From assembly GCA_001774945.1 (NCBI GenBank), contig MFBL01000015.1, forward strand, positions 529 to 64,528: 64,000 nt of DNA, in the 5' to 3' direction. Positions 1-64,000 of the stretch are shown here, one piece after another. A model generated the notes under the pieces. That model did no database searches, was not told the origin of the DNA, and was given only the letters and a program-made list of their open reading frames with translations. How positions within the stretch are numbered: position 1 is the first letter of the stretch; each line of letters begins with the position of its first letter. Both the position numbers and the translations under genes were made by a program. Origin of the DNA: Candidatus Curtissbacteria bacterium RIFCSPHIGHO2_12_FULL_41_17. GTDB lineage: Bacteria > Patescibacteriota > Microgenomatia > Curtissbacterales > GWA2-41-24.

Positions 1-2
1 AA

Positions 3-452
3 AAGGCCAAACAGATCATTGAGAAAATTCTTTATATAACTCTTGCTACCATTTCCAAAGACGGTCAGCCTTGGAATTCACCCGTCTACTGCGCTTTTGA
101 TGAAAACTATAATTTCTACTGGATTTCTTGGAGAGAAAACCAACATTCTAAAAACATAAGAGATAACAATCGGGTATTTATAGTAATTTATGACAGCACT
201 GTTTCCGAAGGCCAAGGACAAGGCGTCTACATACAAGCCAAGGCGTACGAACTAAATGACGAGAAAAACATTAACAATGCCCTTAAATATCTTGACGGGA
301 GGATTGGTAAACAAGACCGACACAAAGCTTCTCAATTTCAAGGTAATATGCCAAGGAGGATTTACAAAGCAGTCCCAGAAAAAGCATGGGTAAACGTGGA
401 CAGCAGAATAAATGGTGAATTTGTAGATAAAAGAGTCGAGATAAAATTATGA
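3..452 (+). CDS. PNPOx-like FMN-binding split-barrel protein (5' end outside window)
   Basis: Frame 3 is open from the window edge to TGA at 450-452. It is absent from the ORF track because no start lies in the window. The translation ...ILYITLATISKDGQPWNSPVYCAFDENYNFYWISWRENQHSKNIRDNNRVFIVIYDS... resembles pyridoxamine-phosphate-oxidase-like proteins by eye. Confidence 0.5.
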   Translation, partial: KAKQIIEKILYITLATISKDGQPWNSPVYCAFDENYNFYWISWRENQHSKNIRDNNRVFIVIYDSTVSEGQGQGVYIQAKAYELNDEKNINNALKYLDGRIGKQDRHKASQFQGNMPRRIYKAVPEKAWVNVDSRINGEFVDKRVEIKL

Positions 453-525
453 AGGTAATTCTTTATATGGCAATTTGCGCAAATGCTCTTACTTCTTTAA
501 TTTTGTTTTTCCTAAAAAGTTCTTT

Positions 526-720
526 TCAGCAGGGAGAGCAGAGCCTAAAAATGGTGGTTAGAAGGCTGATGGCAACGGCCAGGACAAGCAGTAAAAGAGA
601 TACTAAAATGGCCATTTTAAGGCCAAATTTTCTTTTTACAAACAGAAACCCTTTAACTATGCCAAATGCGATTAAGGCAATTGCCGCAAAACCGATGATG
701 GTATAGAGTGAATCTTCCAT
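526..720 (-). CDS. small hydrophobic membrane protein (hypothetical)
   Basis: 64-aa ORF with two clearly hydrophobic segments. Its ATG is formed by the last bases of the upstream repeat element (..GGAAGTTTATG). Confidence 0.35.
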   Translation of the reverse strand: MEDSLYTIIGFAAIALIAFGIVKGFLFVKRKFGLKMAILVSLLLLVLAVAISLLTTIFRLCSPC

Positions 721-865
721 AAACTTCCGAGGACTAAGAGTCCTCGGTATTCTCCTTAAAGTTTACATGAGCGAGCAGATACCTTAGTCCTCGCAAGTAT
801 GTATTCGCTTTCGCATTCATCCGTCGAGTCAGACTCGACGGTGTTCTGCGAGCGAATATAAAATT
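719..865 (-). repeat. ~150-nt multi-hairpin intergenic repeat, copy A
   Basis: The reverse complement is about nine-tenths identical to 11532-11680. It contains hairpins CCGTCGAGTC..GACTCGACGG and CCGAGGACT-CTT-AGTCCTCGG. It starts on the stop codon of the upstream co-oriented CDS. Confidence 0.85.
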
Positions 866-2703
866 TAAGAAGAAGTGCGTCTGCCGGAGTATGAACCTTG
901 ACAGTTAAGGCTGAAACTTTGTCCTTCAACCGCACCCCCCCCACTGACCGTGATATTGCCTTTGACTTGTGCTTGGCCGCCCGATTGGTAAAAAGCATAA
1001 CTTTGAACAGCTTGGACACTAATGCCGCTGGCATTAACGTTTATGACCATTCGAGCTTGCCCCGAAGAATCAATTGGATAGCTGCCTCCTTGGGCATCAA
1101 ACACCCGATTCCCCTTGACAGTGAAATTGGTTGCCGACGGCAACAGTCCCGATGAGTAGATACCCGGGATGTTACAGCCCACATTGGCATTAACACTGTA
1201 GGTTCCGTCCCATGTTGCTTGCGGCTTCTGAGTCGGTTGGACCTGAGAAGTCGGCTTGGGGCCTGATCCATCAGAAGGCTCAGGTTCTTTTTGGACAATT
1301 CTTGGAACTAATCCCCGCTCGGGGCAGCCGGGATTGCCGCCCATGTACCTGCCGCCGGAATAGGTTAGCATATCCCAGCAGGCGCCATTTTGGTATTTGC
1401 AGGTCCTGCCATCTTCCGTTGTCGGCAGTCTTTCTTTGACTCCGCCCGTTCCCCCGACAATCCCGCCTTTGCTAGTACATTCGTTGAAAAATGCTTGAAC
1501 GGCTGGCGGGTATTGCGGTTGATTCTTATCACCTTGAGTAATACCAACTCCTCCCATCGAGTAGCCGGAAGCGTCAATTAGCGGTTCTGCATCTTTCCAG
1601 GCATTGTCCCAACTTGTGCCTGCGTCTTTTTCTCCTACCACGTATCCAAGCGCGGACATGTAGACCCCCTGGGCCATTTTTTTGACATCGCCAGCGCAGA
1701 CGGTTTTTGAAATACAGGGGTTACGTCTTTTTAGAGTACCTACCGGAATTTTGCGCCCAAGGGCGTAAACGGGACTTATTTCAAGCGAGAGGAAAGAAGG
1801 ATTTGTTGACTGATCAATACCATCAATCCAGTAGCTTTGTACTTGCAGCTTGGCGGCGATATAGCGCATTGCTTGTTTATCTGTACGGGAAATAGCGTCA
1901 TCGCCGTAGTCTTTTAGGCTGGCGATTTGCTCAACGCTGGATTTAAGCAGGCCCTGTGCTTGGGGATTCGTCAACTTTAAAGTGAAGGGACCCGGATCTT
2001 GTCCTAAAGTGTCCCAGTTTTTTTGGTCTTTTGAGAATGTGACCATGGCGTCTGCCCAATCATTGGCGGCCAGTTGATAATCACTAAGCCTTGATGGACT
2101 ATTAAGGGCTGTTAATCTTTCGGAAACGGTTTGGGCATTTTCGCCAACTTTTTGGAGTGAATAAGGCGCAGATTTACCGGCGGCTATTGCATCACCAACT
2201 GATTTGTTGACAAACAGTTCGGTTAAGTTATCCTGGATAAGGTCAAGATTTGGTTTTATCTGTTTGTATTTAAAGTCGCTAATTTTCATGCCGAAAACAA
2301 CTATTAAAATAAGCAAAATCGCCAAAAAACCGATTGCATATTTGGGTTTCTTAACAAAAAAGCTAAAAATTTTGCCAAAGATATTGCCAGTTCCCCCTAA
2401 GGATTTAAAAAATACACGGGCTAGTTCATATAAAAGAAAAAGCCAGAGAATCCCGGCCCCAACGCCGAAAATTATGGCTATACTTTTATTTGATGGATCG
2501 GAACTTTCTGCCGCAAATGCACTCAAGAGGGAAAAAATAATTATTAAGATTATGTAGCTGGCAATTTTTCTGCCCCTCGAAGGCGGTTTTTTCTCTGTTT
2601 TTGGAGCCTCGCTAACTTTCGAGTCGAGATCAGCTACTTCTCCGCAGTAGGTGCAGAACTTAGCTTTTTCTGGTATTTTCTTTCCGCAGCTTGCGCAGTA
2701 CAT
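865..2703 (-). CDS. zinc-ribbon / transmembrane protein with large extracytoplasmic domain (hypothetical)
   Basis: 612-aa ORF. The N-terminus MYCASCGKKIPEKAKFCTYCG is a zinc-ribbon motif, followed by hydrophobic helices and a Gly/Ser/Gln-rich C-terminal region. No family recognised. Confidence 0.7.
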   Translation of the reverse strand: MYCASCGKKIPEKAKFCTYCGEVADLDSKVSEAPKTEKKPPSRGRKIASYIILIIIFSLLSAFAAESSDPSNKSIAIIFGVGAGILWLFLLYELARVFFKSLGGTGNIFGKIFSFFVKKPKYAIGFLAILLILIVVFGMKISDFKYKQIKPNLDLIQDNLTELFVNKSVGDAIAAGKSAPYSLQKVGENAQTVSERLTALNSPSRLSDYQLAANDWADAMVTFSKDQKNWDTLGQDPGPFTLKLTNPQAQGLLKSSVEQIASLKDYGDDAISRTDKQAMRYIAAKLQVQSYWIDGIDQSTNPSFLSLEISPVYALGRKIPVGTLKRRNPCISKTVCAGDVKKMAQGVYMSALGYVVGEKDAGTSWDNAWKDAEPLIDASGYSMGGVGITQGDKNQPQYPPAVQAFFNECTSKGGIVGGTGGVKERLPTTEDGRTCKYQNGACWDMLTYSGGRYMGGNPGCPERGLVPRIVQKEPEPSDGSGPKPTSQVQPTQKPQATWDGTYSVNANVGCNIPGIYSSGLLPSATNFTVKGNRVFDAQGGSYPIDSSGQARMVINVNASGISVQAVQSYAFYQSGGQAQVKGNITVSGGGAVEGQSFSLNCQGSYSGRRTSS

Positions 2704-2946
2704 TTACTTAGTAATCTGATTCTAACACTACAAACAAAATTATTACACTTTTGATTTAGTAGCGTTACTTGCGCTTGGTTGACTGCCCGTAGTAATTTTG
2801 TTAGAATTCGCATAGATTTTTTAGCTCTAGTATCTAAATTGAGGAGGGGCGCCAAGTGCGCCTTTTTTAATAATAGTTCTGGGTTCATAGATCATAAACT
2901 ATGAACTGTGAACTCAAAACTAAGAACTAAATTCCAGAGGAATTTC

Positions 2947-4266
2947 ATGGCAATACAGGCAAGAACAGAATTTGCGTCAGCTTTAAATCAGGTTTGCTCC
3001 GAACGGGGAGTCGAACCGGAAGTGGTAATTGATTCTATAAAACAGGCGATTTTAGCGGCTTACCGAAAAGATTATGGCGATCCTGAAGGGATCGATGTCG
3101 ATCTTAATTCGGAAACAGGCGAAGTTGCTCTTTCAAAAGGCAAGAAAAAAATCACGCCTTCAGGTTTTGGTAGAATCGCCGCTCAAACTGCCAAGCAGGT
3201 TATTTTGCAAAGAATTAGGGAAGCCGAAAAAAATGCCATCCTTTCCGAATATTCCTCAAAAATTAATACAGTTGTTTCGGGCATTATCCAGCGAATTTCC
3301 GGCCCCATTATTACTGTTAATTTAGGTAAAACAGAAGGAATTATGCCGCCGCAAGAGCAAGCCCACAACGAAAAGTATGTCCTCAATCAAAGGATGAAAT
3401 TTTACGTTGTGGGTATTAAAGAAGGCGCAAGAGGTGAAGAAATAATAGTTTCAAGAAGCGCCCCCGGGCTTTTAGAGGGACTTTTCAGACAAGAAGTTCC
3501 TGAAATTTCAGCAGGTAGCGTCGAAATCAAGGTAGTGGCCAGAGAAGCCGGTTCCAGATCAAAAATCGCCGTTTATTCTTCTCAACTGGGGGTGGATCCG
3601 GTTGGATCTTGCGTTGGGCAAAAAGGGGTTAGAGTACAAGCGGTAATTAACGAACTTTCAGATGAGAAAATTGACGTTATTGCTTACCAGGAAGACCCAG
3701 TTGAATTTATAAAGGCAGCCCTTTCACCGGCGAAAGAATTAAATGTCACAATAAATGAGAAAGAAAAAACAGCCCTTGTCATTGCCCCTGATGATCAACT
3801 TTCACTGGCAATCGGTAAAGAAGGCCAGAATGTCAGGCTGGCCGCAAAGTTAACAGGTTGCAAAATTGATATTCGGGGTAAAAGCGGAACCCCGAAAGAA
3901 GTTGAGGCTAAAGAAAAAGCGGCACAAGAAGAAGCAAAGAAAGCCTTAGGGGTGATCGAAAAAATTGAGGCCAAGGAAGCGAAAACTCAGCCTGAAGACA
4001 AACAGGCCCAAATCCCAGGTCAACAGCCTCAAACTCCCGTTGATGATCAAGCCAAAGCTAAAGGAAGTAAAGTGGAAGACTCAGACGATGAAAAGGTTAC
4101 CAAGCAGGAAACACCTCAGGGCCAGATTAAAGAAGAATCAGTTACTAAGCCGATCAAAAAAAAGGCAACAGCCAGTCAATCTGAGACAGAAAACCCCACT
4201 CCAGAGCAAAAGGTCAATCCGCCCCGCCAGCTAGCGAACCAGACGGCGAAAAAACTACTTAAATGA
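2947..4266 (+). CDS. nusA: transcription termination/antitermination factor NusA with long K/E/Q-rich C-terminal tail
   Basis: MAIQARTEFASALNQVCSERGV.. N-terminus, with S1 and KH regions (GSCVGQKGVRVQAV, LAIGKEGQNVRLAAKLTG). The ATG at 2947 follows AGAGG. The ORF-track start at 2908 lies inside the upstream repeat array. Confidence 0.9.
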   Translation: MAIQARTEFASALNQVCSERGVEPEVVIDSIKQAILAAYRKDYGDPEGIDVDLNSETGEVALSKGKKKITPSGFGRIAAQTAKQVILQRIREAEKNAILSEYSSKINTVVSGIIQRISGPIITVNLGKTEGIMPPQEQAHNEKYVLNQRMKFYVVGIKEGARGEEIIVSRSAPGLLEGLFRQEVPEISAGSVEIKVVAREAGSRSKIAVYSSQLGVDPVGSCVGQKGVRVQAVINELSDEKIDVIAYQEDPVEFIKAALSPAKELNVTINEKEKTALVIAPDDQLSLAIGKEGQNVRLAAKLTGCKIDIRGKSGTPKEVEAKEKAAQEEAKKALGVIEKIEAKEAKTQPEDKQAQIPGQQPQTPVDDQAKAKGSKVEDSDDEKVTKQETPQGQIKEESVTKPIKKKATASQSETENPTPEQKVNPPRQLANQTAKKLLK

Positions 4267-4296
4267 GAGTTTGGCAGCCGTCAAAATTATTAATTT

Positions 4297-5733
4297 ATGG
4301 ACAAGAAGAAACAAGAAAATTTTCGACCGCCTATTGTTACCCTTATGGGTCACGTGGATCATGGAAAAACCACCTTACTTGATGCAATCCGCAAGTCAAA
4401 TGTAGTTGCCAAAGAGCACGGCGGTATTACCCAGCATATCGGGGCATATCAAATAACTTTTAATAGTAACCCCATTACTTTTGTTGATACTCCGGGACAC
4501 GCGGCCTTCGAAAAGATGCGTTCCCGCGGCGCAGAAGTTGCCGACATTGTTGTTTTGACGGTGGCGGCTACAGAAGGAGTAAAACCGCAAACCCAAGAGG
4601 CAATTAAACATATAAAATCAGCAAAAAAACCCACAATTGTCGCACTCACAAAAATAGACCTCCCAAACATAAATTTAGAAAAAGTTAAGAAAGAATTGCA
4701 AAAAGAAAATATTGTTATCGAAGAATTTGGCGGTGACGTACCCTTAGTTAAGGTGGCAGCCCCAAAGGGTAAGGGTATTGAAGAATTATTAGAGGTAATC
4801 CAGTTGGTCTGGCAACTTTCACCTGCTGTTTGCGAGCCAAATGCCCCTTTAGAGGCGGTAGTTGTTGAATCATTTTTGGATAAAAACCGAGGTTCAGTTG
4901 TAACAGTAATAGTTAAAAAAGGGACACTTAAAATTGGACAAAAAATAATTGTCGATAGTGAAACAATCACAGTTAAGGCTCTTGTAGATGACAGAAATCA
5001 AAGGCAAATGATTGCCGAGCCGTCAAAGCCGGTTGAAATTTTAGGTTTTAAAAGGATACTTGATGTTGGCAGTGTTGTCAAAGATCGGAATATAGTTAAC
5101 TTATCATCTTTTAAAAAGCCAGCAACTCTTTCAGAAATAATTGCCAAATCGCAGCAAGCTAAAGATAAATTTAAAGTAGTAATTAAAGCGGATGTTGCTG
5201 GAAGTCTGGAGGCTATTGAAGCGAATTTACCCCAAAAGGTTCTCGTTGTATTATCCGGCGTCGGAGAGGTTTCACCGGCCGATGTTTCATTTTCTAAGGC
5301 AGCCAGCGCACCGATATTGGCGTTTAATGTCAAGACATCACCTTCTGTAAAAAATCATGCCGAAAGGGAAGGTGTAGTTATTAAAGAATATAAAGTTATT
5401 TATGATCTTATTGCCGACCTGAAAGAAGTTGTTGCCAATTTTGAAGAGGCTAAGCATGAATCTAAAATTGCCGGTCGCGCAAAAGTTGTCGCAATTTTTG
5501 AAATTGAAGGCAAAAAAATAGCTGGTGCAGTCGTAACAGATGGGAAAATAAAAATTGGAGAGAAAATTATTATTAATCATAAAAACAACCGAAGAAGCGA
5601 CAATATACAGGTCTTGTCACTGAAGAGATTTAAAAAGGATGTTAACGTAGTAAGTAAAGGGCAAGAATTTGGCATAGGATTTGTTCAAAGTGTTGACTTT
5701 GAAGAAGGAGATATAATAGAATCTTTGGGTTAA
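4297..5733 (+). CDS. infB: translation initiation factor IF-2, short form lacking the N-terminal region
   Basis: G-domain motifs [21 protein letters not shown]. Follows nusA as in the canonical operon. 478 aa. Confidence 0.9.
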   Translation: MDKKKQENFRPPIVTLMGHVDHGKTTLLDAIRKSNVVAKEHGGITQHIGAYQITFNSNPITFVDTPGHAAFEKMRSRGAEVADIVVLTVAATEGVKPQTQEAIKHIKSAKKPTIVALTKIDLPNINLEKVKKELQKENIVIEEFGGDVPLVKVAAPKGKGIEELLEVIQLVWQLSPAVCEPNAPLEAVVVESFLDKNRGSVVTVIVKKGTLKIGQKIIVDSETITVKALVDDRNQRQMIAEPSKPVEILGFKRILDVGSVVKDRNIVNLSSFKKPATLSEIIAKSQQAKDKFKVVIKADVAGSLEAIEANLPQKVLVVLSGVGEVSPADVSFSKAASAPILAFNVKTSPSVKNHAEREGVVIKEYKVIYDLIADLKEVVANFEEAKHESKIAGRAKVVAIFEIEGKKIAGAVVTDGKIKIGEKIIINHKNNRRSDNIQVLSLKRFKKDVNVVSKGQEFGIGFVQSVDFEEGDIIESLG

Positions 5734-5814
5734 AAATTTATTCACCCCCGTCAAAATGACTTAGAGTCAGTTGATTTTCGAAAACTAAGGTTACTCGGGG
5801 TTCTGTAAATTAAA

Positions 5815-6738
5815 ATGGATCCAATTTCTAAAGAGAAAACTCTAGAGAGATTAACCAAGGCCCAGAGTGTTTCTATAATTATTTCAGACAATTCTGGGTT
5901 TGACGGACTAGCCTCAGGTTTAGGCTTATATCTTTCACTGACCAAAATTGGTAAAAATATCTCTGTTTATGCCAAACATCCAACTGTTAGTGATGCTTCA
6001 AAACTTTACGCAGTAGACAAAATCGGCAGATCTGGCGAGGGAAAAAATTTAGTTATCAATATCGATAATGCAGTTAACACAGTTGATAAAGTTACTTATT
6101 TTTTAAATCACGATAAATTAAAAATAGTTATTCATCCACTGACCGGGACAAACGGGGCTTCAACTGAACAAATTTCATTTGAGCATGCACCTTCAAAATC
6201 GGATTTACGTTTTGTCATCGGGTTCAAAACGGCAGAAGAATTGAATAAAGAATTTGTTCATGAGCAAACTTTTAGTTCAGATTCATGGACAGTCAGCATT
6301 TCATTAGAAGAAATGAATCAAAAATTTGCTCATGCAAGCGTTGGCAACCCTCAAGCGACTAGTTTAAGCGAGTTAACAGCAAACCTCTTAAGAGATTTAG
6401 CCTTGCCTCTCGATGAGGATACAGCCTACAATTTATATACCGGTATCGCTCATTCTACCAATAATTTTGATGTTGCCAAATCAACACCGGCGACCCTCGA
6501 AATTGCCTCTTGGCTAATCAAATTTGGAGCAGGTAGAGCCAGTTTTGCGCAAAAATCACAACCCGCATACGAAACACCACTCTCTTCTCCCGTTGGCTCA
6601 TTTCCAGCAACCTCCGACAGCTTTAAGCAGGTAGACGAGGTTTCTATCGATCAGGTCGAATTTGAAAAATCTCAAAAAGAGTGGCTTAAACCGCCAAAAA
6701 TTTACAAGGGCTCTAAATCTTTTGACACTGAGCATTAG
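5815..6738 (+). CDS. DHH/NrnA-like protein with degenerate motifs (hypothetical)
   Basis: 307-aa ORF in the position often held by a DHH phosphoesterase after infB. SIIISDNSGFDGLASGLGLYLSL resembles DHH motifs I/II, but the catalytic Asp/His residues are not obvious. Confidence 0.4.
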   Translation: MDPISKEKTLERLTKAQSVSIIISDNSGFDGLASGLGLYLSLTKIGKNISVYAKHPTVSDASKLYAVDKIGRSGEGKNLVINIDNAVNTVDKVTYFLNHDKLKIVIHPLTGTNGASTEQISFEHAPSKSDLRFVIGFKTAEELNKEFVHEQTFSSDSWTVSISLEEMNQKFAHASVGNPQATSLSELTANLLRDLALPLDEDTAYNLYTGIAHSTNNFDVAKSTPATLEIASWLIKFGAGRASFAQKSQPAYETPLSSPVGSFPATSDSFKQVDEVSIDQVEFEKSQKEWLKPPKIYKGSKSFDTEH

Positions 6739-6759
6739 ATTAGATATACTGATTTTCTC

Positions 6760-7023
6760 ATGAGCGATACATCAAAAAAGCAAGTAATAGATAAATTTAA
6801 AACGCACGAGGGCGATACAGGATCTCCGGAAGTCCAGATTGCCTTACTTTCCCAAAGAATCGAGAAGGTTAAGGATCATTTAAAATCACACGGACATGAT
6901 AATCATTCACGAAGGGGTTTGCTTTCTATGATAAATAAACGTAGAAGACTTCTCCACTATTTAACGAGAAAGGCAGAGGATAGATATAAGGATATTATCG
7001 GTAAGCTTGGCTTACCCCAATAA
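6760..7023 (+). CDS. rpsO: 30S ribosomal protein S15
   Basis: GDTGSPEVQIALLSQRIEKVKDHLKSHGHDNHSRRGLLSMINKRRRLLHYL is a typical S15 sequence. Immediately upstream of pnp. Confidence 0.95.
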   Translation: MSDTSKKQVIDKFKTHEGDTGSPEVQIALLSQRIEKVKDHLKSHGHDNHSRRGLLSMINKRRRLLHYLTRKAEDRYKDIIGKLGLPQ

Positions 7024-7245
7024 TATCCTTGCGGTGCTCGCTCAGTAACACTGAGCTGCGCGCCTAAAAGATATTATTGGTAAGTTAGGACTGCCAAAAT
7101 AGAAATAAGCAGCGCTTGCTATTTATCTATTATTGACTTAAAATATAACAGGGAATTGGGTTGTTGGAAGTTGAATAGTTCGAATCAATTTTTTTGATTC
7201 TCACTATCCGATTTCTAACTCCCGTAAATTCTCCAAGAATTTATA

Positions 7246-9432
7246 ATGCAAAAAACAGTCCGTAAAGAAATTGATCTTGCTGGAAAGAAACTCATTTTAG
7301 AAAGCGGCGAACTTGCAACTCAGGCAAATGCCTCCGTTTTAGCAAGCTACGGAGAAACCGTACTTTTAGCTACTGCTGTTTCCAAAAAAGCACCACCTGA
7401 TATGGACTTTTTTCCGCTTGCCGTTGATTATGAGGAGAGGCTATATGCTGGCGGAAAAATATCCACCTCAAGATTTATCAAAAGAGAAGGAAGACCATCC
7501 GAGAAAGCTATTTTAACAGCAAGGTTGATAGACAGGTCTATAAGACCTCTTTTCCCAAAAGACTACCAAGCCGAGGTTCAGGTTGTAATAACCGTATTAT
7601 CATTCGATCAGGAAAACGATCCCGATATTGTTGCCCTAATTGCCGCTTCCTGTGCCCTTTCACTTTCCGACATTCCCTGGAACGGTCCGATATCTGGTCT
7701 TAGAATAGGCAGACAAAACGGAGGTTATATTTTAAACCCGACAGATGCTGAAAAAGATTTTTCCAGTCTTGATCTGATTTTGGCATCCAATAAAGAAGAA
7801 GTGGTAATGATTGAAGCCGGGGCAAATGAAGTCGATGAAGAGTCTGTTATTGGAGCAATTAAGTTTGGAATTGATCATGGAAAAAACGTTATTAAACTGA
7901 TTGAAGATTTAACCAAAGAAGCCGGGAGAGAAAAACAGAAATACGAAAGAGTAAGTCTTGGAGAAAATAAGGATAAAATAATTAGGGAATTTATCGCAAA
8001 AAACATTATTAGTGGTCTTGAAAAACCGGAAGTTTCTCAAGACGAAAATTGGTTTAGCTATCAATTAACAAAACTTGAAGAAGAATTTATCAAAGAAGAA
8101 GAGAAACAAATTACTTCAAAATGGCTAGCAGGCATTTTAGACGAGGCAGTTTCCGACTTCTTAAGGAAACGCATCTTGCAAGACAAAAAACGAATTGATG
8201 GCAGATCTCCGGACGATATCAGGCCAATAACCGCAAGAGTCGGTATTCTGCCAAGAACTCATGGATCCGGGCTTTTCCAAAGAGGTGATACTCAAGTCTT
8301 ATCGATTGTTACCTTAGCATCTCCCGCCTTGGAACAACTGATTGAAGGGATGACCGGCGAGGGGACCAAGAAGTATATGCATCATTACAATTTTCCGCCG
8401 TTTTCAACCGGCGAAGTAAGACGTCTTGGCCCGCCGGGAAGAAGAGAGATTGGCCACGGAGCTTTAGCGGAAAGGGCTCTCTTACCCGTTTTGCCTTCAC
8501 AAGAAGACTTTCCATACACACTGCGGGTAGTTTCAGAAGTCTTATCTTCTGCAGGTTCAACATCAATGGCTTCCGCTTGTGGTTCTACTTTGGCGTTAAT
8601 GGATGCTGGTGTTCCCATAAAAGAACCGGTGGCAGGAATTTCAATCGGCTTAATTTGCGACAAGAAAGACAGGTCAAAATATGTAACATTGGTAGACATA
8701 GCTTACCAGGAAGATTCCCAGGGAGATATGGATTTTAAAGTAGCCGGCACCAAAAACGGCATTACCGCTATTCAAATGGATATTAAGTTGGATGGAATTC
8801 CAACCAGTATTGCAAAAGAAGCGCTAATGAAGGCTAAAAAAGCAAGACTTTCTATTCTTGAAACTATCATAAAAACGATCCCTGCCGCTAGAGAAAAAAT
8901 TTCACCTCATGCTCCCACTGTTATTTTAATAAAGATAGACCCTGCAAAAATTGGCGCTGTTATTGGTTCCGGTGGGCGAACAATTAATAAAATCATCGCC
9001 GAGACGGGTGCGGCTATAGATATTGACGACCAGGGTATTGTAACGGTAAGCGGGAAAGACGTCCAAGCATGTCAGACTGCAGCCAAAATTATTGAAGGAA
9101 TTGTAAAAGAAGCCGAGGTCGGTGAAATTTATGAGGGTGCAGTCAAAAGAATTCTTCCATTTGGCGCCATGGTCGAAATATTGCCCGGCAAAGAAGGTCT
9201 AGTTCACATTTCCCAAATTGCCAACTATCGAGTTGCCAAAGTCGAAGACGAGTTGAAGATAGGACAAAAGGTAAAAGTTAGGGTAGCGGAAATTGATGAT
9301 CAGGGTAGGGTAAATCTCTCCATGAAGTTTCAAGACGAGAGGCAGGGTTTAGGAACCAAAAGCGATGATTTTCCCAAAAGGAATTTTAGAAAAAAATTCG
9401 ACTATGGACCAGGCAGAAAACATAAAAAGTAA
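7246..9432 (+). CDS. pnp: polyribonucleotide nucleotidyltransferase (PNPase)
   Basis: 728 aa with two RNase PH-like regions, a KH domain (GAVIGSGGRTINKI) and an S1 domain (GEIYEGAVKRILPFGAMVEILPGKEGLVHISQI). Confidence 0.95.
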   Translation: MQKTVRKEIDLAGKKLILESGELATQANASVLASYGETVLLATAVSKKAPPDMDFFPLAVDYEERLYAGGKISTSRFIKREGRPSEKAILTARLIDRSIRPLFPKDYQAEVQVVITVLSFDQENDPDIVALIAASCALSLSDIPWNGPISGLRIGRQNGGYILNPTDAEKDFSSLDLILASNKEEVVMIEAGANEVDEESVIGAIKFGIDHGKNVIKLIEDLTKEAGREKQKYERVSLGENKDKIIREFIAKNIISGLEKPEVSQDENWFSYQLTKLEEEFIKEEEKQITSKWLAGILDEAVSDFLRKRILQDKKRIDGRSPDDIRPITARVGILPRTHGSGLFQRGDTQVLSIVTLASPALEQLIEGMTGEGTKKYMHHYNFPPFSTGEVRRLGPPGRREIGHGALAERALLPVLPSQEDFPYTLRVVSEVLSSAGSTSMASACGSTLALMDAGVPIKEPVAGISIGLICDKKDRSKYVTLVDIAYQEDSQGDMDFKVAGTKNGITAIQMDIKLDGIPTSIAKEALMKAKKARLSILETIIKTIPAAREKISPHAPTVILIKIDPAKIGAVIGSGGRTINKIIAETGAAIDIDDQGIVTVSGKDVQACQTAAKIIEGIVKEAEVGEIYEGAVKRILPFGAMVEILPGKEGLVHISQIANYRVAKVEDELKIGQKVKVRVAEIDDQGRVNLSMKFQDERQGLGTKSDDFPKRNFRKKFDYGPGRKHKK

Positions 9433-9441
9433 GAAATTCAA

Positions 9442-10455
9442 ATGATTGGGACCCCACGCCCAGAAGCTTACCGCAAGTTAAAACAATTTCCTATATTTGA
9501 AAATAAGTGGTTGATTTTAACGATATTTGTTATCCTTCTTTTAGTAATTTTTGTTATTTCTTCCAAATTCACAAATGCCGGCACAGGTTTAGAAATTACG
9601 CCAATTGGTAATAAATTTAGGCTCAATTTTCAAATACCCAAAAATGATCAAGAAAACTTTTCCCGCACACTATCCCAACTCAATCTGCCTCAAGAGGTAA
9701 AGGAAGGGGTCGAGTTTGAACTTGACGCAACCTCATCTGCCGCGCTTGCTTTTGCTTCACCAATAAATGCCAAATTAAATTTTAAAACGAAGCAAGTTAA
9801 AATCAAAGGTTTGACAAATTCAACCTCGCCAGTTTTATTTTTACCCGAAAGCTTTAAGCTGCCTCAATCAACAAAATTGGCTATTTTTGCGCCAGATATA
9901 AAGAATTTCCTTGATAGTCAGGTGAATATCCCGCCGGAACTTACCAGTTTTATAAATAATCTATTTTCCCAGAGAGGTCAGCTGCTTGCATTTTATAATG
10001 ACAATGATTTTCTTATGATTACAAAAGCAAACCAAGTCAATTTTGATGATCTTAGCAATTTAAAGATTCCCAAGGAAGAAGAATTTTATAAAAGAGAGCA
10101 GATTGAAGAATCTTTTGAAACTCACCTTTTAAAACTTCCCCAAAAAACAGAAAGTCAAAAATCTACACTGTCTATTTTCCAATTAGGGCAATGGATTTTT
10201 ATTGCGTCCTCGCAAGAGGCGGCACGCAAGTTTATTCAGGTACAAAAATTTGAAAAAGGCGCGATAGAATTTCCCAAAAGCAAACAAGCTACTTTAGTAG
10301 TTTTAATAAAAAATCCAGATATTGATACCGCAAGTTCTCTTGGGCAAATTTTACTAAGCTCAAAAAAAGATTGGCTGAATATATTCTCAAACATACAGGA
10401 ATTGGAATTTGTTTTGAAGGGCAATGTGTTTTCTGGTTTAATTAATCTAAAGTGA
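9442..10455 (+). CDS. N-terminally anchored hypothetical protein
   Basis: 337-aa ORF with one N-terminal hydrophobic helix (WLILTIFVILLLVIFVISS). No family recognised. Confidence 0.6.
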   Translation: MIGTPRPEAYRKLKQFPIFENKWLILTIFVILLLVIFVISSKFTNAGTGLEITPIGNKFRLNFQIPKNDQENFSRTLSQLNLPQEVKEGVEFELDATSSAALAFASPINAKLNFKTKQVKIKGLTNSTSPVLFLPESFKLPQSTKLAIFAPDIKNFLDSQVNIPPELTSFINNLFSQRGQLLAFYNDNDFLMITKANQVNFDDLSNLKIPKEEEFYKREQIEESFETHLLKLPQKTESQKSTLSIFQLGQWIFIASSQEAARKFIQVQKFEKGAIEFPKSKQATLVVLIKNPDIDTASSLGQILLSSKKDWLNIFSNIQELEFVLKGNVFSGLINLK

Positions 10456-11513
10456 ATTCAACTACTGCCCAATTCGAGGACATAAAACTTCTTGAGGATA
10501 AACTCAAATCAGCCAAAATCCCGCTGGATTTATACCAAAAAACGCAAGTAACGATCGAGCGGCTTACCAGGCTCGCGAAAACATCTTCTTATTCTCAAGA
10601 ATATGATCTTGTCACAAGATATTTGGAATGGATTGTTTCCTTACCATGGGATAAAAAAAGCGATGATATCCTATCGCTTGATAAAGCCCGCCAGGTTCTA
10701 AACGCCAATCATTACGGTCTTGACCAAATCAAGGAGAGGATACTCGAATATATTGCGGTTGCAATGTTAAAAAAGGATCAACCTGAAAGTACATCAAAAA
10801 ACAATAAAGCCCCCGCTCTTCTTTTAGTAGGGTTAGTTGGAACCGGTAAGACTACTATGGCTTATTCGATTGCCCAAACATTGGGCCGGCAGTTTGGAAG
10901 AATCCCGATGGGCGGTATGGGGGATGCATTACAGCTTAGAGGGAGATCACGCACCTTTCCGGATGCAGAACCAGGTCTTATAATGAAGGTACTTAGAAGA
11001 GTAGGCACCAAGAATCCTGTAATACTTCTTGACGAAATTGATCGGGTAACAGAAGAGGCCAGAGCAGACATCATGGGAGTGCTGGTGGAACTATTAGACC
11101 CTGAACAAAATAGTAAATTTCTTGACCATTTTATCGATTACCCGTTTGACCTATCCCAGGTACTCTTTATTGCAACTGCTAACAACACGGCAGGGATAGC
11201 GACAGCTGTACTGGACCGATTGGAGCTATTAGAAATGCCGTCTTATACTGATGAGCAGAAAACAATAATAGGCAAAAATTATCTTCTGCCGCGAGCCCTT
11301 GCAGCTTCTGGGCTTTCAAAAGAAGACCTAGTCTTGGAAGAGAATATTTGGCATCAAATTGTAAGACCATTGGGTTTTGATGCTGGTATGAGAACATTGG
11401 ACAGGACAATTAATGGTATTTGCCGAAAAATCGCCAAATTAAAAGTAGAAGAGAAAGTAGAAAGAGTTAATATAACAGGCGATAATCTCAAAGAATTTTT
11501 GCCCTCATGGTAA
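10452..11513 (+). CDS. Lon-like AAA+ ATPase module without a protease domain
   Basis: The Lon-type pre-AAA segment (LEWIVSLPWDKKSDD...NHYGLDQIKERILEYIAV), Walker A (GLVGTGKTT) and Walker B (VILLDEIDR) are present. The ORF stops where the Lon protease domain would begin. The GTG start overlaps the previous stop. Confidence 0.75.
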   Translation: MNSTTAQFEDIKLLEDKLKSAKIPLDLYQKTQVTIERLTRLAKTSSYSQEYDLVTRYLEWIVSLPWDKKSDDILSLDKARQVLNANHYGLDQIKERILEYIAVAMLKKDQPESTSKNNKAPALLLVGLVGTGKTTMAYSIAQTLGRQFGRIPMGGMGDALQLRGRSRTFPDAEPGLIMKVLRRVGTKNPVILLDEIDRVTEEARADIMGVLVELLDPEQNSKFLDHFIDYPFDLSQVLFIATANNTAGIATAVLDRLELLEMPSYTDEQKTIIGKNYLLPRALAASGLSKEDLVLEENIWHQIVRPLGFDAGMRTLDRTINGICRKIAKLKVEEKVERVNITGDNLKEFLPSW

Positions 11514-11531
11514 AGTGACCTATTCGGAGGA

Positions 11532-11680
11532 GAGTTTATATTCGCTCGCAGAATACCATCGAGTCAGACTCGACGGATGAATGCGAGAGCGAATACATAC
11601 TTCCGAGGATTGGAAGTATTCTGCTCGCTCATGTAAACTTGAAGAACAATACCGAGGACTCTTAGTCCTCGGAAGTTTAT
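11532..11680 (+). repeat. ~150-nt multi-hairpin intergenic repeat, copy B
   Basis: Same element as 719-865 in inverted orientation. Hairpins lie at 11556-11576, 11598-11618 and 11652-11672, with enclosing stems TATTCGCTCGC/GCGAGAGCGAATA and TAAACTT/AAGTTTA. Confidence 0.85.
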
Positions 11681-11778
11681 AATTTTCTAAAACTCTCCGG
11701 AGAAAGGGTTAGTTAAAACTAACCCTATAGCATTTATAGTCCGCTTGATGTAAAATAAAATTAGCTTCTGGAAAAATT

Positions 11779-13860
11779 ATGAGAAGGTATCGCAGAAACA
11801 AAATTGTATCGCCTCTAAATTTAGAAAAAAAGACAATAATGTCTATTTTAGGGGTTGTGACTTTAGCTTTTTCTGTACTGCTGCTCCTCTCATTTTTTAC
11901 CCAGGCGGGTATTTTGCTTTCTCTTAGAGCGTCACTATTTAGGGTATTTGGCGTAAGTATAGTTAGTATTCCGCTTTTTGGATTAATTTTCAGCCTGATA
12001 CTCTTTTCTATAAAATCAAGATTTACTAAAATTAATATTATACTTGGTAGTGTTTCACTGGTACTTTCAGCAAATGGACTTCTTGCGCCCTTTTCAACTA
12101 ATCTGGCTGGAGTTTTAGGAGTAACTCTTTATACGACTATTAAATCAATTGTTTCTCCAGTTGGAGCATTTTTTGTTCTAGGTTTTACTTTTCTGGTTTC
12201 AATAATAATTGTTGCAAATACCAGTCTGGATCAGGCACTGACAACCATTACTAATTTTTATAAGTTCATAAGCAGTTTTACTAGAATCACCAAAAGATTT
12301 TTTAAAGTCCATCAACCCAGAATAGTCACAAAGAACCAACAAGAAATTTCTCCTGCGCGCGCAAATCTTCCTAAAAATCTTGACACAACTCTTTCGTCTA
12401 CTTTAGTTGCCAATAGTCCTGCTGATACCAGGGTTTGGGAATATCCTCCATTATCGCTCCTTGCCGATCCCAGAGGCAGTTCGGCAAATAGGGGAAATAT
12501 AAAACAAAATGCCCAGATAATTGAAAAAACTCTTGAAAGTTTTGGTATTGTTGCCCAGGTAGTCGAGGTTAATCCTGGTCCTACAGTCACCCAATATGCC
12601 CTGAAGATTCCAATGGGAACTAAACTTTCTAAAATTCTGACTTTGCAAAATGACCTGGCGCTGGCACTGGCTACTTCTACCGGTAATGTCCGTATCGAAG
12701 CACCTATTCCGGGGAAATCCTTGGTAGGAATTGAAATACCTAATATTTCACCGGACATAGTTTCACTCAAGAGCATTCTTTCAAGCGATGTAATGAGGGG
12801 TACTAAATCAAAACTGGCAGTTGGACTTGGTCCTGATGTTTCTGGAAGCACCGTTATTGCCGATATCGGTAAAATGCCCCATGTTTTAATCGCCGGAACA
12901 ACCGGTTCCGGTAAGTCGGTACTTTTAAATTCGATTATTGCAACTCTTCTTTTTAGAGCAAGCCCCCAGGAAGTCAAATTAATATTGGCCGATCCCAAAA
13001 GAGTGGAACTTACAGAGTATCAGGATATTCCCCACTTACTTACGCCGGTCATAGTTGATGCGGATAAAATTTTATCTAGCCTTAAGTGGGCGATGGCTGA
13101 AATGGAGAGGCGCTATAAATTATTCCATGAAGCTCAGGTGAAAAATATCTCGGGTTATAATGAGTTATCCGGATTTCAGGTTTTACCTTATATTGTCATC
13201 GTCGTAGACGAATTGCATAGCTTAATGGAATTTGCCCCGGTTGAAGTTGAAGATGCAATTTGCCGTATTGCTGCTATGGCTAGGGCAACCGGTATTCATC
13301 TTGTAGTGGCAACCCAAAGGCCATCTGTTGATGTAATAACCGGCCTTATAAAAGCAAACATTCCGTGTAGAATTGCTTTCAATGTTTCTTCAATGGTCGA
13401 TTCGCGTGTAATTATTGACCAGCCTGGAGCAGAAAAATTGCTTGGAAAAGGTGATATGCTCTATGTTCCTCCGGATGCTTCAAAACCGATGAGAATTCAA
13501 GGGGTTTTTGTTTCTGATACGGAGATTAGAAACCTTATCGGTTTTCTTAAAAGGTCTGGAATTACCCCAGAATATGCCCAGGAGGTTACCCAAATGCCTG
13601 TCGGTAAAATTGCTGGAATGGTTGGCGGTGAAATCGACGAGCTCTTTGAGGAAGCGGTAAGGACTATAGTTCAGTACGATCGTGCCTCTGCTTCACTTTT
13701 GCAGCGCAGATTGCGCATCGGCTACGCCCGGGCGGCAAGGCTCTTAGACGAACTCGAGATGGCCGGTATTGTCGGTCCGGGGGAGGGTTCAAAGCCCAGA
13801 GACGTTTTAGTAAAAAATGCAGATGAATACTTTCAAAGTCAAGTTCAAAATTCCTCCTAA
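11779..13860 (+). CDS. ftsK: DNA translocase FtsK
   Basis: N-terminal transmembrane helices, motor domain with GTTGSGKS and VVDELH, and a C-terminal winged-helix gamma domain (ASASLLQRRLRIGYARAARLLDELE). Confidence 0.92.
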   Translation: MRRYRRNKIVSPLNLEKKTIMSILGVVTLAFSVLLLLSFFTQAGILLSLRASLFRVFGVSIVSIPLFGLIFSLILFSIKSRFTKINIILGSVSLVLSANGLLAPFSTNLAGVLGVTLYTTIKSIVSPVGAFFVLGFTFLVSIIIVANTSLDQALTTITNFYKFISSFTRITKRFFKVHQPRIVTKNQQEISPARANLPKNLDTTLSSTLVANSPADTRVWEYPPLSLLADPRGSSANRGNIKQNAQIIEKTLESFGIVAQVVEVNPGPTVTQYALKIPMGTKLSKILTLQNDLALALATSTGNVRIEAPIPGKSLVGIEIPNISPDIVSLKSILSSDVMRGTKSKLAVGLGPDVSGSTVIADIGKMPHVLIAGTTGSGKSVLLNSIIATLLFRASPQEVKLILADPKRVELTEYQDIPHLLTPVIVDADKILSSLKWAMAEMERRYKLFHEAQVKNISGYNELSGFQVLPYIVIVVDELHSLMEFAPVEVEDAICRIAAMARATGIHLVVATQRPSVDVITGLIKANIPCRIAFNVSSMVDSRVIIDQPGAEKLLGKGDMLYVPPDASKPMRIQGVFVSDTEIRNLIGFLKRSGITPEYAQEVTQMPVGKIAGMVGGEIDELFEEAVRTIVQYDRASASLLQRRLRIGYARAARLLDELEMAGIVGPGEGSKPRDVLVKNADEYFQSQVQNSS

Positions 13861-13866
13861 AACTGT

Positions 13867-14493
13867 ATGAGTGCAGTTGGTGAACTTTTTTCCCAGAAGA
13901 GAAAAGCAAAAAAGATATCACTTGCCAAAGTGTCGCATGATCTTTTAGTCAAACAAGAACACCTGGATGCAATAGAAAAAGGCCAGTGGGCCAATTTGCC
14001 GGAACCTACTTTCGCCAAAGGATTTATTAAAATTTATGCTCAGTATCTAGGCTTAGACACATCAAAAATCCTGCCTCTTTACCGACGGGAGTATGACGAA
14101 ACAAAATATCCTCACAAACAATCTCCCCTTCAGATTAAAAAGCGCCTAATGATTACTCCTAATAAATTTGCCTTATTACTTTTTATTGTTACGATTGCAA
14201 TTTTTGCCTCCTATTTACTTATTCAATATTTTTCTATTCTTTCAGCTCCCAAACTTGAAATTATTTCTCCACCTGACGATTTGACAACATCAGTTCCAGC
14301 TATCACGATTGATGGTCGCAGTGAAAAAGAGGCTATGGTTTCTGTAAATGGTCAGTTTATTCCAATTGATGATCAAGGAAAATTTTCTTATCAGTACAAA
14401 CTCACCCAGGGCAAAAATACAATTGAAATAATCGCCTCGAAGCGCCTTTCGCCAAAATCAAAAGTTACAAGGTTGGTGCGACTATCCAAGTAA
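13867..14493 (+). CDS. RodZ-like helix-turn-helix membrane protein
   Basis: The N-terminal HTH-like segment with ...LDAIEKGQWANLPEPTFAKGFIKIYAQYLGLD is typical of RodZ. A single transmembrane helix follows. Confidence 0.65.
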   Translation: MSAVGELFSQKRKAKKISLAKVSHDLLVKQEHLDAIEKGQWANLPEPTFAKGFIKIYAQYLGLDTSKILPLYRREYDETKYPHKQSPLQIKKRLMITPNKFALLLFIVTIAIFASYLLIQYFSILSAPKLEIISPPDDLTTSVPAITIDGRSEKEAMVSVNGQFIPIDDQGKFSYQYKLTQGKNTIEIIASKRLSPKSKVTRLVRLSK

Positions 14494-14512
14494 AAAAGTT
14501 ACCAATTATTAT

Positions 14513-14541
14513 TTGACAAAAGTGGGGGATTGAAGTAATCT
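14513..14541 (+). promoter_or_regulatory. candidate sigma70-type promoter (TTGACA-17-TAATCT)
   Basis: TTGACA at 14513-14518, a 17-nt spacer, and TAATCT at 14536-14541, just upstream of the shared leader element. Confidence 0.3.
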
Positions 14542-14565
14542 CAATTGGAAATTAAAAATTAAATT

Positions 14566-14657
14566 CCCAAATTTCAAAGAAATTTGGAAAGGAAAAATGC
14601 GAGTGCGCTAAAAGTCCACAATTGTGGACGATTAACAGCACGAGCAATTTTGACGCT
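14566..14657 (+). repeat. conserved structured 5' leader element, copy 1 (shared with tuf)
   Basis: Aligns with 40232-40320. Hairpin CCAAATTTCAAAGAAATTTGG is identical, the second hairpin covaries (GTCCACAATTGTGGAC versus GTTCTCAATAGAAC), and the tail AGCACGAGCAATTTTGACG is identical and abuts the ATG. Confidence 0.8.
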
Positions 14658-14939
14658 ATGCTGCCCTTAGAACTTTCGCAAATTGTGCTTCTTACTGTTA
14701 TTATCATCCTGACAATATTCTTAGTGGTTTTGGGCTTCCAGGTTTTTTTTGTCCTGAAAGATCTAAGACTTACCCTCAAAAGAATGAATCATCTGTTTGA
14801 TGATGCCAATGAACTTGTATCGGAAGTGAAAAAACCTATCGAAAAGGCTGGCAATTTCTTTACAGCATTGACTGCAGGTGCAGGTATTATGCACTTACTT
14901 AAAAAGGGGTCAAAAAATGAGCGATCACGAGAAAAATAA
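14658..14939 (+). CDS. DUF948-like small membrane protein
   Basis: MLPLELSQIVLLTVIIILTIFLVVLGFQVFFVLKDLRLTLKRMNHLFDDANELV shows a transmembrane helix followed by a coiled-coil segment. The start is placed at the ATG that follows the shared leader; the ORF-track TTG at 14622 lies inside the leader hairpin. Confidence 0.6.
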   Translation: MLPLELSQIVLLTVIIILTIFLVVLGFQVFFVLKDLRLTLKRMNHLFDDANELVSEVKKPIEKAGNFFTALTAGAGIMHLLKKGSKNERSREK

Positions 14940-15285
14940 CCTGCCTGCCGGCAGGCAAGGTAATATTTCATCTTTAATTGTAGGCATCGTTATCGGCGCT
15001 GCCGTAACTTACTTGTTTACCAATAAAGAAGGCCAAAAGTTAAAAAATAAACTTCTTGCTGAAGGTGAAAAGCTCCTGTCTAGTTTGAGGGAGAGTTTAG
15101 AAGAAGTCGAAGAAGAGACAAAAGAAGCCAGGGAAGAAATCGGTCAGAAGTTATCTTCGGGCGTCGAAGAAGTTAAAGAAAAAGTCGAAGAGGAAGTTAC
15201 TGAAATTCCAAAGCATATAGAACAAATTCAAAAAAAAGGCCGCCGTTTCTTCTTCCGAAGAAGTCATACTTCTCAGGAAAGTTAG
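14917..15285 (+). CDS. YtxH-like protein
   Basis: A transmembrane helix (LIVGIVIGAAVTYLF) followed by TNKEGQKLKNKLLAEGEKLL and an E/K-rich helix is typical of the YtxH family. It contains an in-frame copy of the CTGCCTGCCGGCAGGCA palindrome, encoding LPAGRQG. Confidence 0.65.
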   Translation: MSDHEKNNLPAGRQGNISSLIVGIVIGAAVTYLFTNKEGQKLKNKLLAEGEKLLSSLRESLEEVEEETKEAREEIGQKLSSGVEEVKEKVEEEVTEIPKHIEQIQKKGRRFFFRRSHTSQES

Positions 15286-15397
15286 ACCAAGTCAGACTTG
15301 GTTAGACTTTCCGCTGCCACGTTTCCAAATCATAACAGAAATTTTCGTTTGCAATCAGTATTATTTTAATAACGATAGTTAGTTATAATTAGGAGAA

Positions 15398-17167
15398 GTG
15401 AAATCAGGTGAGCTTCGGCAAAAATTCTTGAAGTTTTTTGAGGACCGCGGGCATAAAATTATTCCTTCAGCTTCCCTTGTTCCACCCGAATCTGTCGAGC
15501 TTGCACCAACCCAGAGAGTTCTATTTACTACAGCCGGGATGCATCCACTGGTGCCATATCTTTTGGGTCACCCTCACCCAGAAGGTAAACGTCTGGTTAA
15601 TGTCCAGAGGTGTCTTAGAACAGATGATATTGACGATGTTGGCGATGCCGTCCACAATACCTTTTTTGAAATGCTTGGCAACTGGTCTTTGGGCGACTAC
15701 TGGAAAAAAGAGGCAATTAGTTGGTCTTATCAATTTTTGGTTGATGTCCTCAAGCTTGATCCTAAAAGAATTTACGTTTCAGTTTTTGTCGGTGATGCCG
15801 ATGCCCCTTTTGACGAGGAATCGTATGAAATCTGGAAAAAGCTGGGGATGCCTCAAGACCATATTTTCCGTTACGGCAAAAATCAAAACTGGTGGGGACC
15901 AGTCGGCCCAGTTGGTCCGTGTGGTCCTGATACGGAAATGTTTTATGATCTTTCTCCTCAAAAATCAGGCAAGATTGATCCAACCGCCGACCCCAACCGC
16001 TTCGTCGAAATCTGGAACGATGTTTTTATGCAGTATGACAAGCAAGCTGATGGAACATTTAAATCTCTAAAACAAAAAAATGTCGACACAGGGATGGGCC
16101 TTGAGCGAATACTTGCGGTTCTAGCACTTGCACCGACGGTTTATGAGACGGATGTTTTTTTGCCATTAATGAAATTGATTGAGGATAAAGCGGCTAATTT
16201 TAATATTAAATCCGCAAGAATCATTGCCGACCACTTGCGGGCAAGTGTATTTTTGGCATCAGATGGAGTTATTCCTTCCAATGTTGAGAGAGGTTATGTT
16301 TTAAGACGCCTGATAAGAAGGGCTATTCGTCATGCTTATCTTGTTCAAATTGAAGGAGATTTTCTTAAGGATTGTACCAAGACCGTTGTCAAAATTTATG
16401 GGTCTTTTTATCCAAAACTTGTCGAGTTTGAAAAGTCGATTATTGATACCTTAACAATCGAAGAAAAAAAGTTTAAAAAAGCCTTAGCTTTCGGAATCAG
16501 ACAGTTTGAGAAAATTAAAGGAAATATTTCCGCAACAAACGCTTTTGATCTGTACCAAAATTACGGGTTTCCTATCGAGCTTACTGTTGAACTGGCGAAG
16601 GAAAGAAATAAAAAGGTAGACGTTTTAGGATTTGAAAAAGAGCTTAAAAAGCATCAAGAACTTTCAAAAAAAGCCGGCATCAAGACAAAAGGTGGCCTTG
16701 CTGTTCAATCAGATCGAGCCGCAAAACTCCATACAGCTACCCACCTTTTACATCAGGCTTTGCGAGATGTTTTAGGTAAACACGTTCATCAAACAGGATC
16801 ACATATCACAGAAGAAAGACTAAGATTTGATTTTTCCCACTTCGAAAAATTAACCGATGAACAAATAAGAAGAGCTGAAAATATCGTTAATGAAAAAATT
16901 AAAGAAAATCTTAAGGTCAATAAAAAAACGATGCCTAAAGAAGCGGCGGATGAACTTGGCGCAATCGGCCTTTTTGCCGAGAAATATAAAGACCTGGTAA
17001 ATGTTTACTATATTGGATCATCCAACGATATCAATAACGCATATTCTAAAGAGTTTTGTGGCGGTCCGCACGCCGTTTTAACCGGAGTACTTGGTTCATT
17101 TAAGATAATAAAAGAAGAGTCTGCAGGCGCAAACATTCGCCGAATTTATGCTACAATTAGTGGGTAA
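15398..17167 (+). CDS. alaS: alanine--tRNA ligase, short form (no C-Ala domain)
   Basis: The N-terminus LRQKFLKFFEDRGHKIIPSASLVP, then FTTAGM, WGP.GPCGPDTE, and the editing motifs HTATHLLH / CGGPH. 589 aa. Confidence 0.9.
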   Translation: MKSGELRQKFLKFFEDRGHKIIPSASLVPPESVELAPTQRVLFTTAGMHPLVPYLLGHPHPEGKRLVNVQRCLRTDDIDDVGDAVHNTFFEMLGNWSLGDYWKKEAISWSYQFLVDVLKLDPKRIYVSVFVGDADAPFDEESYEIWKKLGMPQDHIFRYGKNQNWWGPVGPVGPCGPDTEMFYDLSPQKSGKIDPTADPNRFVEIWNDVFMQYDKQADGTFKSLKQKNVDTGMGLERILAVLALAPTVYETDVFLPLMKLIEDKAANFNIKSARIIADHLRASVFLASDGVIPSNVERGYVLRRLIRRAIRHAYLVQIEGDFLKDCTKTVVKIYGSFYPKLVEFEKSIIDTLTIEEKKFKKALAFGIRQFEKIKGNISATNAFDLYQNYGFPIELTVELAKERNKKVDVLGFEKELKKHQELSKKAGIKTKGGLAVQSDRAAKLHTATHLLHQALRDVLGKHVHQTGSHITEERLRFDFSHFEKLTDEQIRRAENIVNEKIKENLKVNKKTMPKEAADELGAIGLFAEKYKDLVNVYYIGSSNDINNAYSKEFCGGPHAVLTGVLGSFKIIKEESAGANIRRIYATISG

Positions 17168-17169
17168 TT

Positions 17170-17871
17170 ATGGATCCAACTGCCCTCAACGATGATCCCA
17201 AAATAGGTGATAAAACACCAGATCCATCTGGTGACTCTCACACAAGTCCGATTCAGCCAGGGCAATTTGTAGTTGCGCAGGAAGAACCCGAAAGCGCAGC
17301 CGCAAATATTGGGTCGCCCCCGCAAAATCAGCCAGATTCAAATATATCAGGTCCAGTCCAAACCCAAACAGAGCCGCAAAATATACCCCCAAGTACTCCT
17401 CTGCCTTCGTCGGTTGCACCTACCCCGCCCGAAACTGCAGATCACTCACTGGCAAGTTCTCTCTCTACACCTCTTGCCGAAAGTACGAAGGTACAAACTC
17501 CACCGCCCCCAGAAAATGCGCCTAGCCAGCCGGATCCTACGCCATTTGTATCCCCACAACAGTCGCAAGATCCAGCTCAAATGGGCGGCGCGGATCAAAC
17601 CTCTAAAATTGAAAAATTTAAACTCGTACTGCTTGTAGGGGCTGCTTTAGTTTTAATTTTAATTATTGCTGCCCTTGTTTGGTTTTTCATTTTGAATAAA
17701 AAAGAAAAGGAGCCCGCCAAAACACAACTTCAGGAACAGGTTGAAGAGCCGCAGCTGCCTCCAAAAAGAACCACTGGCGGTTTTGGAGAACTGCCGCCGG
17801 CAACACCCGAGGCAACAGAATCTGCTAGTCCTTCGCCAGAATCGCAACCAACGGCTTCTCCAACGCAGTAG
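17170..17871 (+). CDS. proline-rich membrane-anchored protein (hypothetical)
   Basis: 233-aa ORF with P/Q/S-rich low complexity and one transmembrane helix (LVLLVGAALVLILIIAALVWFFIL). Confidence 0.55.
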   Translation: MDPTALNDDPKIGDKTPDPSGDSHTSPIQPGQFVVAQEEPESAAANIGSPPQNQPDSNISGPVQTQTEPQNIPPSTPLPSSVAPTPPETADHSLASSLSTPLAESTKVQTPPPPENAPSQPDPTPFVSPQQSQDPAQMGGADQTSKIEKFKLVLLVGAALVLILIIAALVWFFILNKKEKEPAKTQLQEQVEEPQLPPKRTTGGFGELPPATPEATESASPSPESQPTASPTQ

Positions 17872-17890
17872 TCACAAAGACTTGATATAA

Positions 17891-20146
17891 TTGGAATCGC
17901 TTGTGAAGCTACCGAACTTATTTGGCAATTTTTTTAAAAAAACTCAAGAGGAAGAAACAAATTACTTATCTCTGATTTTAACGCCCGCAGAAATCTTAGC
18001 ATCAATCTGGGAATTTGAAGTGGAAAATCCCAAGATAATCGGATTTGAAAAAAGATCTTTTACCACAATTGACAACTTAGTCCATCAGGCAGCAGTGACT
18101 ATTGATAAAGCAGCAAGTCTTGCCCAAAGTGACGTTTCGAAAGTCACATTTGGACTTAGTCACTTTTGGCTGGAAAATGGCCAACTAACTAAGGAAACTG
18201 CCAAAATTCTAAAAACTCTTTCGGAAGATTTAGAACTTGAAGCACAAGCTTATATTTCTCTAGCCTCTGCCATCAATCATTTATTGAAATTTGAGGATTC
18301 AATCACCCCCCAGGCAATTTTAATAGGCAACTTCGAGGATTTTTGTGAGGTTCATTTATTGGAGAAGAATCAAGTGATTGAGACAAAAATAGCCAAAGGA
18401 AAAGTCAACAGTGAAAAGTTAACTGCTCTTATCAGTCAATTTAAAAAAGAGGACAAGGATCTGCCTTCCCGGCTGATTTTTTATGGCAAAGAGCTCGCAG
18501 GCGAGTTTAAGGAAGATGCTTGGCAAAACTTATTCCAAGCGAAAAACTCCGACATTGATGCCCAAGATGAAAAGAGTTTTGAAGCGAGGAAGAGAGAACC
18601 ACGGCCGAAAGAATACGGGAATCTATTTATACATGAGCCCAAAATTGAATTCCTTCAAGATTCCCAACTGACCAAAGCAGTTGCCTTGTCTCAGGCACAA
18701 GACATATTAGGTCATGAGCCGATTTCAAAAGCTGCTTTGACCAATACAACTAAAATTCCAAAAACTGAACAGTTCGATTTTGTTGAAGGAGAAGACGTCT
18801 TATTGACCAGGGGCGCGAAAGACCCACAAACCGAAGAAAAAATTTCAGTTGACAAAGAAGAGGAAAAAGAGCAGCTGCCGATTGAAAGGGCTCATCCGTT
18901 CGAAAAAGAAAACTATGCTATTGAGCAAGAAGCACAAAATAAGGAAGATGTGCCCAGAGAAAATTTTATCGAAGTTGCCACTACTGTAGGCTGGATTCCT
19001 AAATTATTGAATATTTTTAAAAATAGACCATCCGCTAAAGTAATAGCGATTATATTGGGGGCCTTAATCGTCTTGGCGATCGCAGCAAGCTTTATTGTCG
19101 GTCAGTTTCTAACTACAGCCGATATTACTATTAAGGTCCAGTCAAAAAGCCTTGAAGATGATTTTAAAACCCAAGTTATTGCCCAAAATGCCAACTCATC
19201 CCAAATAAATGGCGAGGAAATTACGGCTGTAACGAATGGTGTTCAAAAAGCAGTGGCTACAGGAAAGAAAAAGATTGGTCAGGCGGCCAAAGGTGAGGCG
19301 ACAATTTTTAATATCACGTCTACCCCTAAGACTTTCCCAAAAGGGACTGTAATAATTACAAATAGTGGACTCAAGTTTACTTTAGACGAGGAAGTAGAAG
19401 CTACGTCAGCGGGTAAACCAGGACAGCCAAGCACAATAAAAGCGCATATCACCGCCAGTGAGGTAGGGCCGCAATATAATTTAGATCTCGGACAACAACT
19501 TTCTTTCACACAATTTGACGAATATTCTTATTGGGCACAGAATGACGCACCGTTTTCCGGTGGTGAAGAAAAAGAGGTGACTGTTGTTTCTAAAGACGAT
19601 CTGGATGGACTTTCTAAATCTCTAAAGGATACATTGACCGAGAAAGCAAAATCGCTTCTTAAAGAAAAGGCAACAAACAAAAATTTTGATGATCAGGCCC
19701 TTATTATTAAAGTTCTAAAATCAGAATTCGACAAAAAGCCGGACGAAGAAGCTTCTCTTGTCAATTTATCAATGGAAATTGAAGCCTCAGTGATTGTCTA
19801 TGACCAGATAAAACTTAAAGAAAATTTAGCCCAGTCTCTAAAAGACCAAGTGCCCGAAAATTCACAAATTAGAGCCCAAGACATTGAAATACTGGATTTA
19901 TCAACAACGAGAAATGATAACAGCCTTACTCTTGGCGGAAAATTTAAAGCATTATTGGTACCCAAATTTAATGAGGAAGAATTGAAAGGGAAAATTACCG
20001 GAAAAAGCCAAAAGACAGCAAGGTCAATTATTAAAGAAATACAGGAAGTTACGGATGTCGAATTTAAATATAGCCCGAATTTATCAATCACAAGTTCTAT
20101 CCCGCGAAATAGGTCAAAAATTAAATTCAATATCGAAGCGATATAA
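17891..20146 (+). CDS. large hypothetical membrane protein
   Basis: 751-aa ORF with a central transmembrane helix (VIAIILGALIVLAIAASFIVG). The N-terminal ~200 aa are loosely reminiscent of a PilM/FtsA-like fold, but this is not verifiable here. Confidence 0.6.
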   Translation: MESLVKLPNLFGNFFKKTQEEETNYLSLILTPAEILASIWEFEVENPKIIGFEKRSFTTIDNLVHQAAVTIDKAASLAQSDVSKVTFGLSHFWLENGQLTKETAKILKTLSEDLELEAQAYISLASAINHLLKFEDSITPQAILIGNFEDFCEVHLLEKNQVIETKIAKGKVNSEKLTALISQFKKEDKDLPSRLIFYGKELAGEFKEDAWQNLFQAKNSDIDAQDEKSFEARKREPRPKEYGNLFIHEPKIEFLQDSQLTKAVALSQAQDILGHEPISKAALTNTTKIPKTEQFDFVEGEDVLLTRGAKDPQTEEKISVDKEEEKEQLPIERAHPFEKENYAIEQEAQNKEDVPRENFIEVATTVGWIPKLLNIFKNRPSAKVIAIILGALIVLAIAASFIVGQFLTTADITIKVQSKSLEDDFKTQVIAQNANSSQINGEEITAVTNGVQKAVATGKKKIGQAAKGEATIFNITSTPKTFPKGTVIITNSGLKFTLDEEVEATSAGKPGQPSTIKAHITASEVGPQYNLDLGQQLSFTQFDEYSYWAQNDAPFSGGEEKEVTVVSKDDLDGLSKSLKDTLTEKAKSLLKEKATNKNFDDQALIIKVLKSEFDKKPDEEASLVNLSMEIEASVIVYDQIKLKENLAQSLKDQVPENSQIRAQDIEILDLSTTRNDNSLTLGGKFKALLVPKFNEEELKGKITGKSQKTARSIIKEIQEVTDVEFKYSPNLSITSSIPRNRSKIKFNIEAI

Positions 20147-20871
20147 TGGTGCAAGCAGTTTACGTTAAAGCAAAACCCAAGATTTTAGGACAAGCAAAAG
20201 ACACGAGACGGGATAGATATTTTTTTGCGCTAGTAAGTCTTATCGGGTTGTCTGCGATTATTTTTGCCGCCTGGCCCATACTGATTTGGCAAATAACAAC
20301 ACTCCCTAGATTAACAGCAGGAGTTAATAGGTTGCCGATCCCCAAAAGTGAAGTTCTTTCGGCAAAATCAACCTTGGAATCAAACGTTCAGGTTGTCAAA
20401 GATCCTGACGGTTTTTCCTATTTCGTACCGACGAATTTAGTAATAGAAGAAAAGGACAGACCAACGGAATTTTATCTTTCCATTCCCAAACTTAAAATTT
20501 TTAAGGCGAAAGTAAAGGTAGATAATCTTAATTTTTATAGCTCGCTTTCCCATTTTCCAAATTCAGCGCTTCCCGGGGAAGTAGGCAATAGCTTTATAAC
20601 AGGACATTCTGTCCTTCCTCAATTTTATGACCCAACTAATTACCTGACCATTTTTTCTAAACTTTCTGATTTAGAAATCGGAGATGATGTGATTGCCGAA
20701 CTTGGTGGAAATAAATTTCAGTATACAGTTGGCTATTCAAAAATTGTTGACCCCCATGATCTTTCAGTACTTTCTAAAATATCTCCAAATGGACGCAACT
20801 TAACATTAATGACATGCGTTCCTCCGGGAGCAAATACCAAAAGATTAGTTGTAGTGACTTCTCTCTTATGA
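20146..20871 (+). CDS. sortase-family transpeptidase
   Basis: N-terminal transmembrane helix, catalytic His context (SFITGHS), the TLMTCVPPG (TLxTC) motif, and a downstream Arg (KRLVVV). Confidence 0.8.
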   Translation: MVQAVYVKAKPKILGQAKDTRRDRYFFALVSLIGLSAIIFAAWPILIWQITTLPRLTAGVNRLPIPKSEVLSAKSTLESNVQVVKDPDGFSYFVPTNLVIEEKDRPTEFYLSIPKLKIFKAKVKVDNLNFYSSLSHFPNSALPGEVGNSFITGHSVLPQFYDPTNYLTIFSKLSDLEIGDDVIAELGGNKFQYTVGYSKIVDPHDLSVLSKISPNGRNLTLMTCVPPGANTKRLVVVTSLL

Positions 20872-21257
20872 GATTTATTGGTATTGATTTAGGAAGAAGG
20901 TCAACAGGAATTGCGGTCTCGGAGGGTAAGTTTGCACAGCCGTACACAACAATAACTCATGCAAATACTAAAGAGGCACAAGAAAAGGTTGCCAAATTAA
21001 TTAAAAGTCTAAATGGTCAAAAAGTGGTAATTGGTTATGTTGAGGGCAAAATCGCCAAATTATTTGGGAATTTTGCAAGTGGCCTTAAGAAGAAAATGCC
21101 CAATATCGATATAATTTTGCACGATGAAACATTAACCTCTAGACAAGCGCAAGATACTATGATTAAACTTGGAATCGGTAAATTTCGCCGAAGAAAAAAA
21201 GAACATGAAATAGCTGCTGCAATTATTCTGCAAAGCTATTTACAAAGTAATGATTAA
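20868..21257 (+). CDS. ruvX: putative pre-16S rRNA nuclease / Holliday junction resolvase-like YqgF
   Basis: MRFIGIDLGRRSTGIAVSEG is the YqgF N-terminal signature. The ATG overlaps the sortase stop (ATGA). The ORF-track start at 20814 is an upstream extension inside the sortase gene. Confidence 0.8.
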   Translation: MRFIGIDLGRRSTGIAVSEGKFAQPYTTITHANTKEAQEKVAKLIKSLNGQKVVIGYVEGKIAKLFGNFASGLKKKMPNIDIILHDETLTSRQAQDTMIKLGIGKFRRRKKEHEIAAAIILQSYLQSND

Positions 21258-21456
21258 AAGACTTCTTGCTCCAGTTCAGGCTTGGATACTCCTGCAGGGT
21301 AAATGCCCGGGCTGTGGTAAACATTTATCATTAGGTCGAAAGTTTGAAAGATCAGACAATAGCCAAAAAATTATTTGTTCCTGCGGAAGGATTTATATTT
21401 TTGACAAACGCAAAGGAAAATATAGAAGAGCGGCTTTTACGGAGGCAGGAAATTGA
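21250..21456 (+). CDS. small zinc-ribbon protein (hypothetical)
   Basis: 68 aa with CPGCG ... CSCG cysteine pairs. Tightly coupled to its neighbours through overlapping stop/start codons. Confidence 0.5.
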   Translation: MIKRLLAPVQAWILLQGKCPGCGKHLSLGRKFERSDNSQKIICSCGRIYIFDKRKGKYRRAAFTEAGN

Positions 21457-22445
21457 TCAAAAAAAGATTTTTCGCATTTGCGATACTTTTTGTTTTATTA
21501 ATTATCGCGCCAATAGCACTTAGCCAGTATTACAATTATCTGCTTAAATCGAAATCGCAGGACCAAACACCTAAAATTTTTGTAGTCACACCCGGCCAGC
21601 CAGTTTCACAAATAGCTAAAAATTTACAAGAAGAAGGATTGGTTAAGAACGCTTTTGCCTTCAGATTACTAGTTTCGCAAATGGGAATTGGTAAGAATAT
21701 TCAGGCTGGCGATTTTAGGCTATCGAGCAGTCTTTCTTCAAGAGAAATTGCCACTCTTTTAACGCATGGGGCAATTGACGTTTGGGTGACAATTCCCGAA
21801 GGTATGAGGGTCGAGGAACAGGCTCAAAAAATTGAACAAGTTTTAAAATTCGGCTCAAATGACAAATACCAGTTTGATAAAAGCAAGTACATAAAAACAG
21901 CCGAAGAAGGGTATATGTTTCCCGATACTTACCTGATTCCCAAAGATGCAACTGCCCATGATGTAGCTGCCAAGCTCAAGAATACTTTTGATCAAAAAGT
22001 TCCAATAGCTGTTCTTGACAAAGGAACTGAAATTAATTTGACACCAAAAGAGGTCGTCATTTTAGCATCTTTGGTTGAAAGGGAAGCAAAAAATAATGAG
22101 GAAAGGCAACTGATTGCCGGCGTACTTGTCAATAGACTGAAAGCAGGTATTGCTCTTCAGGTTGATGCTACTGTCCAGTACGCCAAAGGTTATGATAGCG
22201 CCAAAAACACATGGTGGCCTTTTATAAATTCGAGTGATTACCAAACTGTTCAATCTCCCTACAATACCTATCTTTTCGCAGGTTTACCGCCTTTGCCAAT
22301 TGCCAGTCCGGGTTTGGAGTCAATTAGGGCTGCAGCAAATCCTGCTCAAACAGAATATTTTTATTATCTCCATGATAGTGACGGCAATATCCACTTTGCA
22401 AAAACAATAGAAGAACATAATCAAAATATCCAAAAGTTTCTCTAA
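21453..22445 (+). CDS. mltG: endolytic murein transglycosylase MltG (YceG-like)
   Basis: N-terminal transmembrane helix, then ILASLVEREAK, VLVNRLKAGIALQVDATVQY and SPYNTYLFAGLPPLPIASPG, which are YceG family signatures. Confidence 0.88.
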   Translation: MIKKRFFAFAILFVLLIIAPIALSQYYNYLLKSKSQDQTPKIFVVTPGQPVSQIAKNLQEEGLVKNAFAFRLLVSQMGIGKNIQAGDFRLSSSLSSREIATLLTHGAIDVWVTIPEGMRVEEQAQKIEQVLKFGSNDKYQFDKSKYIKTAEEGYMFPDTYLIPKDATAHDVAAKLKNTFDQKVPIAVLDKGTEINLTPKEVVILASLVEREAKNNEERQLIAGVLVNRLKAGIALQVDATVQYAKGYDSAKNTWWPFINSSDYQTVQSPYNTYLFAGLPPLPIASPGLESIRAAANPAQTEYFYYLHDSDGNIHFAKTIEEHNQNIQKFL

Positions 22446-22760
22446 GCAGTCCGAATCCCGAAGGTCCTAAGGAACACAGTGACGAAGGGCGCCCCAAACC
22501 TCCCTAATCTTGCCACCATCTCTTTCTCCCAGCTAATCCACTTCTGGAGTGGATGTAACAGAATAAACTGCTATTTTGGATTGCAAGTCATATCCTTCGA
22601 GGACTATTCCCGAGATACGAGATATAAATCCAATGACCTTAAAAACCCGGTAGATTATCTAATTACGAGAGGGGGAATGTCTAAAATGACTATACTCTAT
22701 ACAAAAACTTGATTTTTGCTCCCTTTTATGCTACAAGTTTACATCCGAAAAGGAAGCTGA

Positions 22761-23264
22761 ATGCCGGAACTAAAAGGTACGACATTTACTGCAGAAGAAA
22801 GCAGAGGCGTTGCTCTTGAAGCCCTGGCTAAAGCAGAGGCCATATCTTTAAGTGGAGAACCTGATAGAGCACAAGGTGAATACGAAGATATAATACGGTT
22901 TTGTGAAGACAATCGAATTACAGCAACCCATCCTTATTTGAAAGCAGTATTTAATTTGGCCGGTCTTTTTGTAAGCGGAGGGAGATTAGAAGAAGCAAGG
23001 GATTTGCTTCATGGTAAAGGCAAGATTGAACCGGTATTGGGAGAACAGTTTGAACTTCACGAAACCTTAGGTAAAATCGAGCAAGGACTTGGCAATATGG
23101 AAGCCGCAAAATCTTCTTATCGAAAGGCAATTGATCTTGGGAAACAAAAGGGAAGGAGCCTTTCCTCGGTTGTTTTGCCACTTTGTGATATCTTAAGCCA
23201 AGAAGAAGAATTTGAAGAAGCCTATTTGGCGCTCCGAAATAACTTACCTTATATATCTGAATAA
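22761..23264 (+). CDS. TPR-like repeat protein (hypothetical)
   Basis: 167 aa of helical-repeat sequence (GNMEAAKSSYRKAIDLGKQKG, EEFEEAYLALRN). Confidence 0.55.
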   Translation: MPELKGTTFTAEESRGVALEALAKAEAISLSGEPDRAQGEYEDIIRFCEDNRITATHPYLKAVFNLAGLFVSGGRLEEARDLLHGKGKIEPVLGEQFELHETLGKIEQGLGNMEAAKSSYRKAIDLGKQKGRSLSSVVLPLCDILSQEEEFEEAYLALRNNLPYISE

Positions 23265-23403
23265 GTTTCAATCCCCTCCTGATTTTTGGACAATTATTGA
23301 ACCTAATTTTCCTGGTTCCAATTGAACTTCAATTTAAATGACTCTGTGTTCAAAAATCACCCCGTAGTTTGATTTTTTAGCTTCGAGTAGTATAATTCTC
23401 CCT

Positions 23404-23712
23404 ATGTCTGAACAAGAACCAATAGAATACAAATCTAAAGAGTTTGAGATATTAGGAGAGCGTTTTACCGGTGTTTGCGATAGCTACGGCTTAGAACCCA
23501 GGCATTCAGCACTAATTGATGCTGTTTTGACTGAATTTTCAGGCAGGCCAGCAGAAATTGTCGGGAAACTGAATGCTTTGGTAGAAAAAATTGGCGATGA
23601 TCCACAGAAGAAGGATATTGCTGCTGCCTTGGTTGAGATTAGTCATGCTTACATAGAAAGACACCCTATTTCTCCGATGGGAAGGTTCGCCAGACGTTCG
23701 GGTTCAAATTAA
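23404..23712 (+). CDS. hypothetical protein
   Basis: 102-aa ORF. No recognisable motif. Confidence 0.45.
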   Translation: MSEQEPIEYKSKEFEILGERFTGVCDSYGLEPRHSALIDAVLTEFSGRPAEIVGKLNALVEKIGDDPQKKDIAAALVEISHAYIERHPISPMGRFARRSGSN

Positions 23713-23817
23713 AGAGAATGTTTTGTCCGACAAGCGCCCCGTCACAAAAACACCGGCTCAAACTCTTCTTCCGTTTCTAGAAAATACGTCCGAAGTGAGC
23801 TAATATTCGGGAGCCAA

Positions 23818-24390
23818 ATGAAATTAGATCAAAAAAGCAGATTAAAACAGCTTCAAGATGCCTCAGAACTTTTATCTGATTCCCTCGAAAAGATTGAGTC
23901 TGGTGATTCTAAGTACTTAGTTGTTTTAGGCACTCAGTTGAGAGCGTTAATTTGCACAGGGGGGAGAACCTTTAACCCACTCCTGTTAGATCTTTCCGAG
24001 GAACTGAATAAACCAATAGAATGTTTTGGACCACCAGACAAAAATCCCAATGACCCTTTGTTTAATGGCTTAGTTTTAGGTTTTCCTGGGCGATTAATTG
24101 GCTTCGAGCCATATTCTCCGGCTCAACGAAAATATCTATTAAAGGATTGGTTAAATGCTAATGTTTTAGTGGTAGGTGGTTTATTCTATACTCCAAACGA
24201 AGTTCTGAGATCATTTGCTGATAAAGAAGCCAGTCATTACGATCCTAAGTCAGACTCCAGGATGGATAAGCTTAGGGGTATCATACATCACAACTATTTC
24301 CAGGGAAGAAACATAAACGAGATAGATAGATTTCTTATTCAAACAGCAGAATTTGTAGTTGGAAGCACAAAGGAATTACTAACACTCTAA
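23818..24390 (+). CDS. hypothetical protein
   Basis: 190-aa ORF. No recognisable motif. Confidence 0.5.
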   Translation: MKLDQKSRLKQLQDASELLSDSLEKIESGDSKYLVVLGTQLRALICTGGRTFNPLLLDLSEELNKPIECFGPPDKNPNDPLFNGLVLGFPGRLIGFEPYSPAQRKYLLKDWLNANVLVVGGLFYTPNEVLRSFADKEASHYDPKSDSRMDKLRGIIHHNYFQGRNINEIDRFLIQTAEFVVGSTKELLTL

Positions 24391-24569
24391 TAATAGGTTC
24401 GATGTTGTCTATTAGGTAGAGCTAAGTTGTTCTTAATATAACCTCAAATTTCAGCAAAAAGAGGGTGTGCCAAGCTAGGTCACATTGAAGGTGGTTTAGA
24501 TGGTTTAGAGGTTTAGAGTTTTTTTATGATGGCTGCAAATTATAAAGTGTAGTTCGAAAATCGTCTTGT

Positions 24570-24578
24570 TGCTATAAT
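24570..24578 (+). promoter_or_regulatory. extended -10 promoter element (TGCTATAAT) for the EEP gene
   Basis: TGnTATAAT at 24570-24578, 15 nt upstream of the ATG at 24593. There is no obvious SD, which suggests a very short leader. Confidence 0.4.
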
Positions 24579-24592
24579 TACACATAATTGAT

Positions 24593-25282
24593 ATGCAACT
24601 TAAGGTTTTGTCTTGGAACATCTGGATAAAAGGGTACTTTGACCAAATTGCGGATTTTTTGAAAGGTTCAGGGGCAGACATTATTGGTTTACAGGAAGTA
24701 TCGCCCGATGATCCTACAAGAGATGTTGTAGATTTTCTTGACAAGTTAGGTTATCAACATGCTTTTGCTCCGTTTAAACATACTTGGAGAGGCAAAGTAT
24801 TTAACGACGGCCCGGCGATCTTTAGTAAATACAAAATTCGCAAAACCCAAACTTATATATTATCTAAGAAAAATGGCAGGGTTGCGGTCAGAGCTGACAT
24901 TCTGGTCGGTGAGGAAACATTACACGTATTTAGCACCCACCTTATCCATACCCATCAGAAGCCATCTAAAGTGCAAGATGAGCAAGCAATGACTCTTATC
25001 AGTAAGTTGCCGAAAGAGCATGTCATTGTAATAGGAGATTTTAATGCTACAGGGGAAAGCTCAGTCATTAAGAATATGCGAAAAGTTCTTTTAGACTGCG
25101 ATCCGGCTTCTAAACCAACTTGGAGCATGTATAAAGAGGGATGTTTGGTATGTTACCCCGGCGGAGTGAAAATTCGCCTCGATTACATCTTTACTACGAA
25201 AGATATTAAGGCAAATTCATTCAAAGTTGAAGATTCAAAAGCTTCTGATCATTTGCCCATTTCAGTTATGATTGAGGTATAA
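24593..25282 (+). CDS. endonuclease/exonuclease/phosphatase (EEP) family protein
   Basis: Motifs LKVLSWNIW, IIGLQEV, FSTHL, VIGDFNA and SDHLPI occur in the canonical EEP order. Confidence 0.85.
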   Translation: MQLKVLSWNIWIKGYFDQIADFLKGSGADIIGLQEVSPDDPTRDVVDFLDKLGYQHAFAPFKHTWRGKVFNDGPAIFSKYKIRKTQTYILSKKNGRVAVRADILVGEETLHVFSTHLIHTHQKPSKVQDEQAMTLISKLPKEHVIVIGDFNATGESSVIKNMRKVLLDCDPASKPTWSMYKEGCLVCYPGGVKIRLDYIFTTKDIKANSFKVEDSKASDHLPISVMIEV

Positions 25283-25373
25283 AACAAGTTCTAACTTCGT
25301 CGCGTCGTCCTCGAAACTTTAGCGAAGCGGACCACGAGGCGGAACTTAGTAGTTCTTACTCGAACCCCGCAGA

Positions 25374-25430
25374 TGGTATAATTTCTTCAAAATATAATAT
25401 CTTGTAATTTGTATTACATTGTAATATAAT
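25374..25430 (+). promoter_or_regulatory. putative brnTA promoter/operator
   Basis: TGGTATAAT (extended -10) at 25374-25382, direct TTGTAAT repeats at 25402 and 25419, and the palindrome TATTACA-T-TGTAATA at 25412-25426, directly before the ATG. Confidence 0.4.
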
Positions 25431-25718
25431 ATGACTCGAATAGTAATTAAGGAACTAATTTGGAATAAGCGGAACCTTGAGCATATCAAGAAGCATAATG
25501 TCACCGTTGATGAGGTAGAAAGTATAGCTAGAAAAATAGTAGTTCACAAAAAAGCCAAGCAAGGAAGATACTCAATTGTTGGTAGAGTTGGTTCAAGAAT
25601 TATAACAGTGATTATTAACAGAATCGGGCCAGGGATTTATTATCCAGTGACAGCAAGAGATGCAGCTAAGAAAGAAAGGAAGCGCATATATGAAAAAGAA
25701 AAAAAGCAAATTTCCTGA
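25431..25718 (+). CDS. brnT: BrnT-like (DUF497) type II toxin
   Basis: 95 aa. ELIWNKRNLEHIKKHNVTVDEVESI ... ITVIINRIG...YPVTARDAAKKERKRY matches the BrnT pattern. Overlaps the downstream antitoxin gene. Confidence 0.7.
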   Translation: MTRIVIKELIWNKRNLEHIKKHNVTVDEVESIARKIVVHKKAKQGRYSIVGRVGSRIITVIINRIGPGIYYPVTARDAAKKERKRIYEKEKKQIS

Positions 25719-25971
25719 TTTTAATAAGATGACATATGAAAAAGAGGCAAAGTGGTGGGATACCCACGATTTGGGAGACTATTGGGACGAAATGGAGGAT
25801 GTTGAGATAGTGTTCGATCTCAAAAAGCCTCGCGATGAGACTCTTATTGTGCGTCTTCAAAAAGAACTCAAGGATAGACTAGAACGTGTAGCAAGAAGTC
25901 GAGGGTTAAACATGTCCACCCTAGCCCGCATGTGGCTGATTGAGAAACTTCGTCAGACTCAATCCAAATAA
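25690..25971 (+). CDS. brnA: BrnA-like CopG/RHH antitoxin
   Basis: EAKWWDTHDLGDYWDEMEDVEIVF, plus a C-terminal RHH-like segment IVRLQKELKDRLERVARSRGLNMSTLARMWLIEKL. The ATG at 25690 is preceded by AAGGAAG. Confidence 0.7.
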   Translation: MKKKKSKFPDFNKMTYEKEAKWWDTHDLGDYWDEMEDVEIVFDLKKPRDETLIVRLQKELKDRLERVARSRGLNMSTLARMWLIEKLRQTQSK

Positions 25972-26135
25972 GCAGAGCTTGCGGTCCTTGATTAAAGTCT
26001 GTGGGCCTAAAGTTCGAAAATCGTCGTTCGTCTTCGTAGCTTCCAGCGGAGTGGACCCAAACTATAGAAACTACTGATAGGCTAAGAACTTAGTTATTAG
26101 TTATAGGAATTCATTTTCAAAGATAGTATTATTAA

Positions 26136-27239
26136 TTGAATATCCCAGTGAATAAAATACTCCAAATCGGTCCACCCTTTATTATTATCGCCGCACTACT
26201 TTGGAGTCTTGACGGACTTTTAAGAAGAAGCCTTTTTGTGTTACCCCCGGCTCTTATTGTGTTTTGGGAACATGTTTTAGGTGCAGTTATATTAATACCA
26301 TTTGTCCTTTTTTTAGGTCTGAAACTAGGCAAAATGACCAAGAAAGAATGGCTGGCAATTGTTTTTGTAAGCCTTTTCTCTGGAGCCCTCGGAACTATTT
26401 TTTATACGGCGGCTCTTGGTAAAGTTAATTATATCCAGTTTTCGGTTGTAGCTATGCTGCAGCAGCTTCAGCCAATCTGGACCATTACAACCGCAGCTAT
26501 TATCCTAAAAGAAAAATTGACAGGCAATTTTTTAAGGTGGGCAGCATTGGCACTTATTGCTTCTTATTTTGTTACCTTTAGGGATTTAAAAGTTAATCTT
26601 GAAAGCGGCAGCCAAACAATAGTTGCTGCAGGATTTGCTCTTGCGGCTGGGATGATGTGGGGTTCATCAACCGCATTTTCCAAAGTGGTCTTAAAGCAAG
26701 TTTCGTTTATAACGGCCACTTTTTTAAGGTTTATGGCATTGGCACTTATTGCTTCTTATTTTGTTACCTTTAGGGATTTAAAAGTTAATCTTGAAAGCGG
26801 CAGCCAAACAATAGTTGCTGCAGGATTTGCTCTTGCGGCTGGGATGATGTGGGGTTCATCAACCGCATTTTCCAAAGTGGTCTTAAAGCAAGTTTCGTTT
26901 ATAACGGCCACTTTTTTAAGGTTTATGATAGCACCTATATTTGCCCTGCTTTTTTTAGTTGGTTCAAATAAGGGCAGCAGTCTTTTTGCAATCACATTGC
27001 CTCAGGCATTTACACTGCTTGTTATTACTCTCACAACCGGAATGGTTGCTCTTCTTATTTATTATTTTGGCTTAAAAAAAACACCGGCTAGAGTTAGCAC
27101 AATTTTAGAACTTGTCTGGCCTGCTTCGGCAATTTTTATTGACTATGTTTATTTCAAAAAAACTTTATCGACGACTCAGCTGTTGGGGGTTTTTGTATTA
27201 CTTTTTGCAATTTACCAAGTGTCTAAATTCAAAAAGTGA
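26136..27239 (+). CDS. EamA/DMT-family transporter carrying an internal 64-aa tandem duplication
   Basis: Polytopic membrane protein with EamA-like repeats. The segment ALALIASYFVTF...ATFLRFM occurs twice, identically. Confidence 0.8.
   Translation: MNIPVNKILQIGPPFIIIAALLWSLDGLLRRSLFVLPPALIVFWEHVLGAVILIPFVLFLGLKLGKMTKKEWLAIVFVSLFSGALGTIFYTAALGKVNYIQFSVVAMLQQLQPIWTITTAAIILKEKLTGNFLRWAALALIASYFVTFRDLKVNLESGSQTIVAAGFALAAGMMWGSSTAFSKVVLKQVSFITATFLRFMALALIASYFVTFRDLKVNLESGSQTIVAAGFALAAGMMWGSSTAFSKVVLKQVSFITATFLRFMIAPIFALLFLVGSNKGSSLFAITLPQAFTLLVITLTTGMVALLIYYFGLKKTPARVSTILELVWPASAIFIDYVYFKKTLSTTQLLGVFVLLFAIYQVSKFKK
26544..26927 (+). repeat. perfect 2 x 192-bp in-frame tandem duplication inside the DMT gene
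   Basis: 26544-26735 equals 26736-26927 base for base. The junctions share the microhomology TTTTTTAAGGT (26528, 26720, 26912). Confidence 0.9.
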
Positions 27240-27619
27240 TAAATAGGTGGTTTAGGGAGAAAGTAGTAAAAGGAGACGGCTCCGGTAAAAAAATCGGTTT
27301 TCCAACCTTAAACCTTGATAAGCAAAAGCTCGAAGGGAAAATTAAAGAGGGAATTTATGCCTGCTTGGTTCGTTATAAAAAAAAAGTTTATCCAGGTGTT
27401 CTTTTTTATGGCCCCAGATTGGTCAAGCGAGAATCTCATAATGTCTTGGAAATATATGTAATTGATTTCGATAAGAACATATACGGTCGCAAGATTGAGT
27501 ATAAGGTCAAAAATTTTATACGCAAGGTTAAAAACTTTAAGGGCACAAAAGAACTAAGGGAGGAAATTGCCAAAGACGTTGCCAAAACCTTGAAGTTGTT
27601 GACAAATACTAAAGTCTGA
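27236..27619 (+). CDS. riboflavin kinase domain protein (RibF C-terminal-type)
   Basis: GSGKKIGFPTLNL, GIYACLV...YPGVLFYGPR and LEIYVIDFDKNIYGRKIEYKV are the riboflavin-kinase pattern. No FAD synthetase domain is present. Confidence 0.75.
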   Translation: MINRWFREKVVKGDGSGKKIGFPTLNLDKQKLEGKIKEGIYACLVRYKKKVYPGVLFYGPRLVKRESHNVLEIYVIDFDKNIYGRKIEYKVKNFIRKVKNFKGTKELREEIAKDVAKTLKLLTNTKV

Positions 27620-27786
27620 TATAAAATCTAAAAAGATACATCCCTAATAGGGGGTACTTTTTGTACCTTCTTATTTTTGTTGTGTCAAGTTTATATTCCT
27701 GTGGATCATCCCAAGACAAATTAGCATATTCGGTTGCATTCGTATTTTCTTAGGGCCTGATCCTCAAAATTAGAAAGAAAACACCA

Positions 27787-30700
27787 GTGGCAAAACGAAT
27801 TTTTTGGGGCCAGCACAAAAATATCGATTTACCCCATCTTGATTTAGTCCAAGTTCAGAGGGAATCTTTTCAAGATTTTCTTGAGAACGGAATTAAAGAG
27901 ATACTGGAAGAAATTTCGCCAGTTTCTGATTTTACAGAAAAGAATTTCTCCCTCTCATTTGGTCAGTATAGCTTTGGTAAATCCAAATATACTCCAGAGG
28001 AAGCCATTGAAAAAGGAGTAACCTATGATGTTCCTCTAAAAATCCAAGCAGAAGTTGTTAATAAACAAACCGGAGCCAAAAACTCTCAGGAAGTTTTTTT
28101 GTGTGATCTTCCTTTAATGCTTGAAAAGGGCTCTTTTATTATTAATGGAATAGAAAGAGCAGTAGTCAGTCAGCTGGTGCGGGCACCGGGTGCTTATTAT
28201 TCTGCGGAAATTGATCCTTCGACTGGAAAAGTTCTTTACAGTTGTGAGATTAGACCATTGAGAGGTTCCTGGCTCGAATTTGCCATCACAAAAAATGACA
28301 TCATAACCGTTAAAATCGATAGACGCAGAAAATTTCCTGTTACTACTTTCTTGCGAGCAATCGGGTTTTCAGATGATCAATCAATCGAGAGTCTTTTTGC
28401 CTTTGTCACAGATGAAACAGCAAAAGAATTTCTTAAAAATACTTTTAGCAAAGACCCGACAAGCAATCAACAGGAAGCACTATTGGAAATTTATCGAAGG
28501 ATGCGTCCCGGGGATCATGTAATTTTGGATAATGCTAAATCGTTGATTGAAAATATGTTTTTCAATGATCGTAGATATTCCCTTGGAAAAGTAGGCAGAT
28601 ACAAAATTGAAAAGCGTCTCGGTCATATCAAAGGAAAGATAAAGTATGCTAAAGAAGAAACTGCCGCAAGCCAGATTTTAACTCCATCAGATTTTGTTGC
28701 CGCAATCTACTATTTGTTTGAACTAATATCGGGTAAAGGCAGGGTAGATGACATCGACCATTTAGGCAATAGAAGAGTAAGAAGAGTTGGAGAATTAGTA
28801 GCGCAGAATGCTTTTAGAGTCGGAATTTTAAGACTTGAAAGGGTTATCAAAGAAAGAATGAGTTTAACCCCGACTGATACCGTACCTGCGCCTGCATCAC
28901 TTATCAATGCCAGACCAATTATTTCGGCAATCAACGAGTTTTTCCGATCTTCGCAACTCTCCACAATACTAGACCAAACTAATTCTCTTTCGGAACTGGA
29001 CAATTTGAGGCGCTTGACAGTCATGGGCACCGGAGGTATCGCCAGAGAGCGTGCTGCTTTTTCTATTCGCGACATTAATCATTCCCAGTATTCAAGAATC
29101 TGCCCTATTCGCTCACCGGAAGGACCAAATATTGGTTTAGTTACTTATTTGGCACTGTACTGCAAAGTTAATGAATATGGTTTTTTGGAAGCACCTTACA
29201 GAAAAGTAATTCAGGACAAAAACGATAAAGCTAAGGTTTCTGATGAAATCGTCTATCTTGCTGCCGACGATGAAGAAAATTACTACATAACTCATGCTCA
29301 AATTCCCGTAGACGATAAAGGTTATATTTTAGATGAAGTCGTACCTGTCCGGTACATAGGGGAGTTTACAACTGCTCATAAAAGTATGGTTAATTTTATC
29401 GATGTAGTTCCAAGACAGGTCGTTGGAACATCGGCTTCCCTTATACCGTTTTTGGCCCACGATGAAGCAAATCGTGCCCTAATGGGAACCCATATGCAGT
29501 GTCAGGCAGTTCCACTTTTGACACCCGAAGAACCAATTGTCGGTACAGGAATGGAAGAAGTTGTCGGTAATAATTTAAAGGATGTAACTCGGGCTCAAAC
29601 AGAAGGGAAAGTAATTTATGTGGATAGTAAAAAAATCATTATCAAGACTAAAACCAAGGATGGATCGGCTCACGAACTTACAATTCCAATTAATAAATTC
29701 ACTAGGTCCCCTCAAAGCACATGCCATTCACAAAGGCCCAAAGTTTTAACAGGACAGGCTGTTAAAAAGGGGGACATTTTAGTCGATGGTTCATCCACCG
29801 ATGATGGCGAACTAGCTCTTGGTAGAAACTTACTAATTGCTTATATGAGTTTTGACGGACTTGGTTATGAGGACGCAATTGTAATTTCTGACAGATTATT
29901 CAAAGAAGACGTATTAACCTCTATTCATATAGAGGAATACGATACATCTGTTGTTGAGACAAAACTCGGACCGGAAGAAACTACAAGAGATATCCCGAAC
30001 GTATCAGAAGAGGATTTGGCAAGTCTTGATGAAGAGGGAATTGTTGTGGTTGGCGCAGGGGTAGGACCTAATGATATTCTTGTTGGCAAAATTGCCCCAA
30101 AAGGTGAAACAGAACTTAGCGCAGAAGAAAGACTCCTAAGAACCATTTTTGGCGAGAAGGCAAGGGAAGTAAGGGATACATCACTGCGAATGCCTCATGG
30201 TGAAAAAGGCACGGTTATAGATGTAAAAATTTTATCCCGCGACAAGGGAGATGAGTTAGAACATGGAGCGTTGACTAAAATTTTCGTGAAGGTTGCCCAA
30301 GTTAGAAAAGTTGTTGTTGGTGACAAGCTGGCTGGTCGACATGGAAACAAGGGAGTCATTTCTAAAATTGTATCATCTGCCGATATGCCTTATCTTCCGG
30401 ATGGTACTCCTGTTGATATCATAATTAGCCCGCTTTCCGTATTATCACGTATGAATTTGGGGCAGCTCTTGGAAACTCATCTTGGCTGGGCTGCACACAA
30501 ACTTGATTACAAAATCGCCTTACCAGTATTTGAAAGCGGTTCAGAGACTCGAATTGTCGAAGAACTTAAAAAAGCAAACCTTCCGGTTGACGGACGTACT
30601 AACCTTTACGACGGAAGAACCGGATTACCTTTTGATAGACCGATTGTCGTTGGCTACGGTTATATTATGAAGTTAATTCATATGGTCGAAGATAAAACTC

Positions 30701-31146
30701 ATGCTAGATCTACCGGACCATATTCGCTAATTACCCAACAGCCTCTTGGAGGAAAAGCCCAAATGGGTGGGCAAAGACTCGGTGAAATGGAAGTATGGGC
30801 TCTTGAGGCATACGGAGCTGCTTATAGCCTGCAGGAGATGCTAACCATAAAGTCTGACGATGTAATTGGTAGGGCCAAAGCTTTTGAAGCCATTATTAAA
30901 GGAACAGAAATTCCGCAAGCATTAATACCTGAATCATTTAAGGTTTTGGTTAAAGAATTAAACAGTTTAAATCTCAATGTTGCTACAATTGGTGCCAAAA
31001 CGCAAGAGGAGGCAAAAGTTGTTCCCCAAACCGAAGAAGAGGCTCGCGCCGCGCAGGAATTTACTCAGGTAGCGGGAGCGCAGAACATAATCTCACCCGC
31101 CGACATCACCGGACCCAATAGCGCTATTAAGATAGAAAGTCACTAG
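27787..31146 (+). CDS. rpoB: DNA-directed RNA polymerase subunit beta
   Basis: 1119 aa. Contains canonical blocks such as GSFIINGIERAVVSQLVRAPG, DDIDHLGNRRVR, GRHGNKGV and GGQRLGEMEVWALEAYGAA. Confidence 0.97.
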   Translation: MAKRIFWGQHKNIDLPHLDLVQVQRESFQDFLENGIKEILEEISPVSDFTEKNFSLSFGQYSFGKSKYTPEEAIEKGVTYDVPLKIQAEVVNKQTGAKNSQEVFLCDLPLMLEKGSFIINGIERAVVSQLVRAPGAYYSAEIDPSTGKVLYSCEIRPLRGSWLEFAITKNDIITVKIDRRRKFPVTTFLRAIGFSDDQSIESLFAFVTDETAKEFLKNTFSKDPTSNQQEALLEIYRRMRPGDHVILDNAKSLIENMFFNDRRYSLGKVGRYKIEKRLGHIKGKIKYAKEETAASQILTPSDFVAAIYYLFELISGKGRVDDIDHLGNRRVRRVGELVAQNAFRVGILRLERVIKERMSLTPTDTVPAPASLINARPIISAINEFFRSSQLSTILDQTNSLSELDNLRRLTVMGTGGIARERAAFSIRDINHSQYSRICPIRSPEGPNIGLVTYLALYCKVNEYGFLEAPYRKVIQDKNDKAKVSDEIVYLAADDEENYYITHAQIPVDDKGYILDEVVPVRYIGEFTTAHKSMVNFIDVVPRQVVGTSASLIPFLAHDEANRALMGTHMQCQAVPLLTPEEPIVGTGMEEVVGNNLKDVTRAQTEGKVIYVDSKKIIIKTKTKDGSAHELTIPINKFTRSPQSTCHSQRPKVLTGQAVKKGDILVDGSSTDDGELALGRNLLIAYMSFDGLGYEDAIVISDRLFKEDVLTSIHIEEYDTSVVETKLGPEETTRDIPNVSEEDLASLDEEGIVVVGAGVGPNDILVGKIAPKGETELSAEERLLRTIFGEKAREVRDTSLRMPHGEKGTVIDVKILSRDKGDELEHGALTKIFVKVAQVRKVVVGDKLAGRHGNKGVISKIVSSADMPYLPDGTPVDIIISPLSVLSRMNLGQLLETHLGWAAHKLDYKIALPVFESGSETRIVEELKKANLPVDGRTNLYDGRTGLPFDRPIVVGYGYIMKLIHMVEDKTHARSTGPYSLITQQPLGGKAQMGGQRLGEMEVWALEAYGAAYSLQEMLTIKSDDVIGRAKAFEAIIKGTEIPQALIPESFKVLVKELNSLNLNVATIGAKTQEEAKVVPQTEEEARAAQEFTQVAGAQNIISPADITGPNSAIKIESH

Positions 31147-31149
31147 CCA

Positions 31150-34100
31150 ATGAACGAGCTAATCGATTTTGAATCATTAAAACTGTCGCTTGCTTCACCG
31201 GATGATGTGAAAACCTGGTCATTTGGCGAAGTTACTAAACCTGAAACAATCAATTATAGAACTCTCAAACCGGAAAAGGATGGTCTTTTTGATGAAAGAA
31301 TTTTCGGCCCGACCAAAGATTGGGAATGTTACTGTGGTAAATATAAAAGGATTAGATATCGTGGAATAATTTGTGACAAGTGTGGAGTTGAGGTTACGCA
31401 ATCAAGAGTTCGAAGAGAAAGAATGGGGCATATAACACTTGCTGCTCCAGTAGTCCACAACTGGTTTTTTAAAGGTAGTCCCTCAAAATTGGGACTTCTT
31501 TTAGAAATTTCTCCAAGAAATTTAGATGCTGTTGTTTATTTTGCTTCATATTTAGTAATTGATGTTGATGAGGATAAAAGAAAGCAGGTCGTAAAAAAAC
31601 TCGAAGAAGAGCAAGACAGAAAGAGAAAAGAACAACAAAATATTTTAAAAAGAAAACTTGAAGATGAAGAAAAAGGAGCAAAAAAAGAAGTTGCGGCCAT
31701 TAAATCAAAAGGAAAAGTAAAAGAACATGCCGATCTTAAAATAGAAGAAATCCAACTTACAATGCGTGCTCGACAGGCAAAGATGCGCGAAGAACATGCC
31801 GTTGAAGTTTCTAGACTTGAAGAAATCTACAAGAACATTACAGATATGGTGGCCGCAATTAAGGTAAGAGATCTTTTATCCGAAGAGGAATATTTTAAGC
31901 TTATCGACTATGATGCTGCCGATTTTATAAAAGTTGGAATGGGAGCAGAAGCACTTATGCAAGTTTTGGAGAAAATTGATCTGGCGAAGTTGGCAGTTTC
32001 ACTTAGAGAGGAAATTACCAAAACGACGGGCCAAAGGCACCTGAAAGCGACAAGGAAACTGCGGGTTGTCGAAAGTATGCGCAAGGCCACGATCAGTCCC
32101 AATTGGATGATAATCAGGATATTGCCTGTTTTACCGCCAGATTTAAGACCAATGGTTCAGCTTTCGGGCGGCAGGTTTGCGACCTCAGATTTAAATGATC
32201 TTTACAGAAGGGTGATTAACAGAAATAACAGGTTAAAAAAATTAATTGAATTGGGTGCGCCTGAGATTATTTTAAGGAATGAAAAAAGAATGCTTCAGGA
32301 GTCTGTTGACGCGCTAATTGATTCACAAAGAGTTAAATCAACAAGAGCATCGCAAGAACTGCGGTCACTTTCCGATATGCTTAGAGGTAAACAGGGTAGG
32401 TTTAGACAGAATTTACTTGGAAAACGTGTCGATTATTCTGGAAGATCGGTAATTGTGGTCGGGCCTGAATTAAATTTGAATCAAGCTGGAATCCCCAAGG
32501 AAATGGCCCTGGAGATGTTCAAACCCTTCGTTCTAAGAGAGGTTATAGCCAGAGGATATGCCCCTAACGTGAAAAGCGCTAAACATTTTTTGGAAAGAAG
32601 GAGCGGCGAGGTTTGGGATATTTTAGAAGAAATAACCAAAGGACACCCTATCCTTTTAAACAGGGCTCCAACGCTTCATCGGCTGGGAATTCAAGCTTTC
32701 TACCCGATTCTTATTGAGGGAGATGCTATCAGAATTCATCCGTGCATATGCGCCGGCTTCAACGCGGATTTTGATGGAGATCAGATGGCTGTTCACGTCC
32801 CCCTTTCGGTTAAGGCACAAGAGGAAGCTATTGGTCTTATGATGTCAGCCAGGAATTTACTGCGACCAGCAGACGGTTCTCCAATTACTTTACCAAACAA
32901 AGAAATGGCTTTAGGTATTTATTATTTAACATCCCCTGATCCTAACATCTCGCCTCACGAAGGCATTTTTAAAAGCGAGGATGAAGTGCTGCTTGCCCTA
33001 AAATCCGGCAAGATTTCACAAAGACAGCAGACAAAAGTGATAGTTGGAAAACAAGTAATGGAAACAACCCCCGGCAGAGTTCTATTTAATATCCAAATCC
33101 CCCTTTCAATGCGTTTTATCAATGAGACAATCTCAGCTTCAATTATAAAAAGAATAATATCGAAAGCTATTGATGAAATTGCCGAAGAGCAAGTTGTAGA
33201 GCTGATAGATAGACTAAAAAGCCTTGGGTTTGATGGAGCAACCGCATCGGGTCTTTCAGTTTCGGTTTTTGATTGTGTAATTGTTGATAACAAGCCTCAA
33301 ATTATCCAAAGAGCGGAAAAAGAAGTTGCTCAAATTGAGAAAAATTTTAGTATGGGCCTTATAACAAAAGAAGAATCTAAACGCCTTTCACAGGAAATAT
33401 GGCTTTCAACGACCAATGAACTTGCTGATTTAACTTGGAAAAATTTACCTAAAGATAATTCGATCAAAATTATTTCCGATTCTGGCGGGTCTAGGGCGAC
33501 TGCCGAGCAAATTAAACAGCTTGCGGCAATTAGAGGTCTTGTGACCGATCCTTCGGGGAGAATCGTATCTCTTCCAATTAAATCCAACTTTAGAGAAGGA
33601 CTTTCTGCGTTTGAGTATTTCACCAGTGCCAGAGGAGCAAGAAAAGGTTTGGCAGATCGGGCAATAAAAACTGCCGAATCCGGATATTTGACAAGACGTC
33701 TGGTTGATGTAGCTCATGATGCCATTATAAGAACCGAAGATTGCGAAACGAAAGAAGGAATCGTTATCGCTAAGGAAGACAAGCGACAAGCGGCATTTAT
33801 CATGCGGATTCAGGGGCGGGTGACAACGGAAGACATAACTGCGCAAAAAAGCAAAAAGCAAATAGTTAAAAAAAATACAATAATCACAGAGGAAATTGCC
33901 CGTGAAATAGAAAAAAACGCAATTGTCCAAGTAAAAGTAAGGAGTGTTCTTGCATGTGAGGCTAAATACGGACTCTGCAGTATGTGCTACGGAGTCGACT
34001 TAGTTACCAGGAAGTTGGTAACAGTTGGAACACCGGCTGGAGTGATTGCAGCCCAGTCAATCGGAGAGCCGGGAACACAGCTTACAATGAGGACATTTCA

Positions 34101-34833
34101 CACAGGCGGAATTGTCGGATTAGATATTACCCAAGGTCTGCCGAGGGTAGAGGAACTTTTTGAAGCGCGTACCCCTAAATTTTCAGCTCAAATCACAGAA
34201 ATTGCCGGCAAGGTTAAAATTGAAGAAACGTCAGATGGTAGTGTCGTCAAAGTTAAAAATGCAAACCTTAAACCGCTGGTCGAAAAGGAGTATCTTATTC
34301 CACCTACTTCTGAATTGAAGGTAACAGATGGACAACTTATCGCTGCGGGAGCGCCGCTTTCTGCAGGCTATCTTGATATTAAAGAGATTCTAGCTGTTTC
34401 CGGACTAAGAGAAGCCCAAAAATACCTTATAAGTGAGGCTCAGGAAGTATATGAAACTCAAGGTGTAGCCATTAATGACAAGCATTTTGAGGTTATAGCC
34501 AGAAAAATGAGCGAAAAAGTACGAGTAGAATCATCCGGCGATACAGTTCTATTACCAGGTGAGCTTATAGACAGAAACAGGTTTACGGAAGAGAATGCCA
34601 AGGTTTTAGCCGAAGGAGGAGAACCGGCAACAGCCCAAGTAATAATTTTGGGAATCACCAAGGCCGCACTTTATACCGAAAGTTTCTTATCGGCAGCCTC
34701 ATTTCAAGAAACCACTAGGGTTTTGACTGACGCAGCGATTGAGGGTAAAGTAGACAGGTTGTTAGGATTAAAGGAAAATGTCATAATTGGACGCCTAATT
34801 CCAACTAGTCCTGAAAGAGCAAGGATACAATAG
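31150..34833 (+). CDS. rpoC: DNA-directed RNA polymerase subunit beta'
   Basis: 1227 aa. Zinc motif [23 protein letters not shown], the catalytic [14 protein letters not shown], and the trigger-loop/bridge-helix blocks. Confidence 0.97.
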
Positions 34834-34861
34834 GCGGACAATTATATCAGAGGAGCGTACT

Positions 34862-35344
34862 ATGCCTACTATTAACCAACTTATCAGAAAAGGCAGAAAA
34901 CCAAAAATTAAAAGAGTGAGGGCCACGGCGCTTAGACGTGCCTTTAATTCTCTTAAAAACCGATACGTATACTATCCGGCAAGCCAGAAAAGAGGGGTGT
35001 GTGTGGTTGTCAAAACCATGACTCCCAAAAAACCTAATTCTGCTCTAAGAAAAGTAGCTAGAGTCCGTCTTTCCAATAAGCAGGAAATTACCGCTTATAT
35101 TCCGGGCATTGGTCATGAACTTGCAGAACACTCAGTTGTTTTAATACGGGGTGGTCGCGTCAGAGATCTGCCCGGAGTAAAATATCATGTTATTCGCGGG
35201 AAATATGATACTACTGGAGTAGTTGGCCGAAAGCAAGCAAGATCGCTGTATGGAACCAAAAAATCAGGTGCGGTTACCGGTGCCCAGGCAGCAGCTACAG
35301 TTGGTGCCACCGCAGCCGCAGCGCAGCCACCACCAGAAACTTAA
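34862..35344 (+). CDS. rpsL: 30S ribosomal protein S12 with Ala/Pro-rich C-terminal tail
   Basis: [51 protein letters not shown]. About 25 extra C-terminal residues ([25 protein letters not shown]). Confidence 0.95.
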
Positions 35345-35352
35345 GTATGAAA

Positions 35353-35405
35353 ACTTATCACTTATCACTCATCACTTATCACTTATCACTGCGACCGAAG
35401 GGAGC
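35353..35405 (+). repeat. heptamer array (ACTTATC x5) plus conserved CGACCGAAGGGAGC box upstream of rpsG
   Basis: Units lie at 35353, 35360, 35367 (ACTCATC), 35374 and 35381. The box at 35392-35405 contains the SD. The same architecture occurs upstream of rpsC. Confidence 0.85.
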
Positions 35406-35408
35406 ATC

Positions 35409-35906
35409 ATGCCCAGAGCAGGAAAGGTAGAAAAAAAACAAATTGCTCCGGATCCCCTTTACCAAAGTTCGCTTGTTGCTAAACTAATCAATAAAGTAAT
35501 GGTCAGCGGCAATAAGTCTCTCGCCCAGAGAGTAGTTTATGATGCGCTCGAAAGTTTAAAATCTGGCGGGCAAGATCCAGTCAAAACCCTAGATAAGGCA
35601 GTTGAGAATATTACGCCAAGAATGGAGGTTAGACCAAGAAGGGTTGGCGGTGCATCTTATATGGTTCCCATGGAAGTCAGGGGATCAAGACGGCTTTCAT
35701 TGGCAATTTCATGGCTGGTTAATGCCGCCAGAAGCAGGAAAGCTTCGGACATTACTCCCAAACCTAAGAATAAGCCCTTAATTATTGCCAAGTTGTCCCA
35801 AGAAATACTGCAAGCATCAGAGAATACCGGCAAGGCAGTCGCCAAAAAAGACGAAATGCACCGCATAGCCGAAGCGAACAAAGCTTTCGCCCATTTCAGA
35901 TGGTAA
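35409..35906 (+). CDS. rpsG: 30S ribosomal protein S7
   Basis: MPRAGKVEKKQIAPDPLYQS.LVAKLINKVM..GNKS and ...ANKAFAHFRW. The ATG at 35409 is preceded by AAGGGAGC. The ORF-track start at 35223 lies inside rpsL. Confidence 0.95.
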   Translation: MPRAGKVEKKQIAPDPLYQSSLVAKLINKVMVSGNKSLAQRVVYDALESLKSGGQDPVKTLDKAVENITPRMEVRPRRVGGASYMVPMEVRGSRRLSLAISWLVNAARSRKASDITPKPKNKPLIIAKLSQEILQASENTGKAVAKKDEMHRIAEANKAFAHFRW

Positions 35907-36117
35907 GCCGGAGTTTACACTGAGCTTGTCGAAGTGCGCATTCCCGCTGGTAATGTGCTCAGCCTTGCGGTCCTCGTCCTTCGTTAAACTCAGGACTGCG
36001 GGCCTAAAAGCTTTCGCCCACTTCCGCTGGTAGCGAAATGTGGTTTGCCGCCTTGCGATAGCTCCGCACTACGCGCGTAGTAGCTATCTAAAGGCGTTTG
36101 CACATTTCCGGTGGTAA
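35907..36117 (+). repeat. array of displaced rpsG 3'-end copies separated by GC-rich palindromic inserts
   Basis: KAFAHFRW-stop is re-encoded at 36007-36033 and 36091-36117 with synonymous differences only. A degenerate copy (AHSRW-stop) lies at 35936-35953. Confidence 0.85.
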
Positions 36118-36122
36118 TTTCC

Positions 36123-37067
36123 CTACAACGAGAATAAATCTAGCACTTGCTTTTTTCCTGTCATGGCTAAATCAAATATCTTTTCCCGATCTTGGGAAAT
36201 TCTTGAGATGGGCATCTCGGAAGGAGCAATAATCCCAATATTTATTGAATCTCCATGCAATCCAATTAGCTCTGCCGCTCGCGAATATTGTTTATGTCTT
36301 GCTAACATAGCAGTTCTAAATTCGGAGGAAAACTTACGCATATATACACTTGTAAGTAAACGTTCTAATAAACTGGCCCCATTTGCTCGCTCGCCTACAG
36401 TATTATTCAAAACCACCAATATATCTGTACACCCTTCCTGTATTGCTAAATCGATTGGAATACCATTCCCTATAGAACCATCACTGTACTTTTTTCCATT
36501 AATACTTATGGTACGGTTATAAACAATAGGAAATGCCGAGGAAGCGATGACTACTTTGACAATATCACACTCCTCTTTCACATCTATAAACTCACTTTTG
36601 CCCGTTTGGGCATCCGTAACGACAATAAAAAAACTCGAACGGGATGACCTAATTGTTTCCTGATCAAGCGGTTTTGTCTTTCGCATTATGTGTTCAGCAT
36701 AATCAAGGTCTAAAACACGCCTTAGACGCCTAACATCGATGAATCTTCTGTCCACTAAATCTTCATGCCAAAGCGAAGCTCCTAACTCTGTCTGTTTAGC
36801 AAGAAAATAAGCAAGGTCAGCAGCCCCAGACGAAACACCGACAACAACATCAAAAGTGTCATGGAAACCCAATTGTTCTAGGCCAACAAGTACTCCGGCA
36901 CCAAATGCTCCACGCACCCCACCGCCACCCATTACTAATGCGGTTTTAATCCTCTCGTGTGTATTGTCACCTTGATCAAGCAGTCTCTTTTTCTCAAGTA
37001 AATTTCTCACGAGCGTTGAATTTCTCGCTGATTCACCTTCTAAAACTTTGGAGCGTAATCTTTCCAT
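36123..37067 (-). CDS. patatin-like phospholipase
   Basis: Oxyanion motif GGGGVRGAFGAGVL, nucleophile elbow GVSSGA (GxSxG), and the catalytic Asp context DGSIGNGIP. Confidence 0.85.
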   Translation of the reverse strand: MERLRSKVLEGESARNSTLVRNLLEKKRLLDQGDNTHERIKTALVMGGGGVRGAFGAGVLVGLEQLGFHDTFDVVVGVSSGAADLAYFLAKQTELGASLWHEDLVDRRFIDVRRLRRVLDLDYAEHIMRKTKPLDQETIRSSRSSFFIVVTDAQTGKSEFIDVKEECDIVKVVIASSAFPIVYNRTISINGKKYSDGSIGNGIPIDLAIQEGCTDILVVLNNTVGERANGASLLERLLTSVYMRKFSSEFRTAMLARHKQYSRAAELIGLHGDSINIGIIAPSEMPISRISQDREKIFDLAMTGKKQVLDLFSL

Positions 37068-37287
37068 GGCTAAAATTGTAGCAAAAATAGTTCTTTAAGA
37101 GAAAAATCTTCTCTCTTGCATACTCATTTAACTTAAGATATAATTCCCGACTAGTTTGTACTTATCTGCCGGTCTTCGACCCTGAGGGCTCAGACCCGAA
37201 TGGGCAGGCAGGCGCCTGTCAAACGCCTAATTTAGCTTCCGCCTGGCTAAATCCAAAGAAGAATTTTTATATTTGGGAAATGATATA

Positions 37288-37316
37288 TTGACTTTTGGCA
37301 GGGTTTTATTGATAAA
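37288..37316 (+). promoter_or_regulatory. candidate promoter TTGACT-17-GATAAA
   Basis: TTGACT at 37288-37293, a 17-nt spacer, and GATAAA at 37311-37316, upstream of the ORF at 37328. Confidence 0.3.
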
Positions 37317-37327
37317 AGAGTAAGATC

Positions 37328-37606
37328 ATGAAAATAATTTCATTATCAAAGGCACAAAAACTGAAAAGCCTTAGAAAAAAACTCACGGAGCTTGAGGAAG
37401 TTAAGCTAAAAGAGGCTTTGGCTAAGTATGGGGAAGCCTACCAGGAGTCAGGAGCGGCCTGGCAGGAAAATGCCGCCTGGGAGCTGGCAGACGAAGAAGT
37501 GTCGGTTATTCGGGCAATGATTTCGGAAATAAAAAGAGAAATCACCGGTTTGGAACATCCTCTTCCTACTACTTCCATCCCGCTCACTATTAAAAAACAA
37601 AAATAA
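37328..37606 (+). CDS. small coiled-coil protein (hypothetical)
   Basis: 92-aa ORF of helical, charged sequence. No family recognised. Confidence 0.45.
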   Translation: MKIISLSKAQKLKSLRKKLTELEEVKLKEALAKYGEAYQESGAAWQENAAWELADEEVSVIRAMISEIKREITGLEHPLPTTSIPLTIKKQK

Positions 37607-37642
37607 TCCAAATTAGAAAAATATATGACGCAAACTGCTGAT

Positions 37643-37791
37643 CAATTTATTTTCGCTTCGCGAAAACCGTGGATTATTAATCCTCGGATGAAGCGAAGGG
37701 AAAACATACTTCCAAGGAAGTTTGGAGCCTAGACCAAAGACGAATGATATGATAGGTGAAAACCGAGGGTTCTTAACTCTCGGAAGTTTAT
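37643..37791 (+). repeat. ~150-nt multi-hairpin intergenic repeat, diverged copy C
   Basis: Collinear with copy B, with the same stem positions but different stem sequences (TTCGCTTC/GAAGCGAA, CCGTGGATT/AATCCTCGG, ACTTCC/GGAAGT, CCGAGGGTT/AACTCTCGG). The terminal CGGAAGTTTAT is identical. Confidence 0.7.
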
Positions 37792-37833
37792 TTTGCAACA
37801 CAAAAAGACATATTTAGCTTGGAGGAAAAAATA

Positions 37834-39975
37834 ATGGCCGAAAAACAAGCCAGACTTTATTCGCTGGACAGAATAAGAAATATAGGCATCATTGCTCATA
37901 TCGACGCGGGAAAAACGACCACTACCGAGAGAATCCTTTTTTACACAGGTAGGACCTATAAACTCGGAAATATCGATGAAGGCACCACCGTTACCGACTG
38001 GATGGCTCAGGAAAAAGAAAGGGGAATTACGATTGTATCGGCTGCCGTAACAACATTTTGGAAACCCAAAGATGGCCCGTTTGCCAACATTGACACACGT
38101 ATAAACATTATTGACACCCCGGGGCATGTCGATTTTACTGCCGAGGTTGAAAGATCACTGCGTGTTCTAGATGGAGGAGTCACCGTTCTTGATGCAGAAG
38201 AGGGGGTCCAGTCACAATCGGAAACAGTCTGGCGCCAAGCCGACAAATATAAAGTTCCCCGTATTTGTTTCGTTAATAAGATGGATAAAATCGGCGCAGA
38301 TTTTTTCGCAACGCTCTCCTCGATCCGCAAAAAATTACAGGCACCGGCAGTTGCCTACAATTTACCAATCGGCAAGGAAAATGATTTTAAGGGAGTTATC
38401 GATTTACTAACACAAAAGGCCTATATTTGGGAAGAAGAGGCTGTCAAAAAAGGAGGAATGGATTTTGTCAAGGTACCCATCCCAAGTGAATTGCTTGCTG
38501 AAACCGAAAAACATAGAGCCCACTTAATTGAAAAAATTGCAGAATGTGACGATAGTCTTGTGGAAAAATACCTTAAGGGTGAAGAATTGGGAATAGACGA
38601 ACTTAAATCAGCACTTCGACGTGCAGTCATCGAATATAAAATAGTTCCCGTGCTTGCAGGTTCCAGTCTACGCAATAAAGGTGTTCAAATGCTTCTTGAC
38701 GCAACTGTAGAATACTTACCTTCTCCTTTAGATATAGAAACGGTAGAGGGTATTAATCCTAAAACAGGTGAGAAGGAGATCCGCAAACAAGTAGTCGAAG
38801 CTCCATTTTGTGCCTTGGCATTTAAAGTCCAGATCGATCCGCATGTCGGTAAATTAAATTTCATCAGAATTTATTCGGGAACACTAAAATCCGGTACTTC
38901 TGTTTTGAATACGACAAAAAGGGAACATGAAAGAGTCGGCAGAATTTTACTAATGCATGCCAATACCAGAGAAGAGATTGCCGAAGCATACGCAGGAGAA
39001 ATTGTGGCAGTTGTCGGACTTAAATCAACCACCACAGGAGACACGCTCTGCGCTGAAAATTCTCCGATTATTTTAGAATCGATTTCGTTTCCGGACCCGG
39101 TCATTTCACTGGCAATTGAGCCAAGTACAAAGGCTGATCAGGAGAAACTTGGTTACGCTTTGGGCCGGCTTTCCGAGGAAGATCCGACGTTTAAGATTAA
39201 AGGTGATCCGGAAACCGGGCAAACAATTATTTCCGGAATGGGAGAACTGCATCTGGAAATCCTGGTTGACAGAATGAAGAGAGAGTTTGCAGTCGCTGCC
39301 AAAGTCGGCAGTCCGCAAGTTGCTTACAAGGAAACCATTAGAGAAACAGGCAGAGGTGAAGGTAAATATATTCGGCAGTCCGGTGGCAGAGGCCAATACG
39401 GGCACTGTTTTTTGAGGGTTGAGCCTAATCCTCGCGGTGAGGGTTATCAATTCGTTTCCGAGATTAGAGGTGGCGCTATTCCGCAAGAGTTTATTTCCTC
39501 AGTAGAAAAAGGAGTTCGCGAAAAAATGGAAACCGGGGTTTTAGCTGGATATCCGATGGTCGATATAAAGGTAGCAGTTTATGATGGTACTTATCATGAC
39601 GTTGACTCTTCCGATATTGCTTTTAAAATCGCCGGCTCTCTTGCTTTGGAAGAAGCCGTCAAAAATGCCAGTCTTGCGCTTTTGGAACCGATCATGAAAG
39701 TGGAAGTGACCATTCCCGAAGAATTCATGGGTGATGTAATTGGGGATTTATCTGCCAAGCGTGCTCAAATACTTTCAAGCGAACATCGGGCAAACAGCGT
39801 GATTATTACAGCCCTTGTGCCGCTTGCAGAGATGTCCGGCTATGTTACAACTCTTAGGTCTATGACTCAAGGGAGAGGATCAGCATATATGGAACCGTCA
39901 CATTACGAAGAAGTTCCCCAGAGTATAGCAGACAAAATCGTAGCAAGGGCCAAAGGTGAGGTAAAAGAAAGTTAG
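37834..39975 (+). CDS. fusA: elongation factor G
   Basis: [40 protein letters not shown]. The ATG at 37834 is preceded by GGAGG. The ORF-track TTG at 37819 would include the SD. Confidence 0.95.
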
Positions 39976-40024
39976 TAAAGAGTTTACCATGAACGAAGTC
40001 GCGTCAGACGCGACGAAGTGAAGG

Positions 40025-40072
40025 GCCGATAAAATAGTCGCAAAGGTTAAGGGTGAAACTAACCAAAGCTGA
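40025..40072 (+). repeat. displaced second copy of the fusA 3' end
   Basis: Encodes ADKIVAKVKGETNQS-stop, compared with the genuine end [15 protein letters not shown]-stop at 39928-39975. Confidence 0.8.
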
Positions 40073-40089
40073 CAATGTGATTTAGTCAA

Positions 40090-40150
40090 TGCAAGAAGTA
40101 TTAGAAGCTTTTGGTACCTGTGGTACTTTTAAATCTTCCTCTTGCATTTT
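40090..40150 (+). terminator. candidate intrinsic terminator after fusA
   Basis: A long imperfect hairpin TGCAAGA...(GTACC-TGT-GGTAC)...TCTTGCA, followed by TTTT. Confidence 0.35.
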
Positions 40151-40231
40151 GTTGTCAGAATAATATAAACTATTCCAACTAATATCAGCCTGTCAGGTTT
40201 TAACTTGGCAAAAAGCCTGATATTATTTTTA

Positions 40232-40320
40232 CCCAAATTTCAAAGAAATTTGGAGAGGAAAAATTTGAGTGCGTTTAATGTTCTCAATAGAACATGAATA
40301 GCACGAGCAATTTTGACGAC
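40232..40320 (+). repeat. conserved structured 5' leader element, copy 2 (tuf)
   Basis: See 14566-14657. An SD-like GGAGAGG is followed by a short uORF whose TGA overlaps an in-frame ATG at 40294. Confidence 0.8.
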
Positions 40321-41505
40321 ATGGCAGCAGAAAAATTTGAACGAACAAAACCACACGTAAATATTGGCACGATTGGCCATGTTGATCATGGTAAAACTAC
40401 GCTGACCAGTGCTATTACTCAGGTCCTATCCAAAAAAGGTCTGGCTCAGGCGAAATCCTTTGATCAGATAGATAATGCCCCGGAAGAGAAACAAAGAGGA
40501 ATTACTATTAATATTACTCATGTGGAGTACGAAACGGAAAAGCGTCACTATGCCCACATTGATGCCCCCGGCCATGCCGACTACATCAAAAACATGATTA
40601 CAGGTGCCGCCCAAATGGACGGTGCAATTCTGGTTGTAAGCGCTCCGGACGGGCCGATGCCGCAGACGAGAGAGCATGTTCTTTTGGCCAGACAGGTAAA
40701 CGTTCCGGCAATCGTAGTTTTTCTAAACAAAACGGATATGGTTCAGGATGCAGAACTTTTGGATCTTGTGGAACTTGAGGTGCGCGAACTTCTGGATAAA
40801 TATCAGTTTGATGGAAAAAATGCGACAATCATTCGCGGTTCGGCACTTAAAGCGATTGAAGGAGATGCACAAGCCGTTAAAGCGATTGAAGACTTAATGG
40901 CCGCAGTTGATGAAAAAATCCCCACTCCCGCAAGGGATTTAGACAAACCTTTCCTGATGCCGGTTGAAGATGTCTTTTCCATAAAAGGCCGAGGGACTGT
41001 TGTTACAGGCAGAGTTGAACGGGGCGTTATAAAAGTCAATGAGGAGATCGAAATTGTCGGAATTAGACCTACAAAAAAAACTATTGTAACAGGAGTAGAA
41101 ATGTTTAGAAAAGAGCTAGACCAGGGACAAGCCGGTGACAATATCGGCGTACTACTTCGAGGGATTGAAAAAGATGACGTTGAAAGAGGGCAGGTTTTGG
41201 CAAAGCCCGGCTCGACAACACCGCATACCGAATTCGAGGCAGAGGTGTATATCCTAACTAAAGAAGAAGGCGGACGACACACCCCCTTCTTTACCGGTTA
41301 TAGACCCCAGTTTTATATAAGAACGACCGATGTTACCGGAGAAGCAACTCTTCCCGAAGGAACAGAAATGGTTATGCCGGGAGACAATATTAAAATGAAA
41401 GTTAAACTTATCGAGCCGGTTGCTATGGAAGAAGGACTTAGATTTGCCATCCGCGAGGGTGGCCACACAGTAGGCGCCGGCGTAGTCAGCAAGATAATTG
41501 CGTAA
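40321..41505 (+). CDS. tuf: elongation factor Tu
   Basis: [41 protein letters not shown]. The start is placed at the canonical EF-Tu N-terminus. The alternative ATG at 40294 would add MNSTSNFDD. Confidence 0.95.
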
Positions 41506-41545
41506 GAGATTTGGGTCTCCTCAGAGCTTGCCAGAAGGCCGTAGG

Positions 41546-41576
41546 CCCTGAGCTTGCGAAGGGGGGATTTTTTTTG
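41546..41576 (+). terminator. candidate intrinsic terminator after tuf, built from a CCTGAGC..CGAAGGGG repeat
   Basis: CCCT..AGGGG stem followed by a T8 run (GGGGGGATTTTTTTT). Confidence 0.35.
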
Positions 41577-41936
41577 CTAGAATACCTTACTTTTGTCATT
41601 CTCGCGAAAGCGAGAATCCAGATTCTCAGTCAAGTCTTCGACCGTGAGTCCCAAAGAGACTCCGCTCAGACCGAATCGGCTGAGAATGACATGAGGGGGT
41701 CTTGGCGAAGGATTGTTCGAGCGAAGTCGAGAACTATTAAAGTATGTCAATAATAAGATTTTACTTCAAGCCTAACCGCTTAAGAATCTAACTTCTCAAC
41801 TCGACAATTCCGCTCGAAGATTATCAATTGCTGTCCGAAAGGAATTGTGATTTTGAATTTTGCCTGCCTGCCGGCAGGCAGGCACTTTAAATTTTACTTC
41901 TTGCGAAGCAAAACCTCGTAAGATCATTAAACGTCA

Positions 41937-42245
41937 ATGCCAAAAGGAAGAATCAGAGTCAAAATTAAAGCATATGATGCACGGGTAATCGATGCGGCCT
42001 GTCGTGACATAATCAATACCGCGCTTTCAACAGGCGCGAAGATTTCCGGTCCAATACCGCTACCGACCAAGATTGAAAGATTTATAGTCCTTACCAGTCC
42101 GCACACCGATAAAGACGCCCGTGAACAGTTTGAAATGAGAATTCATAAGCGTCTGATAGACATAATCGAACCAACGAATAAGACAATTGATAGTTTGACT
42201 CATTTGGACTTACCTGCCGGTGTGGATATAGAACTCAAGATGTAG
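41937..42245 (+). CDS. rpsJ: 30S ribosomal protein S10
   Basis: [40 protein letters not shown]...[12 protein letters not shown]. Confidence 0.95.
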
Positions 42246-42253
42246 GTTAATTT

Positions 42254-42289
42254 CTAATTGTCCTAATTAACCTAATTGACCTAAATAAT
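42254..42289 (+). repeat. 9-bp tandem array (CTAATTNNC x4) after rpsJ
   Basis: CTAATTGTC CTAATTAAC CTAATTGAC CTAAATAAT. Confidence 0.7.
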
Positions 42290-42497
42290 TTAAAATTAGG
42301 AAATTGGGATTTGTTTAGAAATTATAAATTGTCAAAATGGAGGTATTAAAAACTAACAACTAAATATACAATTTAACGATTAACCACAAGCGATTTGCGT
42401 TAATCGGTGGGACACCTGAAAATCCTGAGCTCGTCGAAGGAATAATTTTAAGGTATCCTACTTTTTTAGTATTTATTTGGTGAATGAAGGAGTAAAG

Positions 42498-43310
42498 ATG
42501 ATAAATAGCCTAATGGGTTTAAAACTGAATATGACAGCAAGATTTGATAAGTGGGAACATCGTGTTCCGGTTACTTTAATCAAAGCTGATCCTAACGTCA
42601 TTCTGTCGCAAAAAGATGGAAAGGTTGAGCTCGGCTTCGGTCGAAGAAAGAAGGTAAAAAAAACCCAGAATGCGCATGTTTCGGTTGCCGGGTTTGCTCC
42701 GAGATTTATTAAAGAAGTGACAACTGGCGAATCCAATTTTGCTTCCGGAGACAAAGTTACAGTTTCAGTTTTTGAGCCGGGAGATTTAGTTAAAGTCACC
42801 GGGATCACCAAAGGTAAAGGTTTTGCCGGTGGTGTTAAGAGATGGGGTTTTGCTGGAGGACCCAAAACCCACGGTCAGTCCGACCGCCATCGTGCGCCAG
42901 GTTCCATCGGCCAAACAACAACACCGGGCAGAGTTTTTAAAGGTAAAAAAATGGCCGGTCACTTGGGTGCTTCAAAAAAAACAATAAATAATTTGGAAGT
43001 CCTTGAAGTAGACAGTGAGAACAACTTATTAGTCATCAAAGGTTCCGTGCCTGGTGCCAGAATGGGGCTTTTGCTAATCACCAAAACTGGTAAGGCAAAA
43101 GCCGTGCCTGCCGGCCCGCCTCGCGAGGCGAGCAGACAGGGATACACGCTGCCACCTTCACCAAAAGAAGATGAAAAGCAAGATAGACAAACAACAAAAA
43201 AAGAAACAAGCAAGCAAGATGAGAACCAGCAAGTAACCACAAAAGAAAATCGAAAAGGTGATAGAAAATCAGAGGAAAAGGAGAAAGAAAATGCCACAGA
43301 AAATCAGTAA
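42498..43310 (+). CDS. rplC: 50S ribosomal protein L3 with ~60-aa K/E/Q-rich C-terminal extension
   Basis: MINSLMGLKLNMT..., GITKGKGFAGGVKRWGF.GGPKTHGQSDRHRAPGSIG. The ATG at 42498 is preceded by AAGGAG. Confidence 0.92.
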   Translation: MINSLMGLKLNMTARFDKWEHRVPVTLIKADPNVILSQKDGKVELGFGRRKKVKKTQNAHVSVAGFAPRFIKEVTTGESNFASGDKVTVSVFEPGDLVKVTGITKGKGFAGGVKRWGFAGGPKTHGQSDRHRAPGSIGQTTTPGRVFKGKKMAGHLGASKKTINNLEVLEVDSENNLLVIKGSVPGARMGLLLITKTGKAKAVPAGPPREASRQGYTLPPSPKEDEKQDRQTTKKETSKQDENQQVTTKENRKGDRKSEEKEKENATENQ

Positions 43311-44046
43311 AAAGATACGCCAAAAAATATCAATTAAAAAGACACAAATAAGTCAAGAAATGCATTCAAAAAAAATAGAAAGTAACAAAATAACCAAACC
43401 AATTTCTAAAAAATTAACACAGAAAGTTAAGGTAACGACCAACTTTCCCGTTTTTGATATTAATGGTGCAAAACAAGGTGTAATAAATTTACCGAAAGAA
43501 ATTTTTGGACAAGAGCCCAATAAATTATTACTGGCACAAGCAGTAAGGGTTTATCTGGCGAATATGTCAACCCATAAATCATCGACTAAAACTCGTGCAG
43601 AAGTTCGTGGTGGAGGGACTAAACCCTGGCGGCAAAAAGGAACAGGTAGGGCAAGGGCCGGATCTATCAGATCACCACTTTGGGTTGGTGGAGGTGTAGT
43701 TTTTGGACCAAAACCTAGAAATACCAAGCTAATACTTTCTAAAAAAATGAAGAAAAGGGCCCTAATAAGCGCCCTTTCTTTTAAAAACGCCGACGGCGCA
43801 GTCAAGGTAATTTCAAATTTTGAAAAGTTGGAACCAAAAACAAAGCAGGCGCAGCAACTTCTTAACAAACTCGAAATTCATGGCAGAACATTAATAATCC
43901 TGGAAGATACAAAACCGAATGTAAAGCTTGCAACCAGAAATATTCCCGGCCTTTCTGTCGATTTGACGGCAAACCTCAATGCTTATGAAGTTCTAGCCCA
44001 CAATAATTTACTCTTTTCTAAAAGTGCAATCGAGGACATAAAATGA
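43291..44046 (+). CDS. rplD: 50S ribosomal protein L4 with lysine-rich N-terminal extension
   Basis: [43 protein letters not shown]. The ATG at 43291 is preceded by AAGGAG and overlaps the rplC tail. The exact start is uncertain. Confidence 0.88.
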
Positions 44047-44417
44047 AACAAGCAAGTTTAATTGAAAAAGCTCTGCAATCCGAAAAAGCCTACAAACAGA
44101 TGACCAGCGGCATCTATACATTTGTGGTTGCGCAGTCTGCTAAAAAAAAGCAAATAAAAAAACTTATTGAAAATCAGTTTTCCGTAAAGGTTAAAAAGGT
44201 AAATATGGCCAAATTTGCCCCAAAGAGGAAAAGAATTGCCAAAAGTCGAAAAACAACAGCAGTTGGCGGAGGCAAAAAGGCCATTGTCTATCTTAGGGAA
44301 GGTCAGGAAATTGCCATGTTTATGCCCAAAAGGACAGAAAAAAATAAAAAACAGCAGTTAAAAGGCGTTAAAGAAAAAGAAACCGAGCAAGTTTCTGCAG
44401 AAGGGAAAGAACTATAG
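44043..44417 (+). CDS. rplW: 50S ribosomal protein L23 with K/E-rich C-terminal tail
   Basis: YTFVVAQSAKKKQIKKLIENQFSVKVKKVN... Correct operon position between rplD and rplB. Confidence 0.88.
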   Translation: MKQASLIEKALQSEKAYKQMTSGIYTFVVAQSAKKKQIKKLIENQFSVKVKKVNMAKFAPKRKRIAKSRKTTAVGGGKKAIVYLREGQEIAMFMPKRTEKNKKQQLKGVKEKETEQVSAEGKEL

Positions 44418-44540
44418 TGGTAGTCCAAATTTTTAAAAAAACTAAAATTAAATTTGAATCTGGCTTTGCCAGTTCAAATTTGTCCATTGGAGAAAGAGGA
44501 ATACCAAGGGGAAACCTTGGTTTTCCCTTGGAGTAAATAC

Positions 44541-45362
44541 ATGTCTCTTAGGGTTTTTAAACCGCAAACACCAGGACAAAGATTTAAATCAATTCTGGAA
44601 AATAAAGTAATTACTAAATCTAAACCTGAAAAGACTTTATTGATTCCTCTTCCTAAATCTTCTGGAAGATCTCATGGAAGAGTAACAGCAAAGGGTCGGG
44701 GCGGAAGACATAAAAGAAATCTAAGGTTAATCGATTTTAAGCGAGATAAAAGGGAGATTCCTGCGGTAGTTGCCGCTATCGAGTATGATCCGAATAGAAG
44801 CGCCTCAATTGCCCTTTTACACTACAAGGACGGGGAAAAAAGATATATTCTATCCCCAGTCGATCTTAAAGTCGGTGATGAGGTCGTCGCCGGCCAGAAG
44901 GTAGAGATAAAACCAGGCAATGCTCTTGAGATTGGCAAAATCCCGATTGGGACTGTTGTCCATAATCTTGAACTTATTCCCGGTCGCGGCGCACAAATTG
45001 TCAGAAGCGCAGGCACAGGCGCGATTATATCCGCAAAAGAAGGCCAGTGGGTACATGTAAAATTGCCTTCAAAAGAAATCCGCAAGATTCACGGCAAATG
45101 TTATGCAGCCATTGGTCAAATAGGCAATGAAGATTGGAAAAATATCACTTTCGGAAAGGCTGGCAAATCACGTCATTTCGGAATTAAACCCCATGTTAGA
45201 GGTGTAGCAATGGATCCAAGATCACACCCCCATGGCGGTGGTGAAGGAAAATCAGGAACAGGTATGAACCCGAAGACTCCAAGCGGAAAACGAGCTTTTG
45301 GAAAGACCAGAAAGAAAACTAAACTATCTACGAAGTTCATACTGCAAAGAAGGAGAATTTAA
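44541..45362 (+). CDS. rplB: 50S ribosomal protein L2
   Basis: [15 protein letters not shown]..., [22 protein letters not shown]. The ATG at 44541 is preceded by GGAG. The ORF-track start at 44454 lies in the structured spacer. Confidence 0.95.
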
Positions 45363-45366
45363 AAAA

Positions 45367-45651
45367 ATGAGCAGATCAATCAAAAAAGGTCCATATATTG
45401 ACAAGAAGCTTATTAAAAAGGTTTTAGCCCAAAAAGAATCCGCTAAAAAAGAACCGATTAAAACCTGGGCAAGGGCAAGTCAAATTCCGCCTGAATTTGT
45501 TGGGCATACATTTGCTGTTCACAACGGACGAATTTTTATTAATGTATTTGTCTCGGAACCCATGGTAGGTCATAGATTGGGGGAATTTGCCCCTACCAGA
45601 ACTTTTAGAGGTCATGGCAAGATAACAGAAAAATCATCTGCTAAAAAATAA
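45367..45651 (+). CDS. rpsS: 30S ribosomal protein S19
   Basis: [12 protein letters not shown]..., [31 protein letters not shown]. Confidence 0.95.
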
Positions 45652-45653
45652 GT

Positions 45654-46070
45654 ATGAATCAAATTACAGCTTACGCAAAAAATATCAGAATATCCGGGCA
45701 AAAGATCTTTCTTGTGGTAAATCAAATTAAAAAAATGAAACCGACTGATGCGGTAAAAATTTTGGACTTCGTCCCTAACAAGTCGTCAAAGATTATTAAA
45801 AAAGTATTGCTCTCTGCAATGGCCAATGCCCGTAACAATTTTGGGCATAAAGATGAGTCTTTACTTATTAAAGAGATAATAATCTCAAAAGGACCGGTGT
45901 TTAAGAGGTCCCGGGCTGTTGCCAGAGGAAGGGTTCACCCTATTTTAAAAAGAACAACCCACATCAAAGTCATACTTGAGGCAGAAGAGACTAAAGAAGT
46001 ACCAAAGGCACCAGAAGTATCAAAAGGCGAAGACCCGAAATCAAATATTAAAAATCAAAAATCAAAATGA
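45654..46070 (+). CDS. rplV: 50S ribosomal protein L22 with C-terminal tail
   Basis: AKNIRISGQKIFLVVNQIKKMKPTDAVKILDF...ARGRVHPILKRTTHIKVIL. Confidence 0.92.
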   Translation: MNQITAYAKNIRISGQKIFLVVNQIKKMKPTDAVKILDFVPNKSSKIIKKVLLSAMANARNNFGHKDESLLIKEIIISKGPVFKRSRAVARGRVHPILKRTTHIKVILEAEETKEVPKAPEVSKGEDPKSNIKNQKSK

Positions 46071-46100
46071 CAAATCAAAATTCAAAAATATTTTTAAATA

Positions 46101-46147
46101 ACTATTCACTATTCACTATTCACTATTCACTACCGACCGAAGGGAGC
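46101..46147 (+). repeat. heptamer array (ACTATTC x4) plus CGACCGAAGGGAGC box upstream of rpsC
   Basis: Units lie at 46101, 46108, 46115 and 46122. The 14-nt box at 46134-46147 is identical to 35392-35405. Confidence 0.85.
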
Positions 46148-46151
46148 TGTC

Positions 46152-46790
46152 GTGGGCCAAAAGGTTAATCCAATTGGATTTAGATTAGGAAACGTCTATA
46201 CTTGGAGCTCTAGATGGTTTGCTTCTGGTAAAATCTACTCCCAGTATCTTTTAGAAGATCGCCAACTTCGTCAGTTTCTAATGTTAAGACTAAAAAGTGC
46301 TGGTATTGCAAAAGTCGAAATTGAACGATCATTTGACAAAAGAACAATTATTGTTCATGTTTCCCGTCCCGGAATTGCTATTGGTCGCGGCGGAACAGGG
46401 ATCGAGCAGTTAAAAGAAGAATTGATTAAAAAATTTAAAATCCAAGACCCCAAAAAATTAGAAATAAAATTTGAAGAAATTAAAAATCCAGACTTGGATG
46501 CTTATCTTATTGCTGCAAACGTTGCAGACCAGCTGGAGAGAAGAATCCCATTTAGAAGAGTAATCAATCAAGCCTTAGAAAGGATAAAAAGATCCGGAGC
46601 AAAAGGAGCCAGAATATCAGTTTCAGGCAGGCTTGGCGGTTCAGAAATTGCCAGAACCGAAACTTTAAAATTTGGGGCGATTCCACTCCATACGATTCGG
46701 GCAAATATTGATTTTGCCAAAATAGATGCAAAAGTGCCCAAATCAGGAGTAGTAGGAGTTAAATCCTGGATTTATAAGGGCGAAACATAG
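46152..46790 (+). CDS. rpsC: 30S ribosomal protein S3
   Basis: GTG start. MGQKVNPIGFRLG..., KH-like IAIGRGGTGIEQLK, SGRLGGSEIARTE. Confidence 0.95.
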   Translation: MGQKVNPIGFRLGNVYTWSSRWFASGKIYSQYLLEDRQLRQFLMLRLKSAGIAKVEIERSFDKRTIIVHVSRPGIAIGRGGTGIEQLKEELIKKFKIQDPKKLEIKFEEIKNPDLDAYLIAANVADQLERRIPFRRVINQALERIKRSGAKGARISVSGRLGGSEIARTETLKFGAIPLHTIRANIDFAKIDAKVPKSGVVGVKSWIYKGET

Positions 46791-46958
46791 TTTCGTCCTT
46801 GCGAGAATTTCGCTTCTATTGAAATAGCTTTTTCAATAGAGCTCCATTCTTTAAAAAGCAACTATTATGAGAAGTAATAATTGGAAATTGGAAATTACTC
46901 GCCGCAAGCGAGTTTCGAGTCGAAATGGAAATTGGAAATTCCTCCGAAGGAGGGTTAT

Positions 46959-47363
46959 ATGCTAGCGCCAAAACGAGCAAAATATCGAAAGCAATTCAGA
47001 AACAACATAAAAGGTTTATCAAGATCCAGAACTTCTCTTGTATTTGGGTCTTGGGGTTTAAAGAGTTTAGAGCTTGGATGGATTACTGCAAGGCAGATTG
47101 AGGCCGCACGAAGAGCTATGACTCATTATACAAAAAGAGGAGGTAGAATTTGGATTAGAGTTTTTCCGGATAAACCCGTGACAAAAAAGCCATCAGAAAC
47201 AAGAATGGGTTCCGGAAAAGGTGATGTTGATCATTATGTAGCTGTAGTAAAACCCGGAACTATAATTTTTGAAATGGGAGCTGTTACAAATGAGACAGCA
47301 AATGAGGCAATGAGACTCGCATCTCATAAATTACCCATTAAAACATTAATTATCTCAAAATGA
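46959..47363 (+). CDS. rplP: 50S ribosomal protein L16
   Basis: [15 protein letters not shown]..., [42 protein letters not shown]. The ATG at 46959 is preceded by GGAGGG. Confidence 0.95.
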
Positions 47364-47608
47364 AAAAAAAGGATTTAATGGAACTTAAAAATAAAAATAT
47401 TGAAGAGATCCAGAAAAAAATTGATCAGTTGGTAAGTGAAATCGTAGTCAACAAGCTCGAATTAAAAATGGGAAAGTTAAAGAATGTACATCTAATAAGT
47501 AAAAAAAAGAAGGATCTGGCACGTCTCGAAACTATTTTAAAACTTAAATATTTTGCGATAAAACCTAACATATCTGAAAAGAAAGTAAAGAAAAATGTCA
47601 CAAGTTAA
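47360..47608 (+). CDS. rpmC: 50S ribosomal protein L29
   Basis: Position between rplP and rpsQ. Helical, lysine-rich, 82 aa, with [16 protein letters not shown]... Confidence 0.85.
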
Positions 47609-47825
47609 AACGGGAACTGTAATTTCCAACAAAATGCCAAAAACTGTGGTGGTAAAGGTTTTGGTAAAGACAAAACACCCTCTTTATAAAAAGATGATTA
47701 CTAAAACTAAAAATTTTAATGCTTATAATGATCGCCAGTTGGCAATCGGTCAAAAAGTCAAAATAATTGAAACCAGACCACTTGCCAAACAAGTACATTT
47801 TAAAATCCTGGAGGTTTTAGACTAA
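47595..47825 (+). CDS. rpsQ: 30S ribosomal protein S17
   Basis: [18 protein letters not shown]....HPLYKK...KTKNF.AYND....[12 protein letters not shown]. Confidence 0.92.
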
Positions 47826-47826
47826 T

Positions 47827-48198
47827 ATGCTTTCGGTAAGATCAAAACTGACAGCAGCAGATAATAGCGGTGCAAAAATCCTAGTGATTATAGGAATCGG
47901 TAAAGGTACCAAAAGACGATTTGCGAAACTGGCAGATGTTGTAACCTGTACTGTTAGAGGGGCAATTCCTACTGGTACAGTCAAAGATCACGAGATAGTC
48001 AAAGCAGTTGTTGTTAGAACTAAAAAGGAAACTAGACGTAAAGACGGTTCATATATCAGGTTTTCCGATAATGCAGCGGTTATAATTGATTCTCCGTCAA
48101 ATGCCCCTCGCGGGACAAGAATATTTGGCCCTGTGGCGGTTGAAGTTAAAGAAAATGGTTTTACGAAAATCGCATCACTGGCAAAGGAGGTTGTTTGA
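47827..48198 (+). CDS. rplN: 50S ribosomal protein L14
   Basis: [10 protein letters not shown]....IG.G...RFA.L.DVV...V..A.P.G.VK...[23 protein letters not shown]. Confidence 0.95.
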
Positions 48199-48199
48199 A

Positions 48200-48508
48200 A
48201 TGTTCAAATTCAAAGTTGGTGATGAAGTTTTGGTAAGTGCGGGAAAGGATAAAGGTAAAAAGGGAAAGATCGGCAAAATTTTTCCAAAAGAAAGTAAGGT
48301 ATTAATAGAATCAATTAATATAATTAAAAAACATAAAAAGGTTTCAAAAGGTCAGTCTAGCGGAATTTATGAAATTTCCAGGTCAGTTTCAGTTGCCAAA
48401 GTATCATTAATTTGTCCAAAATGCGGCAAACAAACACGAATAGGTTTTTTAATTGAAGCGGGCAAAAAAAATCGAATCTGTAAAAAATGTAAAGGAATAC
48501 TCAAATGA
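48200..48508 (+). CDS. rplX: 50S ribosomal protein L24 (with CxxC..CxxC zinc ribbon)
   Basis: MFKFKVGDEVLVSAGKDKGKKGKI. CPKCGK ... CKKCKG. The ATG at 48200 is preceded by AAGGAGG. Confidence 0.92.
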   Translation: MFKFKVGDEVLVSAGKDKGKKGKIGKIFPKESKVLIESINIIKKHKKVSKGQSSGIYEISRSVSVAKVSLICPKCGKQTRIGFLIEAGKKNRICKKCKGILK

Positions 48509-49047
48509 CCAATCTATATTCGAAATTTCAGACAGAAGTCACACCAAAACTAAAAGAGGAATTTGGTCTAAAAAATGATTTATCAGTGCCTATAATTGAA
48601 AAAATTACTGTTAACGTGGGAGTAGCTGATGCTTTAATTAATAAAGATGTAATCGGGAAAGTGACTGAACAGATTTCTCTTATTTCTGGGCAAAAACCTA
48701 AATGGACAAAAGCCAAAAAGGCAATCGCCGGTTTTAAATTAAGACAAGGAGATGTTATCGGTGTAAAGGTGACTTTAAGAGGCAAGAAAGCCTGGCAATT
48801 TTTAGAGAGGCTGATCAGAGTAGCAATCCCCAGAATTCGAGATTTTAGGGGTATCTCCCAATCAAAATTTGATAAGGATGGTAATTATACACTTGGGTTA
48901 ACAGAACAGATAATTTTTCCCGAAATAGAGTATTCAAAAATAGATAAAATTAGAGGTTTGTCAGTAACAATTTCGATAAAAAATACAAACCCTGAAAAAT
49001 CGAAAAGAGTACTTGAGCTTTTAGGATTACCATTTAAAAACGAATAA
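48505..49047 (+). CDS. rplE: 50S ribosomal protein L5
   Basis: [11 protein letters not shown]....[50 protein letters not shown]. Confidence 0.95.
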
Positions 49048-49052
49048 ATTTT

Positions 49053-49238
49053 ATGGCGAAAAAATCAAAAATAATTAAAAATGACAAGAAGCAAAAATTT
49101 TACGTACGATATGTTAATAGATGTAAAATTTGCGGTCGACCTCGCGCTTATATGAGAAAATTCGGACTTTGTAGGCTATGTTTTAGAGAATTAGTTCACA
49201 AAGGAGAAATTCCGGGAGTCAAAAAAGCTTCCTGGTAA
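49053..49238 (+). CDS. rpsN: 30S ribosomal protein S14, zinc-binding type Z
   Basis: 61 aa. [38 protein letters not shown]. Confidence 0.95.
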
Positions 49239-49247
49239 AAGAGATAT

Positions 49248-49622
49248 ATGGATCCAGTTTCAGATATGCTTGTTGCCATTAAAAATGGCTATATGGCAAA
49301 AAAATCTAGCGTTGCTGTTCCCTTTTCTAAATTCAAACAAGAAATAGCAAAATTATTAGAGAGAGAAAATATTGTAGGTAAAACTACTAAAGAAAATTCA
49401 CATATAATGATTGAACTTCAATATGAAAATCAAAAACCTAAAATAACTCAAATTGAAAGAATTTCTAAACTTGGATTGCGGGTATATAAAAAAAGCAAAA
49501 ATATTAAAAGAGTAAAGGGAGGTAAAGGTATATCAATCGTTTCCACATCAAAAGGGTTGATGACCGGTGACCAAGCAAAAGCTAAAAAATTGGGAGGCGA
49601 AATAATTTGCCGGATTTGGTAA
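49248..49622 (+). CDS. rpsH: 30S ribosomal protein S8
   Basis: DPVSDMLVAIKNGYMAKK..V.VPFSK....A.LL..E..., GISIVSTSKGLMT...AKKLGGEIICRIW. Confidence 0.95.
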   Translation: MDPVSDMLVAIKNGYMAKKSSVAVPFSKFKQEIAKLLERENIVGKTTKENSHIMIELQYENQKPKITQIERISKLGLRVYKKSKNIKRVKGGKGISIVSTSKGLMTGDQAKAKKLGGEIICRIW

Positions 49623-49627
49623 AAAAT

Positions 49628-50179
49628 ATGTCTAAAATAGGAAAGCTACCGATAATAATTCCAAAAGACGTAAGAGTAAGTATTATAGATTCTCAGGTTA
49701 AAGTTGTGGGCCCAAAGGGAGAACTGGTGTTTGGATTTCATGGGCAAATAAAAGTAGAAATTTCAGAAGATAAAGTGGTAATTTCCCGTAAAGATGAAAC
49801 TAAATTTACCAAATCATTGCACGGTTTAACCCGAAGTATTATTGCTAACATGATTAAGGGAGTAACAGTTGGGCACCAAAAGACTCTCGAATTAATTGGA
49901 GTTGGTTATCGGGCTGCAAAACAGGGTGATGATTTAGTTTTAAATGTAGGTTATTCTCATCCGGTAATTATTCCAAAGACCCCGGGAGTAGATATGGAAA
50001 CTCAAGAAAATAAAATAATTGTTTCCGGTTCTGATAAAGCAGTTGTCGGTGAAATTGCAGCGAGAATCAGAAAAGTAAGGCCACCGGAGCCATACAAAGG
50101 AAAAGGTATCAAATATTTCGGTGAAATCATAAGAAAAAAAGCCGGAAAAACTGTTAAAGCAGTAGGGGGTAGTATTTGA
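49628..50179 (+). CDS. rplF: 50S ribosomal protein L6
   Basis: [17 protein letters not shown]......[16 protein letters not shown]...[22 protein letters not shown]. Confidence 0.93.
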
Positions 50180-50562
50180 AAGTCACAAAATCAAACGGCA
50201 AAAACCATTGGCAAAGAAGGTTAATAAGACATGCGCAAGTCCGCAAAAAAGTTATTGGGACTTCTTCTGTGCCTAGACTTGCAGTTTTCCGTTCGAATAA
50301 ACATATTTATGCACAGATCATAGATGATGCGGCTAGTCACACCATTATTTCTTTATCTGACCTAAAATTTCCAAGAGCAAAATCAAAAGAAATATCTAAA
50401 ACTAGCAAAATAAAACAGGCTTATGAGGTAGGTCTAAATCTTGCAAAAACTGCACTTTCCAAAAAAATAAAAAAGACTGTATTTGACCGTGGTGGTTACA
50501 AATATCACGGCCGAATAAAATCTTTAGCCGAAGGAGCAAGAAAAGGAGGATTGATTTTCTGA
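50176..50562 (+). CDS. rplR: 50S ribosomal protein L18
   Basis: [33 protein letters not shown]......, [29 protein letters not shown] start. Confidence 0.92.
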
Positions 50563-51023
50563 TGGCACAAATTGCCCAAAAATACATAGAAACGGCAAAG
50601 GATTTCGAAGAAAAAGTTGTCCAAATTAATCGTGTTTCAAAAAAAACTCAAGGGGGCAACAGAATTGGATTTTCAGCATTATTAGTAGTTGGAGACAGAA
50701 AAGGAAAAGTAGGTGTAGGTAAAGGTAAATCAAGAGACGTGGCTTCCGCTATTAGAAAAGGAATAGCCTATGCCAAGAAACATTTAATAGACGTGTCGAT
50801 TATAAAAGGATCGATTCCTGCCGATATCTACATAAAAAGAGGTGCGGCCAAGATTTTACTAAAGCCAGCACCAGAAGGGACTGGCGTTATTGCCGGAGGT
50901 GCAGTCAGAGCCGTAGTTGAAGCCGCAGGTATCAGAAATATTTCAAGTAAGATTCTAGGGACTAAAAATAAAGCCTCAAATGTCTATGCTACCCTTGAGG
51001 CATTAAAAGAATTATCAAAATGA
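50562..51023 (+). CDS. rpsE: 30S ribosomal protein S5
   Basis: [69 protein letters not shown]. Confidence 0.95.
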
Positions 51024-51466
51024 AACTAAGTAATTTACCAAAAATAAATAAAAAAAGAAAAAAAATAATTGGACGAGGATTGGGATCCGGTAAGGGTAAA
51101 ACGGGGGGAAAAGGTACGAAAGGACAAAATGTCAGAGGAAAAATTCCTATAACCCATCCTCATTATGAAGGTGGTCAAAGGCCGATTTTTAAAAGACTTC
51201 CATACAAGAGAGGTAAGGGAAATAGTAAGATTTCCAAAAAACCGATTGTAATAAATTTAAAAGTTTTAAACCTTTTGCCAAAAGGATCCATCGTGGACCT
51301 TGAATCTTTAATTAAATTCGGAATTGTTGACAAGGAAGATGCGGTACGTTTCGGGGTGAAAGTATTAGGAGATGGTCAATTAAACTTTCCTCTTGAAATA
51401 AAATTACCAATGTCCAAGAGGGCATTACAAAAAGTGGCAAAAATAAAAGACAAATCCAATAGCTAA
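51020..51466 (+). CDS. rplO: 50S ribosomal protein L15
   Basis: [24 protein letters not shown]-like [15 protein letters not shown]. Follows rpsE directly, with no rpmD between them. Confidence 0.93.
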
Positions 51467-51471
51467 GTCTT

Positions 51472-52773
51472 ATGAATCAATTGCAGAAGTTACTGGAAAC
51501 AATAGTTAAAATCTTCAATGTTAAGGAATTAAGGGGAAAGATTCTTTTTACTGCTTTTGTTTTTTTCGTCTTCAGGGTTTTTGTTTTTGTCCCTGTCCCC
51601 GGTGTTGATTTGGAATCCATTAAGAGATTATTTGGCGAAAATCAGCTTCTTTCCCTTTTAGATATTTTTTCTGGAGGAACGCTTGCAAATTTTTCTGTTA
51701 TGTCTTTGGGGTTAAACCCATATATCAATGCCAGTATTATTATGCAGCTTTTACAAATGGTTTTTCCCAAACTGGAAGAACTTGCCAAAGAAGGAGAATC
51801 CGGAAGGGAGAAAATAAATCAGTATACCAGATACTTGACGGTTCCGCTTACGGTTATCCAAGCATTTGGAATGTATATTCTTCTTCTCAATGCCAAGATT
51901 ATTGAAAGACTTGATCCAATTACATTAATTTCACTTGTTTTTACAATGACTACGGGAACCATACTTTTGATGTGGCTTGGTGAGTTAATTTCGCAAAGAG
52001 GTGTCGGCAATGGTATCTCCATGATAATTTTCGCAGGCATTGTAGGCAGATTACCAATAGGATTTGCCCAACAGGTTTCTGTTTTTGATCCCTCCCAAAT
52101 TAGAAACCTGGTTATCTTTGTAGCAATGGCACTACTGGTTGTAGTTTCAATAGTAATTGTAACTGAGGCAAGAAGACCTATTAAGGTGCACTATTCAAGA
52201 AGGGCGCAAGAAGGTGCTCCTTCTGCGGTATCAAGTTATATTCCCCTTAGGGTCAATCAGGCGGGGGTTATTCCAATCATTTTTGCTGTCTCATTGATTC
52301 TTTTGCCCACAACCTTCGCCAGATTTTTCGAAAGGTCACCTAATGTAGTAATTGCCAATTTTGCCCAAAGCCTCCAAAGGCTTTTTAGCCCAGACCAAAT
52401 TGTATATAACGTCACGTATTTTTTATTGGTAGTTGCCTTCACTTACTTTTACACAACAGTAGCATTCAATACCAAGCAAATATCCGAAATGCTAATGAAG
52501 CAGGGAGGGTTTTTGCCAGGGATCCGGCCCGGTTCTCCGACTAAATCATATTTAGACTTTGTTTCTTTAAGAATTACTCTCTTTGGTGCCATATTTTTGG
52601 GTTTAATCGCAATACTGCCTTCAATTGGGCAATCTTTGACAGGAATACAGACACTCCTAATCGGGGGAACTGGTCTTTTAATAGTTGTGGCAGTCATTTT
52701 GGAAACGTCTAAAAATATAGAATCTCAACTGGTAATGAGAGACTACGACACATTCCTAAGGAGGGGTATATGA
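51472..52773 (+). CDS. secY: preprotein translocase subunit SecY
   Basis: 433 aa, 10 transmembrane helices. [29 protein letters not shown]. Canonical position. Confidence 0.95.
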
Positions 52774-53312
52774 AATTGCTATTTTTAGGAAGTCAGGGAA
52801 GTGGTAAGTCGACGCAGGCGAAATTACTGGCCGGAAAATTGGACTTGCCCTATATTGAAATGGGCCAACTTTTTAGGGATAAGTCTAAATCGCAAAGTCA
52901 GGGTGGTGCCGATATTAAAAGAGCTCTTGACGTGGGTAATCTGGTCCCTGATCATTTGGCGACTAAAACCTTGCATGAGCGTCTTTTGCAACCGGATTGC
53001 AAAAGAGGCTATGTCCTTGACGGCTACCCTCGAAATTACGCTCAACTTGAGGGGTTGGATCAAGATATAGACAGAGTATTTTACATTAAAGTCTCTGACC
53101 AGGAAGCAATTAGAAGATTACTTGCAAGAGCAAGAACCGATGACAATCTCAAAGTACTAACCAGAAGACTGGAAATTTATCATAAAGAGACTGAACCTTT
53201 ACTTGGATATTTCAGAGAAAGGGGGATATTGGAAGAGATAGACGGGGAAAGACCGGTTGAAATGATTGCAAAAGAAATCAGCCAAAAAATTGCCAATGAA
53301 AACTATAGATAA
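52770..53312 (+). CDS. adk: adenylate kinase (short, no zinc lid)
   Basis: P-loop [25 protein letters not shown]. Confidence 0.9.
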
Positions 53313-54066
53313 TCGCAAAAGTTTACAAAAAACAAGAAGAGAAATAGAGCTTATGGAAACTTCGGGCAAAATCTGCTCTCTCGTTTTAAAAAAATTAACT
53401 GAGATGGTAAAAGCCGGAGAGTCTTGCAGCAATTTGAATGATATTGCCAGAGCTGAAATGGAAAAAAGAGGAGCTGGTCCTTCATTTATGACTGTTGATG
53501 ACTATAAGTGGACAATTTGTACAACAATAAATGAGGAAGTTGTTCATGGAATCCCTAAAAGACGTCTGCTTAAAGACGGCGATATTTTGGGTATCGATAT
53601 TGGTGTTTTGTACAAGGGGTATCATAGCGATATGGCCGTTTCTCTTTGTGTAGGAAAGATTACAGAAGACAAAAAAAAATTTCTTGACGTAGGCAAAAAA
53701 ACATTAAAGCGCGCAATAGAAAGGGCAAGAATCGGCAATCGTATTGGAGATATATCAGCAACCATTCAGGACGGAATTGAAAGTAATGGCTATTCAGTTG
53801 TTAGAAATTTGACAGGGCACGGAATTGGCAAGAATCTTCATGAGGATCCTGTCATTCCTTGCTTTGGGAAAAGACAAACAGGTCCTAAAATTTTAGAAAA
53901 TATGGTTCTTGCAATAGAAGTAATTTACACCCAAGGATCAGGTGAGGTAAAGCTTGAGCAAGACGGATGGACGATTACTACAAGCGACGGGTCGCTGGGA
54001 GGACTTTTTGAACAAACAGTCGTAATCTCAAAAGATGGCCCTATAGTATTGACACCTTATTTATGA
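53296..54066 (+). CDS. map: type I methionine aminopeptidase
   Basis: VVHGIP, DILGIDIGV.YKGYHSDMA, GHGIG..LHEDP, AIEV/FEQT metal-ligand contexts. The start could be 53266 or 53296. Confidence 0.9.
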   Translation: MKTIDNRKSLQKTRREIELMETSGKICSLVLKKLTEMVKAGESCSNLNDIARAEMEKRGAGPSFMTVDDYKWTICTTINEEVVHGIPKRRLLKDGDILGIDIGVLYKGYHSDMAVSLCVGKITEDKKKFLDVGKKTLKRAIERARIGNRIGDISATIQDGIESNGYSVVRNLTGHGIGKNLHEDPVIPCFGKRQTGPKILENMVLAIEVIYTQGSGEVKLEQDGWTITTSDGSLGGLFEQTVVISKDGPIVLTPYL

Positions 54067-54102
54067 AACTGGTAAAATTTAAATTTAATATAATTTTTTA
54101 AC

Positions 54103-54345
54103 ATGGCAAAACCAGGTATTATTGAAATTGAAGGTGAGGTAACCGAAGCTTTGCCCAACACGATGTTTAGGGTGATGGTAAAAACTGGACAAATTCCATC
54201 TGTCACCGAGGACAAAATTGTTTTATGTCATCTTTCCGGGAAAATGAGAATTCATTATGTGCGTATTTTACCGGGAGATAAAGTAAAACTGGAGATAACT
54301 CCCTATGATTTAACAAAAGGAAGGATAATTTTTAGATACAGATGA
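54103..54345 (+). CDS. infA: translation initiation factor IF-1
   Basis: [18 protein letters not shown]......[38 protein letters not shown]. Confidence 0.95.
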
Positions 54346-54455
54346 AAGTACAAGCAAGTATTAAAAAAAGATGTATTAGTTGCAAAATCGTAAAACGCAA
54401 GGGAAGACTTTACGTAATTTGTCCAAACCCGCGTCATAAGCAACGTCAAGGATAA
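54342..54455 (+). CDS. rpmJ: 50S ribosomal protein L36
   Basis: Not in the ORF track (37 aa). Hand translation gives [37 protein letters not shown]. The ATG overlaps the infA stop (ATGA). Confidence 0.93.
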
Positions 54456-54460
54456 TTAAG

Positions 54461-54868
54461 ATGACGAGAATTTCAGGGATAGATTTACCAAACGACAAAA
54501 GAATCGAAGCGGCCTTACCGTATATTTATGGAATAGGTCCGACCTTGACAAAACAGATACTTGCTGTCTGTCAAATTGATCCCAATACTAGAACAAAAAA
54601 TTTGAAAGAAGAGGAAATCGCAAAACTTCAAAAAGAAATTGAAAAGTACAAAATTGAGGGAGATTTAAGAAGAGAGATACAAAGCAGCATTAAAAGACTG
54701 CAAGAAATTGGTTCATATAGAGGAATAAGACATAGTAAAAATTTACCAGTAAGAGGTCAAAGAACCCGGGTAAATGCAAGAACAAAAAGGGGTAAAAGAG
54801 TGACTATTGGTACTGTTAGGAAGGAAGTTGCAGTCCGTATGGAAAAGACAACGCAACAAGGTAAATAA
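54461..54868 (+). CDS. rpsM: 30S ribosomal protein S13
   Basis: [49 protein letters not shown]. Confidence 0.95.
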
Positions 54869-54871
54869 TAT

Positions 54872-55261
54872 ATGGCAAAAGAACCAAAAGAATCAAAAAA
54901 AATAATTGCTAAAAATATAAGCCATGCAAAGGCTTATGTGACAGCCACTTTTAATAATACCATCATCACTCTTACCGATCAGAATGGTCAAACACTAGTA
55001 TGGGGTTCTGCAGGTGCCTCCGGCTTCAAGGGTGCGAGAAAGTCTACACCATATGCTGCCACAACAGCTGTTGAAGATGTAGCTAAAAAAGCTAGAGAAC
55101 TTGGTATAAGAAGTGTCGAAATTTTTGTAAAAGGACCGGGACCGGGGAGGGATGGAGCAATCAGAGCATTTAAATCGCAAGGATTAAATATAACTATGAT
55201 TGCTGATGTTACTCCCATTCCGCACAACGGACCGCGTCCATCAAAAAGGAGAAGAGTTTAA
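54872..55261 (+). CDS. rpsK: 30S ribosomal protein S11
   Basis: [59 protein letters not shown]. Confidence 0.95.
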
Positions 55262-55265
55262 GAAA

Positions 55266-55874
55266 ATGGCTAGATATACTGGACCAAAACATCGACTATG
55301 TAGGGCAGAAGGTGTTGCTTTATGTGGACAAGCCAAGTGCCCGGTGATAAAAAGAAATGCAGCACCTCCTGGGCAACATGGAGGCAGAATTCGTAAAAAA
55401 TCCTCTGAATTTGCGATCCAGCTGCGAGAAAAACAAAAAGTCAAAAGAATTTACCAAGTACTTGAGAGACAATTTAAAAGGTATTTTGAAATTGCTTCAA
55501 GGAAAAAAACTACAACCGGTCAAGCACTCCTGGCTCTTTTGGAAACGCGCCTTGACAACGTTGTTTACAGACTTAATTTGGCAAAAACCAGGTATCAGGC
55601 AAGACAGCTTGTATCTCATGGTCACGTAAAAGTGAATGACAGAAGAGTGACTATTCCTTCATACAATGTTAAAATCGGCGATGTAATATCTCTTTCTACA
55701 AAAGCCGCAAATTTTGATTTTATTAAAAAACTGTCTGAGGAAACTAAAGATTTAAAAATACCGTCATGGCTTACAAAAAAGGCTATAGTAGGAAAAGTTG
55801 TTTCAGAACCTGAAAGAGAAGATATTGATGCGCAAGTAGATGAAACGCTTATAGTTGAATATTATTCTCGATAG
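55266..55874 (+). CDS. rpsD: 30S ribosomal protein S4
   Basis: MARYTGPKHRLCR.EG, LE.RLDNVVYRL.LA.TR.QARQLVSHGHV.VN.RRV.IPSY. Confidence 0.95.
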   Translation: MARYTGPKHRLCRAEGVALCGQAKCPVIKRNAAPPGQHGGRIRKKSSEFAIQLREKQKVKRIYQVLERQFKRYFEIASRKKTTTGQALLALLETRLDNVVYRLNLAKTRYQARQLVSHGHVKVNDRRVTIPSYNVKIGDVISLSTKAANFDFIKKLSEETKDLKIPSWLTKKAIVGKVVSEPEREDIDAQVDETLIVEYYSR

Positions 55875-55927
55875 AGAACAAGATGCTAGTCAGCTTATTC
55901 AAGATAAAAGTTAAGGAGGTGAATTAA

Positions 55928-56848
55928 ATGTTGGACTTATCACAAATAGAAGTAGTTACAGAAAAAGAAACCACAGAATTTGGAAAATTTATAATCGAGC
56001 CGCTGGATCAAGGTTATGGTCACACTATCGGGAATTCGCTTCGTCGAGTACTTTTAAGTTCTCTTGCTGGGGCGGCAATAACTCAAGTAAAAATTTCACA
56101 GGCTAAGCATCAATTTTCATCTTTGCCTGGGATGACAGAGGATGTTGTCGAATTTATATTAAACTTAAAAAAAGTTAAACTCAAAATCTCAGGAGAGAAA
56201 CCAGTTAAATTAACCTTAGACTTAAGGGGGCCTAAAGAAGTTAAAGCCAAAGATATCGAAAAGGCTGCTGGGGTGGAAATTACAAATGGGGATTTAGTTT
56301 TAGCCCACCTTTCTGATTCAAAAGCAAGATTGACCGTCCAAATGGTTGCGGAAAATGGCAGAGGATACTCACTTGCCACAGAGAGGGCCGCAGCCGAAAT
56401 TGGAGTAATTCCAATTGATGCGAATTTCTCCCCAATTTCCAGTGTTAATTATAGCGTGGATTCTACCCGTGTTGGTCGAATAACCAATTATGATAAATTG
56501 ACAATCGAATTAAAAACCGACGGCACAATTAAACCATCAGAGGCTTTAAAACAGGCTTCAAAAATATTGCAAGATCTCTTTATGATAATTTATCAACCAC
56601 CGGCAAGTACAAAGAAAACAAAGCATGAAGAAACAGTTGCTTTAACTTCTGAAGTATTGAATACATCACTGGAGGAACTGGATTTACCAGTAAGACTTAC
56701 CAACAGTCTTAAAGCAGGTAAAGTAGAAACAATTGGAGATTTTTTAACTAAAGACAGAAAAGAGCTTACCAAAATGAAGAATGTCGGACCTAAATCAATC
56801 GAGCTAGTTGAAGAGAAACTGAGAGAAAGAAGTATTGAGAAAAAGTGA
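55928..56848 (+). CDS. rpoA: DNA-directed RNA polymerase subunit alpha
   Basis: GKFIIEPLDQGYGHTIGNSLRRVLLSSL.GAA, and the C-terminal domain LELPVRLTNSLKAGKVETIGDF....ELTKMKNVGPKSI.E. Confidence 0.95.
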   Translation: MLDLSQIEVVTEKETTEFGKFIIEPLDQGYGHTIGNSLRRVLLSSLAGAAITQVKISQAKHQFSSLPGMTEDVVEFILNLKKVKLKISGEKPVKLTLDLRGPKEVKAKDIEKAAGVEITNGDLVLAHLSDSKARLTVQMVAENGRGYSLATERAAAEIGVIPIDANFSPISSVNYSVDSTRVGRITNYDKLTIELKTDGTIKPSEALKQASKILQDLFMIIYQPPASTKKTKHEETVALTSEVLNTSLEELDLPVRLTNSLKAGKVETIGDFLTKDRKELTKMKNVGPKSIELVEEKLRERSIEKK

Positions 56849-57306
56849 GACATTTGGTATTCGGTAAAAGACTCTCAAGAGATACTGCAAGCAGAAAGGC
56901 TCTACTTGCAAATCTGGCAAATTCGCTAATTGAAGAAGGCAGGGTGACTACTACCCTTGCTAAGGCGAAGTTTGCAAGACCGTTTGTGGAAAAATTGGTA
57001 ACTTATATTAAAAGCAATAAGTTATATAAAAAAAGAGAGCTGGCAGCTTTTTTAACTAAAAAAGCTTTTAGAAGGCTGCTTTTGGATATTACTCCAAAAT
57101 TAAATGATAGAACTAGTGGTTACACCAGAATTATTAAATTAGGTCCCAGAAGGGGCGACTCTGCCCCGATGGCTAGAATTGAATTTCTTAACTGGGAGAA
57201 ATCGAAAGCTTCACAAACTACACCTTCAAAAAAGAAAAATGGAAGACGTGTTAAAAATTTAAAAATTAATACAAAAAATAAGGAAGGGAACAAAGATGAA
57301 AAATGA
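56845..57306 (+). CDS. rplQ: 50S ribosomal protein L17 with lysine-rich tail
   Basis: GTG start. MRHLVFGKRLSRDTASRKALLANLANSLIEEGRV.TT..KAK, GGYTRI-like SGYTRIIKLGPRRGD.A. Confidence 0.92.
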   Translation: MRHLVFGKRLSRDTASRKALLANLANSLIEEGRVTTTLAKAKFARPFVEKLVTYIKSNKLYKKRELAAFLTKKAFRRLLLDITPKLNDRTSGYTRIIKLGPRRGDSAPMARIEFLNWEKSKASQTTPSKKKNGRRVKNLKINTKNKEGNKDEK

Positions 57307-57754
57307 CCAAATAAATAGAAACTGGCATCTTATCGATGCAAAAAGAAAAGTTTTGGGAAGACTTGCCAGTGAAGCCGCTTATCTTTTAATGGGCAAAAAT
57401 AAATCATCATATGTGCCATATCTTGATTCTGGAGATTATGTAGTGGTCATAAATGCCAAAGATGTTGTTCTGTCTGGAAAAAAAGAATTTCATAAAAAAT
57501 ACTATCATCATTCGCATTTTCCCGGAGGATTAAAAATAAAGACTGCCGCACAAATTAGGGAAGAAAATCCCCAAAAATTAATAAGAAATGCCATTACCGG
57601 AATGATGCCAAAAACAAAACTTGGCAAAATGATGCTTAAAAAACTTTTTGTCTATTCAGATAATAATTATCCTTATGCGAGCAAGTTTATAGCCACTGTC
57701 AGCACTACGCCTCAGCAACTAAAACATACCAGCTTGAAAGTTGCCAGAAAATGA
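57296..57754 (+). CDS. rplM: 50S ribosomal protein L13
   Basis: RNWHLIDAKRKVLGRLASEAAYLLMGKNK, GDYVVVINA..V..SGKK...K.YY.HS.FPGG. Confidence 0.93.
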   Translation: MKNDQINRNWHLIDAKRKVLGRLASEAAYLLMGKNKSSYVPYLDSGDYVVVINAKDVVLSGKKEFHKKYYHHSHFPGGLKIKTAAQIREENPQKLIRNAITGMMPKTKLGKMMLKKLFVYSDNNYPYASKFIATVSTTPQQLKHTSLKVARK

Positions 57755-58161
57755 AAAAGGAAAATCAAAAATCGGAGATTATTTCGGCGCATGGGCGCAG
57801 AAAAGAAGCCGTGGCCAGAGTAATGCTTTATAAGGGAGATGGGCAAATTTTGGTAAATGGACAGGCAATTAATCAATATTTCCCAAGTAAAGTTGCCAAG
57901 AGTTTATGGCAAAAGCCTTTTGTTCTGACAAAATCCCAAAATGATTACTGGGCAACCATTAAAGTTTCAGGTTCTGGAAAGAGCGGGCAACTGCTAGCGG
58001 TGGTTCATGGTTTGTCGCGGGCATTATCTAAAGCTAACTTGGAATTTAGACCGATTCTTAAAAGAGCTGGACTTTTAACAAGAGATCCCCGGGTTAAGGA
58101 AAGACGTAAATACGGCCTTGCCCAGAAGGCTAGAAAAGGTAAGCAATCACCTAGGAGGTGA
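57751..58161 (+). CDS. rpsI: 30S ribosomal protein S9
   Basis: GRRKEAVARV.L..G.G.I.VNG, V.GSGKSGQ..A...GLSRAL, LTRDPR.KERRKYG...ARK..Q.SPRR. Confidence 0.95.
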   Translation: MKKENQKSEIISAHGRRKEAVARVMLYKGDGQILVNGQAINQYFPSKVAKSLWQKPFVLTKSQNDYWATIKVSGSGKSGQLLAVVHGLSRALSKANLEFRPILKRAGLLTRDPRVKERRKYGLAQKARKGKQSPRR

Positions 58162-58180
58162 TTGCCCTGAGTCTATCGAA

Positions 58181-58201
58181 GGGCAGTCGCCCAGGCGGTA
58201 G
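58181..58201 (+). repeat. displaced second copy of the rpsI 3' end
   Basis: GGGCAGTCGCCCAGGCGGTAG encodes GQSPRR-stop. The genuine end at 58138-58161 encodes GKQSPRR-stop. The two are separated by the hairpin GCCCTGAGTCTATCGAAGGGC. Confidence 0.75.
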
Positions 58202-58258
58202 CAAGTCCTCCCAAATTCGCACCTCGAACCGTGTACGAATAGTACTGAAATTTTCCTA

Positions 58259-58432
58259 TTATTGTTGAGGTTCCGATGGCGGCGTTTGGTTTTGGCTATT
58301 AGCCGGATTTTGAGGATTCATAAATTGGCCATCACCAGATTGCGTTGGTTGATTAGCTGATTCGCTAGGTGATGTTGGCGGCGGTTGCTCTTTTTTCCCA
58401 AAAAGATTTTTGACAAGATCCAGAAAACCCAT
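58259..58432 (-). CDS. small P/Q-rich hypothetical protein
   Basis: 57-aa ORF below the track threshold, MGFLDLVKNLFGKKEQPPPTSPSESANQPTQSGDGQFMNPQNPANSQNQTPPSEPQQ. Low complexity, so coding status is uncertain. Confidence 0.3.
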   Translation of the reverse strand: MGFLDLVKNLFGKKEQPPPTSPSESANQPTQSGDGQFMNPQNPANSQNQTPPSEPQQ

Positions 58433-58480
58433 TTATTATATCTAAACCTTTTTATTCCCCGTTGTCAAATTTTTATTTTG

Positions 58481-58554
58481 TCGGGGTGGCCGGACTTGAA
58501 CCGGCGACTTCCAGACCCCCAGCCTGGCGTTCTAGCCAACTGAACTACACCCCG
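58481..58554 (-). tRNA. tRNA-Pro (anticodon GGG)
   Basis: Hand-folded cloverleaf of CGGGGTGTAGTTCAGTTGGCTAGAACGCCAGGCTGGGGGTCTGGAAGTCGCCGGTTCAAGTCCGGCCACCCCGA. It has a 7-bp acceptor stem, D stem GTTC/GAAC, anticodon loop CTGGGGG and T arm GCCGG-TTCAAGT-CCGGC. No CCA is encoded. Confidence 0.9.
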
Positions 58555-58835
58555 TAAGTATTCGGTAATACATCAGACAAAGTGCTGATATACTCCGTTC
58601 GTCGAAATAAGCAAAGCTTGCGATCCTCGACTTCGTCCACGGGTCTAGGACTTCGCTTTAACGTTAACATACCATTTGGTACACGACTTTTTCGCTTAGT
58701 CATTCCTCCTCTTCAAATGCTAAAGCATTTGATTATAACTCCACAGAAAATTCTTGAATATTTTATCACCTCTTGTAATTTTGGCAAATCTGTAGTAAAA
58801 CTAGTCGTGAAAATAACTGCTTTAAACAAAGTTTG

Positions 58836-59909
58836 ATGAGTACCTCCGACGCCAAAAAACAAGCAATTTTAACTGCAATTTCCCAGATAGAAAAAGCCTA
58901 CGGCAAAGGGGCCATCATGAAAATGGGGGAAGCGGTTGGTAAACTGGAGGCAGAAATTATTTCCACCGGATCTATTCCTGTAGATTTAGCTCTTGGAATC
59001 GGCGGTTTTCCAAGAGGAAGAATTATTGAAATATTCGGACCGGAAGCGTCAGGTAAAACTACACTGGCACTAGCAGTAATTGCCCAAGCCCAAAAAAATG
59101 GAGGATCGGCGGCACTTATTGATGTTGAGCATGCTCTTGACCCGTCTTGGGCTCAAACTGTTGGTGTTAATCTGGATGATTTACTAATTTCCCAGCCGGA
59201 TACCGGAGAACAAGCTTTAGAAATAACAGAGACATTGATTCGATCCGGTGCAATTGATGTAATAGTTGTTGATTCTGTTGCAGCTTTAGTACCCCGGGCA
59301 GAAATAGAAGGAGAGATGGGAGATTCCATTATGGGGGTTCAGGCAAGATTAATGTCGCAGGCCTTAAGAAAACTAACTGGTGCGATTTCAAAATCAAAAA
59401 CTGCGGCCGTTTTTACAAATCAATTACGGGAGAAAATTGGCGTGATGTTCGGCAATCCGGAAGTAACCCCCGGAGGCAGAGCGCTTAAATTTTACTCCTC
59501 AATCAGGTTGGATGTCAGAAAAATTGAAAATATTAAAGAAGGAGAAAAAGTAATTGGAACAAGACATAGGGTTAAGGTAGTTAAAAATAAATTAGCGCCG
59601 CCATTTCGGGTAGCCGAATTTGACATTATGTCAGATGAAGGGATTTCCAAAGAAGGCGGAATTTTGGATGTAGCATTGGAGCTTGGTTTAGTAACAAAGT
59701 CAGGGGCATTTTTTAGATGGAGTACAAAACTAATCGGTCAAGGTAGGGAAAGTGCCAAAGCCTACTTCAATGAACATAAAAAGGATTATACTGCTCTTGA
59801 AAAAGAAATTTGGAACAAAGTAAAAAAAGGAATTCCACAAAAGTCCAAAAAAGTTACTGATTCAGAAAGCGAAAGCGACGAAATCTTAGAAGAAATAGCT
59901 GTTGCTTAA
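58836..59909 (+). CDS. recA: recombinase RecA
   Basis: [22 protein letters not shown], Walker [60 protein letters not shown]. Confidence 0.96.
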
Positions 59910-60566
59910 GTGCCCCTTATTACTTCGATAGAACCCCAGAAAAAGAAAGTTAACCGCTTCAATATTTATTTGGATGGGGTTTTTGGTATTGGAATTGATG
60001 CCGAAATTCTTCTAAAAAACAATTTAAAAGTTGGCCAGAACTTATCAGAAAAACAGATAAGTGAATTAATCTCAAAAGAAGAATTATCAAAACTTACGGA
60101 TAAAACTCTGCATTTTTTATCTTTTAGGCCGCGTAGTGAAAGAGAAACATTCCAGTATTTATCTAAAAAAATCGCAAAATCTCAAAATATCACTTTTAGG
60201 CAAGCACAGGAAAGCCATATCGTTAAAAGTATTGTTGAAAAACTAAAAAAATATAATTATTTAGATGATAGTGAATTTGCAAAATGGTGGGTGCACTCTC
60301 GAATAAGATCAAATCCTAAGGGAACCATCGTCCTTAAAAGAGAACTAATAAATAGGGGAATCACAAAAGAAATCATAGATCTTGTTTTGTCAAAATATCA
60401 AAATCAAACTGCAATTGCCCAAAAAGCCCTTCAAAAGAAATTAAAATCGTGGAAAAATCTTTCTGAGCAAGATTTTAAAAAAAAGGTCTATTCTTATCTT
60501 ATAACTCGCGGTTTCGACTTTGAAACAATTAAAGAAGTGTTTGCAAATTTTGCAAAAAAGCGATAA
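59910..60566 (+). CDS. recX: recombination regulator RecX
   Basis: GTG start directly after recA. NRFNIYLDGVFGIGIDAEILLKNNLKVGQNLSEKQI, and helical repeats with YLDD.EFA..W. Confidence 0.8.
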   Translation: MPLITSIEPQKKKVNRFNIYLDGVFGIGIDAEILLKNNLKVGQNLSEKQISELISKEELSKLTDKTLHFLSFRPRSERETFQYLSKKIAKSQNITFRQAQESHIVKSIVEKLKKYNYLDDSEFAKWWVHSRIRSNPKGTIVLKRELINRGITKEIIDLVLSKYQNQTAIAQKALQKKLKSWKNLSEQDFKKKVYSYLITRGFDFETIKEVFANFAKKR

Positions 60567-60662
60567 AATTGTTTCTTGAAAGTAGCCAAATAGAGGGTTG
60601 TTTACTTAAAGTGTTATGGAGTATTTTGCAAACTCTTGCTTCTTAAAACTTAACAAATAACC

Positions 60663-60689
60663 GCTTGCCAAAACGGCAAGCCTTCTTTT
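60663..60689 (+). terminator. candidate intrinsic terminator after recX
   Basis: GCTTGCC-AAAAC-GGCAAGC hairpin followed by CTTCTTTT. Confidence 0.5.
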
Positions 60690-60710
60690 GGCACACTTTC
60701 CACAATATAA

Positions 60711-62171
60711 ATGGCTAATTTTGACAAATCACCTAAAAAAGTTGTTGTGTCCGTGGGCGGGCAGGCTCATACAGATGATGTTAGATCAACAGCCAGAGAA
60801 ATCATTCAGGATGCCAGAGATGAAGCTTTTAGGATTAAAAAGTCTGCAGAGGAAGAAACAAGAAAAATTCGCCAAGAGTCTCTTGATATTGAGAAAAGAA
60901 TCGTCCAAAAAGCAGAACTTTTAGAATCAAGACTTTCGCAGGTAGAAAAGTCTGAAAAAGATACAGGATCTTTAAGAGAAGCGCTCACAAGACAAGAACA
61001 AGAACTTTCTAAGATCAGATCAGAGTTAATCAGTAAACTTGAAAAAATCACCTCCCTAACGGCCGAAGAAGCCAAAAAAATCATTCTGGAAAACCTCGAG
61101 GAACAGCTTAAAAATGAGATTGCTAAAAAAATTAAGGAAGCGGAAGAAAAAGTTAGGGTACAGAAAGATATTAAATCACGGGAAATATTAGTTAACGCCA
61201 TGGCAGCCGGTGCTACTGACTGGGTCGCCGAATATACAGTTTCTACAATCAAATTAGAGTCAGATGAAATTAAAGGCAGAATTATTGGTAAGGAAGGAAG
61301 AAACATTCGTGCCTTTGAACTGGCAACCGGGGTTGACGTTGAACTGGACAGTGACACGCCTAATGAAGTAAGGCTTTCATCCTTTGATTCTGTAAGGCGT
61401 GAGATTGCCAGAATTGCTTTGGAGGATTTAGTTAAAGATGCCAGAATTCAGCCGACCAGAATCGAACAGTTGGTAGAAAAAGCAAAGAACCAGGTTGCTT
61501 TGGACATGTCCGAAACCGGCAGACGTGCGGCTTATTCCTTGGGATTATACAACCTGCCGCAGGAGGCGATGGATGCCTTAGGAAGGTTAAAGTTTAGGTA
61601 TTCTTATGGACAAAACCAGCTGATTGCTGCCATCGAAACAGGAAAAATTGCCAAGAAAATAGCTCAAGAGATTGGAGCCAACGACGTAGTTTGTGCTACC
61701 GGAGGCCTTTTTCATGATATTGGTAAAACCCAAATTGAAAAAGAAGGGACTCACGTACAACTTGGTGTAGAACTGGCTAAAAAATGGAATTTCCCCAAAG
61801 AAGTCGTAAACTGTATTGCCCAGCACCATGAGGATGAACCATTCACCTCGCAAGAATCAGTAATAGTTCACGTCGCAGATGCTGTTTCAGGTGCAAGACC
61901 AGGTGCAAGACATGAACCGGTTGAAGATTACGTTAAAAGATTAACAGACATTGAGAAAATTGCTAATAGTTTTAGCGGTGTTGATAAGGCATTTGCTATT
62001 CAAGCGGGACGGGAAATTCGGGTCATAGTTAACCCAAGTGCGGTAGATGATGCCGGTATAGTTAAACTCTCACACGATATCAGCTCGCGCCTGGAAAAGG
62101 AGCTGACCTACCCCGGCCAGATTACCGTAACGGTTATTAGAGAAACTAGGGCAGTTGATATTGCCAAATAA
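60711..62171 (+). CDS. rny: ribonuclease Y (no obvious N-terminal membrane helix)
   Basis: Long E/K coiled coil, KH domain (IKGRIIGKEGRNIRAFE.ATGV), HD domain (GGLFHDIGK...AQHHED), and C-terminal YPGQITVTVIRETRAV. Confidence 0.92.
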   Translation: MANFDKSPKKVVVSVGGQAHTDDVRSTAREIIQDARDEAFRIKKSAEEETRKIRQESLDIEKRIVQKAELLESRLSQVEKSEKDTGSLREALTRQEQELSKIRSELISKLEKITSLTAEEAKKIILENLEEQLKNEIAKKIKEAEEKVRVQKDIKSREILVNAMAAGATDWVAEYTVSTIKLESDEIKGRIIGKEGRNIRAFELATGVDVELDSDTPNEVRLSSFDSVRREIARIALEDLVKDARIQPTRIEQLVEKAKNQVALDMSETGRRAAYSLGLYNLPQEAMDALGRLKFRYSYGQNQLIAAIETGKIAKKIAQEIGANDVVCATGGLFHDIGKTQIEKEGTHVQLGVELAKKWNFPKEVVNCIAQHHEDEPFTSQESVIVHVADAVSGARPGARHEPVEDYVKRLTDIEKIANSFSGVDKAFAIQAGREIRVIVNPSAVDDAGIVKLSHDISSRLEKELTYPGQITVTVIRETRAVDIAK

Positions 62172-62246
62172 AGTTTGGGTTCCACACCCAACTTCATCCT
62201 GAGCAAACAAAGTGAGTCGAAGGATTTCGCATAGATTAATTCGCAT

Positions 62247-62275
62247 TTGACCAATTGAGTTGTATTGGATATAAT
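62247..62275 (+). promoter_or_regulatory. sigma70-type promoter for hup (TTGACC-17-TATAAT)
   Basis: TTGACC at 62247-62252, a 17-nt spacer, and TATAAT at 62270-62275, about 29 nt upstream of the hup ATG. Confidence 0.55.
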
Positions 62276-62303
62276 CCATTTCGTCGGAATACTTTAGAAA
62301 TCA

Positions 62304-62576
62304 ATGACCAAAAACGAACTAGTTGAAAGGGTAGCCAAAAAAGTCGGGCTTACCAAAAAGGCAGCATTTGAAACTGTCAATGCAGTTTTTGGAAATATTC
62401 GCGATGCATTGGCCAAAGGTGATAAGGTAGTAGTTTCAGGTTTCGGGACATTTAAAATTAGACAAAGAGCAACCCGTACCGGCAGAAATCCTCAAACAGG
62501 TTCCTCAATTAAAATAGCCGGGCATAAACTTCCCGGTTTCACCGCAGGCAAAGCCCTCAAAAGATTTATTAAATAA
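62304..62576 (+). CDS. hup: HU-family DNA-binding protein
   Basis: MTKNELVERVAKKVGLTKK.A...V.AVF..I...L.KGDKV...GFGTF.IR.RA.R.GRNPQTG..I.I. Confidence 0.95.
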   Translation: MTKNELVERVAKKVGLTKKAAFETVNAVFGNIRDALAKGDKVVVSGFGTFKIRQRATRTGRNPQTGSSIKIAGHKLPGFTAGKALKRFIK

Positions 62577-62592
62577 TGGAGAAAAGTGACAA

Positions 62593-62892
62593 TTAGCGGC
62601 TTTTCTTCCTAACTCGCCCCGCAAGAATCCTAAGTCCGGTTGCCGAATAGGCAACATCTAAATTTTCGGCAGACACTTCTTGATTTTCAGAACTATTGCT
62701 CACAGCACTCTGGGAAATATTGTCACTGACCAGTATTGGGCCTAAGATGTCCTCATCAGAAACGTCAACAACCGTTCCAGTTGCCTCGGTTGCTCGACGC
62801 AGAGAGTCGAGAGTCGATGCGATATACTCGTCAGAGCTGGTGGTAACTTCCGATTTTCCCGGAAGTATTTCTTTCTCTTTCTGCTCAGGCAT
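62593..62892 (-). CDS. acidic hypothetical protein
   Basis: 99-aa ORF, S/E/D-rich, convergent with hup. Confidence 0.4.
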   Translation of the reverse strand: MPEQKEKEILPGKSEVTTSSDEYIASTLDSLRRATEATGTVVDVSDEDILGPILVSDNISQSAVSNSSENQEVSAENLDVAYSATGLRILAGRVRKKSR

Positions 62893-62988
62893 AAAAAAGG
62901 CCCTTTCAGGTGTCTAGAATATACTTCTTTTATGGGTAAAAGTCAACCGAGTCTGACTCGGTTAAGGAAAGTTACAATCGGGGTCAAT

Positions 62989-63396
62989 TTAATCTATTTC
63001 AAGTCTTATTCTTACAATTTGGCCAATAGATTGCAAAATCGTCGCAAACCTATTAAAAGGCGTATCAAATTTTCCAAGGTCCAAATCACCATCTACATAT
63101 TTTGGATATCTTAAAGAAGCGACTATTGCTTGTTTTGATATTGACTCAACTACATGCTGGTCAGCAACACTTTTAGCTTCCCGCAAGCATTCCAAAGCCG
63201 CTGTCATGTGAGGAAAACTTTGCTTCAGTCTGGCAAGGCCGGCAAGAACAATAGCTTCTTCGACTGCCAATTCCAAACTTGCTTCAATTTTATCTGGATC
63301 TGTTCGCCAGTTTTTCGGCTGTTGAATCTGATCAAGCTGATTAATTATCAGACGATGAGCGCACTCTAGCCTCCCTACCTGTGCCTCTTTACTCAT
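62989..63396 (-). CDS. hypothetical helical protein
   Basis: 135-aa ORF. No motif recognised. Confidence 0.5.
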   Translation of the reverse strand: MSKEAQVGRLECAHRLIINQLDQIQQPKNWRTDPDKIEASLELAVEEAIVLAGLARLKQSFPHMTAALECLREAKSVADQHVVESISKQAIVASLRYPKYVDGDLDLGKFDTPFNRFATILQSIGQIVRIRLEID

Positions 63397-63472
63397 AGAC
63401 CGATAGTTTATATAAATACTAAAAATAAATCAAATCAGTACACTTCCAATTTAGTCGTGATAAGATATTTTT

Positions 63473-63844
63473 GTGGAAAAACGTGACAGTTTTATTAAGC
63501 ATCAACTGGTAAGTTTTTCGTATGCAATCGAAGGCATTGTTTATAGCTACAAAAAAGGAACACACTTTAAAATCCACATAATTGCAGCAGTCATTGTTGT
63601 TATTTTAGGTTTTGTTTACTCAATCAGCTCGTTAGAATGGTTAATAGTCGTATTGATTTCCTCGTCCGTTATTGCTGCAGAGGCTATCAATACTGCTATT
63701 GAAGAAACTTGTGATGTTCTTCACCCAGAACATCATCCAGGAGCAAAACTTGCCAAACACTGTGCAGCCGGTGGGGTTCTGATACTATCAATAGCCGCGT
63801 TATTGATAGGAATTATTATTTTTACCCCAAAAATTTTAGGTTAA
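63473..63844 (+). CDS. dgkA: diacylglycerol/undecaprenol kinase DgkA family
   Basis: GTG start. FSYAIEGIVY.....HF.IH, three transmembrane helices, and EAINTAIEETCD.. followed by AK..AAGGVL. Confidence 0.85.
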   Translation: MEKRDSFIKHQLVSFSYAIEGIVYSYKKGTHFKIHIIAAVIVVILGFVYSISSLEWLIVVLISSSVIAAEAINTAIEETCDVLHPEHHPGAKLAKHCAAGGVLILSIAALLIGIIIFTPKILG

Positions 63845-63873
63845 TTTTCTTCTTGTGTTAAAATTCCATACTG

Positions 63874-64000
63874 ATGCAGGACAGTTTCTTTATTAAGACC
63901 TTCGGTTGCCAGCAAAATTTAGCAGATAGCCAGCGTATCGCGAGCTATTATTTAGCTCGCGGTTTTAAGATAGCAAAGAGCATAAAGTCTGCCTCAGAAA
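63874..64000 (+). CDS. MiaB/RimO-like radical-SAM methylthiotransferase, N-terminus only (runs off the window)
   Basis: Hand translation gives MQDSFFIKTFGCQQNLADSQRIASYYLARGFKIA. This is the UPF0004 N-terminal signature (F.I.TFGCQ.N..DS). Confidence 0.7.
   Translation, partial: MQDSFFIKTFGCQQNLADSQRIASYYLARGFKIAKSIKSASE

Follow-up and report, generated by a model that had tools for sequence, protein, structure and literature searches.

The stretch of DNA analysed here, hereafter the window, comprises 64,000 nt of contig MFBL01000015.1 (GCA_001774945.1) from the uncultivated Candidatus Curtissbacteria bacterium RIFCSPHIGHO2_12_FULL_41_17. Within it, the end of the ribosomal protein gene rpsG is repeated: two complete copies of the last eight codons and the stop codon, designated c2 and c3, as well as one truncated copy, are found 3' of the gene, and these three further ends bound the three spacers of the array (Table 1). 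The initial annotation of this DNA had placed the four ends at these positions and had described the complete ones as purely synonymous versions of each other, both of which are confirmed: the functional end (E0) differs from c2 at 4 nt and from c3 at 6 nt, c2 and c3 differ at 7 nt, and all these differences are synonymous. Just 17% of single substitutions are synonymous, and a synonymous-only outcome under simulated random substitution has a probability of 3.8e-4 for E0/c2, 2e-5 for E0/c3 and 1e-5 for c2/c3. Besides, a degenerate back-translation pattern of the rpsG end gives three matches in the 64 kb versus none in 100 shuffles, so that a chance origin of the copies is ruled out. The first 14 nt are shared by E0 and c2, and c3 differs from both at each third position there. 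The copy that had been called degenerate is indeed present, but it is a truncated copy with one non-synonymous change rather than a badly decayed full copy. Since 10 independent contigs, taken from ENA, NCBI and JGI assemblies, agree at every nucleotide from the start of rpsG to the start of fusA (35409-37819), and at least 10 independent assemblies do so over the 216-nt array itself, an assembly artefact is also ruled out. Finally, the reading frame of c2 and c3 differs from that of rpsG, and translation of these copies by readthrough can therefore be dismissed.

Table 1. Features of the rpsG and fusA gene ends in the window
Feature	Position	Strand	Remarks
rpsG	35409..35906	+	Ribosomal protein S7, 165 aa; end is repeated; from the ORF list and Pfam Ribosomal_S7 on an identical product
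Start of haplotype-variable tract within rpsG	35867..35879	+	Putative recombination boundary, 13 nt before the repeated segment
E0, functional rpsG end	35880..35906	+	KAFAHFRW + TAA
Class C spacer	35907..35935	+	GCCGGAGTTTACACTGAGCTTGTCGAAGT; motif AGTTTAC..GAAGTG at 35912-35936; not palindromic
Truncated displaced rpsG end	35936..35953	+	GCGCATTCCCGCTGGTAA, AHSRW-stop; 18 nt, one non-synonymous change
A1 spacer	35954..36006	+	TGTGC..GCCTT (reverse complement of gene-end parts), then GCG, hairpin, CTA
c2, complete displaced rpsG end	36007..36033	+	KAFAHFRW + TAG
A2 spacer	36034..36090	+	CGAAATGTGGTTTGCCGCCTT (inverted gene-end copy), then GCG, hairpin GATAGCT..AGCTATC, CTA
c3, complete displaced rpsG end	36091..36117	+	KAFAHFRW + TAA; most distal
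Patatin-like phospholipase gene	36123..37067	-	Pfam Patatin 2.7e-20; convergent, 5 nt past c3; outside the array
Functional fusA end	39931..39975	+	14 aa + TAG
Post-fusA spacer	39976..40027	+	Class C motif GAGTTTACCATGAAC..GAAGTG; nested small hairpin flanked by ACGAAGT repeats
Displaced fusA end	40028..40072	+	DKIVAKVKGETNQS + TGA; 16/45 nt and 5/14 aa different

The array had been thought to lie between rpsG and fusA as adjacent genes, which is not the case: they are separated by the patatin gene, which is convergent, by a small ORF resembling GreA and by a promoter-like motif, and rpsG closes its transcription unit in this genome. The patatin gene is part of a variable segment between rpsG and the GreA-like ORF, and it is absent from this position in other Curtissbacteria, where other genes or none are found. 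The end of fusA is itself followed by a spacer and by a displaced copy, which, in view of the share of its nucleotides and amino acids that are changed, would be an older, decaying fossil. A spacer homologous to that following fusA in the window is found after fusA at a further locus, L027 (loci elsewhere are referred to by such L numbers).

The spacers measure 29-57 nt in the window and 29-107 nt across all loci. The class C motif occurs exactly twice in the window, where 0.08 occurrences are expected, directly after the stop codons of rpsG and fusA, and each occurrence is followed by a copy of the end of the same gene; a homologue of the class C spacer with an internal duplication is present in L011. 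The two other spacers, A1 and A2, share the class A architecture, in which an inverted gene-end copy is combined with a mismatch bubble of 2 nt (GCG/CTA), a basal stem that is conserved and an apex that is hypervariable, and the loop from the gene end to its inverted copy measures 7 to 20 nt. Further members of the A2 family are found in L011, L028, L038, L055 and L107. A palindromic insert had been assigned to each spacer, and this holds for A2, which folds into a long hairpin together with the first nucleotides of c3 (-15 kcal/mol, z = -2.2), and more modestly for A1 (z = -0.7), but not for the first spacer (z = +0.4), so that clear hairpins are limited to two of the three. Neither A1 nor A2 has a further copy within the 64-kb window, which speaks against a dispersed palindromic repeat of the REP or MITE type, and a generic dispersed repeat is rejected for both. 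A CRISPR array can also be set aside, as what is repeated are coding ends with 4-7 differences in 27 nt, the spacers are hairpins belonging to families common to several species, and no cas domain was found in the scanned ORFs.

The relation between the gene ends and their inverted copies brings in a first alternative, namely that the structure is kept for a role in RNA: its hairpins, lying in the 3' UTR of rpsG, would make the transcript more stable or bring about its termination, or would act as sensors of gene-end translation by pairing in alternative ways, and the copies would be synonymous merely through the need to pair with a partner that also pairs with the coding sequence. The inverted copy does vary in step with the third codon positions of its own gene end (GCGCA/TGCGC, GCTCA/TGAGC, GCACA/TGTGC), it forms perfect 11-bp stems with the gene end in L036 and L048, and it is able to pair with either adjoining gene-end copy, the upstream end being the better match in 35 units and the downstream end in 11, with 12 units tied. 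The terminal position of rpsG in its transcription unit would also be in keeping with such a role. Nevertheless, the distribution is patchy, with 14 of 22 Curtissbacteria species devoid of an array, the copy number varies within a species, and the displaced copies also retain the stop codon and other parts of the gene end that never enter into pairing. In addition, the Rfam search returned nothing relevant at E values up to 10 for the window region and nothing at E values up to 1 for six other loci, the array contains no intrinsic terminator or terminator-like U tract, and its folding z-score as a whole is only -2. Complementarity of this kind may moreover arise neutrally, through template-switch correction of quasi-palindromes. 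Taken together, an RNA function appears improbable as the reason for the array.

Extra rpsG ends are present in the 8 other species of these 22, and a metagenome scan detected 53 more loci with rpsG-end copies, some of them in a distant S7 lineage (start MGRKKK..) which has an analogous architecture and unrelated spacer sequences. The description of rpsG as a special hotspot does not stand, given that the pattern is also shown by fusA in the window and by rpoC in other species: copies of the fusA end are found in the window and in L027, and copies of the rpoC end in L015, L016, L025 and L073, with 11-18 of 45 nt and at most 2 aa changed. In each case the unit joins a gene end to a short spacer, which is mostly a hairpin and is reverse-complementary to that end in its 5' part, and displaced copies at three different genes are directly adjoined by the motif ..CGAAGTG. 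Across the loci, as many as 8 of the roughly 10 synonymous sites are changed between copies, and non-synonymous changes are almost absent.

Regarding the source of the copies, a nearest-neighbour search returned exact or near matches to functional or displaced ends of other species. A 27-mer identical to c2 is a displaced copy in L073, the functional end of both L067 and L081 has the same 24 coding nt as c3, and in L042 the A1 spacer is preceded by a functional end with whose 3' part the truncated copy can be aligned. These matches do not assign the copies to lineages, and 27 nt are too short for a tree. The codon choices of the displaced copies resemble a random sample of functional ends, and a fixed, element-borne sequence is rejected on that basis. 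Each copy looks like a formerly functional gene end of a different source.

Units are common to several species, with a higher identity than the genes that they follow, and occur in different order and number. Compared to L024, L022 and L071, L055 carries a clean 76-nt insertion, made of a new end and an A2-type spacer, between an Asn and a Lys codon; the old end is kept downstream of it, now with an Ala-to-Asp change, and two extra SNPs lie 9 and 28 nt upstream. In rpoC, L015 and L073 are about 22% different, yet they differ at only 4 of 91 nt across the end and spacer, in a shared tract that starts exactly at the edge of the repeated segment, and their displaced copies differ at 12 of 45 nt. 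In the same line, spacers versus genes are 98% versus 89% identical between L072 and L080, 93% versus 61% between L039 and L015 (ungapped, last 150 nt), and about 92% for the window A1 and the L042 spacer versus 76% for rpsG. Within the species of the window itself, a mosaic is provided by L107, which is 100% identical to the window from 33571 to 35866 (2296 nt) and differs from it at 35867, 35873 and 35879, all synonymously, and onwards. Its tail and array match L011 instead (one difference in 39 nt; array 88% identical), whereas the L011 rpsG is otherwise 78% identical to that of the window. L107 is a single short contig and could be a chimeric assembly, yet the L011 and window rpsG genes share no exact word longer than 20 nt. 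The left breakpoints vary, as indicated by L104, a 37.5-kb contig from another sample which ends exactly at the branch point 35866, and by L108, which diverges from the window at 35700. Such a variable left edge within rpsG (35700, 35867) fits homologous recombination and not a fixed-site recombinase.

Exchange between copies can also be seen among close relatives: L036, L048, L054 and L068 are identical over 146 nt upstream while their units differ in number and order, which indicates crossover between copies, and the order of the A2 and C families is not the same in the window as in L011. One could therefore wonder whether purely local events would suffice, that is tandem duplication by replication slippage or template switching, divergence in place, and gene conversion preserving the coding sequence. 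Plain tandem arrays of identical or near-identical copies do exist (L050, L053, L061, L064 and L086, as well as L011, where E0 = E1), patchy conversion accounts for the close-strain differences between L059 and L082, and the direct-inverted-direct layout is a product of template switching. However, units are closer between species than genes are, the L055 insertion brought a new, differently coded end, L107 is mosaic, and the extent of synonymous divergence with almost no amino acid change is likewise at odds with such a scheme. Local duplication as the sole explanation is thus contradicted by the data and very unlikely, whereas the unit families themselves may have originated in this way.

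On balance, and with moderate confidence, the array is considered to be a stack of displaced rpsG ends in the 3' UTR, built by recombination with other lineages. The repeating unit would be composed of the last 6-9 codons and the stop codon followed by a short spacer, and new units would enter gene-proximally with incoming DNA from another lineage. The left crossover would take place within the highly conserved last codons of the gene and the right one within a gene-end copy, because the latter is the sole downstream sequence still common to diverged lineages. The incoming DNA would bring a working end with its spacer, and the resident end would be pushed downstream unaltered. Every copy would thereby have been a working end in some lineage until its displacement, and for this reason the differences would be synonymous only. 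Once displaced and presumably devoid of function, copies would slowly decay, or would be shuffled or lost through unequal crossover between copies, and the most distal one in the window, c3, would be the oldest. Clearly decayed copies are mostly distal (L040, L041, L057; L066, L072, L080), but that of the window is second in the stack and not last, so that an insertion of the class C unit into a resident copy has to be assumed in addition. A spacer with a conserved gene end on both sides would be portable by RecA-type recombination and would therefore need no enzyme of its own; recA, recX and ruvX are present in the window.

This recombination model has its own difficulties. RecA-type exchange over arms of 27-54 nt, with many third positions differing, should be very inefficient, and the L055 and rpoC tracts begin at or very near the 5' edge of the repeat, which would also suit a site-specific process. 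Moreover, the model does not explain the regular inverted gene-end copy at the start of the spacers, the conserved GCG..CTA flanks of the class A spacers, or the ..CGAAGTG sequence abutting copies at three genes. Among known systems, the minimal mobile elements of Neisseria consist of variable DNA between conserved genes exchanged by ordinary recombination in the conserved flanks, and one-sided homology can add foreign DNA in homology-facilitated illegitimate recombination after DNA uptake. The proposed exchange, being ordinary recombination anchored in conserved sequence, would be akin to that of the Neisseria elements, but neither ordered series of re-coded gene ends nor gene-end-complementary hairpins are known from these systems.

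The initial annotation had interpreted the array as serial accretion at a gene end, comparable to the integrase-driven islands at tRNA and tmRNA genes. The first part is retained in that the copies are serial, seem to stem from different sources and arrived horizontally, the units being common to several species; the likeness to such islands is not. For the array to result from integrase-driven tandem accretion, the element bodies would have to be almost wholly deleted thereafter, leaving CIME-like remnants. Accretion of ICEs, IMEs and CIMEs at the 3' ends of tRNA and protein genes is documented, and there too the incoming element restores the gene end (PMC5704250). Unlike the rpsG units of less than 60 nt, however, these elements measure kilobases, have or once had an integrase, and share an identical core. 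No recombinase was found in or next to the array, nor did a Pfam scan of 22 window ORFs reveal one, an identical core common to the copies is lacking, and the haplotype breakpoints are variable. The 29-57 nt units belong to conserved hairpin families, which random deletion remnants would not, and the variable genes that follow the last copy are not bounded by a further one: no larger element delimited by distant gene-end copies was detected within 4 kb at any of about 80 loci. Free copies of the site are also lacking from phages, plasmids and viral contigs, as the four viral matches are all ordinary rpsG genes, the plasmid matches are rpsG itself only, and no phage match was obtained. In the literature, no rpsG attachment site or described equivalent was found. 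An integrase-driven origin is thus most improbable.

A more serious rival, although still rather unlikely, is that the units are protein-free mobile cassettes, made of a gene end, its inverted copy and a hairpin, which a trans-acting enzyme inserts at the 5' edge of the resident end. Candidate enzymes would be a recombinase of folded single strands, as for integron attC or CTX-phage attP sites, a Y1/HUH enzyme, or a homing endonuclease, with the cassette-bearing allele then acting as the template for repair of the cut. In this scheme, recognition or guidance would fall to the inverted copy, and the gene would remain intact, or be immune to cutting, thanks to its recoded end. The clean L055 insertion at a codon boundary, the exact start of the shared rpoC tract at the edge of the repeated segment, and the conserved class A architecture all point in this direction. 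So do the unit families common to species and even to genes, such as class C at rpsG and fusA, and the recurrence of an analogous architecture with unrelated spacers in the distant S7 lineage. On the other hand, no candidate enzyme was found among the window ORFs scanned, no endonuclease ORF lies between copies in about 80 loci, and distant copies bounding larger elements are likewise lacking there. The haplotype breakpoints are variable and lie upstream of the repeat, the rpoC, rpsG and fusA target sequences are unrelated, and a loop of such varying length between the gene end and its inverted copy is ill-suited to a fixed recombinase core. The RAYT-like gene next to the L022-L024 arrays, which is absent elsewhere, is rejected as a mobiliser, as it has terminal repeats of its own (GGGACGGTCC..), which are unrelated and are found nowhere but around it, and a 9-nt match to A1 is at chance level; for the ORFs that follow the L022-L024 arrays, neither Pfam nor PADLOC gave a match. 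It is doubtful that cassettes of 50-110 nt, of a previously unrecognised kind, home into the last codons of the ultra-conserved rpoC, rpsG and fusA genes and spread in CPR bacteria, with analogues in at least one other lineage. Should a hairpin-guided mechanism nevertheless be at work, it would be a new type of site-directed DNA insertion.

Resemblance of the hairpins to integron sites is relevant to the same question. Integrons rely on the IntI integrase and an attI site, and the R and L boxes of attC follow the consensus RYYYAAC/GTTRRRY. As in integron arrays, new units seem to enter beside a fixed site and to push older ones outward, and the units have an imperfect palindrome at their end, in which the basal boxes are conserved, a bubble stays unpaired and the apex is variable, the stem being completed by the start of the next unit. 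Unlike in integrons, the cargo is only the end of a housekeeping gene, and the targets are the coding sequences of three genes. The layout is analogous to that of attC and the sequence different (GCCTT-GCG..CTA-AAGGC), with no integron integrase in the part of the window scanned and no attI found, so that this resemblance is to be taken as a lead only.

The cassette reading finds a further parallel in fungal mitochondria, where mORFs carry a foreign C-terminal segment in Allomyces atp6 and in Glomus atp6, atp9, cox2 and nad3, and where a LAGLIDADG or GIY-YIG endonuclease gene located between the two C-terminal copies drives mobility (PMC3630166). In these genes, as proposed for rpsG, a foreign in-frame C-terminal copy becomes the working end, the native C-terminus is displaced as an unexpressed duplicate, and a horizontal origin is inferred for copies that differ mainly synonymously (PMC3630166). 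The same arrangement, a foreign C-terminus with a displaced native end, is seen in L055 compared to L024 and in the L107 mosaic with its L011-like tail. The window differs from the mORFs in that its copies are separated by mere 29-57 nt spacers, that several units are stacked, and that the host is a bacterium.

If the array is indeed a stack of displaced ends, such stacks would represent a layered record of successive recombination between lineages at the most conserved genes of uncultivated CPR bacteria, in which gene flow is otherwise hard to document. A short insert lying between two copies of a conserved gene end would gain portable homology arms and could spread between diverged species, thereby blurring the distinction between a mobile element and a passive passenger. 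In practical terms, the last codons of the markers rpsG, rpoC and fusA should be checked for mosaicism before phylogeny, and the repeats are also the reason why contigs break at rpsG in metagenome assemblies.

The working end of rpsG (E0) is followed, in the window, by a truncated copy and two complete displaced copies of itself (c2 and c3), which are separated by spacers of two families, A and C (table). The gene order of the region is rpoB, rpoC, rpsL, rpsG, a convergent patatin gene, a GreA-N-like ORF (92 aa), fusA and tuf, and the window, which belongs to a Candidatus Curtissbacteria (CPR/Patescibacteria) genome, has identical contigs in assemblies GCA_001774785 and GCA_001774845. The patatin gene stop codon lies 5 nt beyond c3, and the reading frames of c2 and c3 differ from that of rpsG. 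Sequence 35409-37819, which reaches from the start of rpsG to that of fusA, is identical in ten independently assembled contigs from ENA, NCBI and JGI data, the same contigs carrying SNPs farther upstream. The three synonymous rpsG ends proposed in the initial annotation are supported by a degenerate search for KAFAHFRW-stop, which gave 3 matches in 64 kb and 0 in 100 shuffles. Moreover, the pairwise differences among E0, c2 and c3 (4, 6 and 7) are all synonymous, as had been claimed, random substitution giving P values of 3.8e-4, 2e-5 and 1e-5, respectively.

Positions of gene ends, displaced copies and spacers
Feature	Locus	Position	Length	Remarks
rpsG	window	35409-35906		end is AAAGCTTTCGCCCATTTCAGATGGTAA, KAFAHFRW-stop (E0)
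Class C spacer	window	35907-35935	29 nt	directly after rpsG
Truncated rpsG-end copy	window	35936-35953	18 nt	GCGCATTCCCGCTGGTAA, AHSRW-stop
Spacer A1	window	35954-36006	53 nt	
c2, full rpsG-end copy	window	36007-36033		
Spacer A2	window	36034-36090	57 nt	
c3, full rpsG-end copy	window	36091-36117		
fusA displaced end	window	40028-40072	last 14 codons + stop	DKIVAKVKGETNQS-stop, behind a 52-nt spacer after the fusA stop (39976-40072 overall)
rpoC copy site	L015	3272-3353		

Such gene-end stacking is a recurrent phenomenon and not a local oddity. In 7 of the 21 other species-level Curtissbacteria genomes (L011, L012, L015, L021, L022, L024 and L028), rpsG is directly followed by one or two additional ends, while one metagenome scan for a gene end, 27-87 nt and again a gene end yielded 53 loci, many of them from other Microgenomates-like S7 lineages. 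About 20 of these loci belong to S7 lineages ending in KAFAHYRW, most representing a single lineage whose S7 starts with MGRKKK and is as distant from the window S7 as that of E. coli (46% vs 48%). Besides, a neutral scan for copied gene ends, covering 772 ORF ends in all collected loci, identified two further genes, rpoC and fusA. The rpoC copies, observed in four loci of other Curtissbacteria species (L015, L016, L025 and L073), comprise 15-18 codons and are set off by a spacer of 37-74 nt; they differ at 11-18 of 45 nt, though at no more than 2 amino acids. Copies of the fusA end occur in L027 and in the window, where rpoC has no copied end and no gene ends other than those of rpsG and fusA are copied. 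The fusA spacer of the window contains a small nested hairpin with flanking ACGAAGT direct repeats.

In most units, each made of a gene end and a spacer, the spacer starts 0-4 nt past the stop codon with a partial gene end in reverse complement, as exemplified by L022 (CACTTTCG-TTGGTAA-CGAAAGTG, on to AGCAAAAGCTTT) and L036 (GCATTTGCCCA..TGGGCAAATGC). This inverted copy matches the upstream end better in 35 units, the downstream end in 11 and both equally in 12, and it tracks the third-position variants of the upstream end (GCGCA/TGCGC, GCTCA/TGAGC, GCACA/TGTGC). Class A spacers run from an inverted copy ending in GCYTT through GCG and a hairpin, conserved in its basal stem but hypervariable at the apex, to a CTA ahead of the next gene end, a layout that allows the inverted copy to pair with either neighbouring gene-end copy. 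The palindromic nature attributed to all spacers by the initial annotation holds for A2, which forms a strong hairpin (-15 kcal/mol, z = -2.2), is modest in A1 and does not extend to the non-palindromic class C spacer. The class C motif AGTTTAC..GAAGTG is found exactly twice in the window, against 0.08 expected by chance, each time just past a stop codon (rpsG, fusA) and followed by a copy of the same gene's end; in L015 and L073, a ..CGAAGTG motif adjoins displaced rpoC copies as well. A hairpin very similar to the A1 spacer core (TGCGGTCCTCGTC..GACTGCGGGCCTAAAA) was noticed in L012 (4958-5004), in the GreA-like ORF leader some 470 nt past rpsG and not beside any gene-end copy.

The gain of a unit could be followed in L055, which, compared to L024, L022 and L071, carries a clean 76-nt insertion between an Asn and a Lys codon, consisting of a differently coded gene end and an A2-type spacer, the inverted copy of which corresponds to the new end. 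The resident end persists behind it with one Ala-to-Asp change, and the loci are otherwise equal save for two SNPs, 9 and 28 nt upstream. The arriving unit is therefore a gene end plus spacer, placed ahead of the resident end. Over 3 kb, the rpoC genes of L015 and L073 are about 22% different, yet the last 18 codons and the spacer together show only 4 changes in 91 nt; their displaced copies have 12 changes in 45 nt, nearly all of them synonymous. The first spacer of L072 and L080 is 98% identical and their first gene ends do not differ, for genes 89% identical; L039 and L015 show 93% identity in the spacer vs 61% in the final 150 nt of the gene (ungapped comparison); and the A1 block of the window is about 90% identical to that of L042, for rpsG genes 76% identical. 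From such identities, the units appear to be younger than their host genes. Purely local duplication accounts for some simple arrays (L050, L061, L064 and L086) but leaves this sharing of units across species unexplained.

The order of units also varies, being E0-C-tail-A1-c2-A2-c3 in the window and E0-A2-E1-C-tail in L011, its closest species (tail in the window being the truncated copy), so that the same families were acquired independently. L036, L048, L054 and L068 show 100% identity in the 146 nt ahead of the repeat yet carry one or two units in differing combinations, which single unequal crossovers between copies can explain, while L059 and L082 differ only where their own two copies do, a pattern expected of patchy gene conversion. 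Within the species of the window, L107 equals the window over 2296 nt (33571-35866), then, from 35867 on, departs from it by three synonymous changes within the 13 nt leading up to the repeat and by five changes inside the repeat, followed by a different array with one A2-type unit and unrelated DNA. The L107 rpsG tail differs from that of L011 at 1 of 39 nt, and the two arrays are 88% identical, although L011 and the window are only 78% identical in rpsG, with a longest common exact word of at most 20 nt. L104, a 37.5-kb contig from another sample, ends exactly at 35866, and L108 leaves the window sequence at 35700. Exchange between lineages thus affects the array together with the 3' part of rpsG, with variable left breakpoints inside the gene. 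Several metagenome contigs of this species end within rpsG or just ahead of the array (35866, 35433, 35783, 35813), consistent with coexisting haplotypes or with repeats breaking the assembly graph.

In the light of the insertion, sharing, order, shuffling and haplotype data, recombination anchored in the conserved last codons is the simplest account that fits. Incoming DNA would supply its own gene end and adjoining spacer; as intergenic DNA is not conserved between lineages, right-hand homology would be limited to the gene-end copy, and pairing of a donor displaced copy with the recipient working end would add one or more units, leaving the resident end behind. Each copy would then have been functional until displaced, hence the synonymous-only differences. 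Recombination would also explain why displaced copies resemble a random sample of functional ends, why clearly decayed copies are mostly distal, why the affected genes are the most conserved of the region and why no enzyme gene accompanies the units. The window itself encodes RecA, RecX and RuvX. This account does not cover the regularity of the inverted copies and hairpins, nor the use of short mismatched arms. For the first duplication of each family, template switching, the products of which have a direct-inverted-direct order and identical copies like those of L011, L040 and L053, is a candidate. The stacks are robust, reproducible and widespread, and this descriptive core is well supported, whereas the molecular mechanism is what we infer.

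A dedicated hairpin-guided or nuclease-driven cassette mechanism, to which the clean L055 insertion, the start of the rpoC tract at the repeat edge and the conserved class A hairpin architecture, reminiscent of integron attC sites, would point, is less likely given that no enzyme was found among the window ORFs scanned, that breakpoints vary and that the three targets have unrelated sequences. Integrative elements are well known to accrete at gene ends (PMC5704250). The integrase-driven island accretion initially proposed for rpsG fails its defining tests, the search having returned no recombinase among the 22 window ORFs scanned and no identical core, bounded larger element or free site on phages or plasmids. 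As for the array hairpins, they may act as 3'-UTR structures; a purely RNA-functional reading fits poorly with a patchy distribution, with variation inside species and with copies in which even unpaired parts, stop codon included, are conserved. The closest described anatomy is that of fungal mitochondria, where mobile endonuclease ORFs bring along a foreign segment for the C-terminus of atp6, atp9, cox2 or nad3, which then serves as the working end, the native C-terminus being displaced (PMC3630166). No account of bacterial gene-end units that are gene-free and stacked came up in a limited literature search, which is no proof of absence.

Around the array, the patatin-like phospholipase gene (36123-37067, minus strand) lies between the array and the GreA-like ORF and is missing there in the other species; its product matches CBASS-type/anti-phage phospholipase effector models weakly, far under the cut-offs. 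A RAYT-like gene (REP-associated tyrosine transposase; 73.8 bits vs a cut-off of 80) occupies the same interval in L022 (5240-5990), L023, L024, L055 and L071, with flanking inverted repeats GGGACGGTCCT..AGGACCGTCCC, and three related genomes have different unannotatable ORFs (149, 195 and 218 aa) directly after the last rpsG-end copy. The GreA-like ORF (37328-37606, plus strand; 82-99 aa in relatives), weakly similar to the GreA N-terminal coiled coil, occurs in the rpsG-fusA interval of nearly all Curtissbacteria examined. Upstream of it and of fusA, a promoter-like motif, (TG)ATATAATTCCCGCTTAG, is present at 37138-37160 and at equivalent positions in L012-L029, i.e. in most species; its conservation suggests a separate promoter for fusA, with rpsG as the last gene of its transcription unit. 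Finally, the rpsL-rpsG intergenic region (35353-35390) holds 5.4 repeats of the heptamer ACTTATC, similar ACTTATA repeats preceding rpsL in L025, and ribosomal protein S12 has an unusual Ala/Gly/Pro-rich C-terminal extension (35230-35344) overlapping a CCGCAG hexamer repeat at 35310-35328.

Follow-up and report, generated by a model that had tools for sequence, protein, structure and literature searches.

The gene string rpsL-rpsG-fusA-tuf is among the best conserved in bacteria and is normally uninterrupted. Integrative elements are known to enter the 3' ends of tRNA and housekeeping genes, bringing a replacement gene end with them; streptococcal ICE and IME use rpsI, rplL, rpmG and fda in this manner, and CIMEs are deletion derivatives of ICE or IME. 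A comparable picture, an intact gene followed by displaced copies of its own 3' end that have accreted in tandem and still encode the correct peptide, is found downstream of rpsG in a 64,000-nt stretch of the genome of Candidatus Curtissbacteria bacterium RIFCSPHIGHO2_12_FULL_41_17 (hereafter, the window). Here, however, there is no integrase, the length of the units is only 47-118 nt, the repeat does not enclose the cargo, and one family of units, the Y modules, forms a covarying hairpin. Many hotspots contain no mobile elements and turn over by recombination in the core genes on either side, above all in species capable of transformation (Oliveira et al. 2017, PMC5635113). With these, the present locus shares the same core flanks around varying content and the lack of an integrase or transposase at the site, and recA is encoded within the window. 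It is unlike them in lying inside rpsL-rpsG-fusA-tuf and in bearing hairpins that imitate the 3' terminus of the gene on its left. Our literature search for rpsG as an integration site returned nothing specific.

A mosaic between rpsG and fusA

The left flank of the hotspot is rpsG (35409-35906, plus strand; ribosomal protein S7, Pfam Ribosomal_S7, E = 1.7e-51), preceded by rpsL (34862-35344) and ending in 27 nt that encode KAFAHFRW-stop. On the right, fusA (37834-39975, plus strand; EF-G) is conserved at about 80% amino-acid identity among relatives and is followed by tuf (40294-41505); its start is most likely the ATG at 37834, with GGAGG upstream, although the longest ORF begins with a TTG at 37819. 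We compared this arrangement with 83 loci of other species, 21 from the genome collection and 62 from metagenomes, whose rpsG orthologues share 51-84% identity. The initial annotation had described the roughly 1.9 kb between the two genes as an insertion splitting the operon. All blocks that it listed are in place, and over 1481 nt (35860-37340) nine assemblies of the species, from different samples, show no difference, so that the arrangement is not an assembly artefact. The interval is, however, a mosaic and not a single insertion: its patatin part is inserted and lineage-specific, but the 92-aa ORF, its promoter and its leader are native. It forms the boundary of two transcription units, rpsL-rpsG and 92-aa gene-fusA-tuf, and its variable or foreign pieces are three hairpin modules (35907-36117), a patatin cassette (36118 to about 37110), a mini-element (37166-37212) and a structured element (37640-37800).

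The 92-aa ORF (37328-37606, plus strand) encodes a Curtissbacteria-specific protein with 240 homologues, of which all named ones belong to Curtissbacteria or Patescibacteria. It stands between rpsG and fusA in 76 of the 83 loci, five of the other seven being truncated contigs, and it is kept there independently of the patatin gene; it is therefore native and not the tiny partner of the patatin that had been suspected, from which it is also divergently oriented. For this ORF, initially described as a coiled coil and counted into the insertion, AF2 predicts a helical hairpin. This hairpin recalls the N-terminal coiled coil of GreA and Gfh1, the latter being among its fold matches (rmsd 1.5 Å), and its invariant acidic tip, Q-E-N-A-A-W-x-x-A-x-E-E (ENAAWELADEE is invariant in the family), resembles the Gre tip. 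The C-terminal globular (FKBP-like) domain of GreA/GreB is absent from the protein, a single helical hairpin, and membership in GreA/GreB was rejected at 18.5 versus 24.5 bits for GreA_GreB_N and 19.9 versus 139 for TIGR01462. Foldseek searches with the protein returned generic helical hairpins only (E > 0.5), a PDB profile search with the family gave no significant match, and PADLOC found nothing in the ORF.

Upstream, on the plus strand, TTGCAT (37116-37121) and TATAAT (37139-37144) are separated by a 17-nt spacer and followed by a leader. The promoter-like ATAATTCCCGCTTAGTTT, at 37140 in the window, occurs once each upstream of the 92-aa gene in eight of the 21 genome-collection loci, and the leader (37216-37324) is 84% identical to that of the relative L102, whose site is empty; promoter and leader (37116-37327) are native. 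A GC-rich palindromic mini-insertion of 46-47 nt (37166-37212, without assigned strand) sits in this leader and is missing from the empty site of L102. The accessory block that precedes the 92-aa gene in the sister species (L106/L108) contains a 98% identical copy of the mini-insertion in the opposite orientation. The mini-insertion is the string quoted for what had been termed a repeat-containing divergent promoter region; the quoted letters lie at 37171-37212, and the string is unique within the window. Further downstream, copy C of a structured element of about 165 nt (37640-37800, plus strand) ends in a terminator-like hairpin (37763-37783); related copies occur in the window at 11530-11698 and, on the minus strand, at 702-868, and in the sister species the element is missing where the 92-aa gene meets fusA. 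Copy C, found where it had been annotated, is a separate, variably present insertion and not part of one insertion with the patatin gene. Rfam, searched with the whole window at the gathering threshold and with 35850-37850 at E <= 5, had no relevant match for modules, leader or structured element.

A patatin cassette with its own promoter

The gene on the minus strand (36123-37067), a hypothetical protein in GenBank and a PNPLA-domain protein in UniRef, encodes a single-domain patatin-like lipid acyl hydrolase of 314 aa. Its match to Pfam PF01734 (73.8 bits; gathering cut-off 27.7) covers the full profile with residues 44-209, and the residues of the initially recognised GGGGVRG, GVSSG and DG motifs (the Gly-rich oxyanion motif G48-G49-G50-x-R52-G53, the nucleophile elbow G77-x-S79-x-G81 and, with the catalytic Asp, D196-G197) are invariant or nearly so across 11 members of its subfamily, bearing out the family assignment; judging from these residues, the enzyme is catalytically intact. 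The C-terminus shows a weak match to DUF6363 (22 bits), and the N-terminus has no visible hydrophobic stretch and hence no signal peptide. The AF2 model (pLDDT 91, pTM 0.92) retrieved from the PDB, as its 28 top-ranked Foldseek matches, exclusively patatin-type lipases, including CapV, CapE, PlpD, plant patatin, iPLA2-beta and VipD, with TM scores of 0.55-0.64 for the first four; the fold is thus the alpha/beta fold of patatins. CapV and CapE ranked at the top, marginally ahead of PlpD and plant patatin.

The subfamily, a modest-sized group of its own, comprises 201 clusters of 50% identity at E <= 1e-30 and has a conserved N-terminal helical extension. Like the E. coli RssA/YchK and PlpD-type patatins, which are stand-alone genes, the patatin gene is without an operon partner. 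PlpD is its sole PDB sequence match and RssA its top NCBIfam match; the latter scores 33 bits versus a cut-off of 272, showing that the protein is not an RssA orthologue. The closest homologue that we found is 60% identical, and the nearest homologues sit in unrelated gene contexts. Phage and plasmid collections yielded only distant matches with less than 31% identity, and in the literature we found nothing specific on patatins in Patescibacteria. By composition, the gene is not foreign: its GC content (0.407) and GC3 (0.324) equal those of rpoB and rpoC, and its codon usage is indistinguishable from that of neighbouring core genes, suggesting either a donor of similar composition or long residence.

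The gene is absent from the rpsG site in all 83 loci of other species, and 100% identical in the nine assemblies of its own, which marks it as a lineage-specific insertion not shared by relatives. In L102, a relative from the same sampling project, the site is empty: a single Y module borders immediately on the same promoter and leader. The 5' flank of the cassette (37068-37110, minus strand) carries the extended -10 element TGCTACAAT, with the -10 hexamer at 37075-37080, 7 nt before the patatin ATG; as this ATG also has no Shine-Dalgarno sequence, the mRNA is probably leaderless. TGnTAyAAT is likewise found 7-8 nt before the ATG of the homologues L001, L025 and L026, in unrelated contexts, and nucleotide homology to these three runs out to 37086-37107. 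The promoter travels with the gene, in a cassette of about 1.0 kb (36118 to about 37110) that is complete in itself. Its orientation is antisense to that of the ribosomal genes, and its neighbours are the last rpsG-end module and the native promoter of the 92-aa gene; the gap between the patatin stop (36123-36125) and the last rpsG-end stop (36115-36117) is 5 nt, one less than first counted.

Hairpin modules and cargo at the rpsG end

The array of displaced rpsG ends was confirmed by searching the 64 kb for a degenerate AFAHFRW-stop pattern, which matched three times (0.01 expected by chance); a fourth, degenerate copy ends at 35953. This copy, reading AHSRW-stop, closes module X (35907-35953, plus strand, 47 nt), of which the sister species has a homologous unit (L004, 6577-6646). 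Module Y1 (35954-36033, plus strand) is a hairpin unit 92% identical to the single module of L102. Its terminal KAFAHFRW-stop copy departs from the functional end at 4 nt, every change being synonymous. In module Y2 (36034-36117, plus strand), a long imperfect hairpin with a fold energy of -38.8 kcal/mol (z = -2.74), the KAFAHFRW-stop copy forms the 3' arm and carries six nucleotide differences, again all synonymous. Across 11 lineages, 80% of the cells of the Y hairpin were paired, compared to 28-46% when slid, and 11 pairs had changed on both sides.

In-register modules with a KAFAHFRW-stop end also occur in at least 15 other lineages and fall into at least four unrelated families (X, Y, Z and W), which follow one another in a different order in this species and in its sister. 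Against the functional gene end, the copies have accumulated 39 synonymous codon changes and one non-synonymous one, a ratio expected by chance, under random substitution, with a probability of <= 7e-4 per copy. Displaced 3' ends were sought after all other long ORFs of the window and found for rpsG only. Two readings of the modules were rejected. They are not REPINs, as they are not dispersed and occur after rpsG only, and they do not form an in-frame read-through extension of rpsG, as their lengths (47, 80, 84, 78, 114, 118, 102 and 110 nt) keep no consistent frame and some hold in-frame stops. A tentative and rather improbable proposal is that they represent a new kind of element, covarying hairpins of about 80-110 nt whose 3' arm mimics the last rpsG codons and whose 5' arm could pair with either the real gene end or the mimic. 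Such modules could be attC-like folded sites, nucleating the capture of promoter-bearing cassettes such as the patatin in the str operon in the absence of a recombinase in cis, or a translation-sensing RNA switch, coupling S7 synthesis to expression of the downstream genes.

The junction had been called an apparent integration hotspot, and related genomes do carry other cargo at the same place. Across the loci, between 1 and 2044 nt separate rpsG from the 92-aa gene, and at least eight different cargo sets occur there, which include orphan ORFs of 148-486 aa, a sigma-70 factor and, in one subclade, a Y1_Tnp (RAYT-like) gene with perfect 19-nt inverted repeats on both sides; this RAYT-flanking repeat was sought in the window and is absent. 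PADLOC, run on eight of these cargo ORFs, gave only a match of the sigma factor's domain to MzaA. Loci L015 and L017 have module W in common and diverge from the displaced copy onward, cargo included. In the sister species, where the rpsG contig stops 227 nt past rpsG, accessory genes fill at least 10 kb immediately before the 92-aa gene; this block is rich in toxin-antitoxin genes (HigBA twice, HicAB) and also has MazG, RadC and a PD-(D/E)XK nuclease. In L007, it is the 3' end of fusA that received a 1.1-kb insert with a YafQ-like toxin, bordered by an 89-nt repeat of the fusA end in which all differences are synonymous. The junction between rpsG and the 92-aa gene is thus a lineage-wide hotspot for accessory DNA in Curtissbacteria. 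Its cargo always starts directly after an rpsG end, functional or displaced, an observation that a site-specific mechanism would fit as well. A search for mosaic identity in the flanks, using the sister species and L102, was uninformative: in sliding windows, the sister species stays at an identity of about 0.77-0.80 throughout, with no breakpoints seen in these very divergent lineages.

Origin and role of the patatin gene

Overall, the patatin gene is probably a stand-alone cassette, acquired as accessory cargo at the boundary of a mosaic hotspot. The ancestor of the species acquired one self-contained cassette of about 1.0 kb. Its DNA would have come from another Patescibacterium, and host homologous recombination on the highly conserved flanks or on repeated rpsG-end sequence would probably have brought it in, with no need for a recombinase encoded by the element itself. 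The reverse, that the gene is ancestral at the site and was lost from all sampled relatives, or else that the assembly is chimeric, is extremely improbable. Ancestry would agree with its core-like composition, but would demand that every sampled lineage, roughly 60 in number and the two closest among them, lost the gene, and would leave the unrelated contexts of its nearest homologues unexplained; together with the nine assemblies, identical across both junctions, the comparative data effectively refute this possibility. That small integrative elements left the rpsG-end modules as scars or att sites is unlikely; these elements would have targeted the last ~27 nt of rpsG and brought a replacement gene end along, the patatin cassette being the residual cargo of one of them and its recombinase acting in trans or lost. 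The in-register modules of so many lineages, their unrelated families and shuffled order, the divergence of L015 and L017 from the displaced copy on and the bracketed insert of L007 all speak for such elements, and near-wholly synonymous differences are expected if the copies served as working gene ends. Yet apart from the Y1 transposase of one subclade, neither the cargo loci nor the 64-kb window contain a recombinase: window ORFs scanned against Pfam gave housekeeping matches (nusA, infB, pnp, ftsK, alaS, rpoBC, ribosomal proteins, recA, recX, rny) or none, with no recombinase or transposase, and at 47-118 nt the units are too short to be plausible as autonomous or circular elements. All rpsG-end copies, moreover, lie on one side of the patatin gene, with none within 36118-37833 and no repeat at its right end, so that they cannot be read simply as its att sites; an att-flanked island was rejected for want of bracketing direct repeats and of an integrase or recombinase in cis. 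For the Y module, which covaries and is confined to the position after rpsG, a conserved local structure fits at least equally well.

The patatin had also been put forward as possible cargo of a defence or toxin module. In this form, it would be an effector of the CapV/CapE type, either stand-alone or orphaned, that serves in anti-phage defence or abortive infection by destroying the membrane upon a signal made elsewhere in the genome, which we consider improbable. It does share with these proteins a single-domain, cytosolic bacterial patatin architecture of about 300-340 aa and the same catalytic dyad, its best structural matches are the cGAMP- or cUA-activated CapV and CapE (E = 4e-11 to 8e-9), and PADLOC reported phospholipase effector models, if only at 20-29 bits. 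However, it is 16% identical to them, and the similarity in predicted fold is generic, with TM scores for CapV and CapE (0.54-0.64) that are not better than those for PlpD or plant patatin. It also falls far short of the cut-offs of the NCBIfam model CBASS_lipase (NF041079; 27.6 versus 200 bits) and of the DS2_1 anti-phage phospholipase (16.7 versus 400). The initial remark that no cyclase, sensor or recombinase is nearby holds for the window ORFs scanned against Pfam, and no cyclase, sensor or antitoxin was found here or beside nine patatin homologues; CD-NTases in particular were found neither among these ORFs nor beside the homologues P0001, P0002, P0003, P0006, P0008 and P0010. Nor does the gene form a type II toxin-antitoxin module: no co-oriented minus-strand ORF of at least 20 aa adjoins it, and the 92-aa ORF is divergent and conserved without the patatin. 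Homologues do repeatedly adjoin toxin-antitoxin modules and related genes in flexible regions (HigB/HTH, PIN/MazE, Fic), as the sister species' block adjoins the 92-aa gene, a neighbourhood that fits a conflict-related role as well as plain residence in such regions. The defence reading thus found no positive support, and the scarcity of close relatives in phage and plasmid records is a further point against it. The patatin is ordinary accessory cargo in a gene-transfer hotspot, and would act as a stand-alone accessory gene outside CBASS or other recognised defence operons.

As to its physiological role, we can only speculate. The protein may be a cytoplasmic acyl hydrolase acting on phospholipids or lysophospholipids. 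According to a passage in PMC8080830 that cites Probst 2020, CPR bacteria that lack lipid synthesis reuse the lipids of their hosts and show an enrichment in lysolipids, and the enzyme might accordingly remodel lipids scavenged from the host. It might also be a potentially self-toxic membrane hydrolase, restrained by convergent transcription from the strongly expressed rpsL-rpsG.

Our analysis corrects the tempting over-reading of a patatin next to a small ORF as a defence module, and instead identifies a highly conserved gene string, str, as a tolerated landing pad in a CPR lineage, in which a lineage-specific gene, equipped with a promoter of its own, already splits the string into two transcription units. 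Three of its components merit separate study: the conserved Gre-tip-like mini-protein between S7 and EF-G, the structurally conserved hairpins that imitate the rpsG terminus, and a stand-alone patatin subfamily in the flexible gene pool of lipid-scavenging Patescibacteria.

Mosaic composition of the rpsG–fusA interval

The window covers housekeeping genes of a Candidatus Curtissbacteria (Patescibacteria/CPR) genome. In it, rpoB and rpoC are followed by rpsL (34862-35344), rpsG (35409-35906), the interval, fusA (37834-39975), tuf (40294-41505) and rpsJ, and all blocks named in the initial annotation were found. The segment 35860-37340 is 100% identical across nine same-species assemblies from different samples, which rules out an assembly artefact. 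For comparison we used 83 rpsG loci, 21 of them on GTDB contigs (one genome per species) and 62 in metagenomes, and located rpoC, rpsL, rpsG, the patatin gene, the 92-aa ORF, fusA and tuf by tblastn; the rpsG relatives (51-84% identity) all belong to Curtissbacteria or Patescibacteria MAGs.

The interval is a mosaic rather than a single insertion. The 92-aa ORF (37328-37606, plus strand) is a Curtissbacteria-wide conserved gene, situated between rpsG and fusA in 76 of the 83 loci; five of the other seven are contigs ending before its position, and the remaining two are the most distant relatives (rpsG 51-52% identity), where fusA abuts rpsG. A promoter-like motif upstream of it (37139-37157), TATAAT followed by TCCCGCTTAGTTT, also precedes the gene in 8 of the 21 genome-collection loci, once per locus. 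In L102, a relative from the same sampling project that carries no patatin gene at the site, the leader (37216-37324) is 84% and the 92-aa protein 83% identical. As ORF position, motif and leader are common to relatives, 37116-37606 is native to the lineage. The 1.9-kb insertion initially proposed is thus real with respect to patatin, but its size was wrong, and the 92-aa ORF, taken for a tiny patatin partner, is native. The str operon of the lineage already holds an extra gene, and in this genome's clade it comprises two transcription units.

Two small elements also differ between relatives. A GC-rich, 46-nt palindromic mini-element (37166-37212), the string quoted in the initial annotation, is missing from L102 and is 98% identical to an opposite-strand copy in the sister species GCA_964562855.1, compared to ~78% for the surrounding genes; that copy lies in an accessory block upstream of the 92-aa gene (contig L108, about 9087-9132). 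Its behaviour is that of a tiny mobile palindrome. A structured element of ~165 nt, without an Rfam match, occurs at 702-868 (minus), 11530-11698 (plus) and 37640-37800 (plus, copy C), with compensatory changes in hairpins from copy to copy and a terminator-like 3' hairpin; one of the three copies precedes ftsK and another fusA, both in the same orientation. The sister species has none at the position of copy C, and in other relatives the element is found upstream of rpsL (L024, L073, L078-L080), after rpsG (L005, L030, L032) and in L071, indicating that it is independent and variably placed.

Several further peculiarities were observed in the window. The rpsL-rpsG spacer (35345-35408) is filled by a tandem heptamer run, (ACTTATC)n, and the 160-aa rpsL product has an unusual Ala/Pro-rich C-terminal tail (35270-35344). 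An EamA-family transporter ORF (26136-27239) contains an internal 192-nt tandem duplication (26520-26903) in perfect register, 96% identical. A 72-nt segment, 79% identical between 14566-14637 and 40232-40303 and carrying a CCAAATTTC/GAAATTTGG hairpin, sits upstream of tuf and of an ORF at 14622, both of which it might serve as promoter or leader.

A single-gene patatin cassette at a transcription-unit boundary

The patatin gene is absent from the site in every one of the 83 other-species loci searched by tblastn, supporting a lineage-specific insertion. At the empty site of L102, rpsG is followed by one Y module (a unit ending in a pseudo-copy of the rpsG terminus), about 60 nt and the same promoter as in the window. 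Patatin genes elsewhere share 67% nucleotide identity over ~820 nt, with homology reaching 20-40 nt upstream of the start codon, and all homologues compared in other contexts have TGnTAyAAT 7-8 nt before the ATG, with no Shine-Dalgarno sequence preceding it. Since the upstream homology and this motif travel with the gene, the inserted unit extends from ~36118 to 37110; judged by its sequence, it is a single ORF with its own putative extended -10 promoter, and the start is probably leaderless. It is not bracketed by rpsG-end modules. With GC at 0.407 and GC3 at 0.324, it matches rpoB and rpoC; composition does not mark it as foreign, and suggests either that the donor was of similar composition or that the gene has long been resident. 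The patatin gene is a species-specific, self-promoted, single-gene cassette, with neither a recombinase in cis nor a partner gene; the window ORFs scanned each matched a housekeeping family or nothing.

The spacing between rpsG and the 92-aa gene varies across loci from 1 to 2044 nt, and the cargo at this junction is unrelated, bearing out the suspected integration hotspot. It includes a sigma-70 factor, the 165-nt structured element, orphan ORFs of 486, 193 and 151 aa, and an extra 244-aa ORF. One subclade has a 216-aa Y1_Tnp (RAYT/IS200-like) gene bounded by perfect 19-nt inverted repeats (AAGGGACGGTCCTTGAAAA; L015 7241-7991, L016 6991-7744, L017 7244-7994, L059, L060, L062, L070), beside which stand three different orphan ORFs (148-218 aa); the one between rpsG and Y1_Tnp differs from genome to genome. 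Plus-strand cargo ORFs begin 10-18 nt past an rpsG stop. In the sister species, whose rpsG and 92-aa proteins are each 84% identical to those of the window, the 92-aa gene is immediately preceded by an accessory block of 10 kb or more (L108 1-9703, contig CAZLVB010000004.1), whose genes include two HigBA pairs (HigB/HTH), HicAB, MazG, RadC, a PD-(D/E)XK nuclease, DUF2283, DUF4926/DUF6883 and TspO; the contig bearing rpsG (L004) stops 227 nt beyond that gene, just behind modules Y and X. Between fusA and tuf, locus L007 carries a 1.1-kb insert (3922-5108) with a YafQ-like toxin and a putative antitoxin, with 89-nt direct repeats of the 3' end of fusA on either side; the copies differ at 8 positions, each time synonymously, an apparent gene-end-replacing pattern similar to that at rpsG.

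The patatin site is thus a transcription-unit boundary that accumulates unrelated cargo across the lineage, and the cassette is accessory cargo in a hotspot free of mobile elements, a type already known: such hotspots are described as being kept up by recombination at flanking core genes and as enriched in transformable bacteria (PMC5635113). The gene was probably captured by host recombination after uptake of another Patescibacterium's DNA, and recA is present in the window. Identity of the flanks to the nearest species is flat at ~77-80%, so that recombination tracts are not visible in it.

Properties of the patatin protein

The protein, already deposited in Curtissbacteria RIFCSP MAG accessions (which also hold the 92-aa protein) as a hypothetical or PNPLA-domain protein, scores 73.8 bits against Pfam Patatin. 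The GGGxRG, GxSxG and DG motifs are invariant in its subfamily, a modest one of 201 50%-identity clusters (E<=1e-30), nearly all single-domain and about 300-340 aa long. Its AF2 model (pLDDT 91) retrieved only patatin-type lipases in Foldseek, and from motifs and model the enzyme looks fully functional. No N-terminal hydrophobic segment is visible in the sequence, making a cytosolic location most likely. The protein may be a cytosolic acyl hydrolase acting on phospholipids or lysophospholipids, a role that would be in keeping with the recycling of host lipids and the enrichment in lysolipids reported for CPR bacteria that lack lipid synthesis (PMC8080830, citing Probst 2020). The gene converges with the rpsL-rpsG unit at a distance of 5 nt, with no classical terminator found between them, and convergent transcription may dampen its expression.

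The initial annotation had considered a defence or toxin cargo, for which profiles, fold and neighbourhoods provided no positive evidence. Scores were far below cut-off for CBASS_lipase (27.6 bits versus 200), the anti-phage phospholipase DS2_1 (16.7 versus 400) and RssA (33 versus 272), and reached 20-29 bits with PADLOC effector models. CapV and CapE are the top structural matches (TM 0.54-0.64, 16% identity), but no better in TM than PlpD or plant patatin. Each of six homologues (34-60% identity), examined on nine contigs in total, is a stand-alone gene without a cyclase beside it, and no small co-oriented ORF was found next to the patatin gene of the window; patatins on phage and plasmid records are distant ones only. 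The neighbours (PIN/MazE; HigB/HTH and ychF; Fic; gatCAB/murT; a peptidase and HigB/HTH; a GluRS or radical-SAM gene) repeatedly include toxin-antitoxin genes, indicating that the patatin gene lives in flexible regions, which does not in itself identify a function.

The 92-aa protein and the rpsG-end hairpins

A protein search returned 240 homologues of the 92-aa protein (about 80-100 aa), all named ones from Curtissbacteria or Patescibacteria, with an invariant W-x-ENAAWELADEE motif. AF2 with 30 homologues predicted a helical hairpin (helices 3-43 and 49-76, pLDDT 69). Its fold matches are generic hairpins, Gfh1 among them, and a PDB profile search with the family gave no match. The tip motif is similar to the acidic tip found in Gre factors; the protein lacks their C-terminal domain, however, and matches the GreA N-terminal coiled coil only below threshold, so that Gre family membership is not demonstrable. 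On the predicted fold, the protein might act as a coiled-coil probe, in the manner of Gre factors, the SerRS arm or the like, and its constant place between S7 and EF-G hints at a function in translation or transcription.

What makes the region truly odd is a set of three units in register between rpsG and patatin, modules X (35907-35953), Y1 (35954-36033) and Y2 (36034-36117), all of which end in a copy of the rpsG terminus. Many relatives carry such units, which are GC-rich (0.545 versus 0.40 for the window) and make up at least four unrelated families. Across genomes, codon changes between displaced and functional ends are synonymous in 39 cases and non-synonymous in 1, and the chance of all-synonymous change by random substitution is at most 7e-4 for every copy. 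The modules may be serially integrated small elements that bring a replacement gene end, but could equally be an attC-like folded recombination site or a conserved 3' hairpin that gene conversion has kept coding-like. In the Y unit, the rpsG-end copy forms the 3' arm of a long hairpin; over 11 lineages, 80% of cells are paired, versus 28-46% with the partner slid, both sides change in 11 of 23 pairs, and none of 500 shuffles reaches the covariation score. All full-length matches to the Y profile lie on the plus strand, immediately downstream of rpsG, with none in the rest of the window or the sister species' 20-kb locus, and no displaced ends were found after other long ORFs in the window. It is these rpsG-mimicking hairpins and the conserved 92-aa protein that are the two parts worth following up.

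Follow-up and report, generated by a model that had tools for sequence, protein, structure and literature searches.

A structured, gene-less repeat upstream of fusA is probably one insertion of a PATE-like mobile DNA family of Candidatus Curtissbacteria

The structured segment in front of fusA in the window (the whole stretch of 64,000 nucleotides that was analysed), here called copy C, is most plausibly one insertion of a gene-less, non-autonomous mobile element, about 140 nt in length and moving by an IS200/IS605-type route, a reading to which we give a probability of roughly 0.6. With little room for doubt the family is mobile, and the IS200/IS605-type route, taken by itself, has about even odds. 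The whole set of copies is best explained as a new family of PATE-like mobile elements of Curtissbacteria. Copy C is a member of a mobile subfamily and not an orthologous leader of fusA, because the closest relatives are empty at this place, a filled and an empty version of one insertion site of the family are available, identical copies occupy unrelated loci, and the nearest match to copy C itself lies in another context. “Conserved structure, changed sequence,” which the earlier note on this DNA took as the signature of a functional RNA before fusA, is a property of a mobile repeat, and a false lead is thereby removed. What is documented is an active, structured, and gene-less mobile family in Candidatus Curtissbacteria, members of the CPR with very small genomes.

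Copy C and the fusA Locus

The window, which derives from a Candidatus Curtissbacteria MAG of the Rifle aquifer, harbors three copies: copy A (857–719, minus strand), copy B (11540–11680, plus strand), and copy C (37651–37791, plus strand; nhmmer, 1.9e-28). Each of them has TTTAT in front and ends with ...CGGAAGTTTAT, and no fourth copy was found in the window by profile searches. Copies A and B are 91% identical, and copy C, a 141-nt element of a “C-type” subfamily, shares 67–68% identity with either. A sequence comparison confirmed the presence of copy C and its collinearity with copy B, as had been noticed before. The distances given earlier for a segment beginning at 37643, 37 nt after the stop of the upstream ORF (37606) and 43 nt before the ATG of fusA (37834), are also correct. 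The inserted element proper follows a host TTTAT at 37646–37650 (plus strand), the target or transposon-adjacent motif according to the flank logo and the filled/empty pair described below; this TTTAT forms the terminus of a relic fusA-like 5′ segment (37625–37650).

Two genes on the plus strand, both outside the element, frame copy C. Upstream is a conserved ORF of 92 aa (37328–37606), for which no Pfam match was found, and downstream is fusA (37834–39975; EF-G, 713 aa) with GGAGG at 37822–37826. In the two closest relatives by EF-G, 89% (L034) and 85% (L035) identical, a homologue of the 92-aa ORF is located directly upstream of fusA with spacers of 27 and 79 nt, respectively, compared with 227 nt in the window, and the element is absent between the two genes in both. 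The more distant of the two, L035, has a copy on the opposite, upstream side of the 92-aa ORF, and the place matching that of copy C is element-free, reading ...GATCGACTTTAT|CCGCTT. Copy C is identical across ten assemblies of the same species, and its locus is also found in GCA_001774785.1 and GCA_001774845.1. The copy most similar to it (L026, 3812–3952), 92% identical over an ungapped comparison (130/141), is inserted at an unrelated locus of a different genome.

The other two copies in the window have different surroundings. Copy B, with its TTTAT at 11535–11539 and the 141-nt element behind it (11535–11680 together, plus strand), lies between an AAA/Lon-lid ORF (10452–11513) and ftsK (11779–13860). 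The idea that copy B stands ahead of a fusA paralogue, as in a duplicated operon leader, was ruled out by the identity of this gene as ftsK. Copy A, with its TTTAT at 862–858 and the element at 857–719 (719–862 together, minus strand), is preceded by a zinc-ribbon ORF of 612 aa and adjoins a small membrane ORF of 64 codons (720–526, minus strand), whose ATG is composed of the final AT of the element and G718. The copy A locus was also found in a metagenome (L037). Copies B and C point the other way from copy A, with no switch in GC skew; a replication origin near 2.8 kb as the cause of the inversion was rejected, as the gene at 2908–4266 is NusA and no GC-skew switch is seen there.

Dispersal of the Family and Evidence for Mobility

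Linker-based anchors, scanned against one genome per species, matched 24 times in 23 loci. All of these lie in MAGs of Curtissbacteria or Patescibacteria, some mislabelled, with up to five copies in a single MAG. A metagenome scan with a right-end pattern matched at least 119 stretches. From genomes and metagenomes together, at least 112 distinct insertion sites of a family of about 140 nt were obtained. The flanks are unrelated at every site, and similarity among the sites begins sharply at TTTAT and stops just as sharply at ...GGAAGTTTAT. As far as sampled, the family is confined to Candidatus Curtissbacteria (Patescibacteria/CPR). Rfam searches of the whole window at the gathering threshold returned only a tRNA-Pro, and those of the regions of copies B and C at E ≤ 10 gave chance-level matches only. 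Copy B had no blastn match in plasmid and phage collections, and a scan of viral contigs for the element was likewise negative. In the literature, we found no published repeat, MITE, or IS605 element of this sort from Curtissbacteria or other CPR bacteria.

Precise insertion is seen directly at one pair of related sites, whose flanks are about 80% identical. The filled site (L111) reads ...TTCATTCAT, followed by the element (ATTCGC...GGAAGTTTAT) and AACCGC, and the empty site (L049) reads ...TTCATTCAT|AACCGC. The junction is seamless, with a target duplication of 2 nt at most. Furthermore, two loci of one metagenome (L144 and L089), otherwise unrelated, carry elements that are 100% identical over 156 nt; here too, the identity begins at TTTAT and ends at GTTTAT. 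These copies have moved recently. A comparison of rates between orthologous pairs gave mixed results from only two true pairs, its threshold having been too loose.

The family includes variants with longer middle hairpins, with a nested GC-rich hairpin, with very different left hairpins, and with internal deletions. The longest copy is 242 nt and no variant has room for a gene, in a sampling by search pattern that is biased toward short copies. With more than 100 sites, a sharp target, and covarying hairpins, the family provides a natural data set on the evolution of single-strand hairpin elements, and CPR annotation pipelines and RNA-motif screens should mask it.

Target Site and Ends

A logo of the 5′ flanks of the 112 sites stays below 0.25 bit and then rises to 1.4–2.0 bits exactly at positions −5 to −1. 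At 89 of the 112 sites these positions read TTTAT, and the remaining variants deviate from it mostly at a single position. In the 3′ flank, A is preferred at position +1 (53/112), and +2 is a purine in 99/112. The last pentamer of the element is its own TTTAT, identical to the target motif. At the filled/empty pair, the left pentamer is TTCAT, that of the host, and the right one is the TTTAT of the element itself; since the left pentamer can thus differ from the terminal one, any target duplication is 2 nt or shorter. Duplications of 3 nt or more are ruled out by this pair together with the 23 sites whose left pentamer is other than TTTAT. The boundary is ambiguous by 2 nt at the pair, which is compatible with duplication of AT, and a TA duplication is excluded by the base that follows the element, an A at no more than 53/112 sites. 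Terminal inverted repeats are absent: the 5′ end, ATTCGCTCGC, is unrelated to the reverse complement of the 3′ end, ATAAACTTCC. Instead, one hairpin per end is present on the same strand, the left one 16 nt inside the end and the right one 8 nt from the end.

These features bear on whether the element might be a conventional MITE that a DDE transposase cuts and pastes, duplicating 2 bp of the target (AT or TA). A small, gene-less repeat that prefers AT-rich targets, and whose junction leaves 2 nt for an AT duplication, has something of the appearance of such a MITE. However, the lack of terminal inverted repeats, the exclusion of the TA duplication, the one-sidedness of the 5-nt motif, found in the 5′ flank only, and the covarying hairpins, which point to recognition of a single strand, make this origin extremely improbable. 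The same differences separate the element from MITEs of the terminal-inverted-repeat type, such as Correia/NEMIS, RUP, and ERIC, which resemble it in being intergenic, about 100–150 bp long, and co-transcribed with their neighbors, but have terminal inverted repeats as well as fixed duplications (TA or others), neither of which occurs in the Curtissbacteria element. MITEs of that type can supply terminators, promoters, or processing sites.

Conserved Fold and Covariation

The predicted folds of all three copies in the window are better than those of shuffled controls, with z from −3.5 to −6.1 (copy A, −5.6; copy B, −6.1). For copy C, the fold has −46.4 kcal/mol (z = −3.5), and none of 200 shuffles was as good. 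Its left domain (37650–37704, plus strand), supported by the MFE fold and by pair counts over 111 sequences, consists of stem P1 (37650–37661 with 37693–37704; TTTTC-G-CTTCGC / GCGAAG-G-GAAAA) enclosing P2, the left subterminal hairpin (37667–37675/37679–37687), with AAAA at 37663–37666 just 5′ of the P2 foot. A middle hairpin, ACTTCC AA GGAAGT, follows at 37708–37721 (plus strand). The right end (37759–37791, plus strand), supported by pair counts for P5, is composed of AAAA (37759–37762), hairpin P5 (37763–37771/37775–37783), and the 8-nt tail AAGTTTAT, which closes the element. An internal GTAAA segment of the element is complementary to both TTTAT junctions.

The earlier note had reported that most stem sequences are replaced between copies B and C with the pairing kept. 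This is the case for the first and last hairpins, which differ by compensatory changes, and not for the outer stem, which is mostly the same in the two copies. In the first hairpin, CCATCGAGT/ACTCGACGG of B corresponds to CCGTGGATT/AATCCTCGG of C (37667–37687) through two double compensatory changes, one A·C repaired to G-C, and one new T·T mismatch; in the last hairpin, CCGAGGACT/AGTCCTCGG of B corresponds to CCGAGGGTT/AACTCTCGG of C (37763–37783) through two double compensatory changes and one G·T. Other details of the proposed structure have to be redrawn. The outer stem that had been given as TTCGCTTC/GAAGCGAA is an overlapping alternative register of the collinear pairing in P1. The second hairpin, drawn with a loop of AA, is sterically impossible with a 2-nt loop; it is the least conserved part of the family, variable and optional, with 69% of cells paired, and it is missing or replaced in many copies. 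Of the linkers described as single-stranded, some are paired in the A/B type: AAGTTTAT with GTAAACTT, and GCAGAAnA with TnTTCTGC.

A controlled covariation test on 111 sequences upheld the compensatory stems. With slid partners, the fraction of paired cells falls from 90% in the proposed stems to 30–44%, and the number of cells with double changes from 216 to 33–82; not one of 500 shuffles attains the observed values. The subterminal hairpins P2 and P5 covary most strongly (83–95% paired, with many double changes). For example, P5 is paired in 94.8% of cells, and six of its nine pairs change on both sides. In the majority type, P2 and P5 are alike, with the form CCG[T/A]GG.CT.TT AG.CC[A/T]CGG. 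The long-range stem P1 covaries as well, with TATTCGC/GCGAATA in some copies and TAATCGC/GCGATTA or TTTTCGC/G.GAAAA in others. The helix between GCAGAAnA and TnTTCTGC crosses P1 (−8.93 kcal/mol versus −8.18 ± 0.14 kcal/mol for permuted partners) and is either a pseudoknot or an alternative fold. RNAalifold on a gappy MAFFT alignment of the 111 sequences returned only the invariant P4 stem and was uninformative.

The G·T pair in the last hairpin of copy C had been read as a sign that the plus strand is the RNA. Across the family, this does not hold: G·U and A·C mismatches are similar in number, 34 and 29 in P1, 77 and 51 in P2, and 22 and 26 in P5, which indicates that inserted copies decay without a preference for RNA-compatible wobble. 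The G·T of copy C is itself simple decay, because the closest relative of this copy (L026) has a perfect C there. Selection behind the covariation seems to act on the propagating copies, so that the covariation reflects what the element needs for being copied or moved and not a host regulatory RNA. Most likely, the element acts as single-stranded DNA.

Comparison with IS200/IS605 Elements and Other Repeats

Elements of known mechanism offer a model for such a unit. In IS608, the left hairpin has its cleavage motif 19 nt to the 5′ side, beyond the end of the element, and the right hairpin has its motif 10 nt to the 3′ side (PMC3201880, PMC5934647). The guides are the 4 nt 5′ of the hairpins, with the motif/guide sets TTAC/AAAG and TCAA/GAAT and with A+16:T−3 and A+17:T−4 (PMC3201880, PMC5934647). 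The geometry of the Curtissbacteria element is similar to that of IS608 and ISDra2: the motif is outside on the left, 16 nt 5′ of the left hairpin, and inside on the right, 8 nt 3′ of the right hairpin. From the pairs in PMC5934647, we derived the rule G1:C2, G2:C1, G3·C3 (non-canonical), and G4:C4, which predicts AANA as the guide for TTAT. Indeed, AA[N]A is found before P2 and AATA before P5. The four nucleotides 5′ of the P2 foot are A in 93%, A in 95%, any base, and A in 89%, the third position being free (AA[C/T/A/G]A), and of the 105 copies that the pattern search matched, 84 have AATA directly 5′ of the P5 foot. The sequences are otherwise unrelated to those of IS608 and ISDra2, and a guide role of AANA is what we infer from its fit to the rule. 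The left “guide” of the Curtissbacteria element differs from theirs in that it also pairs with an internal segment.

By analogy, a Y1 HUH transposase supplied in trans would bind both folded hairpins on one DNA strand, and the short guide 5′ of each hairpin would base-pair with the cleavage motif. The strand would then be released in circular form and inserted 3′ of another TTTAT, the “peel-and-paste” route of IS200/IS605 elements and PATEs. The enzyme and the single-stranded DNA intermediate are thus putative parts of the scheme. A head-to-tail junction, GGAAGTTTATATTCGC, is absent from the 154 loci examined. No transposase was detected in about 1 Mb of Curtissbacteria DNA, either by tblastn with an IS200 TnpA sequence or by a six-frame scan for HUH/Y motifs, and none is present among ten unassigned ORFs of the window. 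The same 1 Mb or so contained no autonomous parent and no solo ends, deletion derivatives only; as no right-end match flanks an ORF-sized insert, no autonomous parent is known.

The closest likeness is to PATEs, known for example from Geobacillus stearothermophilus (ISGst-related) and Haloquadratum. Like the Curtissbacteria element, these are small, have neither an ORF nor terminal inverted repeats, carry two subterminal hairpins, one per end, in the same strand, and occur in many copies per genome. They are inserted 3′ of a specific pentanucleotide with a duplication of 2 nt or less, and TTTAT is the motif of ISGst2, an IS605 family member whose end motif differs from this adjacent motif at only two positions (PMC10055086). 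Gene-less PATE-like derivatives exist in the ISGst2 host (PMC10055086). The end motif of PATEs resembles the target motif, and in the Curtissbacteria element the two are identical. Unlike PATEs, the Curtissbacteria element has a highly variable left hairpin, the extra stem P1, and the crossing helix, has no cognate TnpA or parent found, and resides in hosts of the CPR whose genomes are very small. Both the sequence and the length of the left hairpin differ greatly from copy to copy, also among recently moved ones; such variation would be unusual for hairpins that one transposase recognizes in the same way. In addition, the putative left guide takes part in a covarying helix, and neither P1 nor the crossing helix has been described for IS200/IS605 ends. 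Also counting against the main reading are the 2-nt ambiguity of the boundaries, an orientation bias relative to neighboring genes no larger than 36:16, and the inverted position of copy A with no accompanying GC-skew switch.

PATEs often encode omega RNAs (PMC10055086), and the Curtissbacteria element might accordingly be a PATE that encodes a guide RNA (omega RNA/reRNA) for a TnpB or IscB acting in trans, the element serving as the scaffold and the 3′ flank as the guide. TTTAT is a known TnpB adjacent motif, and the pseudoknot-like crossing helix and the sharp 3′ boundary would suit such an RNA. Its end, however, is TTTAT, the very target motif, and the nuclease would therefore cut its own right junction, whereas ISGst2 has an end motif distinct from its adjacent motif, a difference said to prevent self-cutting. 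Only about 100 nt are left for the scaffold once the left end is set aside, neither TnpB nor IscB was seen, and the element matches neither HEARO nor any other Rfam family. We consider a guide-RNA role very improbable.

REP/BIME sequences, kept by a domesticated Y1 enzyme (RAYT, or TnpA-REP) encoded by a single gene and possibly active in mRNA stability or termination, are another group of hairpin-forming intergenic repeats in many copies, with a strand-specific architecture and without an autonomous IS. In contrast to the Curtissbacteria unit, which has two hairpins, 140 nt, defined ends, and a defined target, REPs are far shorter, single palindromes of 20–40 nt with a conserved 5′ tetranucleotide, often in inverted pairs; they do not constitute a two-ended unit and have no adjacent pentanucleotide target. 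A RAYT-like gene was not seen in the approximately 1 Mb of Curtissbacteria DNA, and a REP/BIME-like origin is very unlikely. Quite unlikely, too, is a self-contained structured mobile unit whose fold, made up of the long-range stem, the crossing helix, and the internal GTAAA segment, would itself contribute to the movement, as a catalytic or guide nucleic acid pairing with TTTAT or as the substrate of an enzyme class so far unconnected with transposition in CPR bacteria.

Neighboring Genes and Possible Effects on the Host

Copy C, inserted between the 92-aa ORF and fusA, would presumably be a passenger on the fusA mRNA. No promoter-like site was found on the plus strand between copy C and fusA, and by inference transcription of fusA starts at a promoter ahead of the 92-aa ORF and passes through copy C. 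The final hairpin of this copy, with its AAGTTTATTT tail, was flagged as terminator-like on the plus strand. Copy C may incidentally alter the expression of fusA, for example through partial termination at this hairpin.

A stronger alternative is that the element is a structured cis-acting RNA, carried on mRNAs, with a host function, for example in the control of read-through, in termination or attenuation, in processing or stabilization, or as a cassette for translation initiation, its dispersal being secondary. The terminator-like hairpin of copy C would fit this, as would the complex, conserved, and covarying fold with its long-range stem and crossing helix. An orientation bias also exists: by crude ORF calls, the element has the direction of both neighbors at 36 sites and is antisense to both at 16, and at 26 it lies between divergent or convergent genes. 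The 16 antisense sites and those between divergent or convergent genes are, on the other hand, difficult to reconcile with a cis-acting RNA, and so are the element-free fusA sites of the closest relatives, A·C mismatches that are as common as G·U, the persistence of deletion derivatives, and the lack of an Rfam match. The neighbors, identified at few sites, are unrelated in function: FtsK, EF-G, a ribosomal protein S2-like N-terminus, and glycosyltransferase-like N-termini, the latter two kinds recognized by eye from translations and not by family search. Altogether, a host-functional RNA is unlikely, and an element serving as a fusA riboregulator or gene-end RNA is not supported. From the functional RNA proposed in the earlier note, the single-strand fold with compensated stems remains, and the role tied to fusA or to gene ends does not.

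A further point for an RNA with a host function is found at the right end. The base next to the element is G at 24 sites, and at 13 or more of the 112 sites the terminal AT together with this G makes an ATG, preceded by GGAAG, that opens an ORF of 60 codons or longer. Such ORFs include those with the ribosomal protein S2-like and two glycosyltransferase-like N-termini as well as the membrane ORF at copy A. Insertions at TTTAT|G survive in this way: the element re-creates the ATG and places GGAAG ahead of it. About one ninth of the sites are thus on a start codon, which illustrates how the element lands in a compact genome without killing a gene.

Insertion site of copy C and the fusA region

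Copy C of the element (37651-37791, + strand) is directly preceded by a segment, ATGACGCAAACTGCTGATCAATTTAT (37625-37650), that resembles fusA and looks like a 5′ end of the gene, either a relic or a duplicate. The insertion point lies exactly 3′ of the TTTAT with which this fusA-like segment ends. In the two closest relatives at fusA, which lack the element between the 92-aa ORF and fusA, related sequences are found: in L034 (EF-G 89% identical), a sequence similar to ATGACGCAAACTGCTGATCAATTTAT serves as the actual fusA start (L034:9995-10030), and in L035 (85%), ATGGCACAATCTGCTGATCGACTTTATCCGCTT forms an out-of-frame mini-ORF ahead of the actual start (L035:9941-9973).

The order rpsL-rpsG ... 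fusA-tuf is broken in the window by a minus-strand gene for a patatin-like phospholipase (36123-37067), which is oriented opposite to these genes, whereas L035 carries at this position a different, co-oriented ORF of 364 aa; the fusA region therefore seems to be a hotspot of insertion or rearrangement.

Variation among element copies and their carriers

At about 12% of the sites, real genes begin with an ATG made up of the element's last two bases and the G next to it, and GGAAG at the element's end is placed 3 nt 5′ of this ATG. Examples are the small membrane ORF adjoining copy A (720-526, minus strand) and genes at L014, L067, L110, L125, and other loci.

Nested in several copies, before the last hairpin of the element (L016, L023, L066, L082, L084, and L096) or within the first one (L036), is a short hairpin of the CCTGCCTGCCGGCAGGCAGG type that is rich in G and C. 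Related GGCAGGCAGG motifs are also found in intergenic DNA of the window, at about 37200-37220 and 41871-41885. The nested hairpin could represent either the local terminator type or a second repeat that is smaller still. There is also a strongly diverged family member on the minus strand of L026 (4334-4461), approximately 375 nt from the C-type copy of that locus: both hairpins are replaced, by CTTCGAC..GTCGAAG and CTCCAGCTT..AAGCTGGAG, and the TTTAT|ATTC start, CATGTAAACTT, and the AAGTTTAT end are retained.

Several element-carrying MAGs (L013, L014, L017, L022, L024, and L034) are titled “uncultured Gammaproteobacteria” in their records. These labels are probably wrong, because EF-G of one MAG so titled, CAZLVB01, is 89% identical to that of the Curtissbacteria window.

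Other duplications in the window

A stretch of about 95 nt is present at 40232-40323 and again at 14566-14660, the copies being 79–87% identical. It consists of a hairpin (CCAAATTTC AAA GAAATTTGG) together with the leader and initial codons of tuf. The second copy, at 14.6 kb, lies ahead of a 105-aa ORF that gave no Pfam match. In addition, a 192-nt tandem duplication (26520-26903; 96% identity) is found in perfect register within a 367-aa ORF (26136-27239).

Follow-up and report, generated by a model that had tools for sequence, protein, structure and literature searches.

In the 64-kb window, by which we mean the whole 64,000-nt stretch of Candidatus Curtissbacteria DNA analysed here, the gene for elongation factor G (fusA) occupies positions 37,834–39,975 of the forward strand. 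It encodes a complete protein of 713 aa that starts with MAEKQARLY and contains all EF-G Pfam domains. The last 16 fusA codons are present twice on this strand: copy 1, the translated tail (39,928–39,975; 48 nt, GCAGAC...AGTTAG, 15 residues and the stop TAG), is followed by a 49-nt insert (39,976–40,024) and then by copy 2 (40,025–40,072), an untranslated pseudo-tail that reads ADKIVAKVKGETNQS and ends with TGA. These coordinates and sequences are exactly those of a preliminary description of the locus. The fusA stop is directly followed by a second in-frame stop, TAA (39,976–39,978); lying behind this TAG TAA pair and in the +1 frame relative to fusA, copy 2 is no extension of the EF-G protein. 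Further downstream on the same strand are a promoter-like motif (TTGCAT, 16 nt, TATAAA; 40,142–40,169) and the next gene, tuf (EF-Tu; 40,294–41,505), with a terminator hairpin CCCTGAGCTTGCGAAGGGG and a T-run (41,545–41,575). The promoter-like motif emerged from a by-eye alignment of downstream regions; in relatives that lack the duplication, it follows the fusA stop at a distance of ~10–50 nt. A strict consensus promoter scan did not call it.

The two copies are identical at 31 of 48 nt, and this similarity withstands a significance estimate: when copy 1 was matched without gaps against shuffled versions of the 318 nt downstream, none of 5000 shuffles reached this value (maximum 28, mean 21.9, sd 1.3). 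Copy 2 is also the sole other match to copy 1 with at least 28/48 identities on both strands of the whole window. A recount agreed with the preliminary description that 10 of 15 residues are the same and that seven codons show synonymous differences only. The longest exact blocks common to both copies measure 6 nt (GGTGA[GA], AAAAT), and the sequences to the left of copy 1 and of copy 2 are unrelated. Since 10 other, independent assemblies of the same species carry the identical structure (zero differences over 39,928–40,072), the duplication is no assembly artefact; the called EF-G protein is identical on 20 public contigs.

The tail of copy 1 (...KGEVKES) resembles other Curtissbacteria tails at 13 of 15 residues. 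At the nucleotide level, both copies fall within the same range of identity to the tails of relatives (33–36/48 each), and they are as distant from each other as each is from other Curtissbacteria tails. The final residues of copy 2, N-Q-S, depart from K-E-S; as the latter ending is conserved among relatives, this suggests decay rather than a donor signature. The donor lineage with an EF-G ending in ...KGETNQS that the preliminary description had envisaged did not appear among the best 120 public C-terminal fragments or the fetched fusA 3'-end loci, and a chimeric C-terminal query against 5.8 billion proteins returned no exact tail of this kind (nearest 12/15).

The insert and its hairpin

The insert contains no ORF. 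It had been called palindromic, which applies to a part of it: a 7-bp stem GTCGCGT/ACGCGAC (39,998–40,004/40,008–40,014) closes a CAG loop, whereas the flanking ACGAAGT...ACGAAGT are direct repeats and not complementary arms. As RNA, the insert folds with −16.5 kcal/mol (z = −1.9). The octamer GAGTTTAC follows the linker (39,980–39,987, forward strand), and a nested 20-nt addition (39,993–40,019, forward strand), absent from the corresponding insert of a relative (L004), consists of a 13-nt palindrome CGCGTCAGACGCG (40,000–40,012) between the 7-nt direct repeats (39,993–39,999 and 40,013–40,019). The nested addition alone shows such a repeat resembling a target-site duplication, and its type of palindrome also occurs within ~150-nt repeats at 715–865 and 11,530–11,690.

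The hairpin belongs to the type found in the tuf terminators of both the window and L004 (stem-GAGCTTGCGA-stem), but copy 2 stands where the T-run would be: the terminator-type module ends in ...GAAGG and abuts the start of copy 2 exactly. An intrinsic terminator is not a suitable identity for it, as a scan of 39,800–40,400 called no terminator-like site. No Rfam family matched the insert at the gathering threshold, at which the whole window yielded one tRNA only; E-value scans around fusA and rpsG gave chance-level matches (E > 1). Tiny hairpin modules have been gained or lost between strains of the window's species, and a 27-nt addition in the loop of the tuf terminator differs between strains.

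The preliminary description assigned the insert to a second class of elements, partly on the grounds of ends shared with an rpsG insert. The class itself is real: at the same junction, L004 has GAGTTTACCCTGAACGTAGTGAAGG, and a module of GTTTAC and stem-GAGCTTGTCGA-stem was found repeatedly. The shared octamer GAGTTTAC is not significant alone (3 matches versus 1.74 expected), and the class is more aptly seen as the usual terminator-type hairpin of the clade than as a dedicated mobile element. The L004 insert has the same right junction and is identical to that of the window at 23 of 25 positions (92%), while the fusA tails of the two genomes agree at 35 of 48 nt (27% diverged). The inserts of L004 and a further relative (L084) fold no better than shuffles (z about −0.5). 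The same module also stands directly behind a fusA stop in L175 with no tail copy following; the order there is of a donor type, tail-stop-linker(..ATAAAGGC)-GTTTAC-CCCTGAGCTTGTCGAAGGG and then unrelated DNA, and the linker resembles the TAAAGA-GTTTAC of the window.

Duplicated tails elsewhere in the window and in relatives

Two further genes of the window, both on the forward strand, end in duplicated tails. The rpsG tail KAFAHFRW* is present in four copies (35,880–36,117), one functional (35,880–35,906) and three downstream (35,936–35,953, truncated; 36,007–36,033; 36,091–36,117), separated by three hairpin inserts (35,907–35,935, 35,954–36,006 and 36,034–36,090); every difference between the full copies is synonymous. 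The rpsO tail (6,988–7,102) occurs at 6,988–7,023 and 7,067–7,102, with 10 differences, nine of them synonymous, around a 43-nt hairpin insert (7,024–7,066; fold −34.3 kcal/mol, z = −7.75). Directly behind the rpsC stop lies a hairpin of the CCTTGCG...CTAAAA class (46,791–46,850, forward strand; z = −2.8) with no recognisable tail copy following, possibly representing the donor-type state.

The comparison with relatives, proposed in the preliminary description for fusA as for rpsO and rpsG, revealed recurrent tail duplication at fusA (L004, L084, L098, L108, L175), rpsG (L003, L082, L085/86, L092), rpsJ (L005, L043, L094, L096) and rpoC (L081, L083). About two thirds of the sampled close relatives carry at least one such duplication, compared to ~4% of more distant relatives, and the one at fusA is absent in most relatives. 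Across cases, the duplicated length ranges from 6 to ~88 codons and the insert from 0 nt (L081, L175) to 2.8 kb, the larger versions holding 0.5–2.8 kb of cargo that includes toxin-antitoxin or metabolic genes. In L175, 2.8 kb of cargo separate a complete fusA from a displaced fusA tail of ~88 codons downstream, which differs from the functional tail at 41 of 249 nt (33 at third positions, two amino-acid changes); judged by this pattern, the two tails are two alleles. Precomputed Pfam tags of the L175/L176 cargo comprise PIN and YafQ only, with several ORFs lacking a Pfam match; a 195-aa ORF of L120 has no Pfam match either.

Inserts of the CCTTGCG class always end in ...CTAAA[AG] and are joined at a Lys codon in rpsG, rpsO and rpsJ. 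Their hairpins combine invariant flanks (CCTTGC ... TAAAA) with a 6–7-bp stem that occurs in at least five sequences, always paired; a pattern-plus-pairing scan over 1.17 Mb recovered only hairpins of this class that were already known, and the subfamilies gave no consistent MAFFT alignment. At rpsG, tandem arrays of 3–4 units are found. The first rpsG copies mostly use AGR for Arg, like most unduplicated relatives, and the downstream copies use CGN (8/8); truncated and mutated tail copies exist as well (AHSRW, AHLRW, AYFRW).

Origin of the two tails

Divergence between copies was tested on 17 pairs in relatives (rpoC, rpsG, fusA, rpsJ, rpsO), and most of them reject duplication in situ followed by drift. 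Under a half-neutral model, the rpoC pair of L083 (11 differences, no amino-acid change) gave P = 5e-5, the rpsJ pair of L005 (18 differences, two amino-acid changes) P = 8e-4, and the rpsG pairs P = 4e-4 to 4e-3. The fusA pair of the window, with 2/4/11 differences at codon positions 1/2/3 (17 in total), rejects an all-neutral model (P = 1e-4) and, taken alone, is not significant under the conservative half-neutral model (P = 0.25). The ortholog-like divergence that the preliminary description had noted thus stands for most pairs and is not established by the window pair in itself. Between the window and L004, the first 11 nt of copy 2 beside the insert are the same, and 13 of the following 37 differ; as 10 of these 13 are third-position differences, the two sequences diverged while coding. 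Overall, the evidence indicates that the two tails are two different functional alleles and not a fresh or target-site duplication, a reading that for the window fusA rests on the family of cases, given its own P = 0.25.

Recombination between lineages is visible at the fusA–tuf spacer itself: the contig L168, whose EF-G protein is identical, shows no difference from the window over 39,700–40,194 and then diverges sharply. A sliding-window comparison of fusA with 11 relatives gave 65–80% nt identity for all of them, too saturated to locate a recombination tract or to tell which tail is native.

We consider the chances slightly better than even that the locus is a recombination scar and not a working device, formed by a homologous anchor in fusA and an illegitimate joint at the foot of the hairpin. 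DNA of a diverged Curtissbacteria lineage, carrying a fusA end, its stop codon and the trailing terminator-type hairpin, would have recombined in. The first crossover would have been homologous, within conserved fusA coding sequence. Because sequence 3' of fusA is not conserved between lineages, the second joint would have been illegitimate, connecting the 3' foot of the donor hairpin to a point 48 nt upstream of the resident stop. The product would comprise the fusA body, an imported tail (copy 1, translated, TAG TAA), an imported linker and hairpin (the 49-nt insert), the resident tail (copy 2, an untranslated remnant) and the resident tuf promoter. Joints further downstream would remove this promoter, so that survivors would be biased to joints at or before the stop, which would leave duplications. 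The hairpin and two partial tail copies could then pass between lineages by homologous recombination, from which the shared insert and junction but different distal tails of L004 would follow; the 20-nt micro-palindrome would have been added later inside the insert. We infer the direction, with copy 1 and the insert imported and copy 2 resident, as well as how the DNA was taken up and what kind of illegitimate joint was made. The direction stays unproven, as no relative is close enough (65–80% nt identity) to reveal the native tail, and the AGR/CGN split at rpsG fits foreign downstream copies at least as well.

Natural competence is known among Patescibacteria (PMC10633639), competent bacteria have been shown to integrate DNA by one homologous and one illegitimate end (PMC3240628), and partial duplications can arise by transformation (PMC3784515). 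At fusA, coding-diverged tails on either side and a conserved gene body to the left correspond to donor and recipient alleles with one homologous anchor. Microhomology amounts to 8 nt in L175, where two directly adjoining fusA tail copies overlap by AAAGTTGA, and to 4–6 nt (AAAG) in cases of the CCTTGCG class. Against the scar, it measures at most 1–2 nt with a donor-type flank at the window fusA joint (GAAGG|GCCGAT), so that this signature comes from sister cases only. The scar also does not predict the complementarity seen in several cases between the 5' part of the insert and the first 5–12 nt of the downstream copy (L083, CAATTATATCAG/CTGATATAATTG; L005; rpsG, GCCTT/AAGGC versus GCTTT/AAAGC in L092). 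Neither a donor genome nor an empty-site allele of the window's species came to light. Furthermore, three fusA cases (window, L004, L084) share their junction codon, and at least six rpsG cases are joined at the same Lys codon, a regularity that resembles site specificity more than random illegitimate joining, unless these cases go back to single events spread by homologous recombination.

These shared junctions are what a miniature, non-autonomous cassette of replacement tail, stop and hairpin, integrating or homing site-specifically at the 3' ends of conserved genes, would produce, and we regard such a cassette as a possible but doubtful alternative. Its insertion would fall to a recombinase or structure-specific nuclease whose gene lies elsewhere, and the gene that it interrupts would be restored by the tail that it brings, with parallels in integron attC cassettes, cis-mobilisable remnants of integrative elements and degenerate homing-endonuclease insertions. 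The invariant, recognition-site-like flanks around a varied but paired stem in the CCTTGCG class, the tandem rpsG arrays, the gain and loss of hairpin modules between strains and an insert far better conserved than its flanking tails (23/25 versus 35/48, window and L004) are all consistent with it. However, neither the insert nor the 38 scanned window ORFs nor the cargo versions (L175 by Pfam tags; L096 and L108 as ORFs) yielded an integrase, transposase, HUH nuclease or homing endonuclease, and the two joints share no exact core. The variable duplicated length, the copies that abut without a hairpin (L081, L175), the ordinary tuf-terminator type of the fusA hairpin and the shuffle-like folding of the L004 and L084 inserts also argue against a cassette.

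Somewhat less likely still is a protein-free variant, in which the hairpin and two partial tail copies form a minimal homing cassette that invades the same essential gene, in any lineage, by recombination alone. The upstream tail would then be both the left homology arm and the rescue copy, and the start of the downstream tail would be the right homology arm, pairing with the 5' arm of the cassette; units could pile up in arrays.

Duplication in situ, by slippage or template switching at the hairpin and with subsequent synonymous changes in copy 1 and drift in copy 2, is disfavoured already and seems improbable to us. The window pair alone would allow it under the half-neutral model, copy 2 bears two odd replacements in its conserved KES end, and small hairpin-associated duplications do arise between strains, such as that in the tuf terminator loop. 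Yet the sister cases reject it strongly, third positions account for most of the differences between copy 2 of the window and that of L004, the frame of copy 2 stops at the aligned position of copy 1 although 35% of positions differ, and these two genomes agree at 92% of insert positions despite a tail divergence of 27%. Very improbable, finally, is a functional alternative C-terminus reached by bypassing, frameshifting or RNA processing with both tails under selection: copy 2 keeps a tail-like reading frame with its stop codon and diverges among genomes in the manner of coding sequence, but it stands in the +1 frame, at 49 nt from the tandem stops that precede it, with no matched take-off and landing codons evident by eye and no known recoding RNA in Rfam, it would repeat rather than extend EF-G, truncated and mutated copies exist at rpsG, and most relatives lack the structure.

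Known systems and meaning for the clade

According to PMC13626634, citing Hill et al. 1989, the prophage e14 in E. coli icd carries a functional tail, and the original tail is left downstream as the pseudogene icdC; the tails differ mainly synonymously, and a deletion between them yields a chimeric functional gene. The fusA locus shares the insertion at a 3' end, the substitute tail and the displaced pseudo-tail. In contrast to the 15 kb, own integrase and defined att core of e14, the fusA insert comprises 49 nt, with no recombinase found and no shared core. Of a site-specific integrative element (e14/icd, ICE/IME/CIME), neither an integrase in or near the insert nor an identical attL/attR core was found. 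Pfam scans of 38 window ORFs detected no integrase, transposase, homing endonuclease or reverse transcriptase; RecA, RecX and RuvX are present in the window, and a 314-aa ORF between rpsG and fusA, considered as an integrase, is a patatin-like phospholipase.

In fungi, the mitochondrial genes atp6 and cob can be partially duplicated at the C-terminus beside free-standing homing-endonuclease genes: mobile DNA comes after the conserved gene, and behind it lies a second copy of the C-terminal segment (PMC6279837). The fungal inserts hold GIY-YIG or LAGLIDADG ORFs, intact or degenerate, whereas the fusA insert holds a hairpin only, and the larger Curtissbacteria versions carry toxin-antitoxin or metabolic genes in place of endonucleases. 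For Allomyces atp6, Paquin, Laforest and Lang (1994) reportedly found the functional tail to be foreign and the native tail displaced. No recognisable endonuclease ORF, the mark of a homing-endonuclease insertion, was seen in the large inserts of L096, L098 and L108 (ORF reading) or L175 (Pfam tags).

REP elements, cyanobacterial small dispersed repeats and MITEs are short palindromic modules that are nested and vary in presence between strains, properties that the fusA-type hairpin modules share. To our knowledge, none of them carries long, synonymously diverged tails of neighbouring genes, and their target duplications, if any, are short and identical. A transposon or MITE with target-site duplication does not fit repeats of 48 nt that are 35% diverged in a coding pattern. 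Further candidates found no support: a diversity-generating retroelement (only 5 or 6 of 17 differences involve A in either copy, and the scanned ORFs contain no RT domain), an integron attC cassette (no RYYYAAC/GTTRRRY core sites by inspection and no integrase within the window) and foldback synthesis from an inverted tail start (the complementarity at rpsO comes largely from a palindrome already in the rpsO coding end, and outside rpsO it spans 5–12 nt). A phage-borne fusA tail was likewise rejected; viral contigs gave one match, a full-length EF-G beside a 405-aa ORF of tuf-like length, which is apparently host DNA.

Homology-facilitated illegitimate recombination resembles the proposed scar in its one homologous and one illegitimate end (PMC3240628). 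Such illegitimate-recombination or merodiploid events are seen in laboratory crosses; they are not described as recurrent, fixed, serial 3'-end scars in essential genes, and a joint at a hairpin foot is no described feature of the process. Our literature search found these analogues and no description of fusA-type tail scars in Patescibacteria.

Patescibacteria have tiny genomes and depend on material taken from other cells. Read as recombination products, the scars would be direct sequence-level evidence that DNA of distant relatives (65–80% nt identity) has repeatedly recombined into the most conserved genes, here rpoC, rpsG, fusA, rpsJ and rpsO. At these points the genomes gain new DNA, which ranges from a hairpin alone to 2.8 kb of toxin-antitoxin or metabolic genes. 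With such scars in ~two thirds of close and ~4% of distant relatives, foreign DNA seems to gain entry to the genomes of this clade through the 3' ends of universal genes. Ribosomal proteins and EF-G, as phylogenetic markers, may accordingly have chimeric ends, pseudo-tails can mislead gene callers, and the arrays would record successive recombination events that are potentially datable. Should the cassettes prove to be self-propagating, they would constitute a new minimal kind of mobile DNA, and a protein-free homing cassette would represent a novel type of selfish DNA, particular to bacteria that are both ultra-small and naturally competent.

Anatomy of the fusA tail duplication

The EF-G gene fusA, placed at 37834-39975 by its EF-G Pfam domains, its start and an identical called protein on public contigs, is followed by a second version of its own 3' end. 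Copy 1, the last 15 fusA codons plus the stop (39928-39975), is separated by a 49-nt insert (39976-40024) from copy 2 (40025-40072), which reads ADKIVAKVKGETNQS followed by a stop, lies in the +1 frame and is preceded by the tandem stops TAG TAA. The two copies are identical at 31 of 48 nt, with 2, 4 and 11 differences at codon positions 1, 2 and 3, respectively. None of 5000 shuffles of the 318 nt downstream reached 31 matches (maximum 28), and no further match of at least 28/48 to the fusA tail was found across the whole window, bearing out the preliminary description of a tail present twice around a palindromic insert. The palindrome itself held only in part: a 7-bp stem is present (39998-40004/40008-40014), but the 7-nt repeats ACGAAGT on both sides are direct. 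The species, listed in related records as Candidatus Curtissbacteria, derives from Rifle aquifer samples, and because 39928-40072 is free of differences in ten other assemblies of it, the duplication is real and fixed in the species.

At the insert, we found no Rfam family match, and a terminator scan called none. The insert of a relative, L004 (GAGTTTACCCTGAACGTAGTGAAGG), corresponds to that of the window minus a nested 20 nt (23/25 identical) and meets copy 2 at the same nucleotide, while a second relative, L084, has a related hairpin (TCCTGAGCG...GTCGAAGGA) joined at the same codon; both of these inserts fold no better than shuffles. The common form of the fusA-type insert is GTTTAC plus stem-GAGCTTG(T)CGA-stem, and a GTTTAC-type hairpin with a T-run serves as the tuf terminator in the window (41545-41575) and in L004. 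A structured repeat of ~150 nt, present in opposite orientations at 715-865 (-) and 11530-11690 (+), has GAGTTTA plus the palindrome CGAGTCAGACTCG in common with the fusA insert; it resembles a MITE-like element or the gene for a small RNA, and an Rfam scan of the whole window at the gathering threshold returned nothing there.

Tiny hairpin modules are also the only differences among assemblies of this species, and they nest into each other. A 27-nt segment (AGAAGGCCGTAGGCCCTGAGCTTGCGA, 41533-41559) within the tuf terminator loop region makes two hairpins of one and is absent from all nine other same-species assemblies covering the position. Locus L161 has a 47-nt insertion at window position 42432, within the CCTGAGCTC^GTCGAAGG hairpin upstream of rplC, and L169 and L170 share a 30-nt insertion (TTATTTCGAGCTTGCGAGAAACAAGCTCTC) at 37673, upstream of fusA. 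Contig L168, which encodes an identical EF-G protein, shows zero differences from the window over 39700-40194. From 40195, in the stretch separating the tuf start from its promoter region, it diverges sharply, with numerous substitutions and an indel of 14 nt; this marks a recombination breakpoint within the species, between fusA and tuf.

Recurrence across genes and relatives

Within the window, the rpsG tail (KAFAHFRW-stop) occurs in four copies at 35880-36117, one truncated and mutated to AHSRW, with three different hairpin inserts between them; the full copies differ among themselves by synonymous changes alone. The rpsO tail is present twice around a 43-nt hairpin (6988-7102), the whole forming a single long stem when folded (-34.3 kcal/mol, z = -7.75), in part owing to a palindrome in the rpsO coding end itself (GGTAAGC TTG GCTTACC). 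In the rpsL-rpsG spacer (35353-35390), a short repeat, ACTTATCACTTATCACT, occurs twice, 21 nt apart. Elsewhere in the window, an ORF with EamA transporter domains (26136-27239) contains a 192-nt tandem repeat in perfect register (26520-26903), made up of two copies at 96% identity and the beginning of a third.

We scanned each ORF end for a downstream copy in loci fetched via EF-G from 80 species-representative genomes and 80 metagenome contigs. Duplications turned up in relatives at fusA (L004, L084, L098, L108, L175), rpsG (L003, with three copies, L082, L085/L086, L092), rpsJ (L005, L043, L094, L096) and rpoC (L081, with three copies, and L083), and at one non-translation gene (L014). At least one was present in about 9-10 of 14 close relatives (EF-G identity at least 78%) and in about 6 of ~145 more distant ones, with duplicated tails of 6 to about 88 codons. 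At the fusA 3' end and beyond it, the metagenome contig L173 matches L003. An in-frame TGA (1446-1448) splits its fusA into two called pieces and may stem from a sequencing error or indicate a pseudogene or recoding.

A second insert class, CCTTGCG - 6-7-bp stem - inner hairpin - stem - CTAAAA, lies between tail copies of rpsG, rpsO and rpsJ in several genomes. Its stem takes at least five different sequences, paired in every one, and the codon at which its right end joins the downstream tail is always Lys (AAA/AAG). One such hairpin directly follows the rpsC stop in the window (46791-46850) without a recognisable second rpsC tail; additional small hairpins lie between it and rplP.

Larger cargo occurs as well. 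In L175 (GCA_000404925.1, ASNZ01000015.1), the inserted DNA between a complete fusA and tuf (2367-7807) amounts to 5.4 kb. It begins with 2.8 kb that hold PIN and YafQ toxin-antitoxin modules; next come a short, decayed copy of the fusA tail and, abutting it, one of ~88 codons, after which a terminator-type hairpin precedes further ORFs. Cargo amounts to 2 kb in L108 (ORFs resembling, by eye, a GTP-cyclohydrolase-II gene and an HD-domain gene), 1 kb in L096 and 0.5 kb in L098. Insert-free joints, where one tail copy directly abuts another, occur in L081 and L175, the latter with an 8-nt overlap (AAAGTTGA). Between rpsG and fusA in the window (36123-37606), an opposite-strand patatin-like phospholipase gene and a 92-aa ORF without a Pfam match interrupt the usual str operon. 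A homologue of the latter (84 aa) lies upstream of fusA in L120, whose rpsG-fusA gap also holds two ORFs that appear by eye to be a DUF433/PIN-type toxin-antitoxin pair and a 195-aa ORF that drew no Pfam hit.

Divergence between the copies

The divergence had been described as ortholog-like rather than that of a fresh duplication, the alternative being duplication in situ followed by drift. We simulated random substitutions for 17 copy pairs, taking either all changes as neutral or, conservatively, half as falling on a neutral copy. The window fusA pair rejects the first model (P = 1e-4) but by itself is non-significant under the second (P = 0.25), whereas most sister cases reject even the latter: rpoC of L083 (11 differences, 0 amino-acid changes, P = 5e-5), rpsJ of L005 (18 and 2, P = 8e-4), the rpsG pairs of the window and L003 (4-8 and 0, P = 4e-4 to 3e-2) and fusA of L004 (12 and 1, P = 2e-3). 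On the strength of the sister cases, in-situ duplication and drift is unlikely.

The displaced ~88-codon tail of L175 differs from its functional counterpart at 41 of 249 nt, 33 of them third positions, with only two amino-acid changes. Between the window and L004, copy 2 differs at 13 sites, of which 10 are third positions, so the downstream copies too diverged while coding. Tails of other Curtissbacteria are 33-36/48 identical to copy 1 and copy 2 alike, so that the copies are about equally distant from these tails as from each other. Coding-type divergence and these distances together therefore indicate two alleles, with at least one tail originating in another lineage, rather than a drifted duplication.

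Origin and possible spread of the duplicated tails

Recombination with DNA of a diverged relative is the best-supported origin of the fusA scar. A first crossover would have fallen inside conserved fusA, and a second, illegitimate joint at the foot of the hairpin that trailed the donor sequence, 48 nt upstream of the resident stop. Copy 1 is the working tail; the insert would be the donor's 3' flank and copy 2 the resident tail, no longer translated; its N-Q-S end, deviating from the conserved K-E-S, may reflect early decay. A joint import of copy 1 and insert is suggested mainly by L175, which has a fusA tail, stop, window-like linker and GTTTAC-type hairpin module followed by unrelated DNA, so that this order exists without a second copy. 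Direction, uptake route and joint chemistry are our inference; Patescibacteria can be naturally competent (PMC10633639), and one-sided homologous integration is established (PMC3240628).

A rival reading, in which a small site-specific or homing cassette is mobilised in trans, is kept alive by the near absence of microhomology at the window's own fusA joint, the same junction codons in different genomes, the pairing seen in several cases between the insert's 5' part and the beginning of the downstream tail, and the rpsG Arg codon, which across genomes is AGR in most first copies versus CGN in 8/8 downstream copies. Pfam scans of 38 window ORFs found RecA, RecX and RuvX, and neither an integrase or transposase nor a homing endonuclease or reverse transcriptase. 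The e14 element in icd with its icdC pseudo-tail (PMC13626634) and fungal mitochondrial C-terminal duplications beside homing-endonuclease genes (PMC6279837) have the same anatomy, but their defining genes are absent here, so the fusA locus belongs to neither family; our literature search found no description of hairpin-only, serial tail duplications in Patescibacteria.

Whereas the window and L004 have in common the insert and the adjoining 11 nt of copy 2, they differ farther out, pointing to later movement of the cassette between lineages. This pattern suggests that, after its probable origin by recombination with a diverged relative, the cassette spread by homologous recombination in which conversion tracts were short.
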